This document shows, one piece after another, positions 1 through 64,000 of a stretch of DNA of 64,000 nucleotides (position 1 is the stretch's first letter; the number at the start of each line of letters is the position of its first letter). Under the pieces are notes generated by a model. That model was not told where the DNA came from. It saw nothing but the letters and a program-made list of their open reading frames with translations, and did no database searches. The DNA comes from an uncultured Clostridia bacterium (GTDB lineage: Bacteria; Bacillota; Clostridia; Oscillospirales; Acutalibacteraceae): NCBI GenBank assembly GCA_944384855.1, contig CALWUY010000041.1, positions 1,786 through 65,785 on the forward strand, read 5' to 3'. The position numbers were made by a program, and so were the translations under genes.

Positions 1-33
1 ATATAATACTACATTTTATACGGAGTTTCAATT

Positions 34-1017
34 ATGAAGAAAGAGATACTGCAATCCTGTCCTCCGGTAATAAGGGACTTTTTGACCTACAATGAAGCAA
101 TCAAAGGTAAATCGTCACGCTCGGTTGAAGGATACTACCTTGATTTGCAGACGTTTTTCAGGTATATCATTTCTGTCAGGGGACTTACAGACAAGGATAC
201 GGAATTTGAAAAAATTGACATATCTTCCGTAAATATAGATCTTATTAAAACTATAACCGTTTCGGACCTCTATGCGTTTATGGTATTCTGCAAAAACGAA
301 CGCTCAAACAATACTGCTACCAGGGCAAGAAAAACCTCCACTCTCCGTATATTCTTCAAGTACCTTTCTTCTCAGACTCATCAAATCGATGAAAATCCTG
401 CGCTTATGCTCGAAACGCCCAAAGTCAAACAAAGCCTTCCGAAGCATCTGACGCTCGAAGATTCTCTTGAACTTTTAAATTCGGTAGACGGCAAAAATAA
501 ACAGCGGGACTACTGCATATTAACGCTTTTTCTGAACTGCGGACTGCGGCTCGCGGAGCTTTGCTCCTTAAACCTTAACGATATATCAAGCGAAAATACT
601 CTTACGGTCACCGGAAAAGGCAACAAGGAAAGAATGATTTATCTGAATGAGGCATGTCAGTCGGCTATAAAAAACTATCTTGCTGTCCGTCCGGCAGAGG
701 GACTGCCCGTATCGGAAAGAAACGCTCTGTTCATAAGCCGCAACCACAGACGGATAAGCCATAAAACCGTTCAGCATATAGTGAAAACATACCTTGAAAA
801 GTCAGGTCTGGGAAATATGGGATTTTCCACGCATAAACTCAGGCATACGGCGGCTACGCTTATGTACCAGCACGGAGATGTGGATATCAGGGTGCTGAAA
901 GACATATTGGGACACTCTAACTTAGGCACGACTCAAATTTACACCCACGTTTCCGACAAGCAAATCAAAAAAGCCGCGGAAGCTAATCCGCTTGCCGGTA
1001 TAAAGCAGAAAAAATAA
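34..1017 (+). CDS. tyrosine site-specific recombinase, XerC/XerD family
   Basis: 327-aa ORF. C-terminal catalytic signature is present: GLRLAEL (Arg), HKLRHTAAT (His-x-x-Arg), LGHSNLGTTQIYTHV (His, Tyr nucleophile). Confidence 0.85.
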   Translation: MKKEILQSCPPVIRDFLTYNEAIKGKSSRSVEGYYLDLQTFFRYIISVRGLTDKDTEFEKIDISSVNIDLIKTITVSDLYAFMVFCKNERSNNTATRARKTSTLRIFFKYLSSQTHQIDENPALMLETPKVKQSLPKHLTLEDSLELLNSVDGKNKQRDYCILTLFLNCGLRLAELCSLNLNDISSENTLTVTGKGNKERMIYLNEACQSAIKNYLAVRPAEGLPVSERNALFISRNHRRISHKTVQHIVKTYLEKSGLGNMGFSTHKLRHTAATLMYQHGDVDIRVLKDILGHSNLGTTQIYTHVSDKQIKKAAEANPLAGIKQKK

Positions 1018-1088
1018 TATATTCCTCTTGAAATAATGTGAATTTGTGTTAAAATTATGTGTGTATATATTTTTAAAGGAGTCTTAAA

Positions 1089-1661
1089 ATGAAAAAGGAA
1101 GTATTAGTTGAAATTTCTGCCCGTCATGTTCATCTTTCACGCGAGCATCTCGATATCCTTTTCGGAAAAGGATATGAGCTGACAAACAAGAAAAATCTTT
1201 CACAGCCGGGACAGTTTGCATGTGAAGAAAAAGTCACGGTTGTCGGAAGCAAGAGCTCGCTGAAGGCTTCGATATTAGGACCGGTACGCTCAAAAACCCA
1301 GGTAGAGCTTTCTCTTACCGACGCGCGTTCAATAGGCGTAACCGCTCCGATAAGAGAATCGGGTGACATAAAGGGAAGCGGCGCCTGTAAAATTATAGGC
1401 CCGCAGGGAGAAATAGAAATTACCGAAGGTGTAATCGCCGCCAAAAGACATGTACATATGACTGTTGCCGACGGTGAAAAATACGGCATTAAAGACAAAC
1501 AGATTTTAACCGTTAAAATTCCCACAGCGGACAGATCCCTTATTTTCGGCGATGTTGTAGCCAGAGTAAGTGATAAATATGCGCTGGCTATGCATATTGA
1601 TACCGACGAGGCAAACGCGGCGCTCGTTCCGGGAAGCTGCATAGGTGAAATCCTTGACTGA
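1089..1661 (+). CDS. pduL: PduL-type phosphate acyltransferase with no N-terminal extension
   Basis: Two PduL repeats are visible (EISARHVHLS..., AAKRHVHM...) plus the QPGQFAC motif. GGAG lies upstream of the ATG. It is a paralog of 14318..14962. Confidence 0.85.
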   Translation: MKKEVLVEISARHVHLSREHLDILFGKGYELTNKKNLSQPGQFACEEKVTVVGSKSSLKASILGPVRSKTQVELSLTDARSIGVTAPIRESGDIKGSGACKIIGPQGEIEITEGVIAAKRHVHMTVADGEKYGIKDKQILTVKIPTADRSLIFGDVVARVSDKYALAMHIDTDEANAALVPGSCIGEILD

Positions 1662-2766
1662 TAAGGCAGGACTTTATTTACATATCCCGTTTTGCGTGAA
1701 AAAATGTAAATACTGCGATTTTTATTCCGCCTTTCCGGGCGGCGGACTGCTTGACAGATATACCGAAGCGCTTACAGAAAGCATAAAAAAATGGGGCGGC
1801 AGATTTCGCCGTCCCATTAATACTGTATATTTAGGCGGAGGAACACCTTCGCTTTTAAAAGAGCGCCTGGTTCCTTTATTGTCGGAAGTTTATAAAGCTT
1901 TCAATGTGACAGACGGCGCTGAAATCACTTTAGAATTAAATCCCGGCGCAGATGCGGAAAACGTCTTGAAATATGCAAAATCCGCCGGAATAAACCGATT
2001 ATCTGTAGGCATGCAAAGCGGTATAGATTCACAGCTTGAAATCTTAGGCAGAACACACACCTGCGCAGATACCGTAAACACGGTAAAGCTTGCAAGAAAT
2101 ATGGGGTTTGACAACATTTCACTTGATATTATGATAGGGCTTCCGTTTTCTGACGTCGAAACATTAAATAAAAGCTTAAGCCTTCTAAAAGAGCTTTCGC
2201 CGGAGCACATTTCAGCTTACCTGCTTAAAATTGAGGAAAATACCGTTTTTTACCGTGAAAAGGAAAAACTGAGTCTGCCGGATGATGACAACTCTGCCGA
2301 GCAATACCTGACTGTATGCGGTTTTCTAAAGGAAAACGGATACATACATTATGAAATTTCAAATTTCTGTAAAAAAGGCTTTGAAAGCCGCCACAATATT
2401 AAATACTGGAAAGGTCAGGAATATCTGGGTATAGGTCCTTCGGCTCATTCTTATTTTGACGGCAGGCGATGTTATTATCCCCGTGATCTCAAAGCGTTTT
2501 TAAAGGGAAACGAGCCTGTATACGAAGGTGAAGGCGGTACTAAAGACGAATATATAATGCTGGGGCTGCGTCTCAGTGAAGGTATATCGTTATCGGAATT
2601 CGAGGAGAAATTCAGGCGCCCGATACCCGAAAAGTTTATCGAAAAATGCAGGCTTTTCAATAACGTCGGATACGTTAATTCAGGCGCTGACCGGATAAGT
2701 CTTACCGAAAGAGGAATGCTGCTGAGCAATTCAATTATAACCGAACTTCTGGAGTGTATAGAATGA
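1645..2766 (+). CDS. hemW: radical SAM heme chaperone HemW (HemN-like, oxygen-independent coproporphyrinogen oxidase family)
   Basis: CxxxCxxC radical SAM motif (CVKKCKYCDF), followed by GGGTPS. The GTG start overlaps the pduL 3' end by 17 nt. Confidence 0.85.
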   Translation: MKSLTDKAGLYLHIPFCVKKCKYCDFYSAFPGGGLLDRYTEALTESIKKWGGRFRRPINTVYLGGGTPSLLKERLVPLLSEVYKAFNVTDGAEITLELNPGADAENVLKYAKSAGINRLSVGMQSGIDSQLEILGRTHTCADTVNTVKLARNMGFDNISLDIMIGLPFSDVETLNKSLSLLKELSPEHISAYLLKIEENTVFYREKEKLSLPDDDNSAEQYLTVCGFLKENGYIHYEISNFCKKGFESRHNIKYWKGQEYLGIGPSAHSYFDGRRCYYPRDLKAFLKGNEPVYEGEGGTKDEYIMLGLRLSEGISLSEFEEKFRRPIPEKFIEKCRLFNNVGYVNSGADRISLTERGMLLSNSIITELLECIE

Positions 2767-3368
2767 AAACATTTAAAATACATCTTATACGTCACGGCGC
2801 GACTGATGCCAATATTTTAGGACAGTACATCGGCTGCAAAACCGATATACCGCTTTCGCCCGAAGGTCTCAACGAACTGCGTCTTCTGGCGGATAGCATT
2901 GAATATCCCGAAGTGGATGCGGTTTACTCAAGTCCGCTGCTGCGCTGCAGGCAGACTGCGGCTGTGCTCTATCCCGACAAAAAAATAATACCGGTAAATA
3001 ATCTGAGAGAATACGATTTCGGAAGTTTTGAGGGAAAAACTGCCGCAGAACTTGAAGGAAATCCGTATTTTAAGCCGTGGGCAGCGGGAAAAATTTCGGC
3101 TCCGCCAGGAGGAGAAGAAAATTCCGAATTTATAAAAAGGCTTTGTATAGGGCTGAACGAAATCGTGTACGATATGTCCGACAAAGATCTGAGCGAAACC
3201 GCGGTTATAATGCACGGCGGAGCTATTATGATGCTGCTCGGAGCTACGGCGGTTCCCCATCATAAACCTGTTGAATGGACCGCAGACAACGGCAGGGGAT
3301 ATTCTATTCTTGTGACCCCTTCGCTTTATCAGAAAAGCGGTATTGTCGAAGCGTACGGTATAATTTAA
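2763..3368 (+). CDS. histidine phosphatase family protein (phosphoglycerate mutase-like)
   Basis: RHG motif (IHLIRHGATDAN). The ATG at 2763 overlaps the hemW TGA (ATGA). The ORF track starts it at 2754. Confidence 0.8.
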   Translation: MKTFKIHLIRHGATDANILGQYIGCKTDIPLSPEGLNELRLLADSIEYPEVDAVYSSPLLRCRQTAAVLYPDKKIIPVNNLREYDFGSFEGKTAAELEGNPYFKPWAAGKISAPPGGEENSEFIKRLCIGLNEIVYDMSDKDLSETAVIMHGGAIMMLLGATAVPHHKPVEWTADNGRGYSILVTPSLYQKSGIVEAYGII

Positions 3369-3411
3369 ATTTCTTCTCGATAAGTATGTATACTTTATTT
3401 GACGCAACTGT

Positions 3412-3680
3412 TTAATTAATGTCTACTGAATAATTGCATTAGCAAATGCAATTATATAAAATCGAGTTAAAATCTCGATTTTATGGGTCAAAACCTTTGT
3501 TTTGACCGTCAGTATCCATTGATTGTCGCCTGATTTTAAAAAGAATCAAAATGTGATTCTTTTTAAAGTGCAAGGTTTTTTCGCAAAATTGCGCAAAAAC
3601 CTTGCACCTGAACAATTCAAAAGTTTACACCAACATGCTTGGTTAAGGTACTTTTGAATTGTTCAGCAGGCATTAATTAT
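3412..3680. repeat. array of six consecutive perfect stem-loops bracketed by an imperfect outer inverted repeat
   Basis: Hand-paired stems: 3431-3440/3445-3454 (10 bp); 3456-3466/3474-3484 (11 bp); 3486-3494/3499-3507 (9 bp); 3535-3547/3555-3567 (13 bp); 3568-3580/3595-3607 (13 bp, plus inner cgcaa/ttgcg); 3608-3624/3650-3666 (17 bp, plus inner accaa/ttggt). Outer inverted repeat: TTAATTAATGTCTACTG / CAGCAGGCATTAATTAT. Confidence 0.8.
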
Positions 3681-3705
3681 AATAAAATTGACGGAGGTAA
3701 AATTT

Positions 3706-4395
3706 ATGTCTTCTTTAGAGAAAAACACAGTTCCTTCTTACAACCAGCTGAAAGACGCGCCGTCTTGCTATACATTAAATCCGGACGGTAAAGGTATACG
3801 GGTATTATTTGTCGGAAATTCAATAACACTGCACGGCATAGCCGAAGAAATCGGCTGGAACCATTTCTGCGGTATGGCGGCATCGGCGCCGGAAAAAGAT
3901 TATGTGCATTTATGTATGAATGCCTTTTTAAATTATGACAGCGAAGCTACCTTTGCTATAGCTCAGATTGCAGACTGGGAACGCGAGTTTAAAAACGGAA
4001 GCGAACTGCTTAACAACTATAAGGTGTGCAGAGACTTCAATGCCGACGTTATAATATGCCGAATCATAGAGAACTGCCCCGGCAAAGACTTTGACTGCCA
4101 GGTATTTAAACGGGAATATAAAGCTATGCTTGACTTTTTCAATAAAAGCGGTAAAGCGCATATAATTCTTACAACAGGATTTTGGCGCCATCCGGGAGAC
4201 TGCGCAATTAAAGAAACTTCGGAGGACTTAAAACTAACCCTTGTAGATTTAGGCGATCTCGGAGAAGATGACAGCATGAAAGCCGTAGGCGAATATGAAC
4301 ACGGCGGCGTAGCCCAGCACCCTAATGACAACGGCATGGCGCATATTGCCCAAAGAATAATCGACGCGCTTAAAAGTGACGGTATTTTAAAATAG
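3706..4395 (+). CDS. SGNH/GDSL-type hydrolase (esterase)
   Basis: Block I-like VLFVGNSITLHG and C-terminal HPNDNGMAHIA (D-x-x-H type). GGAGG lies 8 nt upstream of the ATG at 3706. The track starts at TTG 3688. Confidence 0.65.
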   Translation: MSSLEKNTVPSYNQLKDAPSCYTLNPDGKGIRVLFVGNSITLHGIAEEIGWNHFCGMAASAPEKDYVHLCMNAFLNYDSEATFAIAQIADWEREFKNGSELLNNYKVCRDFNADVIICRIIENCPGKDFDCQVFKREYKAMLDFFNKSGKAHIILTTGFWRHPGDCAIKETSEDLKLTLVDLGDLGEDDSMKAVGEYEHGGVAQHPNDNGMAHIAQRIIDALKSDGILK

Positions 4396-4403
4396 GAAGA
4401 ATT

Positions 4404-5918
4404 ATGAGTTTAAATATATATCCTCTGACCGAGATTGAATATTCCTGTAAAAATTATAATATAAAAATCAACGGTATTGATGCAACGCCTGATACAGCGA
4501 GAGTTTCCGCAAAGCCTTATAACAGACGCTGGCCGGGACATCAGCGTACGCTTGACCAGACTGAACTTGTAAACTTTATATCACTTTCCGCGGATGAACC
4601 TTTGGATTTTGAAATTACGCCTGCAGAAAAATTCGAAAAAGTTGAAATAAGGCCCGCATCTTTAGGAATTATCCCTGAAGTAAAGGATGGAGTTATTCGC
4701 TTCAAATTGGAAAAACCGGCCTATTTCACGGTAGAGCCTTATTCCAGGCATAACGCGCTGCATATTTTTGTCGACCCGGTATCGGACTATGATATTAATT
4801 TTAAAAACGAAAATGTCATTTATTACGGCAGGGGCATTCACGAAGCCGGTATGATCACGCTTAAAAGCAATCAGACATTGTTTATCGACGAGGGTGCTGT
4901 GGTTTATGCCTGCGTCAGCGCTGCCGACGCTGAAAATATTAAAATTTTAGGCAGAGGCATTTTGGACAACAGTCATAATAAAGCCGAAATTTTATTTGAA
5001 GCGAATGCCGAAGATAACAAATCGGCAATAAACAATGCCAGGCGCATACATACCATTCAGCTTGAATACTGTAAAAATGTCTGTATTGAGGGCATTACCA
5101 TAAGAGATTCTTTGGTTTATAATATTCGTCCCATAGGCTGTGAAAACTTTTCTGTTAAAAACGTAAAGCTAATCGGAAACTGGCGGTACAATTCTGACGG
5201 AATTGATATGCACAACTGCGTTAATGTTGATATTGATAATTGCTTCATACGCACATTTGACGATTGTATTTGCGTTAAAGGATTCGACTGCTACTACGAA
5301 GGCGATGTCGAAGAACAGGTTAAAAACGCAATGTACCGCAACGGGAAAAAATACGATATATTCAGAAATGTCCGTGTACATAACTGTACTATATGGAACG
5401 ACTGGGGAAAATGTCTTGAAATCGGCGCTGAGACCCGTGCCGAAGAAATATTTGATATTGTATTTGAAAACTGCGATATAATTCATGTTCAGGGCGCGCC
5501 TCTCGACTGTTACAATATCGACTATGCCGATGTGCACGACATTATTTACCGCAATATCAATATTCAATATGACGATGTCAATCCGCAAGCGGTTTATCAG
5601 TATAAAAACAATGAAAAATATGAAAATTTAGTAAATGATTACAACAGCTTTCCTCCTCTTATCCGTGTAGATGTAAGCTACCATTTTGAATATTCCGCGT
5701 CAGGCGCTAAAAGGGGAAAAAATCATGATATAATATTTGAAAACATACATCTTTCAGCCAGACAGCCTGTTAAAATCGAGTTTTACGGTTATGACTCGGA
5801 ACACAAGACAAAAAATGTTACAGTCAAGGATTTATATTACAACGGTAAAAAAATCACTGAGCTGCCGAAAGAATACTTCGTAAAGAACGAATTCTGCGAA
5901 AATATTAAGCTTATTTAA
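4404..5918 (+). CDS. glycoside hydrolase family 28-like protein (right-handed beta-helix, polygalacturonase/rhamnogalacturonase-like)
   Basis: NSDGIDMHNC (NTDG-like) followed by FIRTFDDCICVK (DD motif). The periodic I/V-x-N pattern is typical of pectin-lyase-fold proteins. Confidence 0.6.
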   Translation: MSLNIYPLTEIEYSCKNYNIKINGIDATPDTARVSAKPYNRRWPGHQRTLDQTELVNFISLSADEPLDFEITPAEKFEKVEIRPASLGIIPEVKDGVIRFKLEKPAYFTVEPYSRHNALHIFVDPVSDYDINFKNENVIYYGRGIHEAGMITLKSNQTLFIDEGAVVYACVSAADAENIKILGRGILDNSHNKAEILFEANAEDNKSAINNARRIHTIQLEYCKNVCIEGITIRDSLVYNIRPIGCENFSVKNVKLIGNWRYNSDGIDMHNCVNVDIDNCFIRTFDDCICVKGFDCYYEGDVEEQVKNAMYRNGKKYDIFRNVRVHNCTIWNDWGKCLEIGAETRAEEIFDIVFENCDIIHVQGAPLDCYNIDYADVHDIIYRNINIQYDDVNPQAVYQYKNNEKYENLVNDYNSFPPLIRVDVSYHFEYSASGAKRGKNHDIIFENIHLSARQPVKIEFYGYDSEHKTKNVTVKDLYYNGKKITELPKEYFVKNEFCENIKLI

Positions 5919-5932
5919 TCAATATAAACAAT

Positions 5933-5972
5933 AAAAAAGAAAGTTTCCTGATATCAGGAAACTTTCTTTTTT
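5933..5972. terminator. bidirectional intrinsic terminator (40-nt perfect palindrome)
   Basis: aaaaaagaaagtttcctgat|atcaggaaactttctttttt lies between convergent genes, with an A-run on one side and a T-run on the other. Confidence 0.85.
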
Positions 5973-6031
5973 AATATCGTCAGCCTGTAAAAGCTGAAAT
6001 GTAAACCGGTTATTTTGTATCATAAACCAAA

Positions 6032-7513
6032 TCAATTATGATAAAGCTTTTTGGTCTGATATTTCGGTTCAAAAGTTATGTTTACTCCCAATTTTCTGAA
6101 AACATTTTCATCCACGCGCGAAAGTATGACCGTAGAATGTGCTTCAAGACCCTTAAGCTTTGAAGCCTGCTCCAGAGCCTTTTTAGCGTAATCACTCGTG
6201 GCGGCGCATATTGAAAGCGCGATTAATATTTCATCTGTATGAAGTCTCGGATTATGATTTCCCATAATATTAATTTTCAGTTTTTGGATAGGCTCGATAA
6301 TTGTAGGTGAAATTAGATTTATTTCATCTGGTATTCCCGCCAAAACCTTAAGACAGTTAAGCAGAAGAGACGATGATGCGCCTAAAAGGCTCGAGGTTTT
6401 TCCGGTAATTATAGTACCGTCGCTCAGTTCCAGCGCGACGGCAGGCATTCCGGTATCTTCTGCTTTTCGGAGCGCCGCCGCCACTACCGGACGGTCTTCT
6501 GTACCTACATGAGCCTGCTTCATAAGCAGTTCTATCTTTGCCACATCCGACTGCTCGCCCATTCCCTGACGCACATTTACAAGCTCGGCATAGTATCTGC
6601 GTATGATTTCCTGTTTTGCCGCCTGCCTTACAACCTCGTCATCACAAATCGCAAATCCCGCCATATTAACTCCCATATCGGTGGGACTTTTGTACGGAGA
6701 TTCTCCGAGTATCCCTTCAAGCATAGCGCTAAGCACCGGAAATATCTCAATATCCCTGTTATAGTTTACCGCCGTCTCAGAATAGGCTTCAAGATGGAAC
6801 GGATCTATCATGTTCACATCGTTTAAATCGGCGGTAGCGGCCTCATAAGCTATGTTTACAGGGTGCTTAAGCGGAATACTCCATATCGGAAATGTTTCAA
6901 ATTTGGCATACCCGGCCTTGACCCCGCGTTTATGCTCATGATAAAGCTGTGACAGACAGGTAGCCATTTTACCGCTTCCCGGTCCCGGGGCCGTAACCAC
7001 AACCAGTTTGCGGTCGGTTTTGATAAAATCATTTTTACCGAAGCCTTCCTCGCTTATTATATACGAAATATTTGAAGGATAATCATTTATCGGATAATGA
7101 CGGTAGGTTTTTATTCCCAATGAATTCAGTCTTTTCTCAAAAGCTTCCGCCAGAGGCTGACCCGTATAGCGTGTAATGACCACACTGCCTACATAAAGTC
7201 CTATCCCCCTGAAGGCGTCTATAAGGCGCAGCGTATCAAGATCGTATGTGATACCCAAATCTCCTCTGCGCTTGTTTTTCTCTATCGCATCGGCATTTAT
7301 AACTATCACTATTTCAGCGTCATCTTTAAGCTGAAGCAGCATTTTTACCTTGGCGTCCGGCTGAAAACCGGGTAAAACTCTTGACGCATGATAATCATCA
7401 AACAGTTTTCCGCCGAATTCCAGATAAAGTTTTCCCCCGAATTCCGCTATTCTGTCTCTTATTTTCTGTGACTGCAGCTTTATATATTTTTCGTTACCAA
7501 AACCTATTTTCAT
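6032..7513 (-). CDS. DUF1846 / UPF0371 family protein
   Basis: The N-terminus MKIGFGNEKYIKLQSQKI and the roughly 495-aa length are typical of UPF0371. The ATG at 7513 has GGGGAAAA upstream. The track starts at TTG 7528. Confidence 0.75.
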   Translation of the reverse strand: MKIGFGNEKYIKLQSQKIRDRIAEFGGKLYLEFGGKLFDDYHASRVLPGFQPDAKVKMLLQLKDDAEIVIVINADAIEKNKRRGDLGITYDLDTLRLIDAFRGIGLYVGSVVITRYTGQPLAEAFEKRLNSLGIKTYRHYPINDYPSNISYIISEEGFGKNDFIKTDRKLVVVTAPGPGSGKMATCLSQLYHEHKRGVKAGYAKFETFPIWSIPLKHPVNIAYEAATADLNDVNMIDPFHLEAYSETAVNYNRDIEIFPVLSAMLEGILGESPYKSPTDMGVNMAGFAICDDEVVRQAAKQEIIRRYYAELVNVRQGMGEQSDVAKIELLMKQAHVGTEDRPVVAAALRKAEDTGMPAVALELSDGTIITGKTSSLLGASSSLLLNCLKVLAGIPDEINLISPTIIEPIQKLKINIMGNHNPRLHTDEILIALSICAATSDYAKKALEQASKLKGLEAHSTVILSRVDENVFRKLGVNITFEPKYQTKKLYHN

Positions 7514-7559
7514 TTCCGTTTTCCCCAAATTCCCGTATGCTGTGATATTTAACCGTGTA

Positions 7560-8390
7560 TTATTCCTTATCGTTTAAATATTCAATATATTCCTCCAGAC
7601 ACATATCAAGCCTGTTTATTTCCCTCGCCGTATCAATTCCGACAAACCGCCAGTGCCAAGGTTCGCTGATTACACCCGTAATTTCCTGCTTGTCCTCAGT
7701 ATAACGCAGTATAAACCCATAATCTTCTGCGTTTTCCGTTAACCATTTATACGCGTCGGTCGTTTTAAACGAATCCTGAACCGAATTTATATCCAACGCA
7801 AGACCCGTGTGATGCTCGCTGGTTCCCGGACGCGCCACTACAGTAGCCGCTTCCTTTTCCGCCGCAGCCCTGTCAAGTCCTTTGTCCATCTCCCTCTGCA
7901 CCTGAGCGTTATACAGCTGCTCCTGTGTCTCATACGAACGATATGGTGACCATACCCCTATATCTATACCTTCTGCCCTGGCATCATCAAGCATTGCTTT
8001 GAGATAAGGCCACATATTCTTATCGATTTGAGTGAGCGAACCTTTTATATACTCCTGAGGAATCGTAGTCAGGTTTCTCTCGTAATCATAATCTTCAGGC
8101 AAAGGATTGTTTCCGTTCACAAGCAGCAGCTCACTGTATTCTGTGTCAAAGGTCGCCGCGCTGCCCGCTCCAGGCTCTACCGGATCCGGTTCCACGTCAC
8201 TCTGTTCAGACATATCCTGAGAAGATATTTCCGAGGAGCTCTGATTCTGAGTGTCGTTATCACTGTCTTTTGAAAATACCGATACCAATGTGAATATTAT
8301 AACTGACGCTACAAGTATAAAAATCACCGTAAATAATCCGATATATATTCTTCTTAACATTATACGCCTTTTTCTTTCTCTTCTATCCAT
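7560..8390 (-). CDS. D-alanyl-D-alanine carboxypeptidase, VanY / peptidase M15B family, membrane anchored
   Basis: SEHHTGLALDI and EPWHWRF zinc-site motifs, with an N-terminal TM helix. The ATG at 8390 follows AGAGGTAG. The track start at 8411 would overlap lepA. Confidence 0.8.
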   Translation of the reverse strand: MDRRERKRRIMLRRIYIGLFTVIFILVASVIIFTLVSVFSKDSDNDTQNQSSSEISSQDMSEQSDVEPDPVEPGAGSAATFDTEYSELLLVNGNNPLPEDYDYERNLTTIPQEYIKGSLTQIDKNMWPYLKAMLDDARAEGIDIGVWSPYRSYETQEQLYNAQVQREMDKGLDRAAAEKEAATVVARPGTSEHHTGLALDINSVQDSFKTTDAYKWLTENAEDYGFILRYTEDKQEITGVISEPWHWRFVGIDTAREINRLDMCLEEYIEYLNDKE

Positions 8391-8400
8391 ATTTCTACCT

Positions 8401-10206
8401 CTATTCGTCAAGTTTCAATACTGCCATAAACGCTTCCTGAGGTACTTCTACCGTTCCGAGTTTCCTCATGCGCTTTTTGCCTTCCTTCTGTTTTTCAAGA
8501 AGCTTTTTCTTACGTGTAATATCTCCGCCGTAACACTTCGCGAGCACGTCTTTACGCAGTGCCTTAACCGTTTCCCTGGCGATTATTTTACCGGAAACCG
8601 CAACCTGAACAGGCACTTCAAACAACTGTCTCGGAATATATTCCTTTAGCTTTTCGGCAATTTTACGCGCCCGGTTATACGCGTTATCCGAATAAACTAT
8701 AAATGAAAGCGCGTCTACAATATCTCCCGCCAGCATTACGTCAAGTTTTACAAGCTTTGATTTTTCATAGCCTTTCATTTCATAGTCATAGCTTGCGTAA
8801 CCTTTTGTCCTGGATTTAAGCGCGTCAAAAAAGTCATACACTATCTCTCCCATAGGCATTATATAGTGTATATCAACACGGTCTCCCATATACTTCATAT
8901 CGGTATAGATCCCGCGTCTTTCTTCGCAAAGCTGCATAATGGTGCCTACGTAATCGCTCGGACTGTAAATATGCACGTCCGCCACAGGCTCGAGCGCTTC
9001 GGCTATAACGGCAGGATCGGGATAATTTGTAGGATTGTCCACCGTTACGGTTTCTCCTGTCGTCAAAACAAATTTATATTCCACACTCGGAGCAGTTGTT
9101 ACAAGATCAAGATTGTATTCCCTTTCAAGCCTTTCCTGTATTATCTCCATGTGTAAAAGGCCCAAAAATCCGCACCGAAAGCCGAATCCCAGCGCATTTG
9201 AGCTTTCCGGCTCAAAAAGCAGTGAAGCATCATTGAGCTGAAGCTTGTCCAATGCCTCGCGCAAATCAGGATATTTGGCGCCGTCAGCCGGATAAATTCC
9301 GCAGAATACCACCGGATTTACCTTTCTGTAACCGTCAAGCGCCTTTTCCGCCGGACATTCGGCCAACGTGACAGTATCTCCTACCCGTGCTTCGCTCACT
9401 GTCTTTATCGACGCCGAAAGATATCCTACCTCTCCCGCTTCCAGAACATCACACTGTTCTAAGCTCGTAGCCCTTTTTCTGCCGATTTCCACAATGTCAA
9501 ATTCCGCTCCGGTCGCCATCATTCTGATACGGTCACCGGTTTTTATTTTTCCGCTTACTACTCTGAAATAAACCACAACGCCTTTATACGGATCGTAATA
9601 CGAATCGAATATCAGCGCAGTAAGCGGAGCGTTTCTGTCTCCCTTGGGAGCCGGAAACTCCGTTACTATCTTTTCTAAGACTTCTTCTATATTGATTCCC
9701 GTCTTTGCAGATATCATCGGAGCGTTATCTGCAGGAATGCCGATTATATCCTCTATTTCGGCTTTTACCCTCTCAGGTTCAGCCGACGGAAGATCTATCT
9801 TATTTATCACCGGCAGAATTTCAAGTCCGTGATCAACCGCAAGATATGTGTTTGCCAGCGTCTGAGCCTCGATTCCCTGTGAGGCATCAACTATCAGCAC
9901 TGCTCCCTCACAGGCCGCAAGCGCCCTTGAGACTTCATAGTTAAAATCGACATGTCCCGGAGTATCTATCAGATTAAGTTCATATTCAAGTCCGTCAGCC
10001 GCGGTATAATAAAGCGTTACCGCATGAGCCTTAATTGTAATGCCGCGCTCTCTCTCAAGATCCATACTGTCAAGTATCTGATCCTCCATATCGCGCTCCG
10101 ACACGGATTTGGTAAGTTCCAGCAGTCTGTCTGCGAGAGTGGATTTGCCATGGTCAATATGTGCTACAATACAAAAATTTCTTATCCTGTCAAGCGGAAA
10201 CGACAT
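8401..10206 (-). CDS. lepA: translation elongation factor 4 (LepA)
   Basis: [23 protein letters not shown]1 motif, [13 protein letters not shown] and the characteristic LepA C-terminal domain. 601 aa. Confidence 0.97.
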
Positions 10207-10511
10207 ACTCTTCTCCTTAAAAATAATATTACTTTATATTCTAACATAAACTGTATATAATTGTAAATATCAATTTGAATTTTCCGTAAAGTTTATTTTC
10301 CGAATTAAATCTTATATCAATAATGTTTTACAGCCGTTGCAATCCTGCGCTTAAGGACTCTCAAAACACTTTACGAATACAGCCGGCAGAATACGAAAAA
10401 AATTTTAAAAATATTAAATTTATATTTTTATAAGTAATATCTGTAAATAATAAAAGTGCCGGAACTTGAAATCGCTCCGAACACTGTTATTCCATAAGCA
10501 ACCGATACGGC

Positions 10512-10937
10512 TCATAAATTTTCTATTGTTTCCCGAATCAGTCCTTCTACAAAAGCTCCGTCTACATCAAGCATTTCAGCTTTAATGAGCTCTGTTTCAG
10601 GAATTCCGAAACATTTGGCTATATCTTTTATATAATTATAGCTGTAATCCGGCAAATATGGGCCTCCCGCCGTTGTGACATAATACAGCTTTTCCGCCTT
10701 GCACAGACCTATCGGTACTCCGTCGGTCCCGTATTTTGACGTAATACCTGTTACATAAATGTTTTCGATATATATTTTCAGTTCCGCGGGAAACGATAAA
10801 TCCCAATACGGTGCGGATATAATTATAATTTCCGCTTCCGCAAATTGTTTTGCATATTTAAAAATCGGAGATGTATAATCTCCGTTCTCAATAAACCGTG
10901 TACGCTTTTCCAAAGTTTCTTTCGTAAGAGGCATCAA
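10512..10937 (-). CDS. flavodoxin-like fold NAD(P)H-dependent oxidoreductase. As called it is N-terminally truncated; homologous in-frame sequence continues to 11054 with no canonical start.
   Basis: APYWDLSFPAELKIYIE motif. The upstream in-frame translation KVLYINCCVRNDSRTNRIAEALL is the normal N-terminus of this family, but it follows a TAA directly. Confidence 0.6.
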   Translation of the reverse strand: MMPLTKETLEKRTRFIENGDYTSPIFKYAKQFAEAEIIIISAPYWDLSFPAELKIYIENIYVTGITSKYGTDGVPIGLCKAEKLYYVTTAGGPYLPDYSYNYIKDIAKCFGIPETELIKAEMLDVDGAFVEGLIRETIENL

Positions 10938-11184
10938 TTTTTCGTCGTATAAATTTAATTCTTCGTATTCCCGATTGATTTTACCCAGTAATGCCTCAGC
11001 GATACGGTTTGTTCTGGAGTCATTTCTGACACAGCAATTTATGTATAAGACTTTTTAATTTGACACATATATCACCCGATCATATTGTATCACAAACAAA
11101 AGTTTTCCCTGATAAATCTGTTTTCTGTACGCGCTTCAGTATCATCCGAATTTTAAGTGGACAAGACAGTAATAAAAAATTAAA

Positions 11185-11211
11185 ATCGACAAGTTTAAAA
11201 AACTTGTCGAT
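11185..11211. terminator. intrinsic terminator downstream of the tRNA pair
   Basis: atcgacaagtt-taaaa-aacttgtcgat, flanked by an A-run and a T-run. Confidence 0.75.
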
Positions 11212-11214
11212 TTT

Positions 11215-11290
11215 TGGTGACCCGGACGGGATTCGAACCCGTGTTACCGCCGTGAAAGGGCGGTGTCTTAGGCCTCTTGACCACCGGGCC
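11215..11290 (-). tRNA. tRNA-Glu (anticodon UUC)
   Basis: The reverse complement reads GGCCCGGTGGTCAAGAGGCCTAAGACACCGCCCTTTCACGGCGGTAACACGGGTTCGAATCCCGTCCGGGTCACCA. The cloverleaf folds by hand. Anticodon loop CTTTCAC, T-loop GGTTCGAATCC, encoded CCA. Confidence 0.95.
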
Positions 11291-11292
11291 GC

Positions 11293-11369
11293 TGGTGGCT
11301 GTAATTGGATTTGAACCAATGACACTGCGGGTATGAACCGCATGCTCTAGCCAACTGAGCTATACAGCC
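11293..11369 (-). tRNA. tRNA-Met, elongator type (anticodon CAU)
   Basis: The reverse complement reads GGCTGTATAGCTCAGTTGGCTAGAGCATGCGGTTCATACCCGCAGTGTCATTGGTTCAAATCCAATTACAGCCACCA. Anticodon loop TTCATAC. It lacks the three G-C pairs of initiator tRNA. A lysidine-modified Ile2 tRNA cannot be excluded from sequence alone. Confidence 0.85.
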
Positions 11370-11444
11370 ATATTTAAAGCGACTTTCATATTATATCCAA
11401 AACAATGCCATTTGTCAACAATTATTTAATTTTTTTTGAATTTT

Positions 11445-11870
11445 TTATTTACGTACAGTGACATTAAACTCTTTTCCGCATTTTGGACAAACCGTCTTGT
11501 GTTTCCCCAGCCTGTGCGGAAGCCGCAGCACCGCTTTGCAGTACGGACATTTTTTATAAACATGATATTTATCCGCTTTCTTCTGATTGTTGAACTCTCT
11601 TTTTCTCTTTATAATATTTATCTTTGAAACAAACCAATCGTTTTCCCTTCGGCGTGCGCTTATGTTACGGGATAAAAATCTGAAAACCGCGAAAGCCAGC
11701 AATGCATATACAATTAGCTGTACCAGCGCTGAAACTGTACGGCTTACAAAAATACTTAAAAATATATTGATAAAAGAAACTGCAATTGCACAGCCAAGTA
11801 AAAAATATGTCAGCATATCCGGCCCGTAACGTCCGCTCATGAACTGCATTAATTTATACCTGAAATTCAT
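11445..11870 (-). CDS. membrane protein with C-terminal zinc-ribbon (CPYC...CPKC)
   Basis: Two predicted TM helices, then CPYCKAVLRLPHRLGKHKTVCPKCGKEF. AAGAGGT lies 8 nt before the ATG at 11870. The track starts at 11888. Confidence 0.6.
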   Translation of the reverse strand: MNFRYKLMQFMSGRYGPDMLTYFLLGCAIAVSFINIFLSIFVSRTVSALVQLIVYALLAFAVFRFLSRNISARRRENDWFVSKINIIKRKREFNNQKKADKYHVYKKCPYCKAVLRLPHRLGKHKTVCPKCGKEFNVTVRK

Positions 11871-11998
11871 ATAAATACCTCTTTTCATTCTCTGATATAA
11901 TTATATCCGTCAAAACGCAGATATTTGTTAATAAATAATAAAAATATGTTTAATTTTGCCGCATAACGCTATTCAGGCGTTAATTGCCAAAAAAACAC

Positions 11999-12027
11999 TT
12001 GACATTTCCCGACCGCCGTTGTATAAT
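11999..12027 (+). promoter_or_regulatory. consensus sigma-A promoter of the rplJL unit
   Basis: TTGACA (11999-12004), 17-nt spacer, TATAAT (12022-12027). Confidence 0.8.
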
Positions 12028-12034
12028 TGCTGTG

Positions 12035-12168
12035 TTGCAATCCAAAGACAGTAGGTGGTCTTGTGACCGTAAGTCTTATGCGCCTACCCAGGATACGCGC
12101 TTAAATAATTGATTTTTGTCTTTATTTATGCCTGTCCTTGCCTTTGGACAGGCATTTACTGTTTTTTT
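12035..12168 (+). promoter_or_regulatory. ribosomal protein L10 leader (autoregulatory 5' UTR with attenuator hairpin)
   Basis: It sits between the promoter and rplJ. It contains AAAGACAGTAGGTGG...CCTACCCAGG pairing and a terminator-like hairpin (atgcctgtcc/ggacaggcat, 12128-12155) followed by ttactgttttttt. Confidence 0.7.
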
Positions 12169-12182
12169 CGGAGGTGAACAAA

Positions 12183-12692
12183 TTGCCAAACGCATCAGTT
12201 TTAGAAATGAAAAAGCAGCAGGTTGCAGACTTATCGCAAAAAATATCTGCAGCAATCACCGGCGTTTTAGTTGATTACAGCGGAATCAGTGTTGCCGACG
12301 ATACCGCATTGCGTAAAGAACTGCGCGAAGCGGGTATTGAATATTCTGTCATTAAAAACACCATAATCAGCAGAGCAATTGCAGGTACCGAGCTTGAAGG
12401 TTTAAACTCCGTTCTCGAGGGTAATACAGCCGTAGCGCTTTCAAACGAAGACTATACTGCAGCCGCACGTATTTTATGCAAATATGCCGAGGCCCATGAA
12501 AACTTCAAGATTAAAGCAGGTTTTCTTGACGGCAAAATCGTAGACGTCGCAACTGTTGACTCACTCGCAAAACTGCCGTCCAAGGAGGTACTCCTTGCTA
12601 CTGTACTCAGTGCATTCCAGGCTCCTATAGCAGCTTTTGCCCGCGCTGTTCAGGCCATCGTCGATAAAGACGGTTCTGCAGCGGAAGAATAA
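12183..12692 (+). CDS. rplJ: 50S ribosomal protein L10
   Basis: The TTG start lies 6 nt after GGAGGTG. The N-terminus [17 protein letters not shown] and overall sequence are typical L10. The track ORF begins upstream at 12138, inside the leader. Confidence 0.93.
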
Positions 12693-12729
12693 TTTAATTT
12701 TAAAAAAACTATTTTTGGAGGAATTAAAA

Positions 12730-13107
12730 ATGGCATCAGAGAAAATCACAGCTATGATTGAAGAGTTAAAAACTCTTACCGTTCTTGAGCTTTCAGAGCT
12801 CGTTAAAGCAGTAGAAGAGGAGTTCGGCGTATCTGCCGCCGCTGCAGTAGCAGTAGCAGCTCCGGCTGCAGGCGCTGCCGCCGCTGTTGAGGAAAAGACC
12901 GAATTTGACGTAATCCTCAAAGAAGCAGGCGCAGAGAAAATTAAGGTTATTAAGGCTGTACGTGAAATCACAGGTCTTGGTCTGGCAGAGGCTAAAGCTC
13001 TGGTTGACGGCGCACCTAAGACTCTTAAAGAAGCTGCTCCTAAGGAAGAGGCTGAAGAAATCAAAGCTAAACTTGCAGAAGTCGGCGCAACTGTTGAACT
13101 TCAGTAA
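12730..13107 (+). CDS. rplL: 50S ribosomal protein L7/L12
   Basis: [34 protein letters not shown], an Ala-rich hinge, and the C-terminal domain [30 protein letters not shown] lies upstream. Confidence 0.97.
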
Positions 13108-13131
13108 TTTTACCGGTTATTATTACACATT

Positions 13132-13164
13132 AAAAGAGTCGAAGACAAAGTCTTCGGCTCTTTT
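13132..13164. terminator. bidirectional intrinsic terminator between rplL and the AraC regulator
   Basis: aaaagagtcgaagac-aaa-gtcttcggctctttt, with one G-U pair. Confidence 0.8.
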
Positions 13165-13247
13165 ATTATACAACAAGCATAAAGCAATAATGAACTATTA
13201 TTGTATATTTTAAGAAAATATACAATTTTTATGCAATAAAAGTTTGA

Positions 13248-14162
13248 TTATAATAAGTAGCTCGGCATTTCCCGCATGTCTGTTTTTTTAGACACAGCCG
13301 GCGTTTCACGGTTCTTGGTTCTAACGGCAGGCTTATCATGATTAACATTCCTTCGGACACTGTACTCTTTGGGCGAAATCCCGCTTATACGCTTAAATGC
13401 CGCCGAAAAATAATTTTGATTATTGAATCCTGTAATCTCGGCTGTTTTGGTTACACTTACACCGCTTTTAAGCAGTTTTTTTGCTTCTTTAATTTTTATT
13501 TCCATAAAATATTCATGCACTCCCGAATTTGTGAAAAGCGCGAATATCCTTTTCAAATGTGACAGACTTATTTCCAGTTTATCCGCCAAATCACCAATTG
13601 AAAGCCTGCCGTTGACACACGTTTCCATTTCTTTTACAGCTTCACCGAACAAAAGTGCATCACGCGACTGAACGGGCGGAATTTTTTTTGAATTTGCCTC
13701 AACTTCCATAATTAAAAGTTCAAGTTTTAAGCTCAGAATGGCAGCGGCGTTATAATCAGCCTTTGAAAACTCAGACAAAATAACATTGTATTCACAGATG
13801 TTTTCAATTGTTCCCGACATACTGAGCAGAAGCTGTTTCTGAAATATATTAAGTTCTGCTGCGGTGCTGTTATATCCCTGCGGATCGGTACTGTCAGTTT
13901 CAGCCGCGGCAAACATATATTCTGTATCGGTATCCGGAACAAGACCTACAAAATGTATTTCGCCGGGCGCGAACACCGCTCCGGTACCCGCTGTGCATAT
14001 AAACGTTTTATCCGCGTATGTTACCTTAAGTTTACCCGAATTTACAAATACTGCTTCAAAATGCTCTTTTGCACCGTTCAAAAAATTTTCCGGTATACTG
14101 TTTTTCATTACAGCAGATGCTGTAATTTTTTTTAACCTCGGAACTTCTCTGTATTCTGTCAA
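13248..14162 (-). CDS. AraC family transcriptional regulator (cupin-like N-domain plus HTH)
   Basis: C-terminal AraC HTH (LADKLEISLSHLKRIF...ITGFNNQNYFSAAFKRISGISPKEY). It lies directly downstream of the BMC operon on the same strand. Confidence 0.85.
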   Translation of the reverse strand: MTEYREVPRLKKITASAVMKNSIPENFLNGAKEHFEAVFVNSGKLKVTYADKTFICTAGTGAVFAPGEIHFVGLVPDTDTEYMFAAAETDSTDPQGYNSTAAELNIFQKQLLLSMSGTIENICEYNVILSEFSKADYNAAAILSLKLELLIMEVEANSKKIPPVQSRDALLFGEAVKEMETCVNGRLSIGDLADKLEISLSHLKRIFALFTNSGVHEYFMEIKIKEAKKLLKSGVSVTKTAEITGFNNQNYFSAAFKRISGISPKEYSVRRNVNHDKPAVRTKNRETPAVSKKTDMREMPSYLL

Positions 14163-14269
14163 GCCGGCACTCCCTTTCCTGAGCTTATATTGTATATTTT
14201 GATGAAATTTAGCATCTATATATATTTTTTTATAATTATAACACTAATTTATTAAAATGTAAAGAAAAA

Positions 14270-14298
14270 CACGGCGTATGAAAAATTCATACGCCGTG
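14270..14298. terminator. intrinsic terminator ending the BMC operon
   Basis: cacggcgtatg-aaaaatt-catacgccgtg, with an A-run before and a T-run after. Confidence 0.85.
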
Positions 14299-14317
14299 TT
14301 TTTTACAGCTGCACTAA

Positions 14318-14962
14318 TTAACGAATGATCCTGACCTTTGCGCCGTTTCCTATTCCGGCTGCATTGGCATCGTCCGTATCTATATGCATTTCAAGTCTGA
14401 AGGCTTTGCTTACCCTTATCTGAACATCATAAAATGTCGTTCTTCTCTCACCGTCAGCTTCAACTGTTACAGTATCGCCGTCCTTAAGACCAAATAATTC
14501 GCCTTCTTCTTCGCTCATATGTATATGTCTGTTCGCAATTATACAGCCCTCTTTAAGCGATACTATTCCTTTGGGACCGACAATCGTAATCGGCGCCGAC
14601 CCTTTAATATCTCCTGATTCGCGTACAGGCGGTTTTACTTTGAGTGTGAAAGAGTCTGTACGGGAAATCTCCACCTGAGAACTTGACCTTATAGGACCGA
14701 GTACACGCACTCCCTCAATAGCTCTCAGCGATGGTCCTATGAGCGTAAGCTGCTCCTTGCATGCAAACTGACCCGGCTGTGACAGATCCTTAACAGGCGT
14801 AAGTTCATATCCTTTTCCGAACAGAGTTTCCAAATCCTGCTGTGAAAGATGTATGTGCCTGTTCGACACACCTACAGGTACTGTATCATCACAGGAATTT
14901 TCATCAATATTCATAATTACACGCTTAACTATATCCGTGATTAAAGAAGCATCAAATTCCAT
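14318..14962 (-). CDS. pduL: PduL phosphate acyltransferase with an N-terminal encapsulation-peptide-like extension
   Basis: PduL repeats (VSNRHIHLSQ..., IANRHIHMSE...) and QPGQFAC. It has about 28 extra N-terminal residues (MEFDASLITDIVKRVIMNIDENS) that the paralog at 1089 lacks. Confidence 0.9.
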   Translation of the reverse strand: MEFDASLITDIVKRVIMNIDENSCDDTVPVGVSNRHIHLSQQDLETLFGKGYELTPVKDLSQPGQFACKEQLTLIGPSLRAIEGVRVLGPIRSSSQVEISRTDSFTLKVKPPVRESGDIKGSAPITIVGPKGIVSLKEGCIIANRHIHMSEEEGELFGLKDGDTVTVEADGERRTTFYDVQIRVSKAFRLEMHIDTDDANAAGIGNGAKVRIIR

Positions 14963-15071
14963 ATTGCTCTACTCCTTAATATGTTAAAAGTTATAGTGCC
15001 GGATCCCTGATACAAACAAAACGGCAATTAAAACAACCTATTATACATATTTTATAATTATAATTTTTATC

Positions 15072-15350
15072 CTAAACTACAAGTCCCGTACCGCTGTCTA
15101 CAATGCCCACAATAGCTTTGTCAATAGGAGCAAATTCCTTTCCACATCCTATGCGCGCCGCACTTCCGGTAGCCACAAGCACCATTTCACCGATGCCTGC
15201 TCCGACATTGTCTACAGCAACGAAACGCTGGGCAGCTGTACCGAATTCAGCGATAGGCTCAACTATCATGAGTTTCATACCTATCAATTTTTCATTTTTT
15301 CTTGTAGCTACAACACTTCCCACTACATTGCCGATAATCAACTGCCTCAC
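15072..15350 (-). CDS. BMC vertex (pentamer) protein, EutN/CcmL/PduN family (BMC-P)
   Basis: 92 aa. IGNVVGSVVATRKNEKLIGMKLMIV...AVDNVGAGIGEMVLV is typical of Pfam EutN_CcmL. Confidence 0.9.
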   Translation of the reverse strand: MRQLIIGNVVGSVVATRKNEKLIGMKLMIVEPIAEFGTAAQRFVAVDNVGAGIGEMVLVATGSAARIGCGKEFAPIDKAIVGIVDSGTGLVV

Positions 15351-15372
15351 CTTGCTCTCACTGATACTTTAA

Positions 15373-15400
15373 ATTGGGAGGCTGTGTCAGGCCTCCCAAT
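15373..15400 (-). promoter_or_regulatory. intercistronic GC-rich stem-loop between the BMC-H and BMC-P genes
   Basis: attgggaggc-tgtgtcag-gcctcccaat, a 10-bp perfect stem in the 66-nt gap. Only a weak U-tract follows on the transcribed strand. Confidence 0.6.
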
Positions 15401-15416
15401 AACTTCAAAAATCCGA

Positions 15417-15695
15417 TTATTTGAGTGTGGGAAGAATCTTCTCAACATCCTCATGCGGACGCGGAATTACATGTGTGGCTATAATTTCTCCCAGCTTCGA
15501 AGCCATGGCAGAACCCGCTTCAACCGCTGACTTTACCGCTCCTACGTCTCCGCGAACCATTACGCTTACAAGTCCAGATCCTATTTTTTCAGTACCTATA
15601 AGCTGAACATTCGCCGCTTTAAGCATAGCATCTGCAGCTTCAATTGCCGCTACCAGACCTCTGGTTTCTATCATTCCCAATGCTTCAAGTGCCAT
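15417..15695 (-). CDS. BMC shell hexamer protein (BMC-H, PduA/EutM-like), copy 2
   Basis: [30 protein letters not shown]...[19 protein letters not shown]...VIPRPH is close to PduA. Confidence 0.95.
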
Positions 15696-15723
15696 CTTTC
15701 TGCCCTCCGGTTGTGATTACTGA

Positions 15724-16002
15724 TTATTTCAATACAGGTAAAATTTTCTCGACATCTTCATGCGGACGCGGAATTACATGTGTGGCTATAAGCTCTCCCA
15801 GCTTTGAAGCCATGGCAGAACCCGCTTCAACCGCTGATTTTACTGCTCCTACATCTCCGCGTACCATTACGCTTACAAGTCCTGATCCGATTTTTTCAGT
15901 ACCGATAAGCTGAACATTTGCAGCTTTTACCATTGCATCCGCTGCTTCAATTGCCGCTACCAGACCTCTGGTTTCTATCATTCCCAATGCTTCAAGTGCC
16001 AT
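15724..16002 (-). CDS. BMC shell hexamer protein (BMC-H, PduA/EutM-like), copy 1
   Basis: 89 of 92 residues are identical to the adjacent copy, with the same PduA-like motifs. Confidence 0.95.
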
Positions 16003-16026
16003 CTTTAATTTCTCCTTTAAAGGTTT

Positions 16027-16503
16027 TTATAAATTTTCAAAAAACTTTTTTCCGTATGCCGCCAAGGCAGTATCCTGTTCTTCGCTTCCCCCGCTGACAC
16101 CGAGTCCGCCTATTATATTGCCCTGCTTATCGCATAACGGCTCTCCGCCGCCGAAAATTACAATTTTGCCCTGATTTGTAAATTGTATTCCGTAAAGCGG
16201 TCCGCCCGGCTGCGCCAGTGGTTTTAATTCTGATGTTGACATTTTAAGAGAAACAACGGTAAACGCCTTTTGAACCGCAACATCGTAACTTGCAATATAG
16301 GAATCATCCGCGCATTCAACTAATATGGGAGGCTGCGCAGCACGGTTAGATACCGCCACTACCGCTTTTACTCCCATTTCTTTTGCTTTGGCATGAACCG
16401 CACTGCTTAGTGTCTGCGCTTCACTGAGCGTAATATTTCTCGGGGATCCTCCCAATTCGCGTGTTACCTGATCCACAATAGAACGTATTTCCTGCTCGTC
16501 CAT
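16027..16503 (-). CDS. DUF336 (GlcG/HbpS/PduO-C-terminal-like) protein with an N-terminal encapsulation-peptide-like helix
   Basis: The core ...GGPLYGIQFTNQGKIVIFGGGEPL...GGLGVSGGSEEQD is typical of DUF336. The N-terminus is MDEQEIRSIVDQVTRELGG. Confidence 0.8.
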   Translation of the reverse strand: MDEQEIRSIVDQVTRELGGSPRNITLSEAQTLSSAVHAKAKEMGVKAVVAVSNRAAQPPILVECADDSYIASYDVAVQKAFTVVSLKMSTSELKPLAQPGGPLYGIQFTNQGKIVIFGGGEPLCDKQGNIIGGLGVSGGSEEQDTALAAYGKKFFENL

Positions 16504-16514
16504 TGTTTTTACCT

Positions 16515-17327
16515 TTATTTGCCTATCTGCTCAATTACGCGGCGTGTTATCTCACTTACAAGGTCGCTGTTATCTGACTTTGCGCTGTTTGCGCAATCGC
16601 CCTTGCAATTATTGCCGCAGCCATGACAGCTCGGCTTACCGCTTTGAGCATTGGGACAAAGATCAGCCGGATGCTTACCTTTCATACCAAACTTACGGCG
16701 GATTTCATAAAGACGCTGAACCTGTGCCTCGGATAACTCTTTTGGACCGCCGAGCTGCTTTGATATATAAAGAAGTTTAGCATAAAACTCAACTGATTCC
16801 ATCTTATGATACGCATTGAGCAGTGAATCCGAGTAAGAAAGAGCCCCATGGTTTTCAAGAAGTACCGCATCAAAATACTGTAAATACTTTGATACCGCAT
16901 CAGGTATCTCTTCGGTAGAAGGAGTACCGTATTCGGCAATCGGAACACATCCCAAAGCTATTACAGCTTCAGGCATAATGGGCTGGGTAAGCGGAATTCC
17001 GGCAATTGCAAAACCGGTAGCGTACATGGGATGAGCATGTACAACCGCATTTACATCCGGACGCTCCTTATATACACGCATATGCATCTTGATTTCTGAA
17101 GAAGGTTTAAACCCGGCATTTGCCTGAATTACATTGCCGTTGCGGTCTACCTTACAAATGTATTCAGGTGTCATAAAGCCCTTGCTGACACCTGTAGGCG
17201 TGCAGAGAAATTCGTTATCATTCAGTTTTACCGATATGTTACCGTCATTTGAGGCTACCATTCCTCTGTCATAAATGCGCTTTCCGATTTCACATATCTG
17301 CTTTTTAATTTGATATTCATTAACCAT
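16515..17327 (-). CDS. class II (zinc) aldolase/adducin family protein (fuculose-/rhamnulose-1-phosphate aldolase-like) with a Cys-rich linker and a C-terminal encapsulation-peptide-like helix
   Basis: SSEIKMH (Glu), HAHPMYATG (His-x-His) and LENHGALS (third His). About 55 extra residues at the C-terminus: CPNAQSGKPSCHGCGNNCKGDC...SDLVSEITRRVIEQIGK. Confidence 0.85.
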   Translation of the reverse strand: MVNEYQIKKQICEIGKRIYDRGMVASNDGNISVKLNDNEFLCTPTGVSKGFMTPEYICKVDRNGNVIQANAGFKPSSEIKMHMRVYKERPDVNAVVHAHPMYATGFAIAGIPLTQPIMPEAVIALGCVPIAEYGTPSTEEIPDAVSKYLQYFDAVLLENHGALSYSDSLLNAYHKMESVEFYAKLLYISKQLGGPKELSEAQVQRLYEIRRKFGMKGKHPADLCPNAQSGKPSCHGCGNNCKGDCANSAKSDNSDLVSEITRRVIEQIGK

Positions 17328-17386
17328 TTGACTTTCTCCTTTTCTGTATTTTGTTTTATTTTGTTTTTTCTCTGTTTTATGGTATC

Positions 17387-17415
17387 ATTGTATCACATTG
17401 TTTTATAAAAGTCAA
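17387..17415 (-). promoter_or_regulatory. sigma-A promoter of the BMC operon with an extended -10 and an upstream A-tract
   Basis: On the minus strand: TTGACT (17415-17410), 17-nt spacer, TGaTACAAT (-10 at 17392-17387). About 70 nt of A-rich sequence lie upstream (17420-17490), consistent with an UP element. Confidence 0.7.
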
Positions 17416-17494
17416 CATAAAATCTTTATTTTTTCTTTGTTTTTTTGTTTTTTGTTGGTTTTGTATTGGTTTTTTATTTTTTCGCAGACAAAAA

Positions 17495-17526
17495 TCCGCC
17501 GGACTGTACATACACAGTCCGGCGGA
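17495..17526 (-). terminator. intrinsic terminator after iorB
   Basis: tccgccggactgt-acatac-acagtccggcgga, a 13-bp stem followed on the minus strand by tttttgtctg. Confidence 0.85.
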
Positions 17527-17545
17527 CTTAGTTAAAAATTTCAAA

Positions 17546-18118
17546 TTAATGGCTGAATCCCAGATCAAAAGCTTTTTTGTTCATTTCAATAAATTTGGGC
17601 GCGACGGTTTTTTCTATTGCGGTTATCCATTTATCGTAAGGTATATCAAAATGCTTTGCCGCTTTACCCATAAGTACAATGTTAACCGCTTTGGATGACC
17701 CGGCCTGCTCAGCAAGCGAAAGCGCGTCAAGCGCTTCCACTTTGAGTCCCTTGGCAGTAAGCTGACTGAGTACGTCTTCCGGATACTGTGCCGCTCCTAT
17801 AATAACCGGCATCGGATCTATCTGCTGGGTATTTACAACTATGACTCCGTCTCTTTTAAGATATTTGGAATATCTTGCAGCCTCAAGCTTTTCAAAGGAA
17901 ATTATAAAGTCGGCTTCCGATTCGGTAACTATAGGCGAATATACCTTATCCCCGTATCTTACATAAGTTACAACGGAACCACCTCTTTGGCTCATACCGT
18001 GAACCTCACTTACCTTTACATCATAACCTTCGTCAAGCAAAAGCCTTCCGAGCAATTTTGATGCAAGCAGACTTCCCTGTCCTCCTACACCGACTATCAT
18101 AACACTTTTAGTATTCAT
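17546..18118 (-). CDS. iorB: indolepyruvate:ferredoxin oxidoreductase, beta subunit
   Basis: MIVGVGGQGSLLASKLLG motif. The ATG at 18118 follows GAGGAGG. The track start at 18148 would overlap iorA. Confidence 0.85.
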   Translation of the reverse strand: MNTKSVMIVGVGGQGSLLASKLLGRLLLDEGYDVKVSEVHGMSQRGGSVVTYVRYGDKVYSPIVTESEADFIISFEKLEAARYSKYLKRDGVIVVNTQQIDPMPVIIGAAQYPEDVLSQLTAKGLKVEALDALSLAEQAGSSKAVNIVLMGKAAKHFDIPYDKWITAIEKTVAPKFIEMNKKAFDLGFSH

Positions 18119-18131
18119 GATCACTGCCTCC

Positions 18132-19856
18132 TCACACGATAGCGTCAAATGCGCAGAGCTGCTTGCAAACTGAACAGCCTACACAAAGGGTATTGTCGAT
18201 TTTTGCCTTGCCGTCTTTAAGGCTTATTGCCGGACATCCAAGTCCCATACATCTTTTACAGGACCTGCATTTATCGGTTTCCACCTTAAGCGGAGCTTCG
18301 TGTTTTACATATTTAAGCAGTACACAAGGTCTGCGGGAAATTATAACCGAAGGCTCATCCGCCGCCAACTCTTCCTTCACCGCGGTTTCGCAGGCGCTCA
18401 GATCATACGGGTCGACAACCCTTACCCTGTTTATTCCGAGCGAACGGCAAAGCTCCTCTAAATTAACCTTAGCCGCAGGATCGCCTTTTATGTTGTAACC
18501 GGTAGTGGGGTTCTGCTGATGACCGGTCATACCGGTAATCGAGTTGTCAAGAATTATTACCGTGGAATTTGTGGCATTGTACGCTACGTTTACAAGCCCT
18601 GTCATTCCGGAGTGCATGAATGTGGAGTCTCCTATTACGGCAACCGACTTTTTCTCGGTTTCTTCACGCCTTGCGGCGTTGAATCCGTGCAGACCTGAAA
18701 CCGATGCTCCCATACACAGCGTCGAATCAAGAGCGTTAAGCGGAGGCACCGCGCCTAAAGTATAACATCCTATATCGCCGTGAACCGTAATTCTATTTTT
18801 TGCCAGTACATAAAACATTCCTCTGTGAGGACATCCTGCGCACATCATAGGCGGACGTGCCGGGATATCCGAATCGGCAGTAATTCCCTGTACGGTTTCC
18901 CTGCCGAATACTTTGGCAACGGTTTGCTGTGAAAATTCTCCCAAGGCAGAGAACAGCTCTTTGCCTATACAATCTATTCCGAGCGAACGAACGTGAGTTT
19001 CTATAACCGGATCAAGTTCTTCTATTACATATAATTTTTTCACCTTTGCGGCAAAATCCTTAATAAGCTTTACGGGCAGTGGATTCGGCATTCCGATTTT
19101 AAGTATACTTGCCTTGTCACCCATAACTTCCTTAACATATAAATAAGAACATCCGGAGGTTATGATTCCTATTTCCGAAGAATTCATTTCCACACGGTTA
19201 TAAATGCAGTCTTCGGCGAATTCCCTCAGCGCCTGAGTCCTGGCCTCTACCACCGGATGCCGCTTTACTGCGTTGCCCGGCATCATTATGTACTTTGCAG
19301 GATTTTTCACATACTCCTTTAAAACCGCCGGTGTTTTTTCTCCGGTTTCAACAACTGACTGGCTGTGGGCTATACGGGTACACATTCGCAGAATTACCGG
19401 CGTATCGTACTTTTCAGAAAGCTCAAAAGCAGATTTCGCAAACTCATAGGCTTCTGCCGAATCCGAAGGCTCAAGCATGGGAACCTTGGCGGCAATAGCA
19501 TAATGTCTTGAATCCTGTTCGTTCTGGGACGAATGCATAGCGGGGTCATCTGCGACACAGATTACCATACCGCCGTTGACTCCTGTATAAGAGAGGGTGA
19601 ACAGCGGATCTGCCGCAACATTCAAACCTACATGCTTCATCGCGCATGCCGAACGTGCTCCTGCAAGGCTTGCTCCGAACGCGACCTCACACGCTACCTT
19701 TTCATTAGGCGCCCATTCACTGTGTATGTCGTTATATTCCGACAAAAATTCTGTTATTTCAGTAGAAGGCGTACCGGGATAACTTGAAACTACACCCAAT
19801 CCGCCGTCATAAAGACCGGCCGCTACCGCGCGGTTACCTATCATTAGCTCTTTCAT
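18132..19856 (-). CDS. iorA: indolepyruvate:ferredoxin oxidoreductase, alpha subunit (TPP and 2x[4Fe-4S])
   Basis: TPP-binding GDSTFMHSG and C-terminal ferredoxin motifs CRSCKRCMGLGCP / CVGCSVCKQLC. 574 aa. Confidence 0.88.
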   Translation of the reverse strand: MKELMIGNRAVAAGLYDGGLGVVSSYPGTPSTEITEFLSEYNDIHSEWAPNEKVACEVAFGASLAGARSACAMKHVGLNVAADPLFTLSYTGVNGGMVICVADDPAMHSSQNEQDSRHYAIAAKVPMLEPSDSAEAYEFAKSAFELSEKYDTPVILRMCTRIAHSQSVVETGEKTPAVLKEYVKNPAKYIMMPGNAVKRHPVVEARTQALREFAEDCIYNRVEMNSSEIGIITSGCSYLYVKEVMGDKASILKIGMPNPLPVKLIKDFAAKVKKLYVIEELDPVIETHVRSLGIDCIGKELFSALGEFSQQTVAKVFGRETVQGITADSDIPARPPMMCAGCPHRGMFYVLAKNRITVHGDIGCYTLGAVPPLNALDSTLCMGASVSGLHGFNAARREETEKKSVAVIGDSTFMHSGMTGLVNVAYNATNSTVIILDNSITGMTGHQQNPTTGYNIKGDPAAKVNLEELCRSLGINRVRVVDPYDLSACETAVKEELAADEPSVIISRRPCVLLKYVKHEAPLKVETDKCRSCKRCMGLGCPAISLKDGKAKIDNTLCVGCSVCKQLCAFDAIV

Positions 19857-19897
19857 TGCTTTTTTCCTTTCCCTTATATTATAATACCTTAACCGGT

Positions 19898-21535
19898 TTA
19901 AGATTTGTTCTGCGATGCTACCAATTCTTCCGCTCCGTAAATCTTTCTGAGCTTCGGCTTTTCTATCTTACCCGTAGCGTTGCGCGGTACATCGGCAAAA
20001 ATTATCTTCCGCGGACGTTTATATCTGGGTAAATCCAGACAAAATTCATTTATTTCCGCTTCAGTGCACTCCACACCGTCTTTGAGCTTTATAATAGCGG
20101 CAGCTATTTCTCCGAGCCTCTTGTCCGGGAGTCCTATAACCGCAACATCGCTCACTTTAGGATATGCCGCCAAAAAATTCTCTATCTGAACCGGATAAAG
20201 GTTTTCTCCTCCGCTTATTATAACATCCTTTTTTCTGTCAACAAGGTAAATGAAACCGTCTTCATCCTGCATGGCCATATCACCTGTATAAAGCCACCCG
20301 TCTTTCAGAGTCTCAGCCGTCGCTTTTTCGTCGCGGTAATAGCATGTCATTACACCCAGACCCTTAAGACACAGTTCTCCTACCCTGCCCTGCGTTACCT
20401 CTTTGCCTTCGGTATCTACGATTTTAACCTGCCATCCGTATCCCGGTATGCCGATTGCCCCTACCTTGTGCGTGTTTTCAACTCCCAAATGCACAGCGCC
20501 GGGTCCTATGGATTCAGAAAGCCCGTAATTTGTGTCATACTGCTGATTAGGGAATATTTCAAGCCATTTCTTAATCAGACTCTGAGGTACCGGCTGCGCT
20601 CCGATATGCATAAGCCTCCAATGAGACAGATCATAGTCTTCAAGCTTTATTTCTCCCCGCTCAATTGCATTCAGAATATCCTGTGCCCACGGGACAAGCA
20701 GCCATACTATCGTACATTTCTCCCTGCTTGCGGATTCTATTATATTTTTAGGCTGTGCGCCTTTAAGTATAACCGCCTTCGATCCTGAGATAAGACTGCC
20801 GAACCAATGCATTTTAGCGCCTGTATGGTACAGCGGAGGAATACATAAAAAACAGTCGTCCTTTGTCTGTCCGTGATGCTTCTGCTCTACGCGGCTTGAA
20901 TGTATGAGGCTTTCGTGATTATGTAATATTGCTTTCGGGAAACCTGTCGTTCCGGAAGAAAAATAAATTGCTGCATCGTCGCTTTCCTTCAGCTCACATT
21001 CCGGGAAAGTGCCTGAACATTCAGATATTAAATCGTTATAATCTTCTGCGAATGCAGGACATCCCGCCCCTAAATATATAAGCACACGTTTTTTCCCTAT
21101 TTTGTTGGCTATGGCTTCAATCCGTCCTATAAACTCGGGTCCGAAAATCAATACGTCAACTTCTGCTAGGTCTACACAGTATTCTATTTCATCAGATGAA
21201 TATCTGAAATTAAGAGGCACTGCCAATGCTCCTACCTTTAATATACCGAAATAAATGGGCAGCCAGTCAATACAGTTCATAAGAAGTATCGCGACCTTTC
21301 GTCCCTTCCCTATTCCGTTGGCCTTAAGCATATTTGCACACCGGTTGGCCTTCTCGTTAAAAACCTCCCATGTGATTTCCCTGCGGTAATGAGGAACCCT
21401 TGCGGTAGGCTCCACAAGTTCAAATTCATTCCACGTCAGTCTTCTGGTTTCAGGCTGATCGGGATTTATTTCAATAAGCGATGTATCCTGCGGAAACTCC
21501 TTTGCGTTTCTCTCAAGCAAATGAACAATTGTCAT
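19898..21535 (-). CDS. AMP-dependent acyl-CoA synthetase/ligase
   Basis: Adenylate-forming motifs YFSSGTTGFPKA, YGLSE, GWLYTGD and GKIEKPKLR. Confidence 0.85.
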   Translation of the reverse strand: MTIVHLLERNAKEFPQDTSLIEINPDQPETRRLTWNEFELVEPTARVPHYRREITWEVFNEKANRCANMLKANGIGKGRKVAILLMNCIDWLPIYFGILKVGALAVPLNFRYSSDEIEYCVDLAEVDVLIFGPEFIGRIEAIANKIGKKRVLIYLGAGCPAFAEDYNDLISECSGTFPECELKESDDAAIYFSSGTTGFPKAILHNHESLIHSSRVEQKHHGQTKDDCFLCIPPLYHTGAKMHWFGSLISGSKAVILKGAQPKNIIESASREKCTIVWLLVPWAQDILNAIERGEIKLEDYDLSHWRLMHIGAQPVPQSLIKKWLEIFPNQQYDTNYGLSESIGPGAVHLGVENTHKVGAIGIPGYGWQVKIVDTEGKEVTQGRVGELCLKGLGVMTCYYRDEKATAETLKDGWLYTGDMAMQDEDGFIYLVDRKKDVIISGGENLYPVQIENFLAAYPKVSDVAVIGLPDKRLGEIAAAIIKLKDGVECTEAEINEFCLDLPRYKRPRKIIFADVPRNATGKIEKPKLRKIYGAEELVASQNKS

Positions 21536-21703
21536 AACACACTTTTCCCTCCGCGGCGTAAAAGCCGCCGCATATCTTCACAAAATGATATTTTAATATA
21601 ATTTTATTTTTATATTTTACCATTTTAAAGCACAAAAGTCAACCTATGTACTCAATGAATTTGCAAAATAAAAACCCTGAATTTACGGTCAGCGGATATA
21701 TCA

Positions 21704-21730
21704 AAAGCGGACATCCTGAATGTCCGCTTT
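21704..21730 (-). terminator. probable intrinsic terminator after the S11 carboxypeptidase gene
   Basis: aaagcggaca-tcctgaa-tgtccgcttt, with only a short U-tract. Confidence 0.55.
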
Positions 21731-21733
21731 ATG

Positions 21734-22867
21734 TCATTTCGCGAATTCCTTATAAAGATCTATCTGACCGTAAAACGCCGGCCATTTCGAAGAATTACCC
21801 ATAGTTACAACTATATATTCGTTGCCGTTGCTGTTACACTCTCCGTATGAAGCTATACAATAACCGGATTCATTTACAAACCCTGTTTTTCCGCCTAAAA
21901 TCGTAGCTGTTCCGGGTTCTGTGCCGTACATATACTCAAAAATCGTATTTGAGAGTAAAATACCGTCGGGATTCTGGGGCGTTTTACTTGTTGTATACTG
22001 ATAGGTTGAAAGAATTTGCTTACAGAAATCATCCTGCAGCGCAGTGTCAAGTATAACCGCCATATCGTACGCAGTTGAATAATTATCAACGTCATGCAAT
22101 CCGACAACATTGGTAAAATGTGTTCCTTTAAGACCCAATTGAGCAACCTTATCATTCATCAGTTCTACAAAAGCTTCTTCGCTTCCAGCAGTCATGATCG
22201 CCAGCCCCATCGCCGCGTCTGCTCCGGAAGGAAGTACCGTCCCGTAAAACAGGTCTCTGACAGTTATTACCTCATCATTTAAAAATCCTGCCACCGAAGC
22301 CTCTGCAACAAACAGCGGATCTGTAATCTCATACGTCATGGTAAACGTGTCGTCTAAATCTTTAAGATGCTCGGCCGCAACGATCAGTGTCATTATTTTT
22401 GTCGTCGACGCAGGATACATCTTCTCATGAGAATTGCGTTCGGCTACAACCGTATTATTCTGTTTATCAATTATTATAGCCGCTTTCGCGTCATTGGAAT
22501 CCGGTATGCTCTGAGTATTATCACTGAATGTATATGACGGCAATAATGTCTTTTGCTCTTTTTCCGCCCTCTGCACAACAGATACGTTATTCTCCTGCTT
22601 TTTGATGCTTCCCGTATCGTCCTGGGATTTGGCCAAAGCATTTATAACCGTTACTCCCGCTGCAACCAATACGATCACAGCGGCTAATGCGACCACAGAT
22701 TTTCTGATGCGGTATACGCCGCCTTTGAATTTCTTCTTTGCTGCCGGCTGTTCTGTTTTTTTTCTGCCGGTATTTGTACCGTTTGTGTCATTACGCCTTT
22801 CGAGCTGTTGCTCTAACGATTTAAAGTATCCGCCGTAGCTTTTGTTATGCCACGAATTTTCTGACAT
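21734..22867 (-). CDS. D-alanyl-D-alanine carboxypeptidase (serine type, peptidase S11), membrane anchored
   Basis: SxxK (PASTTKIMT), an SGAD region and KTGF. It has an N-terminal TM helix. Confidence 0.85.
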   Translation of the reverse strand: MSENSWHNKSYGGYFKSLEQQLERRNDTNGTNTGRKKTEQPAAKKKFKGGVYRIRKSVVALAAVIVLVAAGVTVINALAKSQDDTGSIKKQENNVSVVQRAEKEQKTLLPSYTFSDNTQSIPDSNDAKAAIIIDKQNNTVVAERNSHEKMYPASTTKIMTLIVAAEHLKDLDDTFTMTYEITDPLFVAEASVAGFLNDEVITVRDLFYGTVLPSGADAAMGLAIMTAGSEEAFVELMNDKVAQLGLKGTHFTNVVGLHDVDNYSTAYDMAVILDTALQDDFCKQILSTYQYTTSKTPQNPDGILLSNTIFEYMYGTEPGTATILGGKTGFVNESGYCIASYGECNSNGNEYIVVTMGNSSKWPAFYGQIDLYKEFAK

Positions 22868-22939
22868 GGGAATTCTCCGTTCAAAGTTTAAAGTATAAAA
22901 ATATATTTGTATTTTATTTATTTACTTATATTAACCGAA

Positions 22940-23722
22940 TCAAAATCCGCGTCCTGCCCCTCCGCCGCCGAATGAGCCTCCGCCGCCGGAAAATCCGCCG
23001 AATGAACCGCCTCCGAATCCTCCTCCGCGGCCGCCCCGCGGTCCGCCGAAAAATGTCGGGAAAAATATAAACGAACTTCTTCCGCCGCGGGAAAATATCA
23101 TTATAAAAATAAATAAAACCGCAAACATTATTATCCACGATACCCCGACTGAAAGCGGGCTTTGCGATACATTCTGCGTGACGCTGATGTTGTCTATCGG
23201 AGTATATCCGTCAGGTGTAATACCGTACTCAATGTATACCTCGTTTATGACCGCGTCTGCAATAGATGTGATTCCCTTTGAAAAATCATCCTGCTTAAGA
23301 TATTCAAGTCCGTAAACATCTATTATTCTTCCGGCTTTGCTGTCCGGTATAGCTCCCTCAAGTCCGTATCCCACAGCTATTTCAATCTGACGTTCTTCTT
23401 CCGCAAGCAGTATGACGACTCCGTTGTCAGCGTCTTTATCGCCTACTCCCCAGTCCCGTCCTAATTCGAGCGCATATTCGCTCGGATCCGCCGCTCCTAT
23501 ACTCTCTACCGTCACCACTACCACCTGGGCAGTAGTTTTCTGATTAAGCGCTACAGCCTTTGACAAAATCTCGGATTCATCGCTCTGCGATATCACATCC
23601 GCAAAATCATTAACATAAAAACTGTCGGTCGGTTTGAGCGTCTCTTCCTTTGAGCAGCCGCAAAGGAAAAGCATTAAAAATACCGCCGCCAAAACCGATA
23701 ATCTTTTAATCCCCATTATCAA
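22940..23722 (-). CDS. TPM domain protein (YgcG-like) with a C-terminal TM helix and a Gly-rich tail
   Basis: Lipoprotein-like signal (LFLCGCS), TPM core (VVVTVESIG...GVVILLAEEERQIEIAVGYGLEG) and a GGxGG tail. Confidence 0.75.
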   Translation of the reverse strand: MIMGIKRLSVLAAVFLMLFLCGCSKEETLKPTDSFYVNDFADVISQSDESEILSKAVALNQKTTAQVVVVTVESIGAADPSEYALELGRDWGVGDKDADNGVVILLAEEERQIEIAVGYGLEGAIPDSKAGRIIDVYGLEYLKQDDFSKGITSIADAVINEVYIEYGITPDGYTPIDNISVTQNVSQSPLSVGVSWIIMFAVLFIFIMIFSRGGRSSFIFFPTFFGGPRGGRGGGFGGGSFGGFSGGGGSFGGGGAGRGF

Positions 23723-24291
23723 TCAAAACTCACTTCCGGAACAGTTTCGGTTCCTGATGCCGCCTCGAAATAATCGAATGATTCAAATCCGAATATACCC
23801 GCTATAATATTCTTGGGGAATTTTTTAATGTCAGAGTTATATTCACGCGCATCCTCATTAAAATCTTTGCGTGCCGTCGCTATTCGGTTTTCAGTGCCGG
23901 CAAGCTCATCGTTAAGCGCCGTAAACTGTGTGTCCGCCTTAAGCTCCGGATAAGCCTCTGTCACGGCGTTCACCCAAATATCAAGCGCGCTTTCAAGCTG
24001 ATTAGACGCCTGTATCTGGTCGTTGACATTACCGGCATTATTAAACGCGTTCCTTGCCTCAGTGACGGCGGTCAGTGTTTCCTGCTCGTAATCGGTATAA
24101 CCTTCAACTGAATTTACAAGATTAGGTATTAAATCCGCCCGCCTCTGCAGATAAACCGACACATTGGACCATGATTCCTCGACTTCTTCCCTGCTTTCTA
24201 CCAGTCCGTTGTAAGCTCCCACAAAAATACCTATTATCAATACTATAACAGCAATTATTGAAACTGTTATTATAAGACCTTTTTTCTTCAT
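23719..24291 (-). CDS. LemA family protein
   Basis: N-terminal TM helix, then YNGLVESREEVEESWSNVSVYLQRRADLIPNLV, which is typical LemA. It overlaps the TPM gene by 4 nt. Confidence 0.85.
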   Translation of the reverse strand: MKKKGLIITVSIIAVIVLIIGIFVGAYNGLVESREEVEESWSNVSVYLQRRADLIPNLVNSVEGYTDYEQETLTAVTEARNAFNNAGNVNDQIQASNQLESALDIWVNAVTEAYPELKADTQFTALNDELAGTENRIATARKDFNEDAREYNSDIKKFPKNIIAGIFGFESFDYFEAASGTETVPEVSFD

Positions 24292-24551
24292 AAAAACAAA
24301 ACCCCTTTCAAGTTTTTTTATATTGTACTACATCTCATACAAAATTTCCACTATAATTTAAATATTTAATAAAATATTGATTTTTTTCATTAAAAAGGTT
24401 ATTATATACTATGGTAAAATTTTAACAAAATATTTTACGCTTAATTTTACATACACCGTACAGAGAATCAGATATCCACCGGTACTTTGATTTTTGCCTG
24501 CCAAGCGCGGTGTTTGATCGAATACATAAATTGTAAAGGCGGAATTTAAAA

Positions 24552-25274
24552 ATGTTGGAACTGCAAAATGTTTCTTTTTCAGCTGAAAATGTGGACGGCA
24601 AAAAAGAAATAATTAAAAATATCAGCTTAAAAATCGACAACGGTTTTACGGTTATAACCGGCCCTAACGGAGGAGGAAAATCAACGCTTGCCAAAATAAT
24701 ATCCGGTATACTAAAACCTTCGTCAGGAAAAATACTTCTTGACGGTGAAGATATTACCGGATATTCCATAACCGAACGGGCCAATAAAGGCATAAGCTTT
24801 GCTTTTCAGCAGCCGGTACGTTTTAAAGGAATTACCGTTAATGACCTTATAAGTCTTGCGGCCGGAAAAAATATCGGTATTACCGAAGCCTGCGACTATC
24901 TGTCACAGGTAGGTCTTTGTGCGAGGGATTATATAAACCGTGAAGTTAATGCCTCGCTTTCCGGCGGTGAACTTAAACGCATTGAAATAGCTACGGTTCT
25001 TGCGCGCCAAACCAAAATATCGTTATTTGACGAGCCTGAAGCCGGAATAGATTTATGGAGCTTTAACAGTTTGATACAGGTGTTTGAAAAAATGCACGGC
25101 ACTTTGGGAGGCTCTATTATTATTATCTCCCATCAGGAAAGAATTCTTAATATCGCCGACAGGATAATAGTGGTATCTGAAGGAAACATTGAAAAAACGG
25201 GAACAAAACAGGAAATTCTGCCCGCACTTTTAGGCAAAGCGGATATGGCCTGCAAAAAATTGATAGGAGGCTGA
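24552..25274 (+). CDS. sufC: SufC-like Fe-S cluster assembly ATPase
   Basis: Walker A GPNGGGKST, signature LSGGELKR, Walker B LFDEPEAGID and H-loop ISHQ. Confidence 0.8.
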   Translation: MLELQNVSFSAENVDGKKEIIKNISLKIDNGFTVITGPNGGGKSTLAKIISGILKPSSGKILLDGEDITGYSITERANKGISFAFQQPVRFKGITVNDLISLAAGKNIGITEACDYLSQVGLCARDYINREVNASLSGGELKRIEIATVLARQTKISLFDEPEAGIDLWSFNSLIQVFEKMHGTLGGSIIIISHQERILNIADRIIVVSEGNIEKTGTKQEILPALLGKADMACKKLIGG

Positions 25275-25286
25275 AAACAAGATTTT

Positions 25287-26204
25287 ATGAACAACACAGA
25301 GCTTGAACTTTTAAAAATCATTGCAGATATGGACGGTACGCCTGCGGGCGCGTTTAATATACGTTCAAACGGAAGTCTTGCCGAAAGACATATCACTGAA
25401 AATGTTAACATCGTAACAAAAACCGATAAACCGGGAATAGATATAATAGTTAAACCCAACACAAAAAACGAAAAAATTCACATTCCTGTAATTATAAGCG
25501 AAAGCGGCCTTGAAGAAATAGTATACAATGATTTTATTATTGGTGACGGCGCCGACGTTGAAATAGTAGCAGGATGCGGTATTCATAACTGCGGCGACGA
25601 AGAATCCCGCCATGATGGTATCCACAGTTTTTTCGTAGGCAAAAACGCTAAAGTAAGATATGTGGAAAAACATTTCGGCAACGGCGACGGCAACGGCGAA
25701 AAAAATATGAATCCCACCACAATAATCAATATCGCCGAAGGCGGAAGTATGGAAATGGAAACCACACAAATAAAAGGTATTGATTCTACAAACCGGGTTA
25801 CAAAAGCACATCTTCAAAAAGACGCAACACTTATTATAAAGGAAAAGCTTATGACCCATGGGAAACAAAAAGCGGAAACAGATTTTACTGTCAATCTTGA
25901 CGGTGAAAATTCAAGTGCCAACGTAATATCGAGATCTGTGGCCAAAGATAACTCACAACAGGTATTTCTTTCGAAAATAAACGGAAACAATATTTGCAGC
26001 GGACATACCGAGTGCGACGCGATTATTATGGATAACGCTCATGTTTCGGCGATACCGGAAATAACCGCCAACCATATAGACGCTTCACTTATTCACGAGG
26101 CAGCAATAGGAAAAATTGCGGGAGAGCAGCTTATTAAACTTATGACTCTGGGACTCAGCGAAAAAGAAGCTGAGGAACAAATAGTAAACGGTTTTTTAAA
26201 ATAA
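25287..26204 (+). CDS. small SufB/SufD family scaffold protein (305 aa)
   Basis: The C-terminal ...LIHEAAIGKIAGEQLIKLMTLGLSEKEAEEQIVNGF is typical of SufB/D. It lies immediately downstream of the sufC-like gene. Confidence 0.75.
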   Translation: MNNTELELLKIIADMDGTPAGAFNIRSNGSLAERHITENVNIVTKTDKPGIDIIVKPNTKNEKIHIPVIISESGLEEIVYNDFIIGDGADVEIVAGCGIHNCGDEESRHDGIHSFFVGKNAKVRYVEKHFGNGDGNGEKNMNPTTIINIAEGGSMEMETTQIKGIDSTNRVTKAHLQKDATLIIKEKLMTHGKQKAETDFTVNLDGENSSANVISRSVAKDNSQQVFLSKINGNNICSGHTECDAIIMDNAHVSAIPEITANHIDASLIHEAAIGKIAGEQLIKLMTLGLSEKEAEEQIVNGFLK

Positions 26205-26246
26205 TCGCTGAAAAATGCGGTAAAATAAATTATGAGGTGATAAAAA

Positions 26247-26780
26247 ATGGAATTAAAGGGAAGCAAAACAGAAAAAAATTTAATGGCGGCATTTTCGGGT
26301 GAAAGTGAAGCAAGGAACAAGTACACCTATTTTGCAAGCGTCGCTAAAAAGGAAGGATACGAGCAGATTTCCGCAATCTTTCTTGATACTGCCAACAATG
26401 AAAAAGAACACGCGAAAATGTGGTTCAAATATTTGAACGGTATAGGCGACACACTGCAGAATTTAAAGGCGGCAGCCGCAGGTGAGAATTACGAATGGAC
26501 CGATATGTATGCCACATTCGCAAAAGAAGCGGAAGAAGAAGGTTTCACCGAAATAGCTGAAAAGTTCCGCGGTGTAGCCAAAATAGAAAAAAGTCATGAG
26601 GAAAGATACCTTAAACTCCTCAACAATGTAGAAATGAAAAAAGTATTTGAAAAATCAGAGGAGACAATGTGGGAATGCCGCAACTGCGGACATTTGGTAA
26701 TCGGCAAAAAAGCGCCTCAAATCTGTCCGGTATGCAGCCATCCTCAGAGTTACTTTGAAGTAAGAAAAGAAAATTATTAA
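26247..26780 (+). CDS. rbr: rubrerythrin
   Basis: Diiron four-helix motifs ([25 protein letters not shown]) and a C-terminal rubredoxin CRNCG...CPVC. Confidence 0.92.
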
Positions 26781-26796
26781 TATAATAATTATAATC

Positions 26797-26834
26797 AAAA
26801 CCGGTGAAGAGCCTATAGGCTCTTCACCGGTTTT
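26797..26834. terminator. bidirectional intrinsic terminator
   Basis: aaaaccggtgaagagcc-tata-ggctcttcaccggtttt lies between convergent genes. Confidence 0.85.
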
Positions 26835-27564
26835 ACTTTTCCTGGATTTTTTCCATTACACTAATGGATACTTCATGTGTTGTCAGCGCGGTTTCATTAT
26901 CCTCAAGCATAGTTCCGCTTATTTTTCTGCAGGAAATCTGCAGTCCTTCGGGCAAGCTTCCGAAATCTTCGTCTTGGGTAAACCTGTAAAATTCTTCAGA
27001 AAGTTTTACCGGGTCATCTTCAAATATATCTTTACCCTCGGCGATATTATCAAAGAATTTTATAGACTCTTCGTCTGTAATATACAGCATTGCCTTGTAC
27101 TCTCCGGCAAAAAACGCCTGAAGTTTCTGAAGCTGAGTATTCCTGTATCTCACATCAGTCGAATCATCGAAAAAACTGCAGTTAAGTACTTGTACGTTTA
27201 TTTCTCCGTCCTCGTTTACATCTGTACCGTATTTTTCAAAATAATCAGCTATAAGGTCGGTCTGCTGGTCAACAACCGGTGTATATGTGAAGTATACTAT
27301 ACTGAAATCGTATTTCGGTACACTTGCGCACTGTGCAATTAATATCACAAGAGTTACCGCCACAGCAGTTATGCCTATAACATACCATTTATACTGAAAC
27401 CAGAAGTTTTGCCATTTTTCTTTGAAAGTGCGCGGCACTATTGCAACCTCGCTCGGCTTCGGTCCGGCGTCCAGTTCACCTTTCTGCATTTTTTTAAGTT
27501 TTAAAAACTCTTCCCTCGCCCTGCGCTGTTCTTCCAATATTTCATTCTTGTTTTTTCCGGACAT
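26833..27564 (-). CDS. hypothetical single-pass membrane protein
   Basis: 243-aa ORF with a charged N-terminus, one TM helix (WYVIGITAVAVTLVILIA) and an extracytoplasmic domain. I recognise no family. Confidence 0.55.
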   Translation of the reverse strand: MSGKNKNEILEEQRRAREEFLKLKKMQKGELDAGPKPSEVAIVPRTFKEKWQNFWFQYKWYVIGITAVAVTLVILIAQCASVPKYDFSIVYFTYTPVVDQQTDLIADYFEKYGTDVNEDGEINVQVLNCSFFDDSTDVRYRNTQLQKLQAFFAGEYKAMLYITDEESIKFFDNIAEGKDIFEDDPVKLSEEFYRFTQDEDFGSLPEGLQISCRKISGTMLEDNETALTTHEVSISVMEKIQEK

Positions 27565-27814
27565 TTACTTACACCTCATTTTTCTGTTAAATTTTATCAT
27601 ATCTATTATGTTTTTTCAAGTTTTGTCTTTTTTAAAAAACGTCGTTTTAAATAAAATTTACATTTAGTTAATACGGAAATTATACTAATTTTCAATATTT
27701 TAAAAATCTTTTAACATTTTTTTAAAATAGTATTGCATTTATTTTTCAATGTGATATAATGACCGCAAAAGATTATACCAAACAGATCAATGCAATAAAA
27801 TATGAGGTGTCTCG

Positions 27815-29701
27815 ATGAAGTCTAAAAACGAAAAAATAACCGACGGAAAACCTAAATCTGCAGGTGCAAAAAGCACAAAAGCAGCTGCAAAGTCTAAATC
27901 GGCGAACTTCATCGACAGCGGAAAAATAAAATCCGATGAAGCTGATTTTATACAGACATATCTCAAAAGCGACGGCAGTGCCGTCAAAACTTTTTTCAAG
28001 CTGTATAAAGGCCACTACGGTGAACTGGCGCTGTCAACTTTTTTCTGGCTCTTGAAAACATCTCCGGTCTGGATTTTGCCTATTATTACGGCAAATCTTA
28101 TAGACCTTGTAACCGAAAGCAAAACAGGCGTCAATGTAATGCCCGCATTTTTCGCCAATCTTATATTCGCAATTGTAATTCATGTGCAAAATATCCCCAC
28201 GCATACGCTTCACGCAAAATACTTTTCAAGAGCTAAAAGAAGCGTTGAAGCGGGGCTTCGCGGCGCTATGGTACGTAAATTACAGCAACTTTCTATTTCT
28301 TTTCACAAGGAGATGGAAACCGGAAGAATACAATCAAAAATCATGCGCGATGTTGAAAATATAGAACTTTTATCTTCACAGATACTTATAACTCTTCTTG
28401 ACATTGTAGTTTCTGTTATAGTAACCTGTCTGGTAATTATAATTAAAAATCCGCTGATTTTTCTCATCTTTCTGATTTCTGTTCCTGTAGCGGCATTTTC
28501 GGTTATGCCATTTAAGAATATGCTTAAAAGCCAAAATAAAAGTTTCCATAAAGAGATTGAGCGAACGTCGGCAAATGTCATGGACATGGTAGCGCTGATA
28601 CCTATTACCCGTTCGCACGCGCTGGAAAACAGAGAAATAAATAAAATGAATAAACAACTCTACAGCGTGGCAAACCGCGGTTATGAGCTTGATGTTACAA
28701 ACAACCTGTTCGGTGCGGTAACATGGGTTGTAATATCTCTCTTCAATATTTTATGTCTTGCGGTATGTGTTTATTTTGCCATGAAGGATAAAATCACTAT
28801 TGGAGATATTTCGATATATACAAACTATTTTGCGCAGCTTCTGGCAAAGGTATCTTCCGTAATAGCCCTGATACCGATATTTTCAAAAGGACTTCAGAGC
28901 GTGGATTCAGTCGGCGAGATACTTAAATCCTATGACATCGAAGAGTACAAAAACAAAAAGAAAATCACCTCACTTAAAGGTGAATTTGAATTCAAAAATG
29001 TGTTTTTCCATTACAATGACGATGAGCGCTTAGTGCTTAAAGATTTTAATCTTACTGTAAAACAGGGTGAAACCATTGCGTTAGTCGGAGAATCGGGCAG
29101 CGGTAAATCGACGGTTGTAAATATGGCGATAGGTCTTTTCACACCTACAAGCGGTGAAATTACCATTGACGGTAAAAATATCAAAGACCTTGACATGCAT
29201 TCGGTAAGAAAGCGCATAGCTGTGGTTCCGCAAAATACAATTTTGTTTAACGGTACAATCAAGGAAAACATTACATACGGAAGACCAAATGTCACAAAAG
29301 CCGAGCTTGATAAAGCTATCGAAGCTGCAAATCTTAAGCACGTTATAGATAAACTTCCCGACGGTATCAATACGGATATCGGAGAACACGGTGGCAAGCT
29401 TTCAGGAGGACAAAGACAGAGAATCTCCATCGCCCGCGCGATTATCCGTAATCCCGACGTAATAATATTTGACGAAGCCACCAGCGCGCTTGATACCGTT
29501 TCCGAAGCGGAAATACAGGCGGCAATCAATAATTTAACCAAGGACCGTACCACCTTTATCGTAGCTCACAGACTCTCAACTATCCGCTCGGCAGATAAAA
29601 TAGCGGTTGTAAGCAGCGGCCACTGTGTTGAATACGGTACATACGATGAGCTTATGGAAAAGAAAGGCGAATTTTACAGATATAAAATGACCCAGTCATA
29701 A
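27815..29701 (+). CDS. ABC transporter, fused permease/ATP-binding (exporter type) with a Lys/Ala-rich N-terminal extension
   Basis: Walker A GESGSGKST, LSGGQRQR and IIFDEATSALD, with six TM segments upstream. Confidence 0.85.
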   Translation: MKSKNEKITDGKPKSAGAKSTKAAAKSKSANFIDSGKIKSDEADFIQTYLKSDGSAVKTFFKLYKGHYGELALSTFFWLLKTSPVWILPIITANLIDLVTESKTGVNVMPAFFANLIFAIVIHVQNIPTHTLHAKYFSRAKRSVEAGLRGAMVRKLQQLSISFHKEMETGRIQSKIMRDVENIELLSSQILITLLDIVVSVIVTCLVIIIKNPLIFLIFLISVPVAAFSVMPFKNMLKSQNKSFHKEIERTSANVMDMVALIPITRSHALENREINKMNKQLYSVANRGYELDVTNNLFGAVTWVVISLFNILCLAVCVYFAMKDKITIGDISIYTNYFAQLLAKVSSVIALIPIFSKGLQSVDSVGEILKSYDIEEYKNKKKITSLKGEFEFKNVFFHYNDDERLVLKDFNLTVKQGETIALVGESGSGKSTVVNMAIGLFTPTSGEITIDGKNIKDLDMHSVRKRIAVVPQNTILFNGTIKENITYGRPNVTKAELDKAIEAANLKHVIDKLPDGINTDIGEHGGKLSGGQRQRISIARAIIRNPDVIIFDEATSALDTVSEAEIQAAINNLTKDRTTFIVAHRLSTIRSADKIAVVSSGHCVEYGTYDELMEKKGEFYRYKMTQS

Positions 29702-29728
29702 TCTCAGCAATAATGAATTAGTATGAAT

Positions 29729-29765
29729 AAAAACAGGCTTCCTCTTTATGAGGAAGCCTGTTTTT
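29729..29765. terminator. bidirectional intrinsic terminator
   Basis: aaaaacaggcttcct-ctttatg-aggaagcctgttttt. Confidence 0.85.
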
Positions 29766-30483
29766 ATTGTTCGATATTACTCTGCTGTGAAACATCGGTT
29801 ATATCGCCCGTATGTCTTTTTCTGAAATCTCGTACAATCGTAAAACCAACCGCGAGTGTAATTATTCCGAACATAACCGTAAAAACCGGCAGCACGAACC
29901 GCAAAATACCACCGCTTTGATCTTCCCGTTTTTCGAAATAAACCGAATCAAATGTTTCAAATGTTTTTTCTATATAATCTGTATCGGCATCAATATCGGT
30001 ATAGAAACTCAGAACATAGCTTTTCCTGCCTGCAACGGTAATGTATTCGGTTATTATATAATCTCCTCCGCTGTCGGATGAACGAAGCTGGGTTTTTATA
30101 AACTTTTGACCGTTCTTATCTATAACCTCACCCTTAACGTCATCTATTCCTATTATCTCAGGCAATAAATCCGTTATTTTATCATTGGATAAATCGCTTA
30201 TATTTATAACGCTGTTGGTAAAGTCATTCTGCGTTTCATAAATCCTTATCTGCTTTGTATTTTCCCGGTTAAGTGCCAGATAAACCGTTTTTTCACCGCA
30301 ATAGGATTGAAGTTCGCTTTCTGTAATATTAAGTATTTGTGCTATATCGGTATTGTCAGTGCCGTAAATATAAAAATCCCCGTAAGGTTTTATACTGAAA
30401 TCTGTATCAGCGTAAGCGTGGGCACCTGAAACCAAAATAATAATTATCAGTGCCGATAAAAATTTTTTAAGCAAAAAAATCAC
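29764..30483 (-). CDS. hypothetical secreted protein with a C-terminal TM anchor
   Basis: Signal peptide (LIIIILVSGAHAYA) and a C-terminal TM helix (FVLPVFTVMFGIITLAVGFTIV). I recognise no family. Confidence 0.5.
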   Translation of the reverse strand: MIFLLKKFLSALIIIILVSGAHAYADTDFSIKPYGDFYIYGTDNTDIAQILNITESELQSYCGEKTVYLALNRENTKQIRIYETQNDFTNSVINISDLSNDKITDLLPEIIGIDDVKGEVIDKNGQKFIKTQLRSSDSGGDYIITEYITVAGRKSYVLSFYTDIDADTDYIEKTFETFDSVYFEKREDQSGGILRFVLPVFTVMFGIITLAVGFTIVRDFRKRHTGDITDVSQQSNIEQ

Positions 30484-31331
30484 CCGTCAATGTTATTCTG
30501 CCGCTTTGCAGCTGTAAGGGTATTTTGCATAAGCATAGCTATGGTCATCGGTCCGACTCCGCCCGGAACCGGTGTTATCACCGAAACCTTTTTACTTACA
30601 TTTTCAAAATCCACATCGCCGCAAAGCCCGTTCGGCGTACGGTGAATTCCTACATCAATTACAACCGCTCCCTCTCTTACCATATCCTGCGTCACAAACT
30701 TAGGTCTGCCCACCGCGGCGACCAGAATATCAGCCTGCAGACAGATATCCTTTAAATCCTTTGTCTTTGAATGACATACGGTAACGGTTCCGTTTTTGTG
30801 CAGAAGCAGCATACCCATAGGCTTGCCGACAATATTAGACCTTCCTATGACTACACATCTCTTTCCTTCAACTTCAATATTCTCGTATGCCAGCATTTCC
30901 ATAATCCCGGCAGGTGTACACGGTACAAAATCATAATCGCCGATCATAATTCTTCCTACATTATACGGATGAAATGCGTCTACATCCTTTTGAGGTGAAA
31001 TAGAATTTATTATAATTTTTTCATCAAGGTGATGCGGCAAAGGAAGCTGGCAAAGTATTCCGTTTATGCTTTTCTTATTGTTAAGCTCATGTATTAAATC
31101 AAGCAGTTCTTTTTGAGTGGTATTTTCAGGAAGCGCATATTCTTCAGATATTATACCAAGCGCCTCACACGCTTTTTTCTTGTTTTTAACATATACCTTT
31201 GATGCCGGATCTTCTCCTACAATAATTACTGCAAGCCCTACTGTTACTCCCTGTTCTTTGAGTTGCTCGACACTTTTTGCTACACGTTCCTTAACCGCCG
31301 CTGATATCAGTTTCCCGTCAATTATCTTCAT
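30480..31331 (-). CDS. folD: bifunctional methylenetetrahydrofolate dehydrogenase / methenyl-THF cyclohydrolase
   Basis: MKIIDGKLIS..., VGEDPASKVYV, GRSNIVGKP and PVPGGVGPMT. The ATG at 31331 is preferred over the track start at 31427. Confidence 0.93.
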   Translation of the reverse strand: MKIIDGKLISAAVKERVAKSVEQLKEQGVTVGLAVIIVGEDPASKVYVKNKKKACEALGIISEEYALPENTTQKELLDLIHELNNKKSINGILCQLPLPHHLDEKIIINSISPQKDVDAFHPYNVGRIMIGDYDFVPCTPAGIMEMLAYENIEVEGKRCVVIGRSNIVGKPMGMLLLHKNGTVTVCHSKTKDLKDICLQADILVAAVGRPKFVTQDMVREGAVVIDVGIHRTPNGLCGDVDFENVSKKVSVITPVPGGVGPMTIAMLMQNTLTAAKRQNNIDG

Positions 31332-32268
31332 TGCTTTCAGTCTCCTCGGTATAAATATTTTGCTCATCCGTAATATCTTTATTATTTTCCGTCTCAGACA
31401 TCTGAGACTCGGTCTCCTCTTCCGCAAATACGGTATCGTATTCTACGACCGCCGCCTTTTCTTTCAATTTGCGCATAAACACGGCAAGCAGTACAACCGC
31501 AGTAATACATATTATAAACGAAAGCAAAGACGATACCCTTATGTTCCCTATCATAAGGCTGTCGGTTCTTAAAAGCTCTATGAAAGCACGTCCGAAACCG
31601 TACCATGCGCAGTACATAAGAAATATCTGTCCGCCGAACCTTCTCTTCTTGCTGAAATGGTTAAGCAGGAAAAATCCTGCGATGCACCACAGCGATTCGT
31701 ATAAAAAGCAGGGATGTACAAGACCTTCTCCCATTTCCCTTATTGTACGGGTACTCTCCATTCCCCACCAGCTGCTGTTTGTAAATGTACCGTAAGCTTC
31801 CTGGTTGACAAAATTTCCCCATCTGCCTACTCCCTGTCCGATTATAAATCCTATTGATGCTATGTCGAGCATATCCGGTATATTGACTTTTCTGAGTTTA
31901 CAGGCAATCGGACCTATTACAAATGCACCAATTACACCGCCGTAAATCGCAAGACCTGAAAATCCCGACGAATTCCCGAAGCCAAAAAAATCTCCTATAC
32001 CCTCAAGTTTCTCACCGTCGAATATTACATAGTAGGCCCTCGCGCATAAAATTGCCACCGGCACGGTTATCAAAGTTACGTCAAGTATCCTGTCGGTATT
32101 CAATCCGAACCGCGAGGCATTTTTCATTGCGTACACGACTGCCAGTAAAAAACCGAAAGCTATTATTATACCGTACCAATAAACATCCCAGCCGTTTCCT
32201 ATCGGTATAGTAAACGCTACCGGATTTATCGTAAGCCTTATTCCGAATATAACTATATTATTTGCCAT
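31318..32268 (-). CDS. lgt: prolipoprotein diacylglyceryl transferase with an acidic C-terminal tail
   Basis: GQGVGRWGNFVNQEAYG (the Lgt signature) and multiple TM helices. About 50 aa of E/D/T-rich tail follow. Confidence 0.9.
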   Translation of the reverse strand: MANNIVIFGIRLTINPVAFTIPIGNGWDVYWYGIIIAFGFLLAVVYAMKNASRFGLNTDRILDVTLITVPVAILCARAYYVIFDGEKLEGIGDFFGFGNSSGFSGLAIYGGVIGAFVIGPIACKLRKVNIPDMLDIASIGFIIGQGVGRWGNFVNQEAYGTFTNSSWWGMESTRTIREMGEGLVHPCFLYESLWCIAGFFLLNHFSKKRRFGGQIFLMYCAWYGFGRAFIELLRTDSLMIGNIRVSSLLSFIICITAVVLLAVFMRKLKEKAAVVEYDTVFAEEETESQMSETENNKDITDEQNIYTEETESNEDN

Positions 32269-33539
32269 TATACTTCCTCCAGCGGTTTTATTACGGACAA
32301 TACCGCCTTTTCATTCTCCATCTGCAAAAGCTTTCTGTACACATCGTCAACCGTTACCGATTTTAGGTACTTTATCTCATCAAACAACCCGCTGTCTGAC
32401 ATTGCACAGTCAGCCAGCTGCATGGCAATATTTTCCACACTGTTAAAATTCCTTACCGCGTTACCGTACATTCCGCATCTTACGGCAGAAAACAGTTTTT
32501 TATCAATACCGTCGGTTTTTATACGCTCTGCTTCTCTTTTTATTTCTTCGGCTACCTTTTCAGGATCCGATGACTCACCCTCAAAAACAAATGCCGCATA
32601 ACCGTAACCGTTAAAGTATTCTGTTGAAAATTCATCGTTTATAAGTCCCTGCTTTATAAGCCGTGCATAAAGCGGAGATGCCTCACCTGCGAGAAGTTCC
32701 ATAAGCAGTGCGGCGCAGACTTTTTCCTTTACGCTCTTTTCGGAAGTTTCGCACTTTTCCTTAAATCCCAGACAAAATATCGGCTGCGCAACCGCCAGTT
32801 TCTGTTCCGTATAACCTGTCACTATACTGTCCGGCTCATTATTTGTGAACCTGGTTATTTCAACCGGCTCAGATTCCTTTATACCTGCTTTGATTTTCGC
32901 CAGAACCTTTTCAGTATCAACGTTGCCCGCTATACAAATAAACATATTTGAAGGATTATAAAAAGTCTTATAGCATTTATACAGCAGATCATAATTTATC
33001 CCGGCAATTGACTCTACGGTACCGGCTATATCTATTCTTACCGGATGATTATGATACATCGCCGCAAGCATGTTGAACATAACGCGCCAGCCCGGACTGT
33101 CGTCATACATTTTTATTTCCTGACCTATTATCCCCTGCTCTTTTTTTACCGTTTCCTCGGTAAAATAAGGAGACTGCACAAAATCAAGCAAAATATCAAG
33201 ATTCTCATAAAATTTGTCGGTACATGAAAACAGATAGCAGGTACGCTCAAAAGAGGTAAACGCGTTGGCGTAAGCTCCTGTTGCGGCAAACCTTGTGAAA
33301 GCATCTCCCTCTTCACTTTCAAACAATTTGTGCTCGAGAAAATGCGCTATTCCTTCCGGAACACACAGTTTTTCTCCTCCGGCAGAAAAACAGGTATCTA
33401 TTGAACCGTACTTCGTGCCGAAAATCGCATAAGCCGAATTATACTGCGGTTTTTCCAGTATATAAATTTTAAGTCCGCAGGAAAGCACAGCTTTTACATA
33501 ACTTTCCCCAATATCGCTTTCATAAAAATCTCTCTTCAT
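32268..33539 (-). CDS. M16 family zinc peptidase (active subunit, HxxEH)
   Basis: The HFLEHKLFE inverted zinc motif. It is paired with the upstream M16-like gene (YmfF/YmfH-like arrangement). Confidence 0.8.
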   Translation of the reverse strand: MKRDFYESDIGESYVKAVLSCGLKIYILEKPQYNSAYAIFGTKYGSIDTCFSAGGEKLCVPEGIAHFLEHKLFESEEGDAFTRFAATGAYANAFTSFERTCYLFSCTDKFYENLDILLDFVQSPYFTEETVKKEQGIIGQEIKMYDDSPGWRVMFNMLAAMYHNHPVRIDIAGTVESIAGINYDLLYKCYKTFYNPSNMFICIAGNVDTEKVLAKIKAGIKESEPVEITRFTNNEPDSIVTGYTEQKLAVAQPIFCLGFKEKCETSEKSVKEKVCAALLMELLAGEASPLYARLIKQGLINDEFSTEYFNGYGYAAFVFEGESSDPEKVAEEIKREAERIKTDGIDKKLFSAVRCGMYGNAVRNFNSVENIAMQLADCAMSDSGLFDEIKYLKSVTVDDVYRKLLQMENEKAVLSVIKPLEEV

Positions 33540-33550
33540 AATGTTTCCTC

Positions 33551-34834
33551 CTAAACCGACTTATCCTTTAAGGGTAAAAGTTTGTAAACCGTGTGAATTT
33601 TCACACCGCGGGACGCCCGTACAATATCATCGCGTGTGATGTCTTTTACCTTTTCAGCCACCTCGTCAGGCGAATAAACATTTATATTGTTAACCTTCAT
33701 TGTATACCATCTGTCAATGGCACTCTGGCTGTCATTATATCCCATAAGCGAATCGTATATGCTTTTTTGGGATGATTCAAATTCAAAATCCGAAAAACCG
33801 CCCTTTTTCATAATTTCAAGCTGGTTTAAAATTTCTTTTTCTGCTTTTCCGGCATTTTCCGCTTCGATCCCCGACTCAACTGTCAAAAGCCCTTTCTGCC
33901 TCACACAAGATGCGGAGCAGTAATAACACAGACTCATCTTTTCCCTTACATTGCTGAAAAGTCTCGAATACGGTCCGCCTCCGAAAATATCGCTCATCAT
34001 CATAAGCGGAAGCGATTCGTCGTCATTTCCCTTCATTTCACTTGAAAATCCCATAACAAGCTTACCTTGGTTTACCGCCATATTTTCGACAACTTCGGCA
34101 GGCGTATTTACCGCTTCTGTAGCAGAGGAGATCCTGCAGTCAGTAACATTAATACGTTCTGCCGTCGAAAACCTTTCGGTTATGCTTTCAAACAGTCCTG
34201 CCGGCATTTCGCTTCCTACCACATGGAAGCGTATAAAGGCAGTTTTAAGCATATTTTTCCACGCTTTGTAAAGCGATTCGCCCGTAATTTTTTCCACATC
34301 TTCTACCGTTCCGCACTTTGAAAGACCATACGGCTCATTTTTATACATTTCTTCAATAAGGCGGTTTTTTGCGTATATCCGTTTTTCGCTGTATTCTCCC
34401 TTTATATGCTCTATCGCCTTTCGTTTTTCTCGCGAAAGATCTTCTTCCAGAAATGCCCCGTTCTCACATGAAGGCTCAAAAACAAGTCCGCAGATAAGCT
34501 CCGCCGCCTGTTTTGCCAAAGACTCACCGTCAAGCGTAAAACGGTCATTTATTACCGAAACAGAAATTTTAAGCAGCTGATAATCACCGTATTTTTCTGC
34601 GCTTGCATCAAGATCCGCTCCGTAAAGGCGGCTCAGCTTATAATTAAGCTTGGAAAAATCAGTATACTCTTTGCTGCAGGTCGTCAGTATAAACGGCAGT
34701 AACGCATACTCCGCAACTGTTTCTTTTTTCAACGGCAAATAAAAGTTGCAGGAAATCAGCGTAGTCTTAAACCGTGGATTTTTTATGAAAAGTCCCTCGA
34801 TTCCGTTGCCTAACTTAACTATTCCTTTTTGCAT
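33551..34834 (-). CDS. M16 family peptidase-like protein (no HxxEH, probably the non-catalytic partner)
   Basis: Length and C-terminal domain are M16-like, and no zinc motif is visible. The ATG at 34834 is preferred; the track start is 34894. Confidence 0.65.
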   Translation of the reverse strand: MQKGIVKLGNGIEGLFIKNPRFKTTLISCNFYLPLKKETVAEYALLPFILTTCSKEYTDFSKLNYKLSRLYGADLDASAEKYGDYQLLKISVSVINDRFTLDGESLAKQAAELICGLVFEPSCENGAFLEEDLSREKRKAIEHIKGEYSEKRIYAKNRLIEEMYKNEPYGLSKCGTVEDVEKITGESLYKAWKNMLKTAFIRFHVVGSEMPAGLFESITERFSTAERINVTDCRISSATEAVNTPAEVVENMAVNQGKLVMGFSSEMKGNDDESLPLMMMSDIFGGGPYSRLFSNVREKMSLCYYCSASCVRQKGLLTVESGIEAENAGKAEKEILNQLEIMKKGGFSDFEFESSQKSIYDSLMGYNDSQSAIDRWYTMKVNNINVYSPDEVAEKVKDITRDDIVRASRGVKIHTVYKLLPLKDKSV

Positions 34835-35011
34835 GTTAATCACCATATCCTTTATTAAAGAAATATTTATGATCGGTAAAATATATTGTAACACATATTA
34901 CAGCCTTTTTACAACCAAAAATATAAAAATTCACTGAATCATATAATATAATTTGAAATTTATATAAAAGTATGATATTATATCTCATATATATTGTGTT
35001 GAGGTGGAACG

Positions 35012-36544
35012 ATGAAGATTAAAAATAAGCGCGGCATACGTATTCCAACACGTATCTTAGTTTCAGCCTTACTGCTTCTTATTCAATTCGCATTTTTATT
35101 CTATATGGTATATGAGCTTTCTACCGGTTCTCTCGGCGCATACCTGATATCCGGATTTGTAAGCGCACTTACGGTTATAGTTATCATTAACCGCAGAGGC
35201 AATCCCGATCATAAAATGGCATGGATCATTTTTATTTTGGTATTCCCAATATTCGGAATAATCGTATTCCTGTTATGGGGCGGCGGAAGAGTACTGCCGC
35301 ACATACGCAAAAAAATGAAGATTTGTGAATCCCACTACCTGCCGTTTTTACGGAACGATCCCGAAATATCTGACCGACTCAAATATTATGATATGATACA
35401 TTCCCGCCAGGCTGATTATCTTACCGGTGAAACCGGATATCCTCTATATGACTCCACTGTTTCAAAATTCTGTTCTTCCGGAGAAGAGTTTCTCCCTGTG
35501 CTGCTTGAAGAATTGAAAAAAGCTGAAAAATTTATATATTTTGAGTTTTTCATATTGGCCGAAGGCATAATGTGGGATCAAATTCACAGTATACTTAAAG
35601 AAAAAGCGGCGGCAGGAGTAGAAGTGAAAATTATTTTTGATGACTTCGGTTCTATCAAAAGACAGCATAGAGGATTCATCACAAAACTGCGTCTTGAAGG
35701 TATTTCAGTATCGGTATTCAATCCCATTAATCCCATAATGAATATATTCATGAATAACCGCAATCACCGCAAAATAATCGTTATTGACGGCGAAACTGCG
35801 TTTACGGGCGGTATCAATATAGGCGACGAATATATAAATGCCGTAACCAGGTTCGGTCACTGGCAGGATTGTGCAATTATGCTCAACGGCAGTGCAGCGA
35901 CAAGCTTTCTTGCTATGTTTTGCTGTATGTGGGAATTTACTACCGGAGAGCAAATAGATATTAAATCTCATATTTCGTGTATTCAGCGTCAGGATGACGG
36001 ATTCATAATCCCGTACTGCGACGATCCGCTCAATTATAACAATCCGGCCGAAGGGCTATACATGCAGATTTTGAATACCGCTCAGAAATATGTTTATATC
36101 TCAACTCCCTATCTTCTGATTGACAATAATATGAAAAACACGCTTTGCATGGCGGCAAAATCCGGAATCGATATCAGAATAATTACTCCTCACATACCTG
36201 ATAAATGGTATGTTCATCCGGCTACTCAATATAATTATCTGGAACTTTTGGAAGCCGGAATAAGAATATATGAATACACCCCGGGATTCATTCATTCAAA
36301 ACTTTTTGTTTCGGATGATAAAATCGCAACCGTAGGTTCCGTAAATATGGATTACCGGAGTTTTGTCTTCCATTTCGAATGCGGGGCCTGGCTTTGCGAC
36401 ACAAATTCCGTACATTCTATTAAGGATCACTTTGAGGATATCATATCCGTTTCACAGGAAATCACTGTCGATGAATGGAAAAAACGTCCGGTATTTCTGC
36501 GTATTAAACAAGCTATTTTACATCTGTTTGCACCGTTTATGTAA
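35012..36544 (+). CDS. cls: cardiolipin synthase (PLD superfamily)
   Basis: Two HKD motifs (NHRKIIVIDG, IHSKLFVSDD) and N-terminal TM helices. Confidence 0.92.
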   Translation: MKIKNKRGIRIPTRILVSALLLLIQFAFLFYMVYELSTGSLGAYLISGFVSALTVIVIINRRGNPDHKMAWIIFILVFPIFGIIVFLLWGGGRVLPHIRKKMKICESHYLPFLRNDPEISDRLKYYDMIHSRQADYLTGETGYPLYDSTVSKFCSSGEEFLPVLLEELKKAEKFIYFEFFILAEGIMWDQIHSILKEKAAAGVEVKIIFDDFGSIKRQHRGFITKLRLEGISVSVFNPINPIMNIFMNNRNHRKIIVIDGETAFTGGINIGDEYINAVTRFGHWQDCAIMLNGSAATSFLAMFCCMWEFTTGEQIDIKSHISCIQRQDDGFIIPYCDDPLNYNNPAEGLYMQILNTAQKYVYISTPYLLIDNNMKNTLCMAAKSGIDIRIITPHIPDKWYVHPATQYNYLELLEAGIRIYEYTPGFIHSKLFVSDDKIATVGSVNMDYRSFVFHFECGAWLCDTNSVHSIKDHFEDIISVSQEITVDEWKKRPVFLRIKQAILHLFAPFM

Positions 36545-36547
36545 AGT

Positions 36548-36580
36548 AAAACAGGAGACCCACGCAGGTCCCCTGTTTTT
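36548..36580. terminator. bidirectional intrinsic terminator
   Basis: aaaacaggagacc-cacgca-ggtcccctgttttt, with one mismatch. Confidence 0.75.
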
Positions 36581-38258
36581 ATCCCTTTATAAGCGTAAAC
36601 TTTTTTCCGGTTACATGCACTATACGGTCGCATACCCTGAGACTTGTATTGCGGTGAGTTACAAACAGTACAGTTTTGCTGCTCATGTTTTTTATGTTAT
36701 TAAGCACGCGGCTCTCGGTTTCCTCGTCCAATGCCGACGTTGCTTCATCAAGCAGCAATATCGGAGCGTCGGCAAGCAACGCGCGCGCTATCGATATACG
36801 CTGAATCTGACCTTCCGATATTCCGGCGCCACGTTCTGAAAGCACCGTATCAAGTCTGTCAGGCAGCGACATGATCAAATCATATATTTCCGCTGCTTTT
36901 ACAGCTTTTATAATATCCTCTTCACTTACGGTGTCATCGCAAAGGGTTATATTTTCCCTTATAGTGCCCGACAGCACCAGGTTACCTTGAGGTACATAAG
37001 CGAACAATCCCCTTAGAGAAGTATCAAGAGGTATATTCCCGTTTACAGTAATGCTTCCCGACTGTATATCGTAAAGTCCCAGCAATATTTTAAATACTGT
37101 ACTTTTCCCGCTGCCCGACTCACCTGTAAGGGCAGTAACTTTCCCCGCAGGGATACTGAAACTGCAATTTTCAAGAACATTTTCATCTTTATAAGAAAAA
37201 CAGACGTCATTCAGTTCTATGCAGCGGAAATTGTGTTTCAAACTCAATAATTCTTCTTTGTCTTCACAAAGCTTGTCCTCTTCTCCGGCTTCTATCTCAA
37301 TAAGACGTTCCGCCGAGGCCAGCGCCGAAAAATACTGGGGTATAATTCCCGAAACGCTCTGAAGAGGAGCGCGCAGCTGCTGAAACAGCTGTAAAAATGC
37401 CATTAATGTTCCGTAAGTTATAGCATCGCTTGAGATTTTTCCGGCGCCCCATATCATTACAGCATAATATCCTAAAGTAAAGAACGAATATAAGCTTAAG
37501 TTCATAACCGCGGACAGCATACTGCGCTTAATCTTCATATTGAAATTCTTTTTCATATACTGATCAAGCTTTCCGGTAAACGGCGTTATGCTCTGAAATG
37601 TTTTAACCACCACAATATTTTCAAAACATTCCTGCAAAAACGACCGCGTTTTGCCTTCGGTCTGCTGACACTCCTTATGCATATACTTATATTTCCGGCT
37701 TACAAATCTGCCTATACCGGGAACTAAAATTCCTGCCGCCACGATTATAACTGCTATGCGCCAGTCAAGTATAACAAGCGCCCAAAATCCGCCGATTATC
37801 TGAGCTATTATAGCCGCCACTCTCGGCAGCAAATTTGTAAAACACGATATTACAACCTCTGTATCCGAAGTGAAACGGTTAAGAATATCGCCGGAATGAT
37901 ACTGCGATATCTTGGAGTACTTTTTCCTGCTCAATGCATTGAAAAGATAGTTTCTTATGGATATAGTCAGTTTCCCTCCGGCATACGCCTTGAGAATTGT
38001 ATCTGCGCCGAACAGTAATATCTGAACCACCACAACAGCTAATATAAGTCCGCCGTAAAGCCAAAAATTTCCCTCGGCATCGCCGGTAGCTATTTCAAGC
38101 ACATTTTTTGAAAGAAGGGCAAGCGCGATTCCGCTCAAAGATACTATAGCCGAAAAAACCGCTATAACAACAATTAACGGCAGATATTTTTTAGTCCGGG
38201 CAAATACCCACTTAAGTGTTTGCAAACTGCTTTGTTGTTTATTATTCGATGATTCCAT
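36579..38258 (-). CDS. ABC transporter, fused permease/ATP-binding (exporter type)
   Basis: Walker A GESGSGKST, ISEGQIQR signature and LLLDEATSALD. Its start overlaps the PqqD-like gene by 17 nt. Confidence 0.85.
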   Translation of the reverse strand: MESSNNKQQSSLQTLKWVFARTKKYLPLIVVIAVFSAIVSLSGIALALLSKNVLEIATGDAEGNFWLYGGLILAVVVVQILLFGADTILKAYAGGKLTISIRNYLFNALSRKKYSKISQYHSGDILNRFTSDTEVVISCFTNLLPRVAAIIAQIIGGFWALVILDWRIAVIIVAAGILVPGIGRFVSRKYKYMHKECQQTEGKTRSFLQECFENIVVVKTFQSITPFTGKLDQYMKKNFNMKIKRSMLSAVMNLSLYSFFTLGYYAVMIWGAGKISSDAITYGTLMAFLQLFQQLRAPLQSVSGIIPQYFSALASAERLIEIEAGEEDKLCEDKEELLSLKHNFRCIELNDVCFSYKDENVLENCSFSIPAGKVTALTGESGSGKSTVFKILLGLYDIQSGSITVNGNIPLDTSLRGLFAYVPQGNLVLSGTIRENITLCDDTVSEEDIIKAVKAAEIYDLIMSLPDRLDTVLSERGAGISEGQIQRISIARALLADAPILLLDEATSALDEETESRVLNNIKNMSSKTVLFVTHRNTSLRVCDRIVHVTGKKFTLIKG

Positions 38259-38508
38259 TTTCTTTCATAGTACGTACAAAAATATCAATATCGCTTAATG
38301 CCAGAACCGTAGAAATTTCAAAATTATCAATAAGCGCACCCAACATTTCTGTTTTCGTAACATCCTTTTCTTTAAGTAAGTTCCATAGAAATACCGCAGT
38401 TTCAGTAAGTGTTATTGCGTTTGCCGGTCCGTCTGAAGATTTATTCCTGCATTCCACAACATACACGCCTGAGCGGTTTATTAATTCAAAACCGTCTTTT
38501 ATCTTCAA
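38242..38508 (-). CDS. PqqD family protein (stand-alone RiPP-recognition-element-like domain)
   Basis: 88 aa. ...LTETAVFLWNLLKEKDVTKTEMLGALIDNFEIS...DIDIFVRTMKENGIIE matches the PqqD winged-helix pattern. The TTG start follows AGAGGTG. Confidence 0.7.
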   Translation of the reverse strand: MKIKDGFELINRSGVYVVECRNKSSDGPANAITLTETAVFLWNLLKEKDVTKTEMLGALIDNFEISTVLALSDIDIFVRTMKENGIIE

Positions 38509-38543
38509 TTCTGCACCTCTTTTATTAACAAAATTTTAATTTT

Positions 38544-38596
38544 ATTATATACCAAAGTAAATTATATTGCAAGTTAAATAGGTTATGGTGTATAAT
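38544..38596. promoter_or_regulatory. back-to-back divergent promoters sharing one palindromic -35 hexamer
   Basis: TTGCAA at 38567-38572 reads the same on both strands. Plus strand: 18-nt spacer, then TATAAT (38591-38596). Minus strand: 17-nt spacer, then TATAAT (38549-38544). Confidence 0.55.
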
Positions 38597-38637
38597 GAAT
38601 TCAATATATAATATTATTTTTATTTAGGAGATATGAC

Positions 38638-39153
38638 ATGGATACTTTTTTTGAACAAATTGTAAGAATTAAAAAGACCGGAAAAGCTGTTGCTGCAATA
38701 TTAGGCATATGGATTTTAGCGTTGTTTTTATGCGCGGCATTGATTTTATTCCCGGTACTGAGGGCGCTTACTTTAATTATTATCTGCGGCATTTTCTTCG
38801 GAGCCTACAAACTCTCTTCCCTTTTCAACATTGAATATGAGTATATTATTACCAACGGCACATTAGATATTGATAAAATAATCAATAAAAGCTCGCGCAA
38901 ACGTATACTTTCATTTGAACTGACGAATGTTTCAAGAATAGACAAATTCAATGCCGGTATGCTGAATTCAATGAATCAGAAAGAAATCACCTTTGCCTGC
39001 AATCCGGATGACCCGAACGCATATCTTATGGTGGCCGAACGCGAAGGCAAACCGTCTGTATATCTTGTGTTTTCACCTGAAGAAAGACTCAAAGGCGCTA
39101 TCGTGAAATTTGTTCCGAAATATATTTCCAACAGTGCCTTCAAAGAAAATTGA
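38638..39153 (+). CDS. hypothetical membrane protein (two TM helices plus a soluble C-domain)
   Basis: 171-aa ORF with AGGAG upstream. I cannot assign a family with confidence. Confidence 0.55.
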   Translation: MDTFFEQIVRIKKTGKAVAAILGIWILALFLCAALILFPVLRALTLIIICGIFFGAYKLSSLFNIEYEYIITNGTLDIDKIINKSSRKRILSFELTNVSRIDKFNAGMLNSMNQKEITFACNPDDPNAYLMVAEREGKPSVYLVFSPEERLKGAIVKFVPKYISNSAFKEN

Positions 39154-40619
39154 ACGAAAGAAGTGTCACTGCAATGGTATTGGATAAGGCTTTAATTAAA
39201 AAGTCTGAGGAAAGTGCTGTTGAAAGCGGCGCTTTTTCTTTCAGAGAATTAATGTACCGCGCGGGATGCGCGGCTGCCGATGCTGTGACTAAAAAATACG
39301 GCTGCCAGGGCAAAAAGATAGCGGTAATGTGCGGAAACGGCAACAACGGCGGAGACGGATTTGTCGCCGCGGGAAAATTTTACGAAAACGGGGCGGATGT
39401 CACCTTAATCCTTCCCTTAGGCGCTCCTAAAACCGAAGACGCGGTATATTTTTTCGGGAAATTAAACAATATCAAAATCGCCGACGGACTGACTGACAGC
39501 TATGATATTATTGTAGATGCTGTTTTCGGTATAGGTCTTAACAGAAAAATGAGCGATGAAATCAATCTGCTTTTAGGGAAAGCGAACACTTTGAAAGCAA
39601 AGCGGATAGCTATTGATGTGCCCTCAGGCGTTGAAACCGACAGCGGCCAAATTTTGGGGACTGTTTTCGATGCCGACCTTACCGTAACATTTATAGCGCT
39701 TAAACCGTGTCTGCTGCTGCCGCCGGCATCAGATTACTGCGGAGAAACAGTAGTTGCGGACATCGGTGTAAAACCGGTTAACCGTAAATATTCAGTTATA
39801 AAGTCTCCCGTATTTCCAAAGCGCCGGCGCAACTCGCATAAAGGCACCTACGGCACGGCGCTGCTTTTTTGCGGAAGTTACGGCATGGCAGGAGCGGCGA
39901 TCATGTCATGCAAAGCCGCGCTTAGAAGCGGAACGGGAATCGCAAAATGCGTAATATGCGACGGTATATATCAGGCGTTCACCTGCTCTGTGCCTGAAGC
40001 CGTATGCATACCCGTAAAGCAAGATTTGAACGGCATGTTCGATCCTGATGATATTGATTTGAATTCTGTATTTGAAAAGGCTTCTGCCGTACTTTTCGGA
40101 TGCGGTACGGGAGCAGGAAACAGCACTCTTGAACTGCTTGACCGTATAATTGACTCAAGTAAAATTCCGATTCTTTTGGATGCAGACGGCATAAATTTAC
40201 TGGCTTCAAACATAGATATATTAAGGAAAAGCAAAGCTCCTGTAATAATCACCCCGCATCCTGCTGAAATGGGCCGTCTGTGCGGAAAAAGCACTGCAGA
40301 AATTGAAGCCGACCGAGTTGCTGCGGCAGGTGAATTCGCAGTCAAATACGGCTGTACGGTAGTCCTTAAGGGCGGCAATACGATTGTGGCTTCAAAAGAC
40401 GGTGAAATCAGTTTTAATATACTGGGCAATCCCGGTATGGCCAAAGGCGGCTGCGGAGATGTCTTAAGCGGCATAATCGTTTCACTTTTGGCTCAGGGAT
40501 TTTCTGCCAAACAGGCGGCAGAAGGCGGCGTTTATCTGCATTCTCTGGCCGGAGATAAAGCAGCCTTAAAGAAAGGTCAGCGTGCGGTACTGCCGTCTGA
40601 TATTATAGAAGAGCTTTAA
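39150..40619 (+). CDS. nnr: bifunctional NAD(P)H-hydrate repair enzyme (epimerase / ADP-dependent dehydratase)
   Basis: The YjeF N-domain motif GNNGGDGFV and the C-domain motifs HKGTYG and GGCGDVLSG. Confidence 0.88.
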   Translation: MNERSVTAMVLDKALIKKSEESAVESGAFSFRELMYRAGCAAADAVTKKYGCQGKKIAVMCGNGNNGGDGFVAAGKFYENGADVTLILPLGAPKTEDAVYFFGKLNNIKIADGLTDSYDIIVDAVFGIGLNRKMSDEINLLLGKANTLKAKRIAIDVPSGVETDSGQILGTVFDADLTVTFIALKPCLLLPPASDYCGETVVADIGVKPVNRKYSVIKSPVFPKRRRNSHKGTYGTALLFCGSYGMAGAAIMSCKAALRSGTGIAKCVICDGIYQAFTCSVPEAVCIPVKQDLNGMFDPDDIDLNSVFEKASAVLFGCGTGAGNSTLELLDRIIDSSKIPILLDADGINLLASNIDILRKSKAPVIITPHPAEMGRLCGKSTAEIEADRVAAAGEFAVKYGCTVVLKGGNTIVASKDGEISFNILGNPGMAKGGCGDVLSGIIVSLLAQGFSAKQAAEGGVYLHSLAGDKAALKKGQRAVLPSDIIEEL

Positions 40620-40646
40620 TCATGCTTTCGGAAAGTTGCCTTTTTT

Positions 40647-41156
40647 GTGAGAAAAACATTTTGTTTAATTATATTACTGCTTGTATTTACGCTGTGCGGA
40701 TGTAATAAAAAAAGTTCGCAGACTGTCGCTGTTTCTCAAGGGCTGTCATTCACGGCAGAAATAAGCTATGCCTCACAAAAATATAAGTTCAGGGTTCAAA
40801 TTCCCGATATACAGGATACAACTATTGAAACGGTATATCCGGAAAGACTAAAAGGTACTTTTTACAAATTTTCAGGCTCTGAGGTTAATGTGTCATGTAA
40901 AGAGCTTAACTATAAAATAAATATTTCCGATCTTCCTAAAGTTTCACCAATAACCTTCATTTATGAAATTTACAGTGATATTAATGCAAACGATTACGAA
41001 GTAAGTTTTGAAAACGACGAGTTTTATATTTCCGGAGAGAGCGAAAATTACAGCTATAATCTGTTCTTAGGCAGAACCGGGCTGCCGATTAAAATCGAAG
41101 ATAATGAAAATAATATCAGCGCCGTTATCACAGAAGCAACCATTATAAACAATTAA
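40647..41156 (+). CDS. hypothetical lipoprotein
   Basis: Signal peptide with a lipobox (LVFTLCGC). Confidence 0.6.
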   Translation: MRKTFCLIILLLVFTLCGCNKKSSQTVAVSQGLSFTAEISYASQKYKFRVQIPDIQDTTIETVYPERLKGTFYKFSGSEVNVSCKELNYKINISDLPKVSPITFIYEIYSDINANDYEVSFENDEFYISGESENYSYNLFLGRTGLPIKIEDNENNISAVITEATIINN

Positions 41157-41195
41157 CAGACACTTTGATTCACGCTTAATCTGACAGAAAGAAAT

Positions 41196-41229
41196 AAAAA
41201 ACTGCCGGACCGAAATCCGACAGTTTTTT
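41196..41229. terminator. bidirectional intrinsic terminator
   Basis: aaaaaactgccgga-ccgaaa-tccgacagtttttt, with one mismatch. Confidence 0.7.
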
Positions 41230-41256
41230 GCTTTTCACTGATTGCAAAATTAATGA

Positions 41257-41409
41257 TTATTCTTCTGAATACTCGTCAGAAGTATCACACTCAAGATAAT
41301 CTCCCTTAATACGGTTTTTATTGAAAACACGGTCAACAATTACAAGAGTGCCGATAGCTGCGCCGAAAAGCGCTAATAACGCAATCAAAGCTTTTACAAA
41401 ATTGCTCAT
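41257..41409 (-). CDS. small (50 aa) single-TM protein, absent from the ORF track
   Basis: AAAGGAG lies 7 nt upstream of the ATG. The product is MSNFVKALIALLALFGAAIGTLVIVDRVFNKNRIKGDYLECDTSDEYSEE, with a hydrophobic helix and an acidic tail. A terminator follows. Confidence 0.55.
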   Translation of the reverse strand: MSNFVKALIALLALFGAAIGTLVIVDRVFNKNRIKGDYLECDTSDEYSEE

Positions 41410-41524
41410 AAAATTACTCCTTTCAAATCAAAGACTATGATCTTTGATTTTATTATATCAACTTAAAAAGAAAATGTCAATACGCGTTATGGGTTATCTG
41501 CTGCGGTAAAAGCTAAAAAAACAG

Positions 41525-41553
41525 TTGCAAATACGGCAGAATTGCCATATAAT
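41525..41553 (+). promoter_or_regulatory. sigma-A promoter of cysK
   Basis: TTGCAA (41525-41530), 17-nt spacer, TATAAT (41548-41553). Confidence 0.7.
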
Positions 41554-41583
41554 GTATTAATCACAGTTTTGAAAGGTAAATTT

Positions 41584-42510
41584 ATGATTTGTAATTCTAT
41601 TTTAGACGCAGTCGGACATACTCCCATTATACGGCTTCACAATTTGGTCAGCGAAGATTCGGCGGAAATACTGGTAAAATTTGAAGGTCTCAATGTAGGA
41701 GGTTCCATAAAAACTCGTACTGCGCTGAATATGATACTTGACGCTCAAAAAAAGGGTATCATACATAAGGATACCGTTATTGTAGAACCTACCAGCGGAA
41801 ATCAAGGTATAGGTCTTGCGTTGGTAGGCGCGGTTAAAGGGATTAAAGTAAAAATAATTATGCCAGATTCCGTCAGCGAAGAACGCCGTAAGCTGGTAGA
41901 GCATTACGGTGCCGAAGTGATTCTGGTGCACGACGACGGAAATATAGGACTTTGTATTGAAGAATGCCTTAATTTAGCCCTTAAAATGAAAAGTGAAGAT
42001 AAAAACGTATTTGTACCTCAGCAGTTTGAAAATCCCGCAAATCCCCAGATTCAGCGCACGGGTACCGGCGCAGAAATACTGGCTCAGGTAAATGACCGCA
42101 TTGACGGTTTTTGCTCCGGTATAGGAACAGGCGGCACAATTACAGGTATAGGTGAAACTCTCAAAGAGAAAAATCCTGATATCGAAATCTGGGCGGTGGA
42201 ACCTGAAAATGCCGCAATTCTTTCAGGCGGCTCTATAGGCACACACCTGCAAATGGGCATAGGAGACGGAATAATACCTCAAATACTCAACACGGAAATT
42301 TATGATGAAGTATGCATTATCAATGATCATGAAGCCATACAGACGGCAAAGGACCTTGCCAGCAAAGAAGGTATAATGTGCGGCATAAGCAGCGGTACAA
42401 ATGTTGCCGCCGCCGTTAAGCTTGCAAAAAAATTAGGTAAAGGCAAGCGTGTAGTAACTGTACTTCCCGATACGGCTGAAAGATATTTTTCAACGCCGCT
42501 GTTTAAATAA
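41584..42510 (+). CDS. cysK: cysteine synthase A / O-acetylserine sulfhydrylase family (PLP)
   Basis: GGSIKTRTA (PLP lysine region), PTSGNQGIGLA, GIGTGGTITG and ISSGTN. The ATG at 41584 is preferred; the track start is 41542. Confidence 0.88.
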   Translation: MICNSILDAVGHTPIIRLHNLVSEDSAEILVKFEGLNVGGSIKTRTALNMILDAQKKGIIHKDTVIVEPTSGNQGIGLALVGAVKGIKVKIIMPDSVSEERRKLVEHYGAEVILVHDDGNIGLCIEECLNLALKMKSEDKNVFVPQQFENPANPQIQRTGTGAEILAQVNDRIDGFCSGIGTGGTITGIGETLKEKNPDIEIWAVEPENAAILSGGSIGTHLQMGIGDGIIPQILNTEIYDEVCIINDHEAIQTAKDLASKEGIMCGISSGTNVAAAVKLAKKLGKGKRVVTVLPDTAERYFSTPLFK

Positions 42511-42597
42511 TCTATATTGTTTTAATATATTGAAAAACCGCTTCACCTCACACGGCTTGCCATAAAGCCTTCTTTATGTGAAGCGGCAGCCGGAAAA

Positions 42598-42632
42598 GGG
42601 CGGACAGTTCAGGCTGTCCGCCCTGTCTTTTT
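42598..42632 (+). terminator. intrinsic terminator after cysK
   Basis: gggcggacag-ttcagg-ctgtccgccc, followed by tgtcttttt. Confidence 0.85.
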
Positions 42633-42843
42633 GTCTATCCGGTTGAATGCTCTGCCAAAAATGCAACAATTTTTTTGCACTGACAGAACAATTTACCGTA
42701 CAGTTATATTGTTTTAGAATAATATCTGCAAGTTTTAAAACAAGTCTTTTAAGCGACAACCGTTAGTTTTAACATTATGTCGCGGCACAGATGTATTTTT
42801 CCCATTTACCTGCGAACAATAAACAGCGGCAGGTGTTTTAAAA

Positions 42844-42960
42844 ATGGAAATAATAAAGGTTTTTCTTACGGCGCTGCTATCGGTAGCATCATTATTTATC
42901 ATCACGAAGCTGATGGGACACAAGCAGGTAGCTCAACTTGATTTCTTTGACAATGAGTAA
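42844..42960 (+). pseudogene. 38-codon N-terminal remnant of a DUF421 (YetF-like) membrane protein gene
   Basis: MEIIKVFLTALLSVASLFIITKLMGHKQVAQLDFFDNE* matches the conserved N-terminus (..KLxGK+QxxQLxxFD..) of proteins that are about 200 aa long. It stops right after that motif. Confidence 0.55.
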
Positions 42961-43006
42961 TAAATGCATATACTGATACAGAAACCACAGCAGGAGGTAT
43001 CAGTAT

Positions 43007-43396
43007 ATGAGAAATTGCCATCGGGGCAATCACCCTGAAATCCGCGATTACGGTTCTGGACCGTTTGTCTTTAATATCAATCATGCGGCAAATATGAATC
43101 AGAACTTCCGGACAACTCTTTGGACAGGACGGGATATGCAGCTGACATTAATGAACATTCCGGTAAAAAGTGACATAGGTACCGAAATGCACGCCAATGT
43201 TGATCAGTTTATCCGTATCGAAAACGGACGCGCGAAGGTATATATGGGAAACTGTGAAAATACTTTGCGAGAAGTACAAACTGTCAACGGAAACTACGCT
43301 GTCATCGTTCCCATTACGCAGAAACGGCGGCATCATGAACCGGATCATCGCAAAAACAACATTGAAATTTCACATTTACTTTTTTCCGGAAATTAG
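43007..43396 (+). CDS. cupin domain protein, with a probably frameshifted or decayed C-terminus
   Basis: PFVFNINHAANMNQNFRTTLWTGRDMQLTLMNIP...HANVDQFIRIENGRAKV is a typical small cupin. After ...YAVIVP the frame gives basic junk, while a neighbouring frame gives ..GIMNRIIAKTTLKFHIYFFPE, which resembles the expected G.WHN..N.G...LKLYSIYAPPEH. Confidence 0.6.
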   Translation: MRNCHRGNHPEIRDYGSGPFVFNINHAANMNQNFRTTLWTGRDMQLTLMNIPVKSDIGTEMHANVDQFIRIENGRAKVYMGNCENTLREVQTVNGNYAVIVPITQKRRHHEPDHRKNNIEISHLLFSGN

Positions 43397-43441
43397 AGGA
43401 TTACGGTAAATATTTACCTTTATACTGTCGCTCTAATATAA

Positions 43442-43477
43442 AAAGGACAGTATAGTTTTTATGCCATACTGTCCTTT
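43442..43477 (-). terminator. intrinsic terminator after the dockerin protein gene
   Basis: aaaggacagtat-(12-nt loop)-atactgtccttt, followed on the minus strand by ttttatatt. Confidence 0.75.
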
Positions 43478-43592
43478 ATCAGCACTCGTCAATCGGCTGA
43501 TCTCACCGGATATTCAAAACATCCTTATGATAAGTCCGCCTTCTGCAAAGCAGTTTTATTGGTTTTATCCCTTAATCCTGATTTATATTATA

Positions 43593-46190
43593 TCAGAATG
43601 ATTCGAAGAGCAGTTTTCTAAGTGCTGTGAAGTCAAGTGCATTAAGCACGCCGTCAACCGCTTCGCCGGCCTCAGCAGCGTTTGCAAACCACTTGCCTTC
43701 GTTTCCTGCAAGAAGCTCTTTCTTTACATGGATAAGGTCAAGAATATTAACCGCATTATCTACATTGTAGTCGCCTGCTACGATATCGAAAGCCTGTGAT
43801 ACAGATGTTGCCGCGAGACTCTCAACACCGAATGTAACATCATAGGTGGTAGCCGGAACACCGCTGAAGAATATGTAGTAAACAGCTGCAGGATCGAACC
43901 ACTCGTTAGCAGTAAGTTCAGCCACTGGGATCTTAACCTGATTCCAGCCGAAGCTCAGATTTTCTAATGTATAGTAAGCGCTTGCTTGATCAAAAATATC
44001 GGGCATTTCAACGGGAGTTGCATTAAGATAGAATGTAAGGCTGCACTTAGCGGTTACATAGAGGTTCATTTCAATATAATCTATATCGGTCAAATCCATA
44101 GGTGTGGGAAGAAGTATCGGCTCAGTCGCATTCTGAACGTTGCCGGCAGCAGGTATCTTAACATTTTCATAACCGTTGAATCTGCTGATTACCTTTCCGG
44201 TATAAACCATATCGGCTTTTTCGGATTCCTGTACGGTAAGAGCAAAGTTGGTGAACGCAAACCGAATTTCAGCCGCGGTATCATTAAGAAGTGTACCGTC
44301 GAAGAAGAATCCTTTGATAGCCGAAACGTCAACGCCTTCCGCCAATTCCAGTTCACTGATCGGAAGCACTACATGATTCCAGCCGATTTCCATTTTAGAT
44401 GTATTTATCAATGCCGATGCCCTGTCGGTTGAAGTCCATGCAATAGCATCATTACCGAATCTGATAGCAATATCATTATCAGCCTTTGCACCGAGATATA
44501 CATCAAATTCTATAAAGTCACCTTTGTTAAAATCTATTGTCTTTGTGAAGTTGGTTTTATCAATATACCATGCGTAGTTTCCTACATAACCGTCGGCATC
44601 CCAGCGCATTTTTCCGCCTTCTACAAATGTTCCGTCGCCGCTGATTTCCGGATGAGTTGTAGCTTCAAAATACTCGCTGCGCGGATAAGGCGAGAATTTG
44701 GTGCAGGCAACATTAGCAACCTTAAAGGTAATTGCGTCACTCGAACTCGGTGTGCCTTCAAAGAAGTAGCCGCTCCATGAAGTGAGATCGGCAATCTTGA
44801 AGCCGCTTCCGGAACCCGCGTAATCATTTATTACATCGATTACAACATGATGCCAGCCCGCAGTTTCAAGCTTCGGGAAGGTCCAGAATCCGCGTACCGC
44901 AGCTTTGTCTGTATGTGTATGGAACAGTATGCTGCTTTCCATAGGAGCAGAAACATAAACATCCATCTCAATATAATCAACATCGGTCATGTCAACAGGG
45001 TCAAACTGATTCCATAACTGATATTTATCATACATATTTGAACCTGCAGGAACAGTATTACCGCCAACTGAATTAACAGGTGCTATACCGTCAACAGCCA
45101 TATCAACTAAGAAGTGTTCATTGTTCATATCCGGATAACTCTTTGTAACGCCGAAGTTTGCTATTCCCACAGTAAGCTCAACGCCGGGGGCGTTAGGATC
45201 GCCTTCAAGGAAGAGTGAAGTGAGATTTTCCTTACGGAATGTACCTTCAGTGATTGCAACCTTTGTTAAATCAACAACCACGTGATTCCACTGTCCCGGA
45301 GTGAGTGTGCTAAGAGTAACATTGTATCTCGCACGACCGGTTTCTTCAGTTGCATAATCGAAATCATTACACAGCCAGATTCCCATATCCTGCATCTCTG
45401 CGGAAATCCAGATATCAAACTCAAGGAATTCGGCAGATGTAGTATCCATTGCGTCCGCCAGACCCATGAACAGGCGCGCGTCTGCTCCGTAAATCGGATC
45501 TACATATATATTTGTTACGTCACCTTGCCAATATTTTTCAAATACTGAGTTATCATAATCTATAGCAATATTTTCATAGGTTTCGCCGGCTACAGGAGCT
45601 TCAGGAACCTCAGCAGGTCCTACAGGTTCCGGATCAGGACCAGGATCAGGTTCACCAGCGGACTCATCATTCGTGAAAGCAAGGTTTGCCATAGCGAATT
45701 CTACAGAATTTACATCAGAATCAACAGGCTGCACATTGGTGTTGTACACATAGAACGCGTTAAGCGCAGAAGTATCGTATGGGGCTTCCGGAGTTTCCAA
45801 ATTGCCTTGGTCATTTCCTATAACTGACATAGGAATACAAATGTGATTCCAGCCTGCATTCAAGGCGGGAAGTTTTGTACCTTTGCGTCCGGGACCATCG
45901 CCGCTGCCGCTGGTAACAATAAGCGTAGTTTCCGGCATCGCCGTGCTTGCATACATATCAAATTCAAGATATTCCGCCTCAGATACATCGATAGTACCGG
46001 ATTCGTTATCTGTCGGGAATTCATAATAGAATACACCGCCCCAGCTCATGCTCCAATCCATGGTACTCTGACCTTTTGTATATGTGCGGCTGATAAATTT
46101 ACCATTTTGCTCATATACGGTATTGGTATGGGTATTATCCATCAGCGGAGTTTCTCTTGTGAAGGCAAGATTTGCCATCTTCAGATTCAC
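43593..46190 (-). CDS. C-terminal 865-codon part of a repeat-module protein ending in a dockerin. It has no signal peptide of its own and continues ORF 46218..47195 in frame.
   Basis: Five to six modules of about 145 aa carry the recurring motifs YLEFD.Y.S and GWNHV. A Pro-rich linker is present. The C-terminal dockerin-like duplicated segment is GDYNVDNAVNILDLIHVKKELL / DGVLNALDFTALRKLLF. Confidence 0.75.
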   Translation of the reverse strand: MNLKMANLAFTRETPLMDNTHTNTVYEQNGKFISRTYTKGQSTMDWSMSWGGVFYYEFPTDNESGTIDVSEAEYLEFDMYASTAMPETTLIVTSGSGDGPGRKGTKLPALNAGWNHICIPMSVIGNDQGNLETPEAPYDTSALNAFYVYNTNVQPVDSDVNSVEFAMANLAFTNDESAGEPDPGPDPEPVGPAEVPEAPVAGETYENIAIDYDNSVFEKYWQGDVTNIYVDPIYGADARLFMGLADAMDTTSAEFLEFDIWISAEMQDMGIWLCNDFDYATEETGRARYNVTLSTLTPGQWNHVVVDLTKVAITEGTFRKENLTSLFLEGDPNAPGVELTVGIANFGVTKSYPDMNNEHFLVDMAVDGIAPVNSVGGNTVPAGSNMYDKYQLWNQFDPVDMTDVDYIEMDVYVSAPMESSILFHTHTDKAAVRGFWTFPKLETAGWHHVVIDVINDYAGSGSGFKIADLTSWSGYFFEGTPSSSDAITFKVANVACTKFSPYPRSEYFEATTHPEISGDGTFVEGGKMRWDADGYVGNYAWYIDKTNFTKTIDFNKGDFIEFDVYLGAKADNDIAIRFGNDAIAWTSTDRASALINTSKMEIGWNHVVLPISELELAEGVDVSAIKGFFFDGTLLNDTAAEIRFAFTNFALTVQESEKADMVYTGKVISRFNGYENVKIPAAGNVQNATEPILLPTPMDLTDIDYIEMNLYVTAKCSLTFYLNATPVEMPDIFDQASAYYTLENLSFGWNQVKIPVAELTANEWFDPAAVYYIFFSGVPATTYDVTFGVESLAATSVSQAFDIVAGDYNVDNAVNILDLIHVKKELLAGNEGKWFANAAEAGEAVDGVLNALDFTALRKLLFESF

Positions 46191-46217
46191 GGTTTCCGCA
46201 GTATCAGGTGTCGTAAG

Positions 46218-47195
46218 CTATAAGAATATATTCTTTACCGCCGCTCTGTTAAAATCGGCGTTAGGAGCAGTAGAAATAACACTCAGTTTGCTCATATCCA
46301 CAATAATATGAGTCCAGCCGGCATTTAATTTGAAGCCGGTCTCCATACGCGCTCTGCCCGCGTCTGCCCAAGCAGCGGAAGAAACCCATACCTTAATGTC
46401 TGGAACTGCAACATTTGAATAAATATCCATCTCAAGATATTCGGCATTGGTAGTATTGTAAGACTGGTTTAAATGTCCATACCAGGAAGGGTTATTGTCA
46501 GGTCCGAAAGGAGGCATTGTATAATTTGCGGCAATACCATCTTTAGCCCAGAAAACACCCTCTTTGGTTTCCAGAGCCACACCGTTTACAACAGTGAGTT
46601 TCGGAACAACGATATCGGCAGTAAAGGCAAGGTTTGCCATGATGAAATCCACCGATTCAACCTCAGGATCAACAGGCTGAACATCGGTATTGAAAACATA
46701 GAAAGCGTTAAGTGATGCTGTATCGTAAACAATATCTCTGTCGTAATTGCCTTCGGCATTACCTATGTCCGTCATAGGAATGCAGATGTGGTTCCAGCCT
46801 TCATTCAAAGCAGGGAATTTAACACCCCTGCGTCCGGGGCCGTCGCCGCTGCCGCTTGTGACTATAAGTATAGTGTCCGGCATCGCGGCGCTTGCATACA
46901 TATCAAACTCCAAAGCCTCCGCGTCCGAAACATTTATGGTTCCGGAAGCGTTTTCAGTAGGGAATTCATAGTAAAATACACCGTCCCAGCCGCCAATACC
47001 AAAGTCATACGTACTTTGACCCCTTGTATATGTACGGGAAATAAATTGACCTTCCTGCGAATACAAAGCATATTGTTTCTCATTATTCATAGCAGGAACG
47101 GAAACAGCGCTTGCAATCATAGGTACCGAACACAAAAGCAATGCAACAGCAATAACTATTGCAAGCAGCTTTTTGAGATTTTTCACATAAAACAC
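46218..47195 (-). CDS. N-terminal 325-codon part of the same repeat-module protein, with a signal peptide. It ends at the in-frame TAG at 46218-46220.
   Basis: Signal peptide MFYVKNLKKLLAIVIAVALLLCSVPMIASA. Module 1 is about 70 percent identical to the first module of 43593..46190. The stop falls inside module 2. Confidence 0.75.
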   Translation of the reverse strand: MFYVKNLKKLLAIVIAVALLLCSVPMIASAVSVPAMNNEKQYALYSQEGQFISRTYTRGQSTYDFGIGGWDGVFYYEFPTENASGTINVSDAEALEFDMYASAAMPDTILIVTSGSGDGPGRRGVKFPALNEGWNHICIPMTDIGNAEGNYDRDIVYDTASLNAFYVFNTDVQPVDPEVESVDFIMANLAFTADIVVPKLTVVNGVALETKEGVFWAKDGIAANYTMPPFGPDNNPSWYGHLNQSYNTTNAEYLEMDIYSNVAVPDIKVWVSSAAWADAGRARMETGFKLNAGWTHIIVDMSKLSVISTAPNADFNRAAVKNIFL

Positions 47196-47707
47196 TCCTT
47201 AATAAAATTTTTTGACCTCTTTCAGAAAAACCCGTTCAGAATATTCTGACATGGATATGCTGAAAAAAGCCGAATCTGAAGCAACAAAAGTCTTTCCCAC
47301 TCTCAACAGTATAGTCTTTTGTCAACTTCAAATTTATATGCACGGCGGATCGCCCCGCCTTGCACAGCCTTAACAAAACCGCGTTCTGTTAAGCCTCTGA
47401 TTTCTTGAATTTCCCACAAATCAACAATCAGAGAATAAACCCTAAAACCGCAAAAATAAATATAAAAGTTTGCGCAAAACCAACAAATTCCGGCATAAAT
47501 TTATAAATCATTTGTGCATTTTAGGTGTTTACTTTTGTGTTTTATCACCAAAAAGTTACCTTGTCAAGTAAAAGATTGTGCATTTTGTATTATTGTTTTC
47601 TCAAATGCGTAAAAACAACTATTGAATTAACACACATTATATGTTAAAATTACCAATACAACAGCAAATTACCCATATAATTATAAATCATTTTTTGGAG
47701 GACGCAT

Positions 47708-49177
47708 ATGAAAAAAGTACTCTCTTTTGATTTCGGCGCCTCAAGTGGCAGAGCAATGCTTGCCACTTTTGAAGACGGAAAAATCAATATGGAAGAAATT
47801 CACCGTTTCAGCAACGATACAGTTATTGTAAACGGAACTATGTACTGGGATATTCTCAGATTGTTTTTTGAAGTGAAAACAAGTATTACAAACGCCGTAA
47901 ACAAAGGCGGATTTGACGCTATAGGAATAGATACCTGGGGTGTTGATTTCGGTCTTATTGACAAGCGGGGAAAACTGATAGGAAACCCTGTCCATTACCG
48001 TGACAAACGGACCGAAGGGATACCGGAAAAGGTTTTTAAAGAAATAATCAGCAAAGAGGAAATATACAAGCATACCGGAACTCAGTTTATGAGAATAAAC
48101 ACACTTTACCAGCTGATGTACCTCAAATACTGTGAGCCGGAAACGCTCGGCATGACAGATAAAATGATCCTTATGCCGGATTTGTTCGCATACATGCTCA
48201 CAGGTGAGATTCATGCGGAAGCGAGCATGGCCTCAACTACTAACCTGTATGATCCTTATAAACGCGACTGGGATTTTGAACTTATCAGAAAGCTGGGGCT
48301 TCCTGAAAGTATCTTTCCTCCAATAATCAAAGCAGGAAACATATACGGAATGCTCTCGGATGAAATCTGTGAGGAATTAGGCTGCAAAAAGGTTCCGGTT
48401 ATATCGGTCTGCGGTCATGATACCGCGAGCGCCGTGGCAGCAGTGCCCTCAGATACGGATGATTTTGTCTATATCAGCTGCGGCACATGGAGCCTTTTCG
48501 GCATAGAAACCAAAGAGCCTATCATAAACGACGAGGTTTCCGCCCTTAACTTTACAAATGAAGGCGGATTCAAAGACACAGTAAGATTCCTCAAAAATAT
48601 TATGGGACTTTGGCTTATACAAGAATCCCGCCGTCAATGGGCAAGAGAAGGCGAAAAGGTCGGTTTTGACGTTCTCGAAAAAGAAGCGCTGGCGGCCGAA
48701 CCTTTCAAGTGCTTTGTGGATGTTGACGACGCCTCCTTTGAATCTGCCGGAAATCTTCCGAAGCGCGTAAAAGAATACTGTGAAAGAACCGGTCAGTATG
48801 TTCCCCAAACCCGCGGTGAAATAATGAGATGTATTTACCAAAGCATTGCAATGAAATATAAATATACGTTTAATAAGCTTAACTCAGTGGGTGAAAACAA
48901 GTATACCCGCATCAATATGCTGGGCGGCGGTATTAAAGATACCCTGCTGTGCCGTATGACTTCTGACGCCTGCAACGCCGAAGTTCTGGCAGGTCCCACT
49001 GAAGCTACGGTAATGGGCAATATCGCGGTGGCATATTACGCTTTGGGAGAAATCAAGGATTTCACAGAAATACGCAAAACCGTATCCGCGTCTACCGATT
49101 TGAAACGCTATATGCCGCAGGATGCCCAGTCATGGGACAGCGCATATAAAGAATATCTCAGAGTTACCGGCCAGTAA
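47708..49177 (+). CDS. rhaB: rhamnulokinase (FGGY carbohydrate kinase family)
   Basis: FDFGASSGRAML..., HRFSN and YWDILRLF are typical of the RhaB N-terminus. The C-terminal FGGY motif GGGIKDTLLC is present. GGAGG lies upstream. Confidence 0.8.
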   Translation: MKKVLSFDFGASSGRAMLATFEDGKINMEEIHRFSNDTVIVNGTMYWDILRLFFEVKTSITNAVNKGGFDAIGIDTWGVDFGLIDKRGKLIGNPVHYRDKRTEGIPEKVFKEIISKEEIYKHTGTQFMRINTLYQLMYLKYCEPETLGMTDKMILMPDLFAYMLTGEIHAEASMASTTNLYDPYKRDWDFELIRKLGLPESIFPPIIKAGNIYGMLSDEICEELGCKKVPVISVCGHDTASAVAAVPSDTDDFVYISCGTWSLFGIETKEPIINDEVSALNFTNEGGFKDTVRFLKNIMGLWLIQESRRQWAREGEKVGFDVLEKEALAAEPFKCFVDVDDASFESAGNLPKRVKEYCERTGQYVPQTRGEIMRCIYQSIAMKYKYTFNKLNSVGENKYTRINMLGGGIKDTLLCRMTSDACNAEVLAGPTEATVMGNIAVAYYALGEIKDFTEIRKTVSASTDLKRYMPQDAQSWDSAYKEYLRVTGQ

Positions 49178-49198
49178 ATATACGTTAAACCATAAACT

Positions 49199-49238
49199 TA
49201 AACGGGCTGCTTCGCATAATGCGAAGCAGCCCGTTTTA
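49199..49238. terminator. bidirectional intrinsic terminator
   Basis: aacgggctgcttcgc-ataat-gcgaagcagcccgtt, a 15-bp perfect stem with flanking A and T runs. Confidence 0.88.
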
Positions 49239-49293
49239 TTAAAACCCACTATACAATTTCTTGCTGCAAATGCAAAATACAGCCATCATATTT

Positions 49294-50220
49294 TCATACT
49301 CGCATTTCAGCTCTCAACAGTTTGCGCGGCACCACAAAGTTTACGGCGGATTTTACAATTTCCACGGTAAATTTCCGGGCGGTTACAAGTTCCCCGTCTA
49401 TAGAAACCGGTATTTCGCGGGGCGCAGATACTTCTACCCTTTTTGCCCTCATGTAGTTCAAATACTTTTTAAACCGGACGTCTTCAAGATGCTCTCCCCG
49501 CTTGTATGTATTCATAAGCTTTAAAAATCCCATACGTGAAATCGGATTTACCTGACACACTTCTATAAGACCGTCATCATTATGAGACAGCGGCGAGCTT
49601 TTGTAAGATCCTCCTACATATTTCCCGTTTGCTAAAGTGCACAAAAGTATTTTGTCACCGCCTATTTTGACTCCGTCTGCCCACATGCTGCAGTTTGTGC
49701 TCATTCCTCCCAGAAATCCTGCTATAACACCTGCGGTGTACGCCCTTTTTCCACCTAAAATTATATTTCTGCGGACCTTGATCATCGTTCTCAGCACATA
49801 GCTGTCCAGACCGAAATGTACTGCGTTAATTGCATATCTTTCTCCTATTTTCAGCGCGTCCACCCTGTGCGACGGCGACCTTGCCAGTTCACTTATATCC
49901 AAAAAATCCTCGGCCGTACCGTAATATTTTATATAGTCGTTGCCGCTTCCGCAGGGAAATACTGCCACCTGAGCATTATCAAAACCTATAACTCCATTTA
50001 CAACCTCGTTTAATGTACCGTCGCCTCCGCAGGCATAAAATCTTATCTGCTCACCGCTTTGAGACAGCACTTTTTTAACATATTCGATAGCCTCTCCGCC
50101 GAATCCGGTAATATGAATTGTATAATCTATATCCAGATTGGTCTTTTCTATAAGTTCTTTTATTTTTTGTGTGGAATCCTTTACTCCGGCTGCAGGATTT
50201 ACTATAAAAATATGCTTCAT
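49294..50220 (-). CDS. diacylglycerol kinase family lipid kinase (DagK/YegS-like)
   Basis: IFIVNPAAG and ACGGDGTLNEVVNG catalytic-domain motifs. The ATG shares one base with the TAA of the upstream ABC gene (TAATG). Confidence 0.85.
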   Translation of the reverse strand: MKHIFIVNPAAGVKDSTQKIKELIEKTNLDIDYTIHITGFGGEAIEYVKKVLSQSGEQIRFYACGGDGTLNEVVNGVIGFDNAQVAVFPCGSGNDYIKYYGTAEDFLDISELARSPSHRVDALKIGERYAINAVHFGLDSYVLRTMIKVRRNIILGGKRAYTAGVIAGFLGGMSTNCSMWADGVKIGGDKILLCTLANGKYVGGSYKSSPLSHNDDGLIEVCQVNPISRMGFLKLMNTYKRGEHLEDVRFKKYLNYMRAKRVEVSAPREIPVSIDGELVTARKFTVEIVKSAVNFVVPRKLLRAEMRV

Positions 50221-52430
50221 TAACTTTCCTCCATGTTTGCCATTTCCCGCTGTGCCATAACGAGTCCGTAATAAATACCGTGCTTCTGCATGAGCTCGTT
50301 ATGCGTTCCCTCCTCGGCAACTGTGCCTTTATCAAGTACTATAAGCCTGTTGGCATTTCGCAGCGTTGAAAGTCTGTGAGCTATAGCTATTGTAGTCCTT
50401 GAAAAAGACAGCCTTGCCAGTGCATCCTGAATTTGTTTCTCGGTTTCAGTGTCAAGAGATGCCGTGGCCTCGTCAAGGATAAGTATTTTCGGATTGTGCA
50501 GCAGCGCCCTCGCAATCGCTATCCTCTGACGTTCTCCTCCGGATACCGTATATCCCTTTTCTCCGACCTTTGTGTTGTATCCGTCGGGAAGTTTTATTAT
50601 AAATTCATGACACCCCGCAAGCTTCGATACCGCTATTACTTCCTCAAGCGTCGCATTCTGTTTTGCGTAAGCGATATTCTGATAAACCGTACCCGAAAAC
50701 AGAAACGTTTCCTGTAAAACCACACCCATCTGGCTTCTCAGTGAATTCTGAGAAATATCCCTGATATCCACACCGTCTACCGAAATACTTCCGTCCTCAA
50801 CATCATACATTCTCATTATGAGATTTATCAGGGTGGATTTCCCCGCTCCCGAAGCTCCCACAATACCTAAAAATTCTCCCGGTTTTATATGAACGCTCAC
50901 CTTGTGAAGCACTTCCGTGCCGCCGTCATATCCGAAAGAAACATTTTTGATATCTATGTCTCCCTTTATACTGAGCTCTACCGAAGCTTCACTGTCGGAT
51001 ATTTCCTCGCTTTCATCAAGTATCTCAAACACCTTTGACGCCGATGTCGTGAAATTCATAACATGGCGGGGTATGTGCGCTATCATTCTGAGCGGCCCGT
51101 AAATCATAGCCGTATATGACGCAAACTGGGTCATTTGCCCTAATGTCATACTTCCGTCCAGAATTTTATTGCCTACATAAAAAAGTATAATAAACTCACC
51201 AAATCCTATGAAAAACCTGAGTATAGGCATAATAAGACTCCAGATACAGTCACTCTTTTCCTGCATACGACGCTCATCCGCCGTGGCTTCCCGGTACCGT
51301 TCGCCTTCCTTATGTTCCATTCCGAAGGCCTTTACCACACGTATTCCGGAAAAGATGTCATGCAAAACGGTATTCGCTTTAGCGCCCGCAATCCAACGCC
51401 TGTGAAACATGTTTCTTATAAATTTCCAGAACAGGTTGAATGAAAGCACTACGAACGGAGTAGGTATGATTATCATCACAAACAGCCGCGCGTCATATAT
51501 GAGAATATATATGCTTACCGCCACAAAAACCGTCAGCTGCTCGATCACTCCCGGCATATAGTTTATAAGAAAATTTTCCATCTGAGATGTGTCGGAAGTG
51601 ACTCTTCTCATAAGGTCACCTGTGGTTTTTGCCGATATCTTATTGACAGAAAGCCGCTGTATTTGGCTGAAAAGCGAATCTCTCAAATCAACTATCATAC
51701 TGTTGCTTGCTTTGATAAACAAATGGTATCTGACAGAAGATACCCCGCGGATTACAAGTTCCAAAACCAGCATAGAAAGTATTATTGCAGCGTATGAGCT
51801 TAGATTTTGAAGTGCATAGTCCGGCTTCCGGATGTAGGAATCCACTATTACCCTGTTTATATACGGTACAATCAGATTGACTGCGCTTACCACCGCAAAA
51901 AGAGCCACCGCCGAAAAAACAAAAACTTTATACGGCGCAAACAGCTTCCATACCCGTTTAAACAACTGCTTTTTGTCAGCGCAGTGCGGGCATACCGAAG
52001 AACCGTTTATGTAAGGCCTGTGACATTTGGGACATTTGTACTCCCTCTCCGCTTCGCCTTCAGGCAGCTTTTTGTCTTCAAAAAAGGTATTCATCTTACG
52101 GGTATTTTTAATTATACTCTTCGAATATCCCAGATCGCTGCGGCAAACAAGCCTCACTTCGCCGGATTTGTACCTGCATGATACAAATATACATCCTACA
52201 CCCATGTCGGTTATAATTTCCTTTATTTCACCACAGCTTATACGCTCTGTTTCTTTGCCGTCGCAAAGTATACGCAGATATTCTTCATCTGCTGTCACTA
52301 TTCCTTCGCAATGCCTTATACTGCTGTCGGGAAGCAGATTGTACCTGAATGCGCAGAACTGGTTCTGTGCAATATTCTCCGGCAGGGCTTTTTCTATGTC
52401 CTGCCGAAGTTCCTTTGATAATATCGACAT
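50220..52430 (-). CDS. ABC exporter half-transporter (TMD-NBD) with an N-terminal cytoplasmic domain of about 165 aa that ends in a zinc ribbon
   Basis: CPKCHRPY...CPHCADKK lies before TM1. Walker A GASGAGKST, VSGGERQR and ILILDEATASLD. Confidence 0.85.
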   Translation of the reverse strand: MSILSKELRQDIEKALPENIAQNQFCAFRYNLLPDSSIRHCEGIVTADEEYLRILCDGKETERISCGEIKEIITDMGVGCIFVSCRYKSGEVRLVCRSDLGYSKSIIKNTRKMNTFFEDKKLPEGEAEREYKCPKCHRPYINGSSVCPHCADKKQLFKRVWKLFAPYKVFVFSAVALFAVVSAVNLIVPYINRVIVDSYIRKPDYALQNLSSYAAIILSMLVLELVIRGVSSVRYHLFIKASNSMIVDLRDSLFSQIQRLSVNKISAKTTGDLMRRVTSDTSQMENFLINYMPGVIEQLTVFVAVSIYILIYDARLFVMIIIPTPFVVLSFNLFWKFIRNMFHRRWIAGAKANTVLHDIFSGIRVVKAFGMEHKEGERYREATADERRMQEKSDCIWSLIMPILRFFIGFGEFIILFYVGNKILDGSMTLGQMTQFASYTAMIYGPLRMIAHIPRHVMNFTTSASKVFEILDESEEISDSEASVELSIKGDIDIKNVSFGYDGGTEVLHKVSVHIKPGEFLGIVGASGAGKSTLINLIMRMYDVEDGSISVDGVDIRDISQNSLRSQMGVVLQETFLFSGTVYQNIAYAKQNATLEEVIAVSKLAGCHEFIIKLPDGYNTKVGEKGYTVSGGERQRIAIARALLHNPKILILDEATASLDTETEKQIQDALARLSFSRTTIAIAHRLSTLRNANRLIVLDKGTVAEEGTHNELMQKHGIYYGLVMAQREMANMEES

Positions 52431-52444
52431 AAATACTATTCTCT

Positions 52445-52975
52445 CTATAAATAAATTTCTATCTTTCTGTGGCTTTTGCGGTCAAGGGATGAAATGCTTT
52501 CTATTACGAATCTGTTGCCGTCAACATCCAGCAGGACAGCCTTGTCCTCTCCTATCCTGATAATATTGCGGAAGGTATCCTGCATTGTGAAATTGACCCG
52601 TCTTCCGTCCTGTGTTTCTACATTCCAATATGAAAAACCGTAGCGTTCTTTAAGGGATAAAACCTGTTTAATCTGAGGCTCGTAGTATTTGCGCTCCAGC
52701 TCGGTCACAAGCAGTTTCCGCGCTTCTTCTCCGAAATCTTCTATATTCAGGATTATTCCGATTTCATTGGATTGATCGTCAAGCACGGAAACGTACTCCC
52801 ATTTAAGCTGAAACGGAAACGCTCTGTGCAGAAACACCCGCCCGTATTCACGGGTTCCCCCATCAAGCGTTACCTTTGCCGAAAGAAAGCCGTTATTAGA
52901 TTCAAAAAACGTGTTACTGCCGTCAAGCCTGACTATCGCGGCAGCAGAATCCTTAAGTATGTTATCGTTTTTCAC
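52445..52975 (-). CDS. DUF1854 domain protein
   Basis: 176 aa. ...HRAFPF...EIGIILNIEDF...ELERKYYEPQIKQV...YWNVETQDGRRVNF...DVDGNRFVIESISSLDRKSHRKIEIYL matches my recollection of the DUF1854 pattern. It sits between two ABC genes. Confidence 0.7.
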   Translation of the reverse strand: MKNDNILKDSAAAIVRLDGSNTFFESNNGFLSAKVTLDGGTREYGRVFLHRAFPFQLKWEYVSVLDDQSNEIGIILNIEDFGEEARKLLVTELERKYYEPQIKQVLSLKERYGFSYWNVETQDGRRVNFTMQDTFRNIIRIGEDKAVLLDVDGNRFVIESISSLDRKSHRKIEIYL

Positions 52976-52986
52976 TTTTTCAACTC

Positions 52987-55275
52987 CTATTCGGTTATTC
53001 CGGCGTTTTTAAGAGCTTCGGCCTGAAGGGTATAAAGGGTATTGTAAATCCCGCCTTTTATTTTGAGCAGTTCTTTATGTGTGCCCTCCTCGGCGACGCG
53101 CCCCTTATCTATTACTATAAGCTTATCTGCATCTCTGAGCGTTGACAGGCGGTGGGCTATCATAATGGTCGTCTTGCCTCTTGTCAGTACCGAGAGCGCG
53201 TTTTGGATAATTTTTTCGGTTTTGGTATCCATAGCCGCGGTTGCTTCGTCAAGTATCAGTATCTTCGGATCCCTCAAAACAGCTCTGGCTATTGAAATTC
53301 TCTGCCGTTCTCCGCCTGACAGGTCTTTATGCCCAAACCCTATAACCGTATTGTATCCGTCCGGAAGCCTCATTATAAAATCATGCGCTCCCGCGCACTT
53401 TGCCGCATATATAACCTCTTCAAATGTCGCCTCCGGCTTCGCATAACGTATGTTATCGAGAATAGAACCGATAAACAGATAGGTTTCCTGCGACACTATC
53501 GCTATATTCTCATACAGCGACCTGAAAGAAAGATCTTTTACGTTTGTACCGTCTATATAAATTCCGCCGTTGTCACAGTCATAAAGCCTGATAATAAGGT
53601 TTGCAATAGTGCTTTTTCCGGCTCCGGTATGTCCTACTATTCCCAATATTTTTCCGGCTTCTATTTTAAAGCTTACATTGTCAATAATTTTTTTGGACTT
53701 TGTGTATCCGAAATCCACGTTCCGAAATTCCACATCTCCTTTTATCTCAGAAGGCGATACAGCGTCATCCTTTTCGGTAATATCAGGTACGGTATCATAA
53801 ATCTCATACAGTCTCTGCAATGAATTTCCGCATGAAGCGTACCAGTTGAACATATTTGAAAAGAAAAACATCGGACTGTATATCATATTGACGTATGCGG
53901 TAAAGGTTATCAGCTCTCCGTATGTGAAATCCCCCTTCATAACCATATAACCGCCTATGCCTAACGATATAATATTTCCGAGATAAAGTATATACCCTAC
54001 CGACGGATAAGCGTAGTTATTGAAAAGAGACAGCCGCTTATTTCCGGCGGCAGCCCGTCTGTTGGTATTCTCAAATCTGATATTTTCTTCGTTTTCCTTT
54101 GAAAACGCTTTTACTACACGTATTCCGCCCAAAACATCAGCCAGCTGTGAATTCATGCTCCTGACTCCCGAATACATTCTGGCGTGCAACTTTCTTGAAG
54201 GATTCAGTGTCCTTCTGAGCGCTATGAAAAAAACAGGTATTGTAATAAGCGAAAGCGCCGCGAGCAGAGGATTCATTATAAACAAAATCACGCACAGTAC
54301 CGCTACCTGAACGATATTTATAAGAAAATACGGCACACCGTCACAGAAAAATCCGTAAATATTATTGGAATCATCGTTAACCTGCGTCATCAGTCCGCCG
54401 GTCTGTCTTCCGCTGAAAAAATTCATTGAAAGCTTTTCTATCGCTCCGAAAATCATATTTTTAAGATCATATACAATTTTCGCCGCAATTTTGGCGGAAA
54501 TATATCCGTTGACCATATCTGCCGCCTGCAGCAGCAGCTGTGTGGCGACTACTATCCCTACGCTAAGCAGTACCTGCCCGTAAAGACTTCCGCCCTCTGT
54601 CAGCACATTGTCATAAAAAAATCCTTTTGAAAAATACGGAGTCAGTATCCCGGCAACAGTTAAAACGCAAAGAGATAAAACCATTATCACCAATTCTCTT
54701 TTGTATTTTAACAGCATGCTTGAAAAACGGTTGAACAGCTTGCCTTTTTCCATGCACTTAGGACAGATTTTCCGGTTGCGGTCAGGATACCTCATTCCGC
54801 ATTTCGGACAGCAATTCTCTTTCGGGTCATCCTCAGGATCGACCGTAAAATCGGGCGAAGTAATTTCACCGGCTATTATTTTGTTAAGATACTTTGAAAA
54901 AGAAACGGCATTCCCTTTGCAGAAATTTGTCATACCGCAAAGCAGTATACTTTGTCCGTTTCTGCAGAACGCTGCCAGCCTGGCAGACGAAATGAGTTCT
55001 TCAACGTTCACTCTTTCAATATTGTCAAGAGCATACGATTCAAACGATATTTCTTTAAACTGAGTGCTCAGACCTTTTCCTCTGGCTTCAGGGCGTAAAA
55101 CCGTCCTTCCGCAAAGCAAATAAACGCGGTCTGCCGTCGCGGCAATATATGTATCGCAAAAATTATGCTGAGCATCCATATCACAGTATGTCAATATAAG
55201 AATATCTTGGGAAGATACTCCCTTTTCTTCGAAAATTCCGTATACAAAATCCGCAATTTTCCCAAAAGCAAACAA
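52987..55275 (-). CDS. ABC exporter half-transporter (TMD-NBD) with an N-terminal cytoplasmic domain of about 190 aa that ends in a zinc ribbon
   Basis: CCPKCGMRYPDRNRKICPKCMEKG lies before TM1. Walker A GHTGAGKST, LSGGERQR and ILILDEATAAMD. Confidence 0.85.
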   Translation of the reverse strand: MFAFGKIADFVYGIFEEKGVSSQDILILTYCDMDAQHNFCDTYIAATADRVYLLCGRTVLRPEARGKGLSTQFKEISFESYALDNIERVNVEELISSARLAAFCRNGQSILLCGMTNFCKGNAVSFSKYLNKIIAGEITSPDFTVDPEDDPKENCCPKCGMRYPDRNRKICPKCMEKGKLFNRFSSMLLKYKRELVIMVLSLCVLTVAGILTPYFSKGFFYDNVLTEGGSLYGQVLLSVGIVVATQLLLQAADMVNGYISAKIAAKIVYDLKNMIFGAIEKLSMNFFSGRQTGGLMTQVNDDSNNIYGFFCDGVPYFLINIVQVAVLCVILFIMNPLLAALSLITIPVFFIALRRTLNPSRKLHARMYSGVRSMNSQLADVLGGIRVVKAFSKENEENIRFENTNRRAAAGNKRLSLFNNYAYPSVGYILYLGNIISLGIGGYMVMKGDFTYGELITFTAYVNMIYSPMFFFSNMFNWYASCGNSLQRLYEIYDTVPDITEKDDAVSPSEIKGDVEFRNVDFGYTKSKKIIDNVSFKIEAGKILGIVGHTGAGKSTIANLIIRLYDCDNGGIYIDGTNVKDLSFRSLYENIAIVSQETYLFIGSILDNIRYAKPEATFEEVIYAAKCAGAHDFIMRLPDGYNTVIGFGHKDLSGGERQRISIARAVLRDPKILILDEATAAMDTKTEKIIQNALSVLTRGKTTIMIAHRLSTLRDADKLIVIDKGRVAEEGTHKELLKIKGGIYNTLYTLQAEALKNAGITE

Positions 55276-55395
55276 ACATATCTCTCCCCATTAAAAATAT
55301 TTTTTAATTATACACCCTATTTCCCGATATTTCAACACAAATAGAGACAATCCCATTTTTTGATTGAAAAACAATAAAATTACGGTATAAAACAC

Positions 55396-55424
55396 TTGAA
55401 AAACACAAAACGATACATTATAAT
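55396..55424 (+). promoter_or_regulatory. sigma-A promoter of the aminotransferase gene
   Basis: TTGAAA (55396-55401), 17-nt spacer, TATAAT (55419-55424). Confidence 0.7.
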
Positions 55425-55448
55425 GTATAGATTATAGGAGGTCCTGTT

Positions 55449-56726
55449 ATGGCAGATTATTTTAAAATGGATAAATCACAGTTAAATGAGGAGTTCGCTC
55501 ATGTCCGCTCGGAATATGAGCGTTTGAGGTCTTTGCATCTGTCGCTTGATATGTCGAGAGGAAAACCCGGATTTGACAATATGGATTTAAGCGAAAAAAT
55601 GTTTGATCTGGTGGGAAATGACACCGGATTTAAAAATATCAGCGGAATCGACTGCCGAAACTACGGCGGACTTGACGGTCTGGCAGAGTTAAAGACTCTT
55701 TTTGCAGATCTTTTGGAGCTTGAACCCGATCAGATAATAGTCGGCGGAAATTCCTCTCTCAATATGATGTTTGATACCATTGCCCAGGCAATAACTCACG
55801 GTATGGGCGGCGAACCGTGGTACAAAACAGAGAACCGGAAATTTTTATGTCCTGTTCCGGGATATGACCGTCATTTTGCCGTAACCGAATATTTCGGTTT
55901 TGAGCTTATATCCGTTCCTACAAACGAGGAAGGTCCCGATATGGACGTAGTGGAAGAGCTCGTAAAAGACATTTCTGTCAAAGGTATATGGTGCGTTCCG
56001 AAATATTCCAACCCTGAAGGCATTACATACAGCGACCGGGTCGTAAAAAGAATGGCGGCTTTAAAACCGGCAGCCGCGGATTTCCGTATTTTCTGGGACA
56101 ACGCATACTGCGTTCACGATCTATACGGAGAAGGCGACCGGCTTCTTAATATATATGATGAATGCGTGAAAGCAGGCAACCCGGATTTACCTATTATTTT
56201 TACATCCACATCAAAAATCACATTTCCCGGAGCAGGTGTGGCGGTTGAGGCTGCAAGTCCCAACAACGTAAGTATGCTGAAAAGCCGGATGAAGTATCAG
56301 ACAATCGGGCCTGACAAACTCAACCAGCTCAGACACGCGCGTATGTTCCATACCGCCGAAGACGTCAGAAAGCACATGAAAAGACACGCCGAAATTCTGC
56401 GTCCTAAATTTGAGGCAGTATTAAACGAACTTGAAAAACAGCTCGGTGATAAGGGAATAGCCCGATGGACCAATCCTAAAGGAGGATACTTTATAAGCCT
56501 TTATGTGCCCGACGGCTGCGCCTCAAGAGTAGAGGAACTTTGCGCAAATGCAGGTATGATACTGACTCCTGCCGGCGCCACCTATCCTTACGGGAAAGAT
56601 CCGCATGACTCCAATATACGCATAGCTCCCTCCTACCCTTCAATTGACGAAATCAGCAAAGCGTCTGTCGTTCTCTGCATTGCGGTCAGATATGCCGCGC
56701 TGGAAAAGCTGCTTTCTCAGGATTGA
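55449..56726 (+). CDS. PLP-dependent aminotransferase, class I/II fold (aspartate-aminotransferase-like)
   Basis: LDMSRGKP near the N-terminus and TSTSKITFPGAGVA (PLP lysine). AGGAGG lies upstream. Confidence 0.75.
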   Translation: MADYFKMDKSQLNEEFAHVRSEYERLRSLHLSLDMSRGKPGFDNMDLSEKMFDLVGNDTGFKNISGIDCRNYGGLDGLAELKTLFADLLELEPDQIIVGGNSSLNMMFDTIAQAITHGMGGEPWYKTENRKFLCPVPGYDRHFAVTEYFGFELISVPTNEEGPDMDVVEELVKDISVKGIWCVPKYSNPEGITYSDRVVKRMAALKPAAADFRIFWDNAYCVHDLYGEGDRLLNIYDECVKAGNPDLPIIFTSTSKITFPGAGVAVEAASPNNVSMLKSRMKYQTIGPDKLNQLRHARMFHTAEDVRKHMKRHAEILRPKFEAVLNELEKQLGDKGIARWTNPKGGYFISLYVPDGCASRVEELCANAGMILTPAGATYPYGKDPHDSNIRIAPSYPSIDEISKASVVLCIAVRYAALEKLLSQD

Positions 56727-56836
56727 TTGCTGTATTTGCAAAGAAATATTGACTTTATATTTGGTTTTATGTATAATTAATTCAATATGTGTTCTCTCGC
56801 ACAGGACGCAAAAATATAAATTTGGAGGATTTGCCA

Positions 56837-58213
56837 ATGAAGTCCAAAAGAACAGGCAAGCCGGTATTTTTTATAGTATTTATTCTGATTCTGGCGCTTA
56901 CATATACCGCCTTTTTCGGCATAGAAAACTATTACGGCGATACCAGGAAGGTTTATATAAAGAGTGCTTCGGACATCCGCTGGGGTATCGATATACGCGG
57001 AGGCGTGGAAGCTGTATTCTCACCTGACAAGGAAGATATTGATATTACTTCTGATGATATGGATGCGGCAAAGCAAATCATTGAAACCCGTCTTGTCAAC
57101 AAAAACATCACAGACTATGAGGTTTATACCGACACCGACAATCACCAGATAATCGTGCGTTTCCCGTGGGAAGCCAATGAAAGCGACTTTGACGCTGCGG
57201 CGGCTGTTCAGGAATTGGGAGAGACATCACTGCTTACATTCTGCAGGAACGAAAACTCTGATGATGTTATTTTAAGCGGCGCGGCCGATATAAAGAAGGC
57301 TCAGGCAGGATTTGACGAAAACAACAGTCCTATTGTAAGTCTGTCACTTACAGATCAGGGAGCCGCAAAATTTGCAACTGCCACAGCGGAATTGGTCAAT
57401 CAGACCATTTCAATCTGGATGGATGACACTATGATACAGGCTCCTACCGTAAATCAGGCGATAACCGGAGGAGAGGCTTACATTTCAGGCATGGAGAGCG
57501 CTGAAGCGGCCAAGGAATTAGCCGATAAAATAAACGCCGGTTCACTTCCATTTGCCCTTACTGTTGATGACAGTAAGCTTCAGGTAATATCTCCCACGCT
57601 CGGTTCCGACGCACTTAATGTTATGATTATTGCAGGAGCGATAGCGTTCGGAGTTGTATGTCTGCTGATGATTCTGCGTTACCGGCTTAACGGTATTGTG
57701 GCAGCCATCGCGCTTTTGGGGCAGCTTGCCGGTTCAATAGCTTGCATTTCGGGATATTTCGGCGGTACAGACAGTTTCACTCTTACTATACCGGGTATTG
57801 CGGGTATTATCCTTTCGATAGGCGTTGGTGTGGACTGCAACGTTATTGCTTCGGAACGTATACGTGACGAGTTCAAAAAAGGCAAAACAATTGACGGAGC
57901 GATTGACAGCGGATTTAAAAACAGCTTAAGCGCTATTATAGACGGTAACGTGACAATCGTTATAGTTTCAATAGTTTTGATGGGTGCTTTCGGTACACCG
58001 GACAGCTTAATAGCCAAAATATTCTCTCCGCTTATGTCACTATTCGGTTCACAGATCACAGGTTCTATATATTCGTTCGGTTACACCCTTTTAGTAGGAA
58101 CAATCTTCAATTTAATAATGGGCGTTCTTGCCTCCAAACTTATGTTAAAGAGTATTTCTCAGCTTAAGCCTTTTAGAAAACCCTGGTTATACGGAGGTAA
58201 GACTAATGCGTGA
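56837..58213 (+). CDS. secD: protein translocase subunit SecD
   Basis: N-terminal TM helix, a periplasmic-type domain, and the C-terminal six-TM region with GIAGIILSIGVGVDCNVI. GGAGG lies before the ATG at 56837. The track start is 56789. Confidence 0.9.
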   Translation: MKSKRTGKPVFFIVFILILALTYTAFFGIENYYGDTRKVYIKSASDIRWGIDIRGGVEAVFSPDKEDIDITSDDMDAAKQIIETRLVNKNITDYEVYTDTDNHQIIVRFPWEANESDFDAAAAVQELGETSLLTFCRNENSDDVILSGAADIKKAQAGFDENNSPIVSLSLTDQGAAKFATATAELVNQTISIWMDDTMIQAPTVNQAITGGEAYISGMESAEAAKELADKINAGSLPFALTVDDSKLQVISPTLGSDALNVMIIAGAIAFGVVCLLMILRYRLNGIVAAIALLGQLAGSIACISGYFGGTDSFTLTIPGIAGIILSIGVGVDCNVIASERIRDEFKKGKTIDGAIDSGFKNSLSAIIDGNVTIVIVSIVLMGAFGTPDSLIAKIFSPLMSLFGSQITGSIYSFGYTLLVGTIFNLIMGVLASKLMLKSISQLKPFRKPWLYGGKTNA

Positions 58214-59153
58214 TTTTAATATTGATTTCAATAAAACTTTTAAGCCTATAATTATTATTTATGCGATAATTTTTATTGCCGGTATTATAATCGGAGCTGT
58301 ATTTGGTGTCAATCTTGACATCAACTTCAGCGGCGGTACAAAAATTTCATATTCATATACCGGAGATATTGCGGAAAGCGATTTCAAAGCCGCGGTTGAG
58401 GAAAATCTGGACAACTCATTCACACTTACCCAGAGCACTTCTTTGGCAGGCGACACAAAAACCTACGATATTTCACTTGTAGGGAAAAATGCGCTTTCGG
58501 CTGAAAATCAGGAAAAGCTTTATGACGCGCTTTCCGAAAAATTCAAAGATAACGATGTAAAGCTTTATAACTCCAATTCAGTAAGCGCTTCGATGGCAGG
58601 TTCATTCTTTGTCAAAAGTCTTGTTGCCGTAATTATAACCGCTGTTTTTGTTGTAATTTATGTGGGTATAAGATTCAGGAAAATCGGCGGTGTTTCCGCG
58701 GCGCTTACGGCTCTTGCCGCATTGGTATTTGACGTATTAATAGTATTCTTCACATGTGTGTTTTTCAGACTTCAGATCGACCTTAACTTTGTAGCGGTAA
58801 TTCTTACCATGCTGGGTTATTCGTTAAATGATACCATAGTCATTTACGACCGTATCCGTGAAAACCGAAATCTCAATCCCGATATGGAAATAGGAGATCT
58901 TATAAATCTCAGCATCAACAAAGTTCTTGTACGAAATATCGTAACAACTGTGACCACCATACTCGCAGTCGTCACCATAATTGTTGTATCCGAGCTTTAC
59001 GGTCTTACAACGCTGCGCACCTTTGCCATTCCCATGGCATTCGGTCTGGTTTCCGGATGCATAAGCTCAGTATTCGTTTCAGGTCCTTTGTGGGTAATAT
59101 GGAAAAGATATAAAGCAAATAAAGTTTCAAACAAAGCAAAAAAAACAGCGTAA
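58206..59153 (+). CDS. secF: protein translocase subunit SecF
   Basis: ...GYSLNDTIVIYDRIREN... is the SecF signature. It overlaps secD by 8 nt. Confidence 0.9.
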   Translation: MRDFNIDFNKTFKPIIIIYAIIFIAGIIIGAVFGVNLDINFSGGTKISYSYTGDIAESDFKAAVEENLDNSFTLTQSTSLAGDTKTYDISLVGKNALSAENQEKLYDALSEKFKDNDVKLYNSNSVSASMAGSFFVKSLVAVIITAVFVVIYVGIRFRKIGGVSAALTALAALVFDVLIVFFTCVFFRLQIDLNFVAVILTMLGYSLNDTIVIYDRIRENRNLNPDMEIGDLINLSINKVLVRNIVTTVTTILAVVTIIVVSELYGLTTLRTFAIPMAFGLVSGCISSVFVSGPLWVIWKRYKANKVSNKAKKTA

Positions 59154-59167
59154 CCGCTGTTTAAGAC

Positions 59168-59207
59168 AGACAGCATCAGACTGATTAGTCTGATGCTGTC
59201 TTTTTTT
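59168..59207. terminator. intrinsic terminator after secF
   Basis: agacagcatcagac-tgatta-gtctgatgctgtct, followed by a T7 run. Confidence 0.88.
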
Positions 59208-59235
59208 AATAAACTGAAACATAAAATCCATATAT

Positions 59236-60510
59236 TCAAAATATCAGTTTCTGAATACTTTCTGCATCAATATCTCTTAAATTCTTTCTTTGCTTCACAG
59301 ACAATGCCGCCGCCGCACCGCAGGCTTCCCCAATGCCTACACATATCGGCATTGCTCTAAAGTTGGAATGAGCCATGTGGGTTCCGCTTATATTTCGGCC
59401 TGAAAGCAGCAGTCCGTCTACTTTTTCGGGTACTAAACAGCCGTAAGGAATTGTGTACCCATTCTCCTGGCTGAATTCCTTTTGGACTCCCGTTTTGTCA
59501 AGTCCCGCGCCTGTGATATTATGAACGTCAAAATTAAAGTGAGCGCCCTTAACCACCGCGTCATCAAACTGCCTGGCTTCCAAAATATCGGTTTCGGTCA
59601 GCTGACTCACACCTTTGAAATGTCTCGTTTCCCTGATACCTATCAATGACGCCGCACTGATTATATAACAGTTTTCATATCCGGGAGCGTATTCACGCAG
59701 AAAACTCACTATCGGTTCCATTTGGCTGCGGCAGGTAAGTTCAGCTCGGGTAAGGTCTTCCGTAATTGTACCGTCAATATCTGTGCAGTTAGTCATATTG
59801 CAGGTAACTATTCCCGGAAGGCTCGATTTATAAAGCAGTACGTGGCCTGCCGGAGAAGGTAATTTTTTCCGTGCCAATGCCTGAAGCTCCCCCTTTTCCG
59901 TCTGAACCTCAGTCTCAAAACTGCCGGGAAAAACCGCCCTCGAATAATCAACTCCGCCGACCTTAAACATTAAGGTTGCCGGCTGCATTTTGCCGTCCGA
60001 CTCTCTTCCCTTAAAATACTCCGCACCGGCTTTAGCCGCAACGTCTCCGTCCCCGGTACAGTCAATTATAATCTGCGCGGTATAGGCCATACGTCCGCTT
60101 TTACCCTCTGTTATAATACCTGTCAAACGGTTGTTATCTGTTATAGCTCCGCAGCAAAATGTATACAGCAAAAGATCGACCCCGGCTGCCCTGAGCATTT
60201 CGCAATACGTAATTTTCAACAGTTCGGGATCTATTGCTATTGTGCATTCGCCGGTATTGTAGGGGTTTTTATCTGCGGAATACTGTAATATTTCACGGTA
60301 CAGTTTACTGTCGCATGTTCCGGTAAAATGGGACATCAGTCCCGTAGTGGATATTCCTCCCACAGATCCCTGCCATTCAATAAGCAAGACTTTCATACCG
60401 TTTCTCGCAGCCGTTACAGAAGCCGACATCCCCGAAGGCCCCGAACCTACCACAATGACGTCATATCTGTCGTTTAAAGGTATCTGTTTTTCTTTCTCCC
60501 TATATGTCAT
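59236..60510 (-). CDS. FAD-dependent oxidoreductase (GIDA/FAD_oxidored-like)
   Basis: The N-terminal Rossmann motif YDVIVVGSGPSGMSASVTAARNG. Confidence 0.7.
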   Translation of the reverse strand: MTYREKEKQIPLNDRYDVIVVGSGPSGMSASVTAARNGMKVLLIEWQGSVGGISTTGLMSHFTGTCDSKLYREILQYSADKNPYNTGECTIAIDPELLKITYCEMLRAAGVDLLLYTFCCGAITDNNRLTGIITEGKSGRMAYTAQIIIDCTGDGDVAAKAGAEYFKGRESDGKMQPATLMFKVGGVDYSRAVFPGSFETEVQTEKGELQALARKKLPSPAGHVLLYKSSLPGIVTCNMTNCTDIDGTITEDLTRAELTCRSQMEPIVSFLREYAPGYENCYIISAASLIGIRETRHFKGVSQLTETDILEARQFDDAVVKGAHFNFDVHNITGAGLDKTGVQKEFSQENGYTIPYGCLVPEKVDGLLLSGRNISGTHMAHSNFRAMPICVGIGEACGAAAALSVKQRKNLRDIDAESIQKLIF

Positions 60511-60601
60511 AATGACTCTCCCTTGACAAATTATATACTTTCAGTATAATAAACTTAAACCTTAGTTTCAGCAGCATTTATGCAGCAAAAGTTACAATTT
60601 C

Positions 60602-61456
60602 GTGCAAAGGGTGATAACAACGGATATCCATTCAAAGAACATCATTGCATATATCGAATATTTGAAAGTCTCCGGTTTTACCGTTACTCTCCACGGAGCG
60701 TTCATTAACAACAGTGTATTTATGAATTACAATTATCATCAAAATCCGTACTGTCACTACGTTAAAACCGTTTACGGCAAATGGGATATATGTATAAAAA
60801 ATCAGCAGAAAGTAATGAGGATGTCAGAAAAGGGTTCGTTTTTCGGCTGCTGCTATGCCGGTGTAGGTGAATTTGTGTATCCGGTGGAGATCGACGGAAA
60901 GGTCAGCGGATTTGTTTCGGTAAGCGGATACAAAGGCCGTATGACAGCAGATAAAAGCAATCGCTTTGCGCTAAAGTATTCTCTTGAAAAAGATGAAATC
61001 AAAAGACTTTGCGATAAATATTTGAAAGCCGATATTCCGGATAAAGCAATGATAGACGCGGTTATTGAACCTCTGGTATTTATGATTGAAGATTATTTTT
61101 CAAGACACCGCGAGGATTTAAGCGCCGAATGGCAGCTCTATCATAAAGTTTTGCGATATGTTACCGAGAACTGCCACAACCGTATCACTATGAAACAGTT
61201 AAGCTGTCAGTTCAATTACAGTGTTTCCACTTTAAGCCATTTGTTTTTAAAAAACTCGGGCAAAAGTCTGCCCGAGTTCATAGATGATCTGCGCCTCAAT
61301 GAAGCAAAATGGTATCTTGCAAACAGTAATACCAGCATTACAGAAATCGCCCTGTTTTTAGGTTATAACAGCAGTAACTACTTTTCCACGGTATTCAAAT
61401 CAAAACAGGGTATTACGCCGCGTGAATACCGCAGGAACTCACAGGATTTCAAATGA
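60602..61456 (+). CDS. AraC family regulator with a PocR-like N-terminal sensor domain
   Basis: Cys-containing sensor pattern (CHYVK..GKWDIC...FFGCCYAGVGEFVYPVEIDGKVSGFVSVSGY) and a C-terminal AraC HTH (ITEIALFLGYNSSNYFSTVFKSKQGITPREY). Confidence 0.75.
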   Translation: MQRVITTDIHSKNIIAYIEYLKVSGFTVTLHGAFINNSVFMNYNYHQNPYCHYVKTVYGKWDICIKNQQKVMRMSEKGSFFGCCYAGVGEFVYPVEIDGKVSGFVSVSGYKGRMTADKSNRFALKYSLEKDEIKRLCDKYLKADIPDKAMIDAVIEPLVFMIEDYFSRHREDLSAEWQLYHKVLRYVTENCHNRITMKQLSCQFNYSVSTLSHLFLKNSGKSLPEFIDDLRLNEAKWYLANSNTSITEIALFLGYNSSNYFSTVFKSKQGITPREYRRNSQDFK

Positions 61457-63136
61457 AAATACCCTGAATTCCTTACAGCCGTATGTTGACTTTGGTATAA
61501 AACGTATTTTTGAGACATTCCAGTCCACATTAAGCCTTACAAATCTCTGATGGTTTTCCTCAATTTTTAAAGTACATACCGTGCCGTCGGTTTTTATCCC
61601 GGAAATTTCATAGGATTTTATCAGCGTTTCAGATATTTTATATCCTGTTTCCTCCAGCGGATAGCAACAGGGCATATTATGATCTTTGCGGTTCAAATCG
61701 CTGTCAAATATAAGCCGTATCGCGCTTACATGTGTATCCCTATCGAAAATGTATTCAACTGTATCCCCGTCTTTTCCTATCCAGCAGTTTTCCTCTCCCC
61801 TGTCAAGACCGCTGCGGATAATCTCCGACGTACAGCGGCTGTTTTTTGAAAGCTGTGAAATTTCTCTTTTGTGCCATGGAAGATAACAGTCATCGTCCAT
61901 CAAAGTATTCTGCAGAGCTTTTATTTCTATATTTCTAATGTCGGTATCCGTTTTTACGGCCTGTGCGACAGCCGTTCCCAAAGCCTGACCTAAAATCCCG
62001 CAGGTAGCCATAACGCGGCTTGAGCTGAGCGCCGCATGGGTAACGCTTATATTTCTCCCGGCAAAAACCAGATTTTTTATGTTTTGGGAAATCATAGCCC
62101 TGAGCGGCAGTCCCCACGGCTGCGGCGCCGGATGAAAAATCGTAGGATAACCTTCGGTATAATAAAATCCTTCGGGGAAATGATCATCCATACTCCAGCC
62201 GGCATAGGCTACCAGATCCTCAAACCTTCCCTCTGCCTCAACATCATTCTGCGTTACGGTATATTCTCCTATATACCTCCGGCTCTCTCTTTTGCCCGGC
62301 AAAAAACCTATCCAGTCAAGTTCCCAGTTTTCCGCGCCGTGGTCTCCCCGGTTTTTCATATGATCCCAGACGCCTAAACAAATTTTCAGAAGCTCATCCC
62401 GGCAGCGGTCTGTATCGTGAATACAGTCCCATTCGCCTCCCAGTTCAATCCACCAGAAGTTATCTCCTATAAAATGGTCCTTATACGGAAGACTTTCATC
62501 AGTCTCGTATTTATAAGCCCATTCATAAGGTGTAAACTTAACCGGACCTTCAGTTTCACGTATCTGAAACAGACAGCTCATCCCCATGGTTTTTTTATCA
62601 GCCTGCTCAGGAGGTATCGTTTCATTGAATTCGGATTTGGCCTCTCTGCCGTACCTGTATCCCGCGCCGCTCAGCGGCGCTAAAATCGAATCCCCCGAAC
62701 AATCGGCAAAATACCTTGCGCTTACAATATGAAAGGTTTCGGCATTAGACTGCCATGCCTTTACACTTTTGATTTCTCCGTTTTCCGTCACAGCGTCAAA
62801 AACCGCGCTGTTTAAAAGCAAGGTAATGTTTTTCTCTGATTTCACCTTGGAATAAAGCGTAAGATCCCAAACTGTATATTTCAGTCCGGGATTATTATAT
62901 AAATTTTCAAGCAGCAGTTCTTCTACTATACCTGTCTCCCTGTTGTCTTTTCCGTGACAGCCGCATACCCACATTCTTATTTCACTTGACGAATTCCCTC
63001 CAAGTACGGCTCTGTCCTGAATCAGTACTACCTTTATTCCGTGGCGTGCAGCTGCTATCGCAGTGCAAATTCCTGATAACCCGCCTCCGACTACGCACAG
63101 TTGGGTATTGTAATTAACAGTCTTCAAACTAATCAC
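61439..63136 (-). CDS. FAD-dependent oxidoreductase with an extra C-terminal beta-rich domain
   Basis: The N-terminal motif LCVVGGGLSGICTAIAAARHG. 565 aa. Its 3' end overlaps the convergent AraC gene by 18 nt. Confidence 0.7.
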   Translation of the reverse strand: MISLKTVNYNTQLCVVGGGLSGICTAIAAARHGIKVVLIQDRAVLGGNSSSEIRMWVCGCHGKDNRETGIVEELLLENLYNNPGLKYTVWDLTLYSKVKSEKNITLLLNSAVFDAVTENGEIKSVKAWQSNAETFHIVSARYFADCSGDSILAPLSGAGYRYGREAKSEFNETIPPEQADKKTMGMSCLFQIRETEGPVKFTPYEWAYKYETDESLPYKDHFIGDNFWWIELGGEWDCIHDTDRCRDELLKICLGVWDHMKNRGDHGAENWELDWIGFLPGKRESRRYIGEYTVTQNDVEAEGRFEDLVAYAGWSMDDHFPEGFYYTEGYPTIFHPAPQPWGLPLRAMISQNIKNLVFAGRNISVTHAALSSSRVMATCGILGQALGTAVAQAVKTDTDIRNIEIKALQNTLMDDDCYLPWHKREISQLSKNSRCTSEIIRSGLDRGEENCWIGKDGDTVEYIFDRDTHVSAIRLIFDSDLNRKDHNMPCCYPLEETGYKISETLIKSYEISGIKTDGTVCTLKIEENHQRFVRLNVDWNVSKIRFIPKSTYGCKEFRVFSFEIL

Positions 63137-63264
63137 CTCAAATAAAAATATATCATATTAAAAAAACTGTTAACATCAAAACCGTGCATAAAATATACAG
63201 TATTATGCAAACCATATACCGTAAATAATATAAATTTATAACTTTTGATTTTTTTATTATATGT

Positions 63265-63300
63265 AAAAGAGTCCGGATACTTGAAAATCCGGACTCTTTT
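63265..63300. terminator. intrinsic terminator
   Basis: aaaagagtccgga-tacttgaaaa-tccggactctttt. Confidence 0.8.
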
Positions 63301-63354
63301 ACTGTTTATAATAATATTTTTTTACCGTAACAATTTCACTTTTAAATTACTCAC

Positions 63355-64000
63355 TCAGTCGATGATAATCTCCAACTGATTTGCATCGGGAAACTTCGGA
63401 TATACATCATCAAGCGTATCTGAATACCAATACGCCACAGAAGAAATATCATCCTGCAAAGGACAGTATCTTCCCTCGCTGCGCCACCCCAAAGCCTGTA
63501 TTGTAACCTTCAGATCTTTTTTGAAGTATATAGGGTCAACTATATGCCAGCGATACATATTAAAGTACGGCTGCACCCTGTAAAGCTTATCGGTCTCACC
63601 GAGTTTATACATTCCGCTGTACGGCGTAGTGTATTCAACGTATTTCCCGTCAACGTCAAAATTATATGCCCCGCAAAAATAATCTTCCGTCCCGGTGCCG
63701 CAGATGGAAGGATATTCCGTATCACCGTCAATATAAAACTTTATTTCGCCTTCGCCCCACCATTTATTGCTTTTTACTCCCCAATACATATATGTTCCGA
63801 CATATTTGCCGTTTCCTTTGATATCATCGAGTATAGTATACGGCTGCATATACGGCAGAGGATTTGTTCTTCTGAACTGAGCGTGAAAATACAGTGAATC
63901 CTCAGGGATTTCCTTTTCTTCACAGTCTATCTGATAGTAAACCACATAATCTCTTACGCCTATATTCTCTATTTCTATCTTAAAACCTTTAAAATACGGC
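63355..64000 (-). CDS. DUF2961 / glycoside hydrolase family 172-like protein, partial (N-terminus lies beyond the window)
   Basis: WWGEGEIKFYIDGDTEYPSICGTGTEDYFCGAYNF is the DUF2961 signature. The reading frame stays open from 63945 to the window edge. Confidence 0.75.
   Translation of the reverse strand, partial: PYFKGFKIEIENIGVRDYVVYYQIDCEEKEIPEDSLYFHAQFRRTNPLPYMQPYTILDDIKGNGKYVGTYMYWGVKSNKWWGEGEIKFYIDGDTEYPSICGTGTEDYFCGAYNFDVDGKYVEYTTPYSGMYKLGETDKLYRVQPYFNMYRWHIVDPIYFKKDLKVTIQALGWRSEGRYCPLQDDISSVAYWYSDTLDDVYPKFPDANQLEIIID

Follow-up and report, generated by a model that had tools for sequence, protein, structure and literature searches.

A six-gene microcompartment operon from an uncultured Clostridia bacterium is a streamlined descendant of the GRM5 fucose/rhamnose locus

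The locus type closest to the operon described here is the glycyl-radical-enzyme microcompartment type 5 (GRM5), the fucose/rhamnose microcompartment known from Clostridium phytofermentans, Roseburia inulinivorans, and Ruminococcus spp. GRM5 loci encode a class II aldolase with a C-terminal encapsulation peptide (EP), a DUF336 protein with an N-terminal EP, PduA-like hexameric shell proteins (BMC-H), a pentameric shell protein (BMC-P), and PduL with an N-terminal EP. A Zn-ADH lactaldehyde reductase (PF00107/PF08240) and the PduS/PduT pair are present in 57/57 GRM5 loci (PMC6325248), and DUF336 is a standard component of the type (PMC4207490). The class II aldolase is a recognized signature enzyme of PVM and PVM-like microcompartments (BMCs) and a co-signature of GRM5 (PMC4594438, PMC6325248), and C-terminal EPs on BMC aldolases are already documented (PMC4594438). 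PVM-like loci (Axen 2014; Sutter 2021), found in Firmicutes hosts, have the aldolase signature without a glycyl radical enzyme (GRE) and carry an aldehyde dehydrogenase (AldDH). In the ACI type (Sutter 2021), the main locus encodes the shell and a class II aldolase bearing an EP, and the AldDH lies on a distal satellite locus; some satellites are fission products of the main locus (PMC8217296). Loci without AldDH are filed under BMCs of unknown function, or BUF (Sutter 2021).

The window, by which we mean the whole 64-kb stretch of DNA analyzed here, contains six intact minus-strand ORFs, bounded by a promoter on one side and a strong terminator on the other, encoding a class II aldolase, a DUF336 protein, two PduA-like BMC-H proteins, one BMC-P protein, and PduL (Table 1). 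These gene identities and operon boundaries, proposed in an earlier sequence-only reading, were borne out by the ORFs, Pfam, a promoter scan, and the terminator hairpin. A BMC main locus is defined by at least one BMC-H (PF00936) and at least one BMC-P (PF03319) gene, contiguous (Sutter 2021); this operon has two and one, respectively. The two BMC-H copies show 27 nucleotide differences and just 3 amino acid differences, and some same-species contigs have a single copy.

Table 1. Features of the reduced microcompartment cassette and its flanks (window positions).
Feature	Position	Strand	Evidence
Class II (zinc) aldolase, L-fuculose/rhamnulose-1-phosphate aldolase type, 270 aa	16515..17327	-	Pfam Aldolase_II 2.8e-51, aa 10-186
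Cys/His-rich linker of aldolase (PADLCPNAQSGKPSCHGCGNNCKGDCA)	16590..16670	-	C-terminal region, sequence conservation
Aldolase C-terminal EP-like amphipathic helix (NSDLVSEITRRVIEQIGK)	16518..16571	-	protein's top hydrophobic moment
DUF336/HbpS-like protein (PF03928), 158 aa	16027..16503	-	Pfam 1.7e-30, aa 24-151
DUF336 N-terminal EP-like helix (DEQEIRSIVDQVTRELG)	16450..16500	-	protein's top hydrophobic moment
BMC-H hexamer, PduA-like, copy 1, 92 aa	15724..16002	-	Pfam BMC 1e-30; PduA 3ngk 1.4e-36
BMC-H hexamer, PduA-like, copy 2, 92 aa	15417..15695	-	Pfam BMC 1e-30
BMC-P pentamer (vertex), 92 aa	15072..15350	-	Pfam EutN_CcmL 2e-28; closest solved structure 4i7a
PduL-type phosphotransacylase, 214 aa	14318..14962	-	Pfam PTAC 1e-79, aa 29-204; 5cuo 2.4e-51, from aa 28
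PduL N-terminal putative EP, aa 5-20	14903-14950	-	outside region aligning to 5cuo
Sigma-70-type promoter	17387..17415	-	TTGACT, 17-nt spacer, TG-extended TACAAT; 10/12 consensus match
A-rich tract, conserved	17416..17482	-	immediately 5' of -35 hexamer (alignment)
Intrinsic terminator, operon end	14265..14303	-	18-bp stem, 7 GC pairs, 3-nt loop, T-run
AraC-family regulator	13248..14162	-	Pfam HTH_18, HTH_AraC, AraC_binding; own promoter 14263-14235, 11/12 match

In 80 species-level relatives, the same genes were found in the same order in canonical GRM5 loci, at 70–93% identity; compared with GRM5 loci from related Acutalibacteraceae and from other Clostridia MAGs, amino acid identity is 67–93%. 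The GRM5 order is GRE, activase, PduU-like protein, PduV, aldolase, DUF336, Zn-ADH, three to five BMC-H, BMC-P, PduS, PduT, DeoR, acetate kinase (AckA), AldDH, and PduL. A GRE was detected in 53 of the 60 relatives with at least 4.5 kb of upstream sequence and an AldDH in 36 of the 40 having at least 9.5 kb downstream. The retained genes are colinear in all relatives compared, and the cassette arose from GRM5 by colinear deletion and was not invented independently. The operon descends vertically, in streamlined form, from the gut-Clostridia GRM5 fucose/rhamnose locus and is no new kind of organelle. Ten of about sixteen ancestral genes have been lost: those for the GRE 1,2-propanediol dehydratase, its activase, the PduU-like protein, PduV, the Zn-dependent lactaldehyde reductase, PduS, PduT, DeoR, acetate kinase, and AldDH. 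What was kept is a minimal shell of PduA-type hexamer and pentamer, the aldolase, DUF336, PduL, a conserved promoter of its own, and a neighboring regulator of the AraC type.

The absence of these enzymes was examined by Pfam searches of 30 window ORFs (among them the great majority of those of at least 300 aa) and by tblastn of the whole 64-kb window with GRM5 seed proteins. Neither search revealed PF00171, an Fe- or Zn-ADH, PFL/Gly_radical, a diol dehydratase, EutBC, or a BMC-T protein, in line with the earlier claim that AldDH, ADH, and GRE are absent in cis. The GRE (PF02901/PF01228) and activating enzyme (PF04055) that mark GRM5 were found neither in the operon nor in the window, and seeds for the Zn-ADH and the PduS/PduT pair taken from one GRM5 locus (L088) had no counterpart in the window by tblastn. 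When this search was made permissive, the sole matches of the PduT seed were those of its BMC domains to the two BMC-H genes. Neither the window nor any of five other reduced loci had a match to an AldDH seed (tblastn), no AldDH, ADH, or extra shell gene was found within 9–10 kb of those five cassettes, and the lost genes have left no pseudogene remnants. From the canonical metabolosome core, in which AldDH, phosphotransacylase, and alcohol dehydrogenase occur together, PduL alone is present.

These absences bear on how the locus can be typed. Its class II aldolase (PF00596), with a C-terminal EP-like tail, and its DUF336 protein are orthologous to those of GRM5. The aldolase signature without a GRE is that of PVM-like loci, but these have an acylating AldDH (PF00171), and none was found among the window ORFs by Pfam; a close relative, L013 (aldolase, DUF336, shell, AckA, AldDH, PduL, AraC), is of the PVM-like type. 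The ACI main locus is similar in its tagged aldolase and shell genes but differs in its Acidobacteria hosts, BMC-P triplet shell, aldolase from an unrelated clade, and lack of PduL and DUF336, and a distal AldDH serving the window locus would be hypothetical. Assignment to BUF follows from the naming rule only, there being no AldDH in cis: BUF1-3 contain unrelated enzymes (amidohydrolases, methyltransferases), whereas this locus is a GRM5 homologue with the core enzyme PduL.

The aldolase shares 86–91% identity with aldolases of GRM5 loci, and its closest solved structures are FucA enzymes (4c24, 5e-29, aa 6-215). It retains the Glu and His-x-His motif plus a later His. It had been stated that the operon lacks a known signature enzyme; that statement does not hold, since the class II aldolase is itself one. 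In its linker, C224, C234, H235, C237, and C241 are invariant across 44 homologues and conserved in 88 loci, and the tail pattern D.VaeIT..V..qlgK is kept family-wide. The closest solved structures of the DUF336 protein are OrfY (2a2l), EfgA (6bws), and PduO-C (5cx7), with alignments starting at about aa 19-24. In PduL, both RHIH motifs are intact and 0/88 conserved columns deviate. A second PduL of the window, at 1089-1661, has no N-terminal extension.

An EP consists of a terminal amphipathic helix of about 15–20 residues joined by a linker to the catalytic domain, and all three enzymes of the cassette bear amphipathic terminal extensions of this kind. Each segment is the most amphipathic 14-residue window in its own protein (muH 0.67–0.73), 1–2% of shuffles reached the amphipathicity observed for the 16–17-residue segments, and all three extensions fall outside the regions aligned to solved homologues. 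These results agree with the EP-like helices that the sequence-only reading had predicted on the three cargo proteins. For DUF336, the AF2 model places a helix at aa 3-18 ahead of a linker (whole-model pLDDT 67); for the aldolase, a helix at aa 253-267 is seen only in a low-confidence model. The N-terminal pattern of DUF336 is conserved in 75 orthologues, and the EP pattern on all three cargo proteins is maintained throughout the reduced clade. The view that DUF336 is unusual as tagged cargo had to be abandoned: besides its standard place in GRM5, an EP HMM for it, HMM03928Haemd_2_grm.GRM5, was built from 77 sequences (Sutter 2021). The consensus of this "Haemd" HMM, MNEQdIssaVk, matches MDEQEIRSIVD of the window protein.

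The reduced cassettes of the window (WIN), L097, L089, L092, L099, and L090 group together as a single clade (99% bootstrap); genomes represented besides that of the window are GCA_045636565.1, GCA_965319705.1, GCA_947623175.1, and GCA_054293525.1. DUF336 identity is 82–99% within this clade and at most 77% outside it. A small clade thus inherited the reduced cassette together with its AraC regulator from a single reduction. The AraC gene lies 3' of PduL in L089, L092, L097, L099, L010, and L013, in place of the internal DeoR of full GRM5 loci, and its product probably regulates the cassette. In alignment, the promoter element TGTTGACTTTT-17-TGTGnTAnAAT is kept in the window locus and in L097, L089, L090, L092, L099, and L010, despite saturated synonymous sites. 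The adjoining A-rich tract may serve either as an UP element or as an operator for AraC; in L099, which has lost the aldolase, tract and promoter are joined straight onto the DUF336 gene.

Within the clade, pN is 0.03–0.14 and pS 0.55–0.84 for the aldolase, DUF336, BMC-H, BMC-P, and PduL, giving dN/dS of about 0.02–0.08. Among columns with conservation of 95% or more, the cassette proteins deviate at 0–2, and their evolutionary rates show no general acceleration. All retained genes have been under long-term purifying selection. Low dN/dS, intact conserved residues, and the conserved promoter together indicate that the cassette is functional. It persists in several species with differing genomic neighborhoods. 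L099 keeps DUF336, shell, and PduL, L090 lacks BMC-P and AraC, and the remaining genes of both are intact. Since DUF336 stays with shell and PduL in the absence of both dehydratase and aldolase, its role is probably something other than cofactor maintenance for a dehydratase.

The reading that we prefer, and to which we assign an even chance, is that this reduced GRM5 descendant still builds a compartment and that its AldDH and reductase are encoded elsewhere in the genome. The aldolase would split a deoxy-sugar phosphate into DHAP and L-lactaldehyde; by analogy with PVM-like BMCs, an acylating AldDH would oxidize the latter to lactoyl-CoA, PduL would make the acyl-phosphate and recycle CoA, and a dehydrogenase would regenerate NAD+. 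A lone EP-tagged gene elsewhere, or else another BMC locus, would encode the AldDH and any reductase, so that the cassette would be a single module within a dispersed system. Shell assembly, encapsulation, and the substrate of the aldolase are predicted here; in favor of the substrate, the window also contains a rhamnulokinase-like gene and a GH28 gene. Since PduL is EP-tagged and under selection, a partner that forms acyl-CoA is implied within the shell. Precedents for partners in trans are the satellite-borne AldDH of the ACI type and the satellites that arose by fission (PMC8217296). The gene sets of L099 and L090 would make no sense alone and yet are intact, which argues for partners in trans and for the cassette as one module. 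Because no AldDH, ADH, or shell gene lies elsewhere in the window or near the five other reduced cassettes, the trans partner is one that we purely infer, and the report that PVM-like loci have no satellite loci (Sutter 2021) counts against it. The earlier observation that the source of acyl-CoA for PduL is unexplained still stands, and all the more so now that several species are seen to have kept the AldDH-less state under purifying selection.

We weighed this reading against an autonomous, AldDH-independent minimal BMC, in which the shell confines aldolase-derived lactaldehyde, DUF336 binds or senses aldehyde, and PduL acts beyond AldDH-linked CoA recycling. The maintenance of one set of five or six genes by strong purifying selection across several species and varied neighborhoods, the absence of partner genes within 64 kb, and the sufficiency of BMC-H plus BMC-P as a shell set under the main-locus definition are all consistent with it, as is the direct binding of formaldehyde by the DUF336 protein EfgA (PMC8153426). 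However, the sole known PduL reaction requires acyl-CoA, which the three cargo proteins cannot make, and no known chemistry joins the aldolase directly to a phosphotransacylase. A self-sufficient unit should also not tolerate the loss of its aldolase (L099) or pentamer (L090) with the rest intact. We therefore consider this alternative unlikely. Its stronger form, in which shell, DUF336, and PduL are the core, the aldolase is optional, DUF336 is EfgA-like, and PduL works independently of any AldDH, strikes us as similarly doubtful; if true, the metabolosome logic would be new, and no catabolic BMC operon in nature would be smaller.

Decay offers another explanation: the extent of gene loss, followed by further losses of the aldolase in L099 and of BMC-P and AraC in L090, is what a non-functional GRM5 stump would show before pseudogenization. 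Such a stump is very hard to reconcile with ORFs that are intact in six lineages, the low dN/dS at saturated synonymous sites, the near-complete retention of conserved columns, the conserved promoter, unaccelerated rates, and clean deletion junctions with proper ribosome-binding sites; recent, independent reductions would conflict with the monophyly of the clade. The selection analysis largely refutes this reading, and we regard it as very improbable. Least probable of all, to the point of being nearly negligible, is a supply of acyl-CoA from the neighboring operon at 17546-21535, which encodes indolepyruvate:ferredoxin-oxidoreductase-like (IOR) and acyl-CoA-synthetase-like proteins. A 2-oxoacid:ferredoxin oxidoreductase does yield acyl-CoA, and the window, L097, and L090 have AMP-binding, IOR-alpha, and IOR-beta genes immediately upstream of the cassette. 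Against this, a terminator hairpin (17529-17490) together with a separate promoter sets the two units apart, the IOR proteins have no terminal extensions, and this neighborhood is absent in L089, L092, and L099.

The loci compared form a natural series of organelle-locus reduction, from full GRM5 through a GRE-less PVM-like locus and the five- or six-gene cassette to forms without aldolase or pentamer, with the retained genes under strong selection throughout. If the partners are encoded elsewhere, BMC systems of gut Clostridia can be genomically dispersed, and locus-based catalogues would mis-type the fragments; if there are none, the cassette would be a real exception to the AldDH, phosphotransacylase, and ADH metabolosome paradigm. 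For BMC engineering, the compact, naturally optimized shell gene set and three putative targeting peptides could serve. Finally, the lineage-specific changes in the window PduL exceed those of some relatives, ranging from 18 vs 4 to 25 vs 7 with some outgroups, and, as a point against the preferred reading, could reflect an altered role.

The six-gene operon described in the sequence-only reading was confirmed: all six ORFs are intact, lie on the minus strand and could be assigned by Pfam. The closest structural homologues support the same identities. Residues 6-215 of the aldolase align to FucA aldolases, the DUF336 protein aligns from about residue 19-24 onward to OrfY, EfgA and PduO-C, and PduL aligns from residue 28 to R. 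palustris PduL. The shell proteins are closest to PduA (BMC-H) and to a GRM-type pentamer (BMC-P). The aldolase retains its catalytic motif (Glu, His-x-His and a later His), and both RHIH motifs are found in PduL. The two BMC-H paralogues (15417-16002) differ at 27 of 279 nucleotides and in only 3 residues. Some metagenome contigs of the same species (L002, L098) carry a single copy, which could be explained either by copy-number polymorphism or by assembly collapse of the repeat.

Features of the microcompartment cassette and other relevant genes in the window
Feature	Position	Strand	Evidence or remarks
Aldolase	16515-17327	-	Pfam Aldolase_II 2.8e-51
DUF336	16027-16503	-	Pfam HbpS-like/PF03928 1.7e-30
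BMC-H copy 1, copy 2	15724-16002, 15417-15695	-	Pfam BMC ~1e-30 each
BMC-P	15072-15350	-	Pfam EutN_CcmL 2e-28
PduL	14318-14962	-	Pfam PTAC 1e-79
Promoter-like site	17415-17387	-	Consensus score 10/12, TG extension
Terminator of cassette	14303-14265	-	18-bp stem
Hairpin ending upstream IOR operon	17529-17490	-	Separate from cassette signals
AraC-family gene	13248-14162	-	3' of cassette terminator; own promoter 11/12
Second PduL	1089-1661	+	190 aa, PTAC 5e-78; starts at catalytic fold, no N-terminal extension
Solitary rhamnulokinase-like FGGY kinase	47708-49177	+	467 bits vs rhamnulokinase model, just below curated cut-off of 528
GH28 polygalacturonase/rhamnogalacturonase-like enzyme	4404-5918	+	
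Dockerin/CBM protein	43593-46190	-	

The cassette, descended from a fucose/rhamnose microcompartment (BMC), encodes a minimal shell together with three tagged proteins. Its aldolase belongs to a very large and highly conserved family (more than 120 protein clusters at 81% identity or above), carried by at least 569 species-representative genomes, all from uncultured gut Clostridia, Acutalibacteraceae and 'Aphodoplasma' among them. Gene orders were mapped by Pfam and tblastn in the best 80 of these at least 569. They run from a glycyl radical enzyme (GRE) and its activase through a PduU-like BMC protein, PduV, aldolase, DUF336, Zn-ADH and three to five BMC-H genes to BMC-P, PduS, PduT, DeoR, in some cases AckA, aldehyde dehydrogenase (AldDH) and PduL. 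This is the GRM5 type of the literature (PMC4207490, PMC6325248). GRE is present in 53 of the 60 loci with enough upstream sequence, and AldDH in 36 of the 40 with enough downstream sequence. The window's six genes form a colinear subset of the full arrangement, and intermediates occur: one locus (L016) lacks only the GRE module, another (L010) lacks both GRE and AldDH, and a PVM-like, aldolase-based locus (L013) comprises aldolase, DUF336, shell genes, AckA, AldDH, PduL and AraC.

Missing microcompartment components were sought by three Pfam scans of 30 ORFs (the cassette itself, the adjacent genes and the majority of the window's larger remaining ORFs) and by tblastn of GRM5 seed proteins against the entire window. 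Neither approach detected an AldDH, Fe- or Zn-ADH, GRE, diol dehydratase, EutBC or BMC-T in the 64 kb, bearing out the gaps noted in the sequence-only reading. A tblastn search for remnants of lost GRM5 genes in the window's intergenic regions, at E values up to 10, returned chance-level matches only.

Several related loci showed further features. In L013, a 499-aa ORF without a Pfam or NCBIfam match or a counterpart in the window lies between PduL and AraC (L013:7663-9162). One metagenome contig carries genes for a MobC/NikA-like protein, a relaxase and a large serine recombinase (L093:1275-4423) directly upstream of a complete GRM5 locus, which hints that such loci are able to travel on mobile elements. 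Two contigs of MAG JAZOAK01 (L048 and L053) each carry a GRM5-type aldolase locus. This may reflect two BMC loci in one genome or a strain-mixed bin, and it bears on the occurrence of multi-locus BMC systems in this group.

Comparison with catalogued types places the locus between classes. GRM5 is defined by GRE and activase, whereas the window's locus has neither, and the PVM-like type requires the AldDH that this locus lacks. By the catalogue definition it is a main BMC locus, and the naming rule would assign it to BMCs of unknown function (BUF), yet it is plainly GRM5-derived. We found no description of an AldDH-less GRM5 derivative in the literature, a comparison outside which lies the GRM5like class (44 loci) of the Sutter 2021 catalogue.

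Because the aldolase is too conserved to resolve relationships, with matches at 89-91% identity coming from full and reduced loci alike, an aldolase-only tree was dropped in favour of a concatenated tree of DUF336, BMC-H and PduL. A reduced clade containing the window and five related loci was recovered in 99% of 500 bootstraps, a value that supports the clade itself and not its sister group. DUF336 identities show a gap, with about ten clusters at 82-99% versus thousands at 77% or below. Genomic context showed the cassette in other species. L097 and L098 represent a close relative whose flanking genes match those of the window. L089 and L092 carry aldolase, DUF336, BMC-H, BMC-P, PduL and AraC in differing neighbourhoods. 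L090 has aldolase, DUF336, BMC-H and PduL without BMC-P or AraC, and L099 has the promoter, DUF336, two BMC-H genes, BMC-P, PduL and AraC without the aldolase. The AraC regulator of the window is only 77% identical to that of its close relative (L097:12352-13266), against 94-100% for the genes on either side; across the reduced clade its identity is 42-50%. These values suggest that the regulator evolves fast or has undergone allelic replacement.

Within the reduced clade, pS is 0.55-0.84 (synonymous sites are saturated) and pN is 0.03-0.14, giving dN/dS values of about 0.02-0.08 in all five gene families. Of the alignment columns with at least 95% conservation among non-reduced relatives, clade members deviate in only 0-2. 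Relative-rate tests revealed no general acceleration, only mild gene-specific shifts (PduL in the window, DUF336 in L099 and BMC-H in L090). The promoter and its upstream A-rich tract are conserved across the clade, and in L099 both are joined to the DUF336 gene. Together, the low dN/dS, conserved columns, unaccelerated rates and kept promoter indicate that the cassette is functional rather than decaying, and we consider it very probably a selected, GRM5-derived reduction. Within-species pN/pS was set aside, as divergence between the window and contigs L001-L008 is only ~0.1%, too little to inform.

The proposed encapsulation peptide (EP)-like helices on aldolase, DUF336 and PduL are supported by the sequence data. 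Each extension segment is the top amphipathic 14-mer of its own protein (muH 0.67-0.73), compared with a maximum of only 0.45 in the untagged PduL paralogue, and the hydrophobic register is kept family-wide in alignments of 42-88 orthologues. The paralogue, about 52% identical to the operon PduL and probably a housekeeping phosphotransacylase, begins at the catalytic fold and serves as an internal control marking the operon PduL extension as an add-on. AlphaFold2 models built from shallow alignments gave a helix at residues 3-18 of DUF336 followed by a linker (pLDDT 67). The aldolase model is unreliable (pLDDT 43) and gives no more than a hint of a terminal helix, at residues 253-267. BMC aldolases are known to carry EPs at the C-terminus and PTAC at the N-terminus (PMC4594438), and the EP-HMM set of Sutter 2021 includes HMM03928Haemd_2_grm.GRM5, built from 77 sequences, whose consensus MNEQdIssaVk is matched by the window's DUF336 N-terminus MDEQEIRSIVD. 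All three tags are therefore inherited and already catalogued, and DUF336 is not the unusual tagged cargo it had been taken for.

The aldolase linker (residues 220-246; 16590-16670) contains a Cys/His motif, C-x9-C-H-x-C-x3-C, plus one variable Cys. Five residues (C224, C234, H235, C237 and C241) do not vary among 44 homologues and are also kept in GRM5-type loci. A previous survey called aldolase linkers unconserved, though it listed 5.5% Cys. This motif may bind a metal or an Fe-S cluster.

How might the cassette work? Inside the shell, the aldolase would split L-rhamnulose-1-P or L-fuculose-1-P into DHAP and L-lactaldehyde. A rhamnose-type inducer would be in keeping with the rhamnulokinase-like gene and with the RhaR/RhaS-like regulator of AraC type, and the kinase, GH28 and dockerin/CBM genes suggest a pectin- or rhamnose-degrading fibrolytic host with scattered rhamnose-pathway genes. 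An EP-tagged PduL under strong selection points to an acyl-CoA-forming enzyme in the lumen, for which an acylating AldDH encoded elsewhere in the genome would be the simplest candidate. In ACI (Acidobacteria-type) BMCs, AldDH is always found at a satellite locus (PMC8217296). In addition, L099 (no aldolase) and L090 (no pentamer) are not self-sufficient yet intact, from which we infer further BMC genes elsewhere in these genomes. Taken as a whole, a cassette acting with such a trans partner has, in our estimation, about an even chance of being correct. The AldDH-free window would also suit an autonomous BMC that dispenses with this enzyme, but the selected, tagged PduL and the incomplete relatives make that reading unlikely.

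The operon directly upstream (17546-21535, minus strand) encodes an AMP-binding acyl-CoA synthetase and indolepyruvate:ferredoxin-oxidoreductase-like (IOR) alpha and beta subunits. We rejected it as the acyl-CoA source: the hairpin terminator divides it from the cassette, which has its own promoter, the IOR proteins lack extensions, and the adjacency is not conserved (present in L097 and L090; absent from L089, L092 and L099). On one same-species metagenome contig, IOR-beta appears split into two ORFs of 72 and 88 aa (L001:9208-9782), probably by a frameshift or sequencing error.

Three DUF336 family members are characterised or partly characterised: HbpS, EfgA, a direct formaldehyde sensor (PMC8153426), and PduO-C, a haem- and corrinoid-binding protein that resides in the Pdu BMC and is required for 1,2-propanediol to be used optimally. 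The invariant core of the reduced clade consists of DUF336, BMC-H and PduL. The retention of DUF336 even without a dehydratase or aldolase argues against dehydratase cofactor maintenance and would fit a role connected with aldehydes or with assembly.

Follow-up and report, generated by a model that had tools for sequence, protein, structure and literature searches.

Premature stops in surface-anchored proteins are best known from Listeria monocytogenes, whose inlA PMSC alleles provide the closest parallel to the locus described here. An in-frame UAG may also be read as a sense codon. In pyrrolysine decoding this is accomplished by the pylTSBCD system, which is found in methanogens and in some Firmicutes and Deltaproteobacteria, and in amber suppression it is accomplished by tRNA(CUA), as in laboratory supE/supF strains and in gut phages of code 15, which are TAG-recoded and carry suppressor tRNAs. 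A search of the literature on dockerin genes that have become premature-stop pseudogenes found nothing. In this study, we analyzed a 64,000-nucleotide stretch of the genome of an uncultured Clostridia bacterium (the window), in which the frame of a secreted dockerin protein is interrupted by a TAG. Like pyrrolysine genes, the locus has an ORF that is intact but for an in-frame UAG, and, as in amber-suppression systems, a suppressor would render its in-frame TAG readable. Our analyses suggested that it is very likely an ordinary pseudogene, in which a young, clone-wide GAG-to-TAG nonsense mutation broke one gene for a secreted dockerin protein of ∼1197 aa with seven CBM-like modules.

The TAG lies at 46220..46218 on the minus strand and interrupts one frame of 1197 codons. 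Single-frame translation of 47300..43593 showed one internal stop, which falls between ...AAVKNIFL and LTTPDTAETVNLKMANLAFT...; the minus-strand context is ...GCG GTA AAG AAT ATA TTC TTA TAG CTT ACG ACA CCT GAT..., and the base following the stop is C (UAG-C). The ORF listing gives two ORFs at this locus, 46218..47195 (325 aa) and 43593..46190 (865 aa, start GTG 46190), both in one frame and separated by the TAG and nine sense codons (LTTPDTAET) ahead of GTG 46190. The first-pass annotation of this DNA had held that a single TAG splits a secreted dockerin protein of ∼1200 aa into an upstream ORF with a signal peptide and no dockerin and a downstream ORF with a dockerin and no signal peptide. 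The sequence and the one-frame translation agree with this description in everything except the start of the upstream ORF. GTG 47195 sits within the Shine-Dalgarno sequence, and the true start is GTG 47186, 8 nt after AAGGAG, so that the product beginning MKNLKK... has 322 aa and not 325. This start is in agreement with public gene calls (P0010) and with the N-terminus of the homologs, the ortholog included, and the truncated 322-aa product P0010 is recorded in NCBI, ENA and Logan. The signal peptide (MKNLKKLLAIVIAVALLLCSVPMIASA) was assigned by eye and is common to the homologs. Downstream of the TAG, public gene calls give products of 849 and 861 aa from internal ATGs. Inspection of the sequence ahead of the downstream candidate starts revealed no convincing Shine-Dalgarno sequence, as had been remarked of the downstream ORF before, and no terminator-like site was found near the TAG. 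An internal promoter or re-initiation was rejected as a candidate, because promoter-like matches around the TAG were at chance level (12 found against 11.4 expected), the downstream starts lack a Shine-Dalgarno sequence and the product would be without a signal peptide. The coordinates of all features are collected in Table 1.

Table 1. Features of the interrupted dockerin gene, in window coordinates, and other genes of the same genome with an in-frame stop, in genome contig coordinates.
Feature	Coordinates	Strand	Remarks
Shine-Dalgarno AAGGAG	47195..47200	minus	Sequence 47240..47170; 8 nt upstream of GTG 47186
5' gene part, 322 codons from GTG 47186 (= P0010)	46221..47186	minus	Signal peptide, whole module 1, module 2 to penultimate strand
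Signal peptide	47186..47106	minus	In 5' gene part
In-frame TAG, formerly GAG (Glu)	46218..46220	minus	G-to-T at 46220 on coding strand, C-to-A on plus strand
Module 2, 154 aa, CBM-like beta-sandwich	46158..46619	minus	Alignment and structure model
3' gene part, 874 open codons and TGA	43593..46217	minus	Five further CBM-like modules, Pro-rich linker; no signal peptide, no convincing RBS
C-terminal type I dockerin	43608..43778	minus	Pfam, 26.4 bits, above cut-off
Terminator-like hairpin 3' of gene	43442..43477	minus	14-pair stem followed by T run
GNAT acetyltransferase	G000:C4:197-724	minus	TAG
Group II intron reverse transcriptase	G000:C56:78753-79409		TGA
YhcG/DUF1016 nuclease	G000:C74:4839-5876		TGA
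GH127 fragment	G000:C31:509-904		TAA
WYL regulator	G000:C50:177862-178866		TAA

A relative of the interrupted gene, P0002, was found as one intact 1636-aa gene on Logan contig L001. Its neighbors are the same as in the window, namely two ABC half-transporters with DUF1854, a DAG-kinase-like gene and an FGGY kinase, with a PALP enzyme on the other side. The flanks of the window and of L001 were 90-91% identical, and the gene itself was 85% identical from module 2 onwards; judged from these neighbors and from the identity of flanks and gene, P0002 is taken to be the orthologous gene of either a sister species or a distant strain. Two independently translated genes in related strains had been named as a finding that would overturn the earlier reading; the relative examined here carries one intact gene. 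At the codon of the stop, the ortholog reads TTA GAG in both of its module-2 copies vs. TTA TAG in the window. In an eight-module alignment, the stop column of the seven homologous modules contained E, E, E, E, N, G, and E, that is, Glu in five of the seven. Both observations accord with the earlier proposal of a single GAG-to-TAG substitution at a Glu/Asp position, and the comparison indicates that a single intact gene with GAG preceded the present state, the codon having been changed by one G-to-T transversion on the coding strand. The locus thus shows three of the features by which a premature-stop pseudogene is recognized: the loss of a sense codon through a single substitution, an orthologous locus that is one continuous gene, and a TAG that is real in the DNA.

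The exact 41-nt context bearing the TAG was detected in five contigs of other assemblies (ENA ERZ24773478, ERZ24773473, ERZ28614933, and ERZ28614790; Logan ERR4096543), representing no fewer than four samples and three assembly pipelines (SPAdes-style NODE contigs, scaffolds of another pipeline, and Logan). Four of them were 100% identical to the window over 6.3-6.7 kb, and the fifth (L011) showed 1 mismatch in 4731 nt (99.98%), at window 43182, outside the gene. The context of the TAG (TTCTTATAGCTT) is not a homopolymer. The first-pass annotation had named an assembly error as one finding that would overturn its reading; because all five other assemblies carry the same TAG, and none of them a sense codon, such an error is effectively excluded, although the base may still be polymorphic (G/T) within samples. 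The TAG is common to every copy of the clone seen so far and is not private to one assembly. Because the window and the five contigs are near-identical, the six sequences are best regarded as one clone, and, with some of the samples probably coming from the same studies, these six copies demonstrate reproducibility and not long persistence.

We also searched for an intact allele. A query of residues 190-520, which spans the stop, found no intact allele above 71% identity in 5.8 billion protein clusters; only seven proteins were returned, with P0002 the best at 71%, plus the window's own 849-aa downstream call. For intact or partial ORFs (165-525 aa detectable), a 300-aa query centered on the stop found only the truncated P0010. 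At the DNA level, JGI metagenome contigs contained no match to a 29-nt pattern in which the mutated base was replaced by N, and neither did the GTDB species genomes, a set from which the window's own genome may have been left out. In a set of 40 related genomes, of which 24 belong to the same genus, only the window's own genome contained the gene, with one TAG inside, and the same search also gave a 32%-identical paralogous piece on contig C12. A search for related loci in genome contigs found no relative.

The metagenome contigs showed some further features around the 3' end of the gene. Four of the five end inside its 3' part, at window 43617 (L007 and L009), 43826 (L008), and 44037 (L010), and the two that end at exactly the same base do so in the dockerin. 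These ends are probably assembly breaks at repeated dockerin or module sequence. The sole difference between the window and L011, a G to T at 43182, lies in the interval between the dockerin gene and the PALP gene. This interval (window 42640-43420) contains short remnants, namely a 38-aa DUF421-like stub and a 129-aa cupin-like ORF, and ∼470 nt of it (43299..42828) have no alignment to the relative.

The protein that would result from reading through the TAG comprises, in order, the signal peptide, three modules, a Pro-rich linker, four modules and the dockerin. The dockerin is confined to the downstream part, in which one Pfam search detected PF00404 at 22.7 bits; in the genome search, where the cut-off was 22.9, the domain at G000:C41:45393-45563 reached 26.4 bits, which classifies it as a type I dockerin. 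The whole genome contains ∼21 dockerin ORFs and three cohesin matches above the cut-off, which means that partners for the lost dockerin existed. Modeling of module 2 with AlphaFold2, based on an eight-sequence alignment, gave an all-beta sandwich with high confidence (pLDDT 90.8, pTM 0.86). In this model, the stop corresponds to residue 134, inside the penultimate strand (128-136), and it removes the final 11-residue strand (143-153). The module alignment and the model therefore both place the stop in the middle of a module and not between modules, as had been claimed from the sequence. The nearest solved folds found by Foldseek were carbohydrate-binding jelly rolls (mannanase CBM 1wky, CBM30, CBM29, and CBM11), and these matches were weak (TM 0.4-0.5). 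For CBM30 (PF21582), the whole protein scored 29.1 against a cut-off of 27, a marginal match in which no single stretch passes and only one module matches, over profile positions 77-152. In its N-terminal architecture (window 46621-47102 vs. L001:6085-7995), the window's gene is unlike the ortholog. In the L001 gene, the same signal peptide is followed by a GH53-type catalytic domain, one additional module and two copies of module 2; the window's gene instead has one module, which shows 74.7% DNA identity to its own module 3 (46103..45673), and it lacks a catalytic domain.

On this architecture, translation would start at GTG 47186 and be halted at the TAG by RF1. The expected product is a secreted 322-aa fragment consisting of the signal peptide, one intact module, and a crippled module 2 that would lack part of the penultimate strand and the whole last strand. 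Devoid of a dockerin, this fragment could not dock onto the cohesins of the cell. The 874 downstream codons would no longer be usefully expressed, and any product of internal re-initiation would be cytoplasmic, as it would have no signal peptide. The protein is thus predicted to be truncated and unanchored, probably with module 2 misfolded, and the small cohesin-dockerin system of the clone has probably been deprived of one non-catalytic, multi-CBM component.

The decoding of TAG in this genome was analyzed as well. A search for amber-suppressor tRNAs, which had been proposed as a check, was run with ARAGORN, and none of the 43 tRNAs detected in the 96 contigs had the anticodon CUA; the draft is 97% complete and some tRNA genes are missing from it, so a suppressor tRNA could still lie on the missing sequence. 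None of the 43 tRNAs is for Cys or Ile and tRNA-Ser(CGA) occurs twice, and the draft genome is probably without some tRNA and rRNA clusters. PylS is absent (best TIGR02367 match 27.8 bits vs. a cut-off of 178), and prfA, which encodes RF1, is intact (541 bits). Of the 1889 open frames with 200 or more codons, 216 (11%) end in TAG, and the three positions in the window at which it had been described as an ordinary stop (4393-4395, 8401-8403, and 52445-52447) all read TAG. No stimulatory RNA structure was found 3' of the stop (z = -1.42). Pyrrolysine decoding was rejected on the absence of PylS and of tRNA(CUA). Amber suppression or reassignment of TAG was rejected likewise, given that there is no tRNA(CUA), RF1 is intact, TAG is used as a terminator, and interrupted genes are not biased toward TAG; a readthrough-stimulating RNA structure was rejected on its z-score. 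Unlike pyrrolysine genes, moreover, the homologs of this gene carry Glu at the site and the protein is not a methylamine methyltransferase. Unlike amber-suppression systems, the locus has no suppressor tRNA in the 96 contigs, it is chromosomal and syntenic with its relative and not phage-borne, and the interrupting stops show no preference for TAG.

Other genes of the genome were screened for stops flanked on both sides by coding potential, judged by codon usage in the best of six frames, and the candidates were then tested with Pfam; this screen superseded earlier ones by ORF length and Shine-Dalgarno motif, which had mixed in adjacent same-frame genes and antisense frames. Five other genes with Pfam domains across an in-frame stop were identified (one TAG, two TGA, and two TAA; Table 1), so that with the dockerin gene included the tally is TAG 2, TGA 2, and TAA 2. 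Such an even tally points to general nonsense decay and not to an amber-specific mechanism, and on this count the load of nonsense pseudogenes in the genome is modest. At each of the 11 remaining long same-frame TAG junctions that lack a Shine-Dalgarno sequence, a gene ends in the ordinary way and another one follows. Apart from the dockerin gene, a mid-gene TAG was found solely in the GNAT gene, on a 4.6-kb contig, which reads ...GYATEIA*GMINYARNQG... and has Acetyltransf_3 across the stop (86.6 bits).

Comparison with the ortholog also gave information on the age of the mutation. Downstream of the TAG, dN/dS was 0.18 with a dS of 0.51 (863 aligned codons), compared with a dN/dS of 0.22 for the upstream module and 0.02-0.10 for neighboring housekeeping genes; the downstream value indicates purifying selection. 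The downstream alignment contained in-frame gaps only and no frameshift, and no second stop was found in the 874 downstream codons. Approximately 3-3.5% of random substitutions in this sequence would make a stop, and the absence of a second one limits neutral drift since the mutation to less than about 3-4% divergence at 95%. Because there is neither a second stop nor a frameshift and dN/dS is 0.18, the mutation is young relative to the split from the L001 lineage, and the near-identity of the six copies agrees with this. The preserved downstream frame alone cannot separate a young pseudogene from a gene that is still translated. Values of dS against the ortholog were uneven over window 43596-46217 (0.58, 1.62, 0.36, and 0.15 in successive quarters; 0.37-0.50 in neighboring genes), and this unevenness suggests that recombination or gene conversion has acted, whether among modules or between lineages.

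The first-pass annotation had left a choice between a recent nonsense mutation and expression of the dockerin-bearing form by amber readthrough or suppression. The GAG of the ortholog and the undamaged downstream frame support the former; for the latter, neither a decoding machinery nor an RNA structure was found. Readthrough in its functional form, leaky or programmed, would mean that the cell makes mostly the free 322-aa fragment and some full-length, dockerin-anchored protein, with the TAG setting the ratio and a near-cognate tRNA (e.g., Gln, Tyr, or Lys) as the decoder. A fully open downstream frame with a dN/dS of 0.18 would also be expected if low-level readthrough were still useful, the TAG is present in all six copies while the collections searched yielded no intact allele, and the +4 base is C. 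UAG-C is a comparatively weak termination context in E. coli, and some basal leak is likely. The low dN/dS, however, mirrors the long history shared before the mutation and is silent on selection afterwards, and outside this one clone the TAG is not conserved, since a plain Glu codon occupies the site in the ortholog and the homologs. In addition, the stop falls inside a beta-strand and not at a domain boundary that would fit a two-isoform design, TGA- and TAA-broken genes are equally many in the genome, which points to plain decay, and the lack of tRNA(CUA), of a Pyl system, and of an RNA structure 3' of the stop, together with an intact RF1, argues against it as well. We therefore consider functional readthrough very improbable. 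The more specific proposal that the TAG has been kept because leaky near-cognate reading of UAG-C yields much of the free fragment and little of the full-length, dockerin-anchored protein is, in our estimate, highly unlikely; if it were true, the locus would be an example, on a bacterial chromosome, of functional stop-codon readthrough in a gene for a glycan-binding protein of the cell surface.

Two other explanations were considered. According to one, the T is a sequencing or assembly artefact or a minority variant, and the majority base gives GAG and an intact gene. Two of the supporting contigs have a coverage of only ∼3-4x, judged from contig names, but all five further assemblies, from at least four samples and three pipelines, have T at the same base, the context is not homopolymeric, and the sense version occurs in no assembly searched, which makes this explanation extremely improbable. 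According to the other, the truncation is adaptive: either a free CBM fragment or the shut-off of a costly 130-kDa surface protein would benefit the clone, and the 322-aa product would be functional. Consistent with this, every copy of the clone recovered, from several samples, carries the allele, and module 1 is whole behind an intact signal peptide and a good Shine-Dalgarno sequence. The cut inside module 2, however, should leave a misfolded stub, unlike what would be expected of a selected release variant; with a single clone that shows no diversity, hitch-hiking or drift would explain the fixation equally, and other, unrelated genes are broken too. An adaptive role of the truncation is thus very unlikely.

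With the young nonsense pseudogene as the preferred reading, the two ORFs should be recorded as a single gene that a premature stop has disrupted, and not as two proteins; the "protein" of 849 or 861 aa that public collections list is an artefact of gene callers and has no signal peptide. Beyond annotation, the significance of the locus is small. It may serve as a useful negative control for amber-recoding scans in gut Clostridia, since it combines a preserved downstream frame with the marks of plain recent decay.

Compared with known systems, the unbroken gene resembles those for the multi-CBM dockerin proteins of cellulosome- or amylosome-type systems in Ruminococcus-like Clostridia, in which a signal peptide is followed by CBM-like beta-jelly-roll modules in an array and a type I dockerin forms the C-terminus. 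It differs from the known multi-CBM dockerin proteins in that its modules match no curated CBM family well, and from its own ortholog, which has a GH53-type catalytic domain, in being without a catalytic domain. With respect to inlA, the anchor there is an LPXTG motif, whereas here it is a dockerin, which binds cohesins non-covalently; in addition, the stop here cuts a fold unit, and a single clone with a single allele is known. In the remaining respects the locus is like the inlA PMSC alleles: one nonsense substitution in a secreted multi-repeat surface protein has removed the C-terminal anchor and left the N-terminal part unanchored, in an allele that is clonal.

What the first reader, a model, noticed from the sequence alone, without database searches (positions are those of the whole stretch)
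49294..55275. Uncharacterised four-gene operon: two zinc-ribbon ABC half-transporters, DUF1854, and a translationally coupled lipid kinase
**Gene order (minus strand).** The genes run ABC(762 aa), then an 11-nt gap, DUF1854(176 aa), a 14-nt gap, ABC(736 aa), then a TAATG overlap into a DagK-like lipid kinase (308 aa). A strong terminator follows.

**N-terminal domains.** Both ABC proteins are TMD-NBD exporters with canonical Walker A/B and signature motifs. Each also has a cytoplasmic N-terminal domain of 165-190 aa. The two domains are homologous to each other (for example IAATADRVYLLCGR against IVTADEEYLRILCDG). Each ends in a CxxC-x(10-13)-CxxC zinc ribbon just before TM1.

**Inference.** A soluble DUF1854 protein is encoded between the two halves. 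As far as I know, neither this extra domain nor DUF1854 has an assigned function. Tight coupling to a diacylglycerol-kinase-family enzyme suggests the substrate or regulator is a lipid, for example flipping or export linked to phosphorylation of a lipid.
Basis: partly seen in the sequence, partly recalled or inferred. Interest (0 to 1): 0.65.

Follow-up and report, generated by a model that had tools for sequence, protein, structure and literature searches.

The report
DUF1854-type ABC exporter plus hitch-hiking kinase
The region holds a conserved three-gene export pump of gut Clostridia (two ABC half-transporters with a PH-like and zinc-ribbon front end, plus a DUF1854 partner), while the lipid kinase behind it is an unrelated gene in front of which the pump genes were inserted in this one species.

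Summary
That covers the four minus-strand genes, the 11-nt and 14-nt gaps, the TAATG overlap, the terminator, the homologous N-terminal domains and the zinc ribbons.

Across 84 related loci from different Clostridia, ABC1-DUF1854-ABC2 is always kept in that order. No DagK-family gene lies within 10 kb of it in any locus. Orthologues of the kinase sit elsewhere. In one relative (L095) the kinase lies directly next to the same aspartate-aminotransferase/SecDF backbone, behind the same promoter, with no transporter genes. So the triad was inserted between the kinase's promoter and the kinase.

The triad itself is a heterodimeric, cphA-less relative of the "cyanophycin metabolism-associated" ABC + DUF1854 pair of beta-proteobacteria. 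It scores below the cut-offs of both NCBIfam models.

New details from this work:
- The N-domain is predicted with high confidence to be a PH-like fold followed by an invariant four-cysteine ribbon.
- Both ATP sites are consensus.
- Natural fusions place DUF1854 at the C-terminus of the ABC1-type half.

The substrate is unknown. I rate this a new variant of a known but uncharacterised kind, of moderate interest.

The parts
55307..55335 (-). Sigma-70-type promoter TTGAAA-17-TATAAT (extended TGTATAAT). It drives the four genes and is orthologous to the promoter that directly precedes the kinase gene in relatives.
   Evidence: 11 of 12 consensus matches; the same promoter with its flanks lies 25-31 nt before the start codon in L095 and L089. 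Window vs L089 scores 35 against shuffles of 20.5 +/- 2.8 (1 of 500 reach it).
52987..55275 (-). ABC1-type half-transporter, 762 aa: N-domain, zinc ribbon, type IV exporter TMD (residues 196-469) and NBD (532-680) with consensus motifs.
   Evidence: An orthologue lies upstream of DUF1854 in every related locus with enough flank.
54838..55275 (-). ABC1 N-terminal domain (residues 1-146), PH-like fold: helix 9-17, seven strands between 27 and 115, C-terminal helix 120-134.
   Evidence: AlphaFold2 model, pLDDT 89.5, pTM 0.76. The Foldseek top hits are all PH domains, probability 1.00, E down to 1e-4. No Pfam family and no PDB sequence match.
54754..54810 (-). ABC1 zinc ribbon CPKC-x11-CPKC (residues 156-174), just before the elbow helix and TM1.
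   Evidence: All four Cys are conserved in 70/70 orthologues. 21 of 25 homologues give sub-threshold zinc-ribbon Pfam hits.
52445..52975 (-). DUF1854 protein, 176 aa, soluble, with two beta-rich halves each followed by a helix. Inferred to be a cytoplasmic subunit of the transporter.
   Evidence: PF08909 E=1.7e-31. AlphaFold2 pLDDT 84.3. No PDB fold match. Always lies between the two ABC genes. Fused to the C-terminus of ABC1-type proteins in P0345, P0349, P0403 and P0415.
50220..52430 (-). ABC2-type half-transporter, 736 aa, with the same architecture as ABC1 and 37% identity to it from the ribbon onward.
   Evidence: An orthologue lies downstream of DUF1854 in every related locus with enough flank.
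52062..52430 (-). ABC2 N-terminal domain (residues 1-123), homologous to the ABC1 N-domain.
   Evidence: hhalign of orthologue profiles: 95.5% probability, E=4.8e-9, 119 columns; local mode 95.4%, E=1.9e-8.
51981..52034 (-). ABC2 zinc ribbon CPKC-x10-CPHC (residues 133-150).
   Evidence: Cys conserved in 69-70 of 73 orthologues.
49294..50220 (-). Soluble DAGK-family lipid kinase (DgkB/YegS/BmrU type), 308 aa. Its start overlaps the ABC2 stop by 1 nt. It is co-transcribed here but is not part of the conserved module.
   Evidence: DAGK_cat + YegS_C. TIGR00147 110 bits against a cut-off of 118.65. S. aureus DgkB 2qv7, E=2.8e-13. Absent from 84 related loci. Orthologues lie elsewhere.
49200..49236 (-). 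Intrinsic-terminator hairpin (17 bp, 3-nt loop) between the kinase gene and the convergent FGGY sugar-kinase gene. Probably acts in both directions.
   Evidence: dG -31.9 kcal/mol, z = -6.3, 0 of 200 shuffles fold as well.

Best explanation
The functional unit is a three-gene module, ABC1 - DUF1854 - ABC2. It encodes a heterodimeric type IV (ABCB-like) ABC exporter with two consensus ATP sites.

Each half carries a cytoplasmic N-terminal PH-like domain followed by a four-cysteine zinc ribbon, placed immediately before the first membrane helix. DUF1854 is a soluble cytoplasmic subunit that sits at the NBD side of the ABC1-type half.

I infer that the two PH-like/ribbon domains and DUF1854 together form a cytoplasmic docking and hand-over platform. 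This would be analogous in role to the C39-like domains of type I secretion ABC proteins. The platform would recognise a cargo made in the cytoplasm and feed it into the exporter, or gate the exporter.

By analogy with the homologous single-gene ABC + DUF1854 pair next to cphA/cphA' in beta-proteobacteria, the cargo is more likely a peptide-like or polyamide-like molecule than a membrane lipid. In Clostridia the module is not linked to cphA, and the cargo is unknown.

The DAGK-family kinase is an independent housekeeping-type gene. In the lineage of this window the triad was inserted between the kinase's promoter and its start codon. The kinase is therefore now transcribed, and translationally coupled, at the end of the transporter operon without being functionally tied to it.

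Shown: gene content, conservation, homologies, fold of the N-domain, fusions, promoter orthology.
Inferred: heterodimer formation, physical complex with DUF1854, docking role, nature of the cargo.
For: Conservation of the triad
- A scan with the DUF1854 alignment found 139 relatives in reference genomes. The 80 loci kept are all gut or rumen Clostridia.
- In these plus 4 further loci, an ABC1-type gene lies upstream and an ABC2-type gene downstream of DUF1854 wherever the contig allows. That gave 72 and 75 full-length ORFs, window included (71 and 74 from related loci).
- Unbiased clustering of all ORFs within 10 kb finds no other family in more than 20 loci.

The kinase is not part of it
- 0 hits in 84 loci even at E<=1.
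- Reverse test: L095 has SecF-SecD-AspAT divergent from the kinase with nothing between. L089, L090, L092 and L096-98 have other neighbours.
- The intergenic region and promoter are orthologous between window and L095 (score 43 vs 20.2 +/- 3.0, 0 of 500 shuffles) and between window and L089.

Relation to the cphA-associated system
- The best NCBIfam hits are NF052233 and NF052234.
- Ralstonia wenshanensis p56D2 has cphA, cphA divergent from ABC (NF052233, 1460 bits) followed by DUF1854 (NF052234, 234 bits).
- The window proteins are 34% identical to the Ralstonia ABC and collinear from residues 32 and 53. The DUF1854 profile matches at 97.3%, E=2.4e-11. The N2+ribbon profile matches at 88.6%, E=2.6e-6.
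- Cofitness of DUF1854, the ABC gene and cphA/cphA' in two beta-proteobacteria is reported in 10.1101/072470.

Architecture
- ABC core ~ ABCB1, Sav1866, TM287/288.
- PH-like N-domain.
- Invariant ribbon cysteines and consensus ATPase motifs in both halves.
- Four natural fusions have the order N-domain-ribbon-TMD-NBD-DUF1854. They are closer to ABC1 than to ABC2 (38-40% vs 32-37% identity), and the N1 profile matches three of them at E 1e-18 to 1e-11, with no N1-profile match to P0349.
Against: - No experiment bears on this Clostridial module.
- Heterodimer formation and binding of DUF1854 are inferred only from gene order, co-conservation and fusions.
- The DUF1854 model has no recognisable fold relative in the PDB (best TM about 0.25), so its role as adaptor rather than regulator is a guess.
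- The window proteins fall below the curated cut-offs of NF052233 (488 and 534 vs 880) and NF052234 (68 vs 150). No cphA lies within 10 kb in any Clostridial locus or in the 64-kb window. The polyamide analogy may therefore not transfer.
- PH-like folds bind lipids in many eukaryotic proteins, so a lipid cargo is not excluded by the fold.
- In this species the kinase is tightly coupled (1-nt overlap, strong Shine-Dalgarno sequence inside ABC2). The same order occurs on several metagenome contigs of the same species, so a newly acquired functional link cannot be ruled out.
- Whole genomes were not searched, so cphA or the kinase may co-occur with the triad at genome level.
Confidence: 0.65

Rival explanations
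1. All four genes form one functional unit in which the exporter flips or exports a lipid whose phosphorylation by the DAGK-family kinase is coupled to transport. The PH-like domains and/or DUF1854 would bind the lipid.
For: - 1-nt start/stop overlap with a strong Shine-Dalgarno sequence.
- One promoter and one terminator for the four genes.
- The same order on same-species metagenome contigs.
- A PH-like fold.
- Sub-threshold similarity of the ABC core to MsbA models (382 and 425 bits, cut-off 602).
Against: - 0 of 84 related loci carry a DagK-family gene within 10 kb.
- Even the relative with 77% identical DUF1854 (L004) lacks it.
- Kinase orthologues at 58-75% identity are never next to the triad.
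- The promoter in front of ABC1 is the kinase's ancestral promoter.
- MsbA similarity is the generic similarity of all ABCB-type exporters.
- The closest specific relatives are linked to cphA, not to lipid genes.
Confidence: 0.06
2. The triad is a true cyanophycin-type system. It would export, or otherwise handle, a cyanophycin-like Asp/Arg polyamide made by a CphA encoded elsewhere in the genome, exactly as proposed for beta-proteobacteria.
For: - The best NCBIfam hits for all three proteins are the 'cyanophycin metabolism-associated' models.
- Full-length homology to the Ralstonia pair that sits next to two cphA genes.
- Cofitness data in two beta-proteobacteria.
Against: - Scores are well below the equivalog cut-offs.
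- No cphA lies in the window or within 10 kb in the other 93 loci held (84 triad loci and 9 kinase loci); only the Ralstonia control scores.
- No other conserved neighbour.
- Only about 34% identity to the Ralstonia ABC, and only 24-25% for DUF1854.
- The duplication into a heterodimer suggests functional divergence.
Confidence: 0.15
3. DUF1854 and the N-domains are regulatory rather than cargo-handling. DUF1854 would act like the C-terminal regulatory domains of MalK, MetN or ModC, binding a small ligand and inhibiting or activating the ATPase of an otherwise ordinary drug- or metabolite-efflux pump.
For: - Fusions place DUF1854 directly after the NBD, the position of regulatory domains in importer ATPases.
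- DUF1854 is a small beta-rich two-lobed protein.
- No biosynthetic gene is linked in Clostridia.
- The ABC core resembles multidrug exporters.
Against: - No fold match to TOBE, Mop or ACT-type regulatory domains.
- In beta-proteobacteria the pair is cofit with a polymer synthetase rather than showing drug phenotypes.
- Regulation would not obviously need PH-like/ribbon domains on both halves as well.
Confidence: 0.2

Closest known systems
Cyanophycin metabolism-associated ABC transporter + DUF1854 protein of beta-proteobacteria (NCBIfam NF052233 / NF052234; Cupriavidus and Acidovorax genes of Price et al., bioRxiv 10.1101/072470; example: Ralstonia wenshanensis p56D2 KOL96_03340/03345)
   Same: - Type IV ABC exporter with a cytoplasmic N-terminal domain ending in a CxxC-x10-CxxC zinc ribbon before TM1.
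- A DUF1854 gene immediately downstream.
- Full-length collinear homology: 34% identity for the ABC proteins, and a DUF1854 profile match at 97.3%.
   Different: - One ABC gene there (presumably a homodimer) against two diverged paralogues flanking DUF1854 here.
- Next to cphA/cphA' there, but no cphA within 10 kb in any of 84 Clostridial loci.
- The window proteins score below both equivalog cut-offs.
Heterodimeric bacterial ABCB-type exporters (TM287/288, TmrAB, BmrCD, LmrCD)
   Same: Two adjacent paralogous half-transporter genes with the TMD-NBD order and the type IV exporter fold.
   Different: - Those have no N-terminal PH-like/zinc-ribbon domain and no DUF1854 partner.
- Most have one degenerate ATP site, whereas both sites are consensus here.
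ABC exporters with N-terminal cytoplasmic accessory domains: C39 peptidase or C39-like domains of bacteriocin exporters and HlyB-type type I secretion ABC proteins
   Same: An extra cytoplasmic domain in front of TM1 of an ABCB-like exporter. In those systems the domain recognises the cargo, which is the functional analogy I propose.
   Different: - A different fold: PH-like plus zinc ribbon rather than a papain-like C39 domain.
- No C39 Pfam or NCBIfam match beyond the shared ABC core.
- No membrane-fusion or outer-membrane partner genes.
Soluble bacterial DAGK-family lipid kinases (S. aureus DgkB, B. subtilis BmrU, E. coli YegS)
   Same: The fourth gene has DAGK_cat + YegS_C domains and matches DgkB 2qv7 at E=2.8e-13.
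   Different: - Just below the TIGR00147 cut-off (110 vs 118.65 bits).
- Its substrate was not tested.
- It is not a conserved partner of the transporter.

Membership tests
Pfam DUF1854 (PF08909) | Score at or above the gathering threshold over the full model | tested here: met
   109.2 bits against a cut-off of 26.8, model positions 1-128 of 130.
NCBIfam NF052234, cyanophycin metabolism-associated DUF1854 protein (equivalog) | Score at or above the curated cut-off of 150 bits | tested here: not met
   68.3 bits. The Ralstonia control scores 234 bits.
NCBIfam NF052233, cyanophycin metabolism-associated ABC transporter (equivalog) | Score at or above the curated cut-off of 880 bits | tested here: not met
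   ABC1 488 bits, ABC2 534 bits. The Ralstonia control scores 1460 bits.
Cyanophycin-associated ABC + DUF1854 system | Genomic linkage to cyanophycin synthetase genes (cphA/cphA') | tested here: not met
   tblastn with both Ralstonia CphA proteins gives no hit at E<=1e-3 in the 64-kb window or in the other 93 loci held (84 triad loci and 9 kinase loci). Only the Ralstonia locus scores. Whole genomes were not searched.
Cyanophycin-associated ABC + DUF1854 system | ABC exporter with an N-terminal cytoplasmic domain ending in a four-Cys ribbon, and a DUF1854 gene directly downstream | tested here: met
   The ribbon is present in both window proteins and in the Ralstonia protein (CPTC-x10-CPQC). 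Alignment is collinear from residues 32 and 53. The N2+ribbon profile matches the Ralstonia N-terminus at 88.6%, E=2.6e-6.
Type IV (ABCB-like) ABC exporter | ABC_membrane (six-helix TMD) followed by ABC_tran, with Walker A/B, signature, Q-loop and H-loop | tested here: met
   PF00664 and PF00005 in both proteins. Motifs are consensus and conserved. PDB sequence matches to ABCB1, Sav1866 and TM287/288.
Heterodimeric ABC exporters with one degenerate ATP site (TM287/288, BmrCD type) | Non-consensus Walker B glutamate, signature or H-loop in one half | tested here: not met
   Both halves have ILILDE, (L/V)SGGE and AHR, conserved in 70/70 and 72-73/73 orthologues except the first signature residue of ABC2 (L in 70/73; V in the window).
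MsbA lipid A flippase (TIGR02203) | Score at or above the curated cut-off of 602 bits | tested here: not met
   382 and 425 bits. This is the generic similarity among ABCB-type exporters.
PH-like fold superfamily | Seven-stranded beta-sandwich capped by a C-terminal alpha-helix | tested here: met
   AlphaFold2 model, pLDDT 89.5: strands 27-33, 39-46, 50-62, 69-82, 86-93, 98-104 and 109-115, helix 120-134. The Foldseek top 50 are nearly all PH domains at probability 0.97-1.00, with TM 0.54 to TBC1D23-PH normalised to the target. This is a prediction, not a solved structure.
PH-like fold superfamily | Phosphoinositide or lipid binding through a basic pocket (a feature of only a subset of PH domains) | not tested
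   Model coordinates could not be inspected and no binding assay is available.
YegS/Rv2252/BmrU lipid kinase family (TIGR00147) / DAGK family | DAGK_cat plus the YegS_C beta-sandwich domain; TIGR00147 cut-off of 118.65 bits | tested here: inconclusive
   Both Pfam domains are above threshold (68.7 and 62.2 bits). TIGR00147 scores 110.1 bits, just below its cut-off. DgkB 2qv7 matches at E=2.8e-13.
C39 / C39-like domain ABC exporters (bacteriocin and type I secretion) | N-terminal papain-like C39 peptidase or C39-like domain | tested here: not met
   No Peptidase_C39 Pfam hit. NCBIfam matches to these families start after residue ~150. The N-domain fold is PH-like.

The most novel reading that the evidence does not exclude
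The PH-like/zinc-ribbon N-domains together with DUF1854 define a previously undescribed cytoplasmic cargo-recognition apparatus for ABCB-type exporters. It would be used in beta-proteobacteria for a CphA-made polyamide. In gut and rumen Clostridia it would serve a different, still unknown, non-ribosomally made polymer or peptide whose synthetase is encoded elsewhere. On this reading the family label 'cyanophycin metabolism-associated' describes only one branch of a broader class of exporter.
Probability: 0.2. Interest if true: 0.7.

Novelty: new variant of a known kind. Interest (0 to 1): 0.42.

Why it matters
DUF1854-linked ABC exporters are known only from gene neighbourhood and cofitness. 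Nobody has shown what they move or what DUF1854 does.

This work adds four points:
- The extra N-terminal domain is a confidently predicted PH-like fold with an invariant zinc ribbon.
- A heterodimeric form is widespread in gut and rumen Clostridia (139 reference species hit, 1,491 DUF1854 representatives overall).
- That form has no link to cyanophycin synthetase.
- Natural fusions tie DUF1854 to the ABC1-type half.

Together these give concrete constructs for structural and biochemical work. They also caution against carrying the 'cyanophycin' annotation over to Clostridia.

The kinase result is a useful negative example. A 1-nt translational overlap and a shared promoter did not mean shared function. 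They resulted from insertion of a gene module behind another gene's promoter.

Tried and rejected
- Lipid-kinase coupling. Tested both ways, from the triad to the kinase and from the kinase to the triad. Rejected.
- DUF1854 as a relative of the N-domain, or as an internal duplication. hhalign of each half against N1, N2 and the other half gave probabilities of 1.2% or less. Rejected at sequence level.
- Fold assignment for DUF1854. Foldseek against the PDB gave no hit below E=1e-3 and TM scores of 0.26 or less. The scattered weak hits to tandem beta-barrel proteins (HIN-200, Rtt106, LolA) and a single weak Pfam eIF-1a hit were not reproducible across 15 family members. No assignment made.
- Sequence search of the N-domain profile against the PDB and Pfam. 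Only sub-threshold zinc-ribbon hits.
- cphA near the triad. None found.
- Other conserved neighbours. RadA, SpoIVA and a MurA/EPSP-synthase-like gene recur in 16-20 loci, which I read as local synteny within subclades and not as functional linkage.
- Riboswitch or leader upstream of the operon. No Rfam hit in the region. The only hits in the window are two tRNAs and an L10 leader about 40 kb away.
- The terminator scan tool did not list the 49200-49236 hairpin, because the U-tract after the full stem is interrupted. Direct folding shows the hairpin is very stable.
- The homologue search with the N-domain returned only 26 proteins, mostly fragments. That was enough for a confident model but too few to map the domain's wider distribution.

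Full report
**1. Observation**

- ABC1, 52987-55275, 762 aa
- DUF1854, 52445-52975, 176 aa
- ABC2, 50220-52430, 736 aa
- a DAGK-family kinase, 49294-50220, 308 aa

The junctions read TAG-gagttgaaaaa-GTG (11 nt, with AGGAG overlapping the ABC1 stop), TAG-14 nt-ATG, and GGAGGAAAGTTAATG, a 1-nt overlap preceded by a strong Shine-Dalgarno sequence.

A TTGAAA-17-TATAAT promoter lies at 55335-55307. A perfect 17-bp hairpin lies at 49200-49236 (dG -31.9 kcal/mol, z = -6.3), between the kinase gene and a convergent FGGY sugar-kinase gene.

Pfam confirms ABC_membrane + ABC_tran in both large proteins, DUF1854 (E=1.7e-31) and DAGK_cat + YegS_C.

**2. The N-terminal domains**

BLAST aligns ABC1 and ABC2 at 37% identity, but only from the zinc ribbon onward. 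I built profiles from 70 and 73 orthologues taken from related loci. With those, the regions before the ribbon align over 119 columns at 95.5% probability, E=4.8e-9.

The four ribbon cysteines are invariant: 70/70 in ABC1 orthologues and 69-70/73 in ABC2 orthologues.

An AlphaFold2 model of ABC1 residues 1-191 is confident (pLDDT 89.5, pTM 0.76). It shows a helix, seven strands and a long C-terminal helix, followed by the ribbon and the elbow helix. Foldseek against the PDB returns PH domains almost exclusively, at probability 0.97-1.00: GRK2, BRAG2, TBC1D23, PDZ-RhoGEF, SIN1 and Rtt106.

No Pfam family covers this part, and no solved structure matches it by sequence.

Both nucleotide-binding domains carry consensus Walker A, Walker B with the catalytic glutamate, signature, Q-loop and H-loop. 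These are conserved in all orthologues. Unlike many heterodimeric exporters, neither ATP site is degenerate.

**3. DUF1854**

The model is confident (pLDDT 84.3) and shows two beta-rich halves, each followed by a helix. It has no significant fold match in the PDB. It shows no detectable sequence relation to the N-domains or between its own halves.

An exhaustive profile search finds 1,491 representatives at the 50% identity level. Most are stand-alone proteins of 160-240 aa. Four proteins of 935-1,013 aa have the order N-domain, ribbon, TMD, NBD, DUF1854. These fusions are closer to ABC1 than to ABC2, which mirrors the gene order ABC1 then DUF1854. This is Rosetta-stone evidence that DUF1854 is a cytoplasmic subunit next to the NBD of the ABC1-type half.

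**4. Conservation**

A scan of one genome per species with a DUF1854 alignment found 139 relatives. The 80 loci kept are all gut or rumen Clostridia: Oscillospiraceae, Acutalibacteraceae and unclassified Eubacteriales.

In these and four further loci, an ABC1-type gene precedes and an ABC2-type gene follows DUF1854 wherever the contig is long enough, and both include their N-domains. Clustering all ORFs within 10 kb shows no other family in more than 20 loci. The recurring ones (RadA, SpoIVA, a MurA/EPSP-synthase-like gene) reflect synteny within subclades. The triad is therefore a self-contained module.

**5. The kinase**

No DagK-family gene was found in any of the 84 loci, even at E<=1. The window scores 632 bits as positive control. 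The relative with 77% identical DUF1854 has rplJ after ABC2.

In the reverse direction, the kinase orthologues have these neighbours:

| Kinase identity | Locus | Neighbours |
|---|---|---|
| 75% | L089 | same SecF-SecD-AspAT backbone as the window; a methyltransferase, TrpR and an SbcCD-like pair take the place of the triad |
| 73% | L095 | the kinase is directly divergent from AspAT, with nothing in between |
| 73% | L096-98 | S12/S7/EF-G |
| 63% | L090 | Rex and ParB |
| 58% | L092/93 | a Bmp importer and ribosomal protein L19 |

The 173-nt region between AspAT and ABC1 in the window aligns with the 160-nt AspAT-kinase intergenic region of L095. The local score is 43 against 20.2 +/- 3.0 for shuffles, and 0 of 500 shuffles reach it.

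The promoter with its flanks (ATTTnTGTTGAAA-N17-TGTATAAT) is shared with L095 and L089. It sits 25-31 nt before the start codon in all three.

The simplest reading is that the triad was inserted between the kinase's promoter and its coding sequence in the lineage of this window. The four-gene order recurs only on metagenome contigs of the same species. The kinase itself is an ordinary soluble DgkB/YegS/BmrU-type enzyme.

**6. What the triad is related to**

The best NCBIfam matches of all three proteins are NF052233 (cyanophycin metabolism-associated ABC transporter) and NF052234 (cyanophycin metabolism-associated DUF1854 protein). All three scores are below the cut-offs: 488 and 534 against 880, and 68 against 150.

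A bona fide example lies on the Ralstonia wenshanensis megaplasmid p56D2. Two cphA genes are divergent from one ABC gene (1460 bits), which is followed by DUF1854 (234 bits).

The Ralstonia ABC protein has the same layout, including a CPTC-x10-CPQC ribbon before TM1. It is 34% identical to both window proteins and collinear with them from inside the N-domain. The DUF1854 proteins match at 97.3% probability, and the N2+ribbon profile matches at 88.6%.

Price and co-workers found DUF1854, the ABC gene and cphA/cphA' cofit in Acidovorax and Cupriavidus. They proposed export of an amino-acid polymer (10.1101/072470). I found no later experimental work in the searchable literature.

No cphA-like sequence occurs in the 64-kb window or in any Clostridial locus.

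**7. Mechanism, with shown and inferred steps marked**

Shown:
- a conserved module of two paralogous ABCB-type half-transporters with PH-like/zinc-ribbon N-domains and a DUF1854 protein
- two consensus ATP sites
- fusions that tie DUF1854 to the C-terminus of the ABC1 type
- homology to the cphA-linked pair
- the kinase as a non-conserved passenger behind its own former promoter

Inferred:
- The two halves form a heterodimer.
- DUF1854 binds on the cytoplasmic side.
- The PH-like/ribbon domains and DUF1854 together recognise and deliver, or gate, a cytoplasmic cargo. This is functionally analogous to the C39-like domains of type I secretion ABC proteins.
- The cargo is more likely peptide-like or polyamide-like than lipid.

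I put about 0.65 on this overall picture. Confidence is much higher (above 0.9) for the two statements that the triad is the unit and that the kinase is not part of it. Confidence is low (about 0.2-0.3) for any statement about the cargo.

**8. Novelty and score**

The kind of system, a DUF1854-linked ABC exporter, is already catalogued and has a published functional proposal. It is not categorically new.

The Clostridial form differs in clear ways: a heterodimer, no cphA linkage, and scores below the equivalog cut-offs. As far as I could find, the PH-like assignment of the N-domain and the ABC1-specific fusions have not been described. I therefore rate it a new variant of a known kind, with interest 0.42.

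Noticed in passing
window 12024-12169 (+), 11215-11369 (-); locus L004 10997-11913: Rfam finds an L10 leader in front of rplJ/rplL, and ARAGORN finds tRNA-Glu and tRNA-Met nearby. In relative L004 (DUF1854 77% identical) the ABC-DUF1854-ABC triad lies directly upstream of rplJ-rplL. In the window it is about 38 kb away, so the triad has changed chromosomal position between close relatives.
   Followed up: partly
window 55276-55448; L095 5841-6000; L089 3170-8000: The interval between the aspartate aminotransferase gene and the DAGK-family kinase gene is a variable slot. It is empty in L095. It holds a methyltransferase, TrpR and an SbcCD-like pair in L089, and the ABC triad in the window. The kinase promoter is conserved in all three.
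   Followed up: yes
window 43593-46190 (-) and 46218-47195 (-): Two adjacent paralogous proteins (865 and 325 aa) share near-identical N-terminal modules. The larger has internal repeats, a weak CBM30 hit and a C-terminus that looks like a dockerin (DYNVDNAVNILDL ... NALDFTALRKLL). This suggests a fibre-degrading, cellulosome-type organism.
   Followed up: no
window 36579-38258 (-): A third ABCB-type half-transporter (559 aa) clusters with the ABC family but lacks the PH-like/zinc-ribbon N-domain and has no DUF1854 neighbour.
   Followed up: no
window 59236-60510 (-), 60602-61456 (+), 61439-63136 (-): Two paralogous PF12831 FAD-dependent oxidoreductases flank an AraC-family regulator. Their function is unclear.
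   Followed up: no
proteins P0345, P0349, P0403, P0415 (representative library): Natural single-chain versions have the order N-domain, zinc ribbon, TMD, NBD, DUF1854 (935-1,013 aa) with long, low-complexity linkers before DUF1854. They would be convenient targets for structure prediction or expression.
   Followed up: partly
loci L003 and about 19 others (e.g. L003 3976-5355 and 10928-12406): In a subclade of about 20 species the triad is flanked by radA upstream and spoIVA downstream. I read this as synteny, but a link to sporulation was not tested.
   Followed up: no
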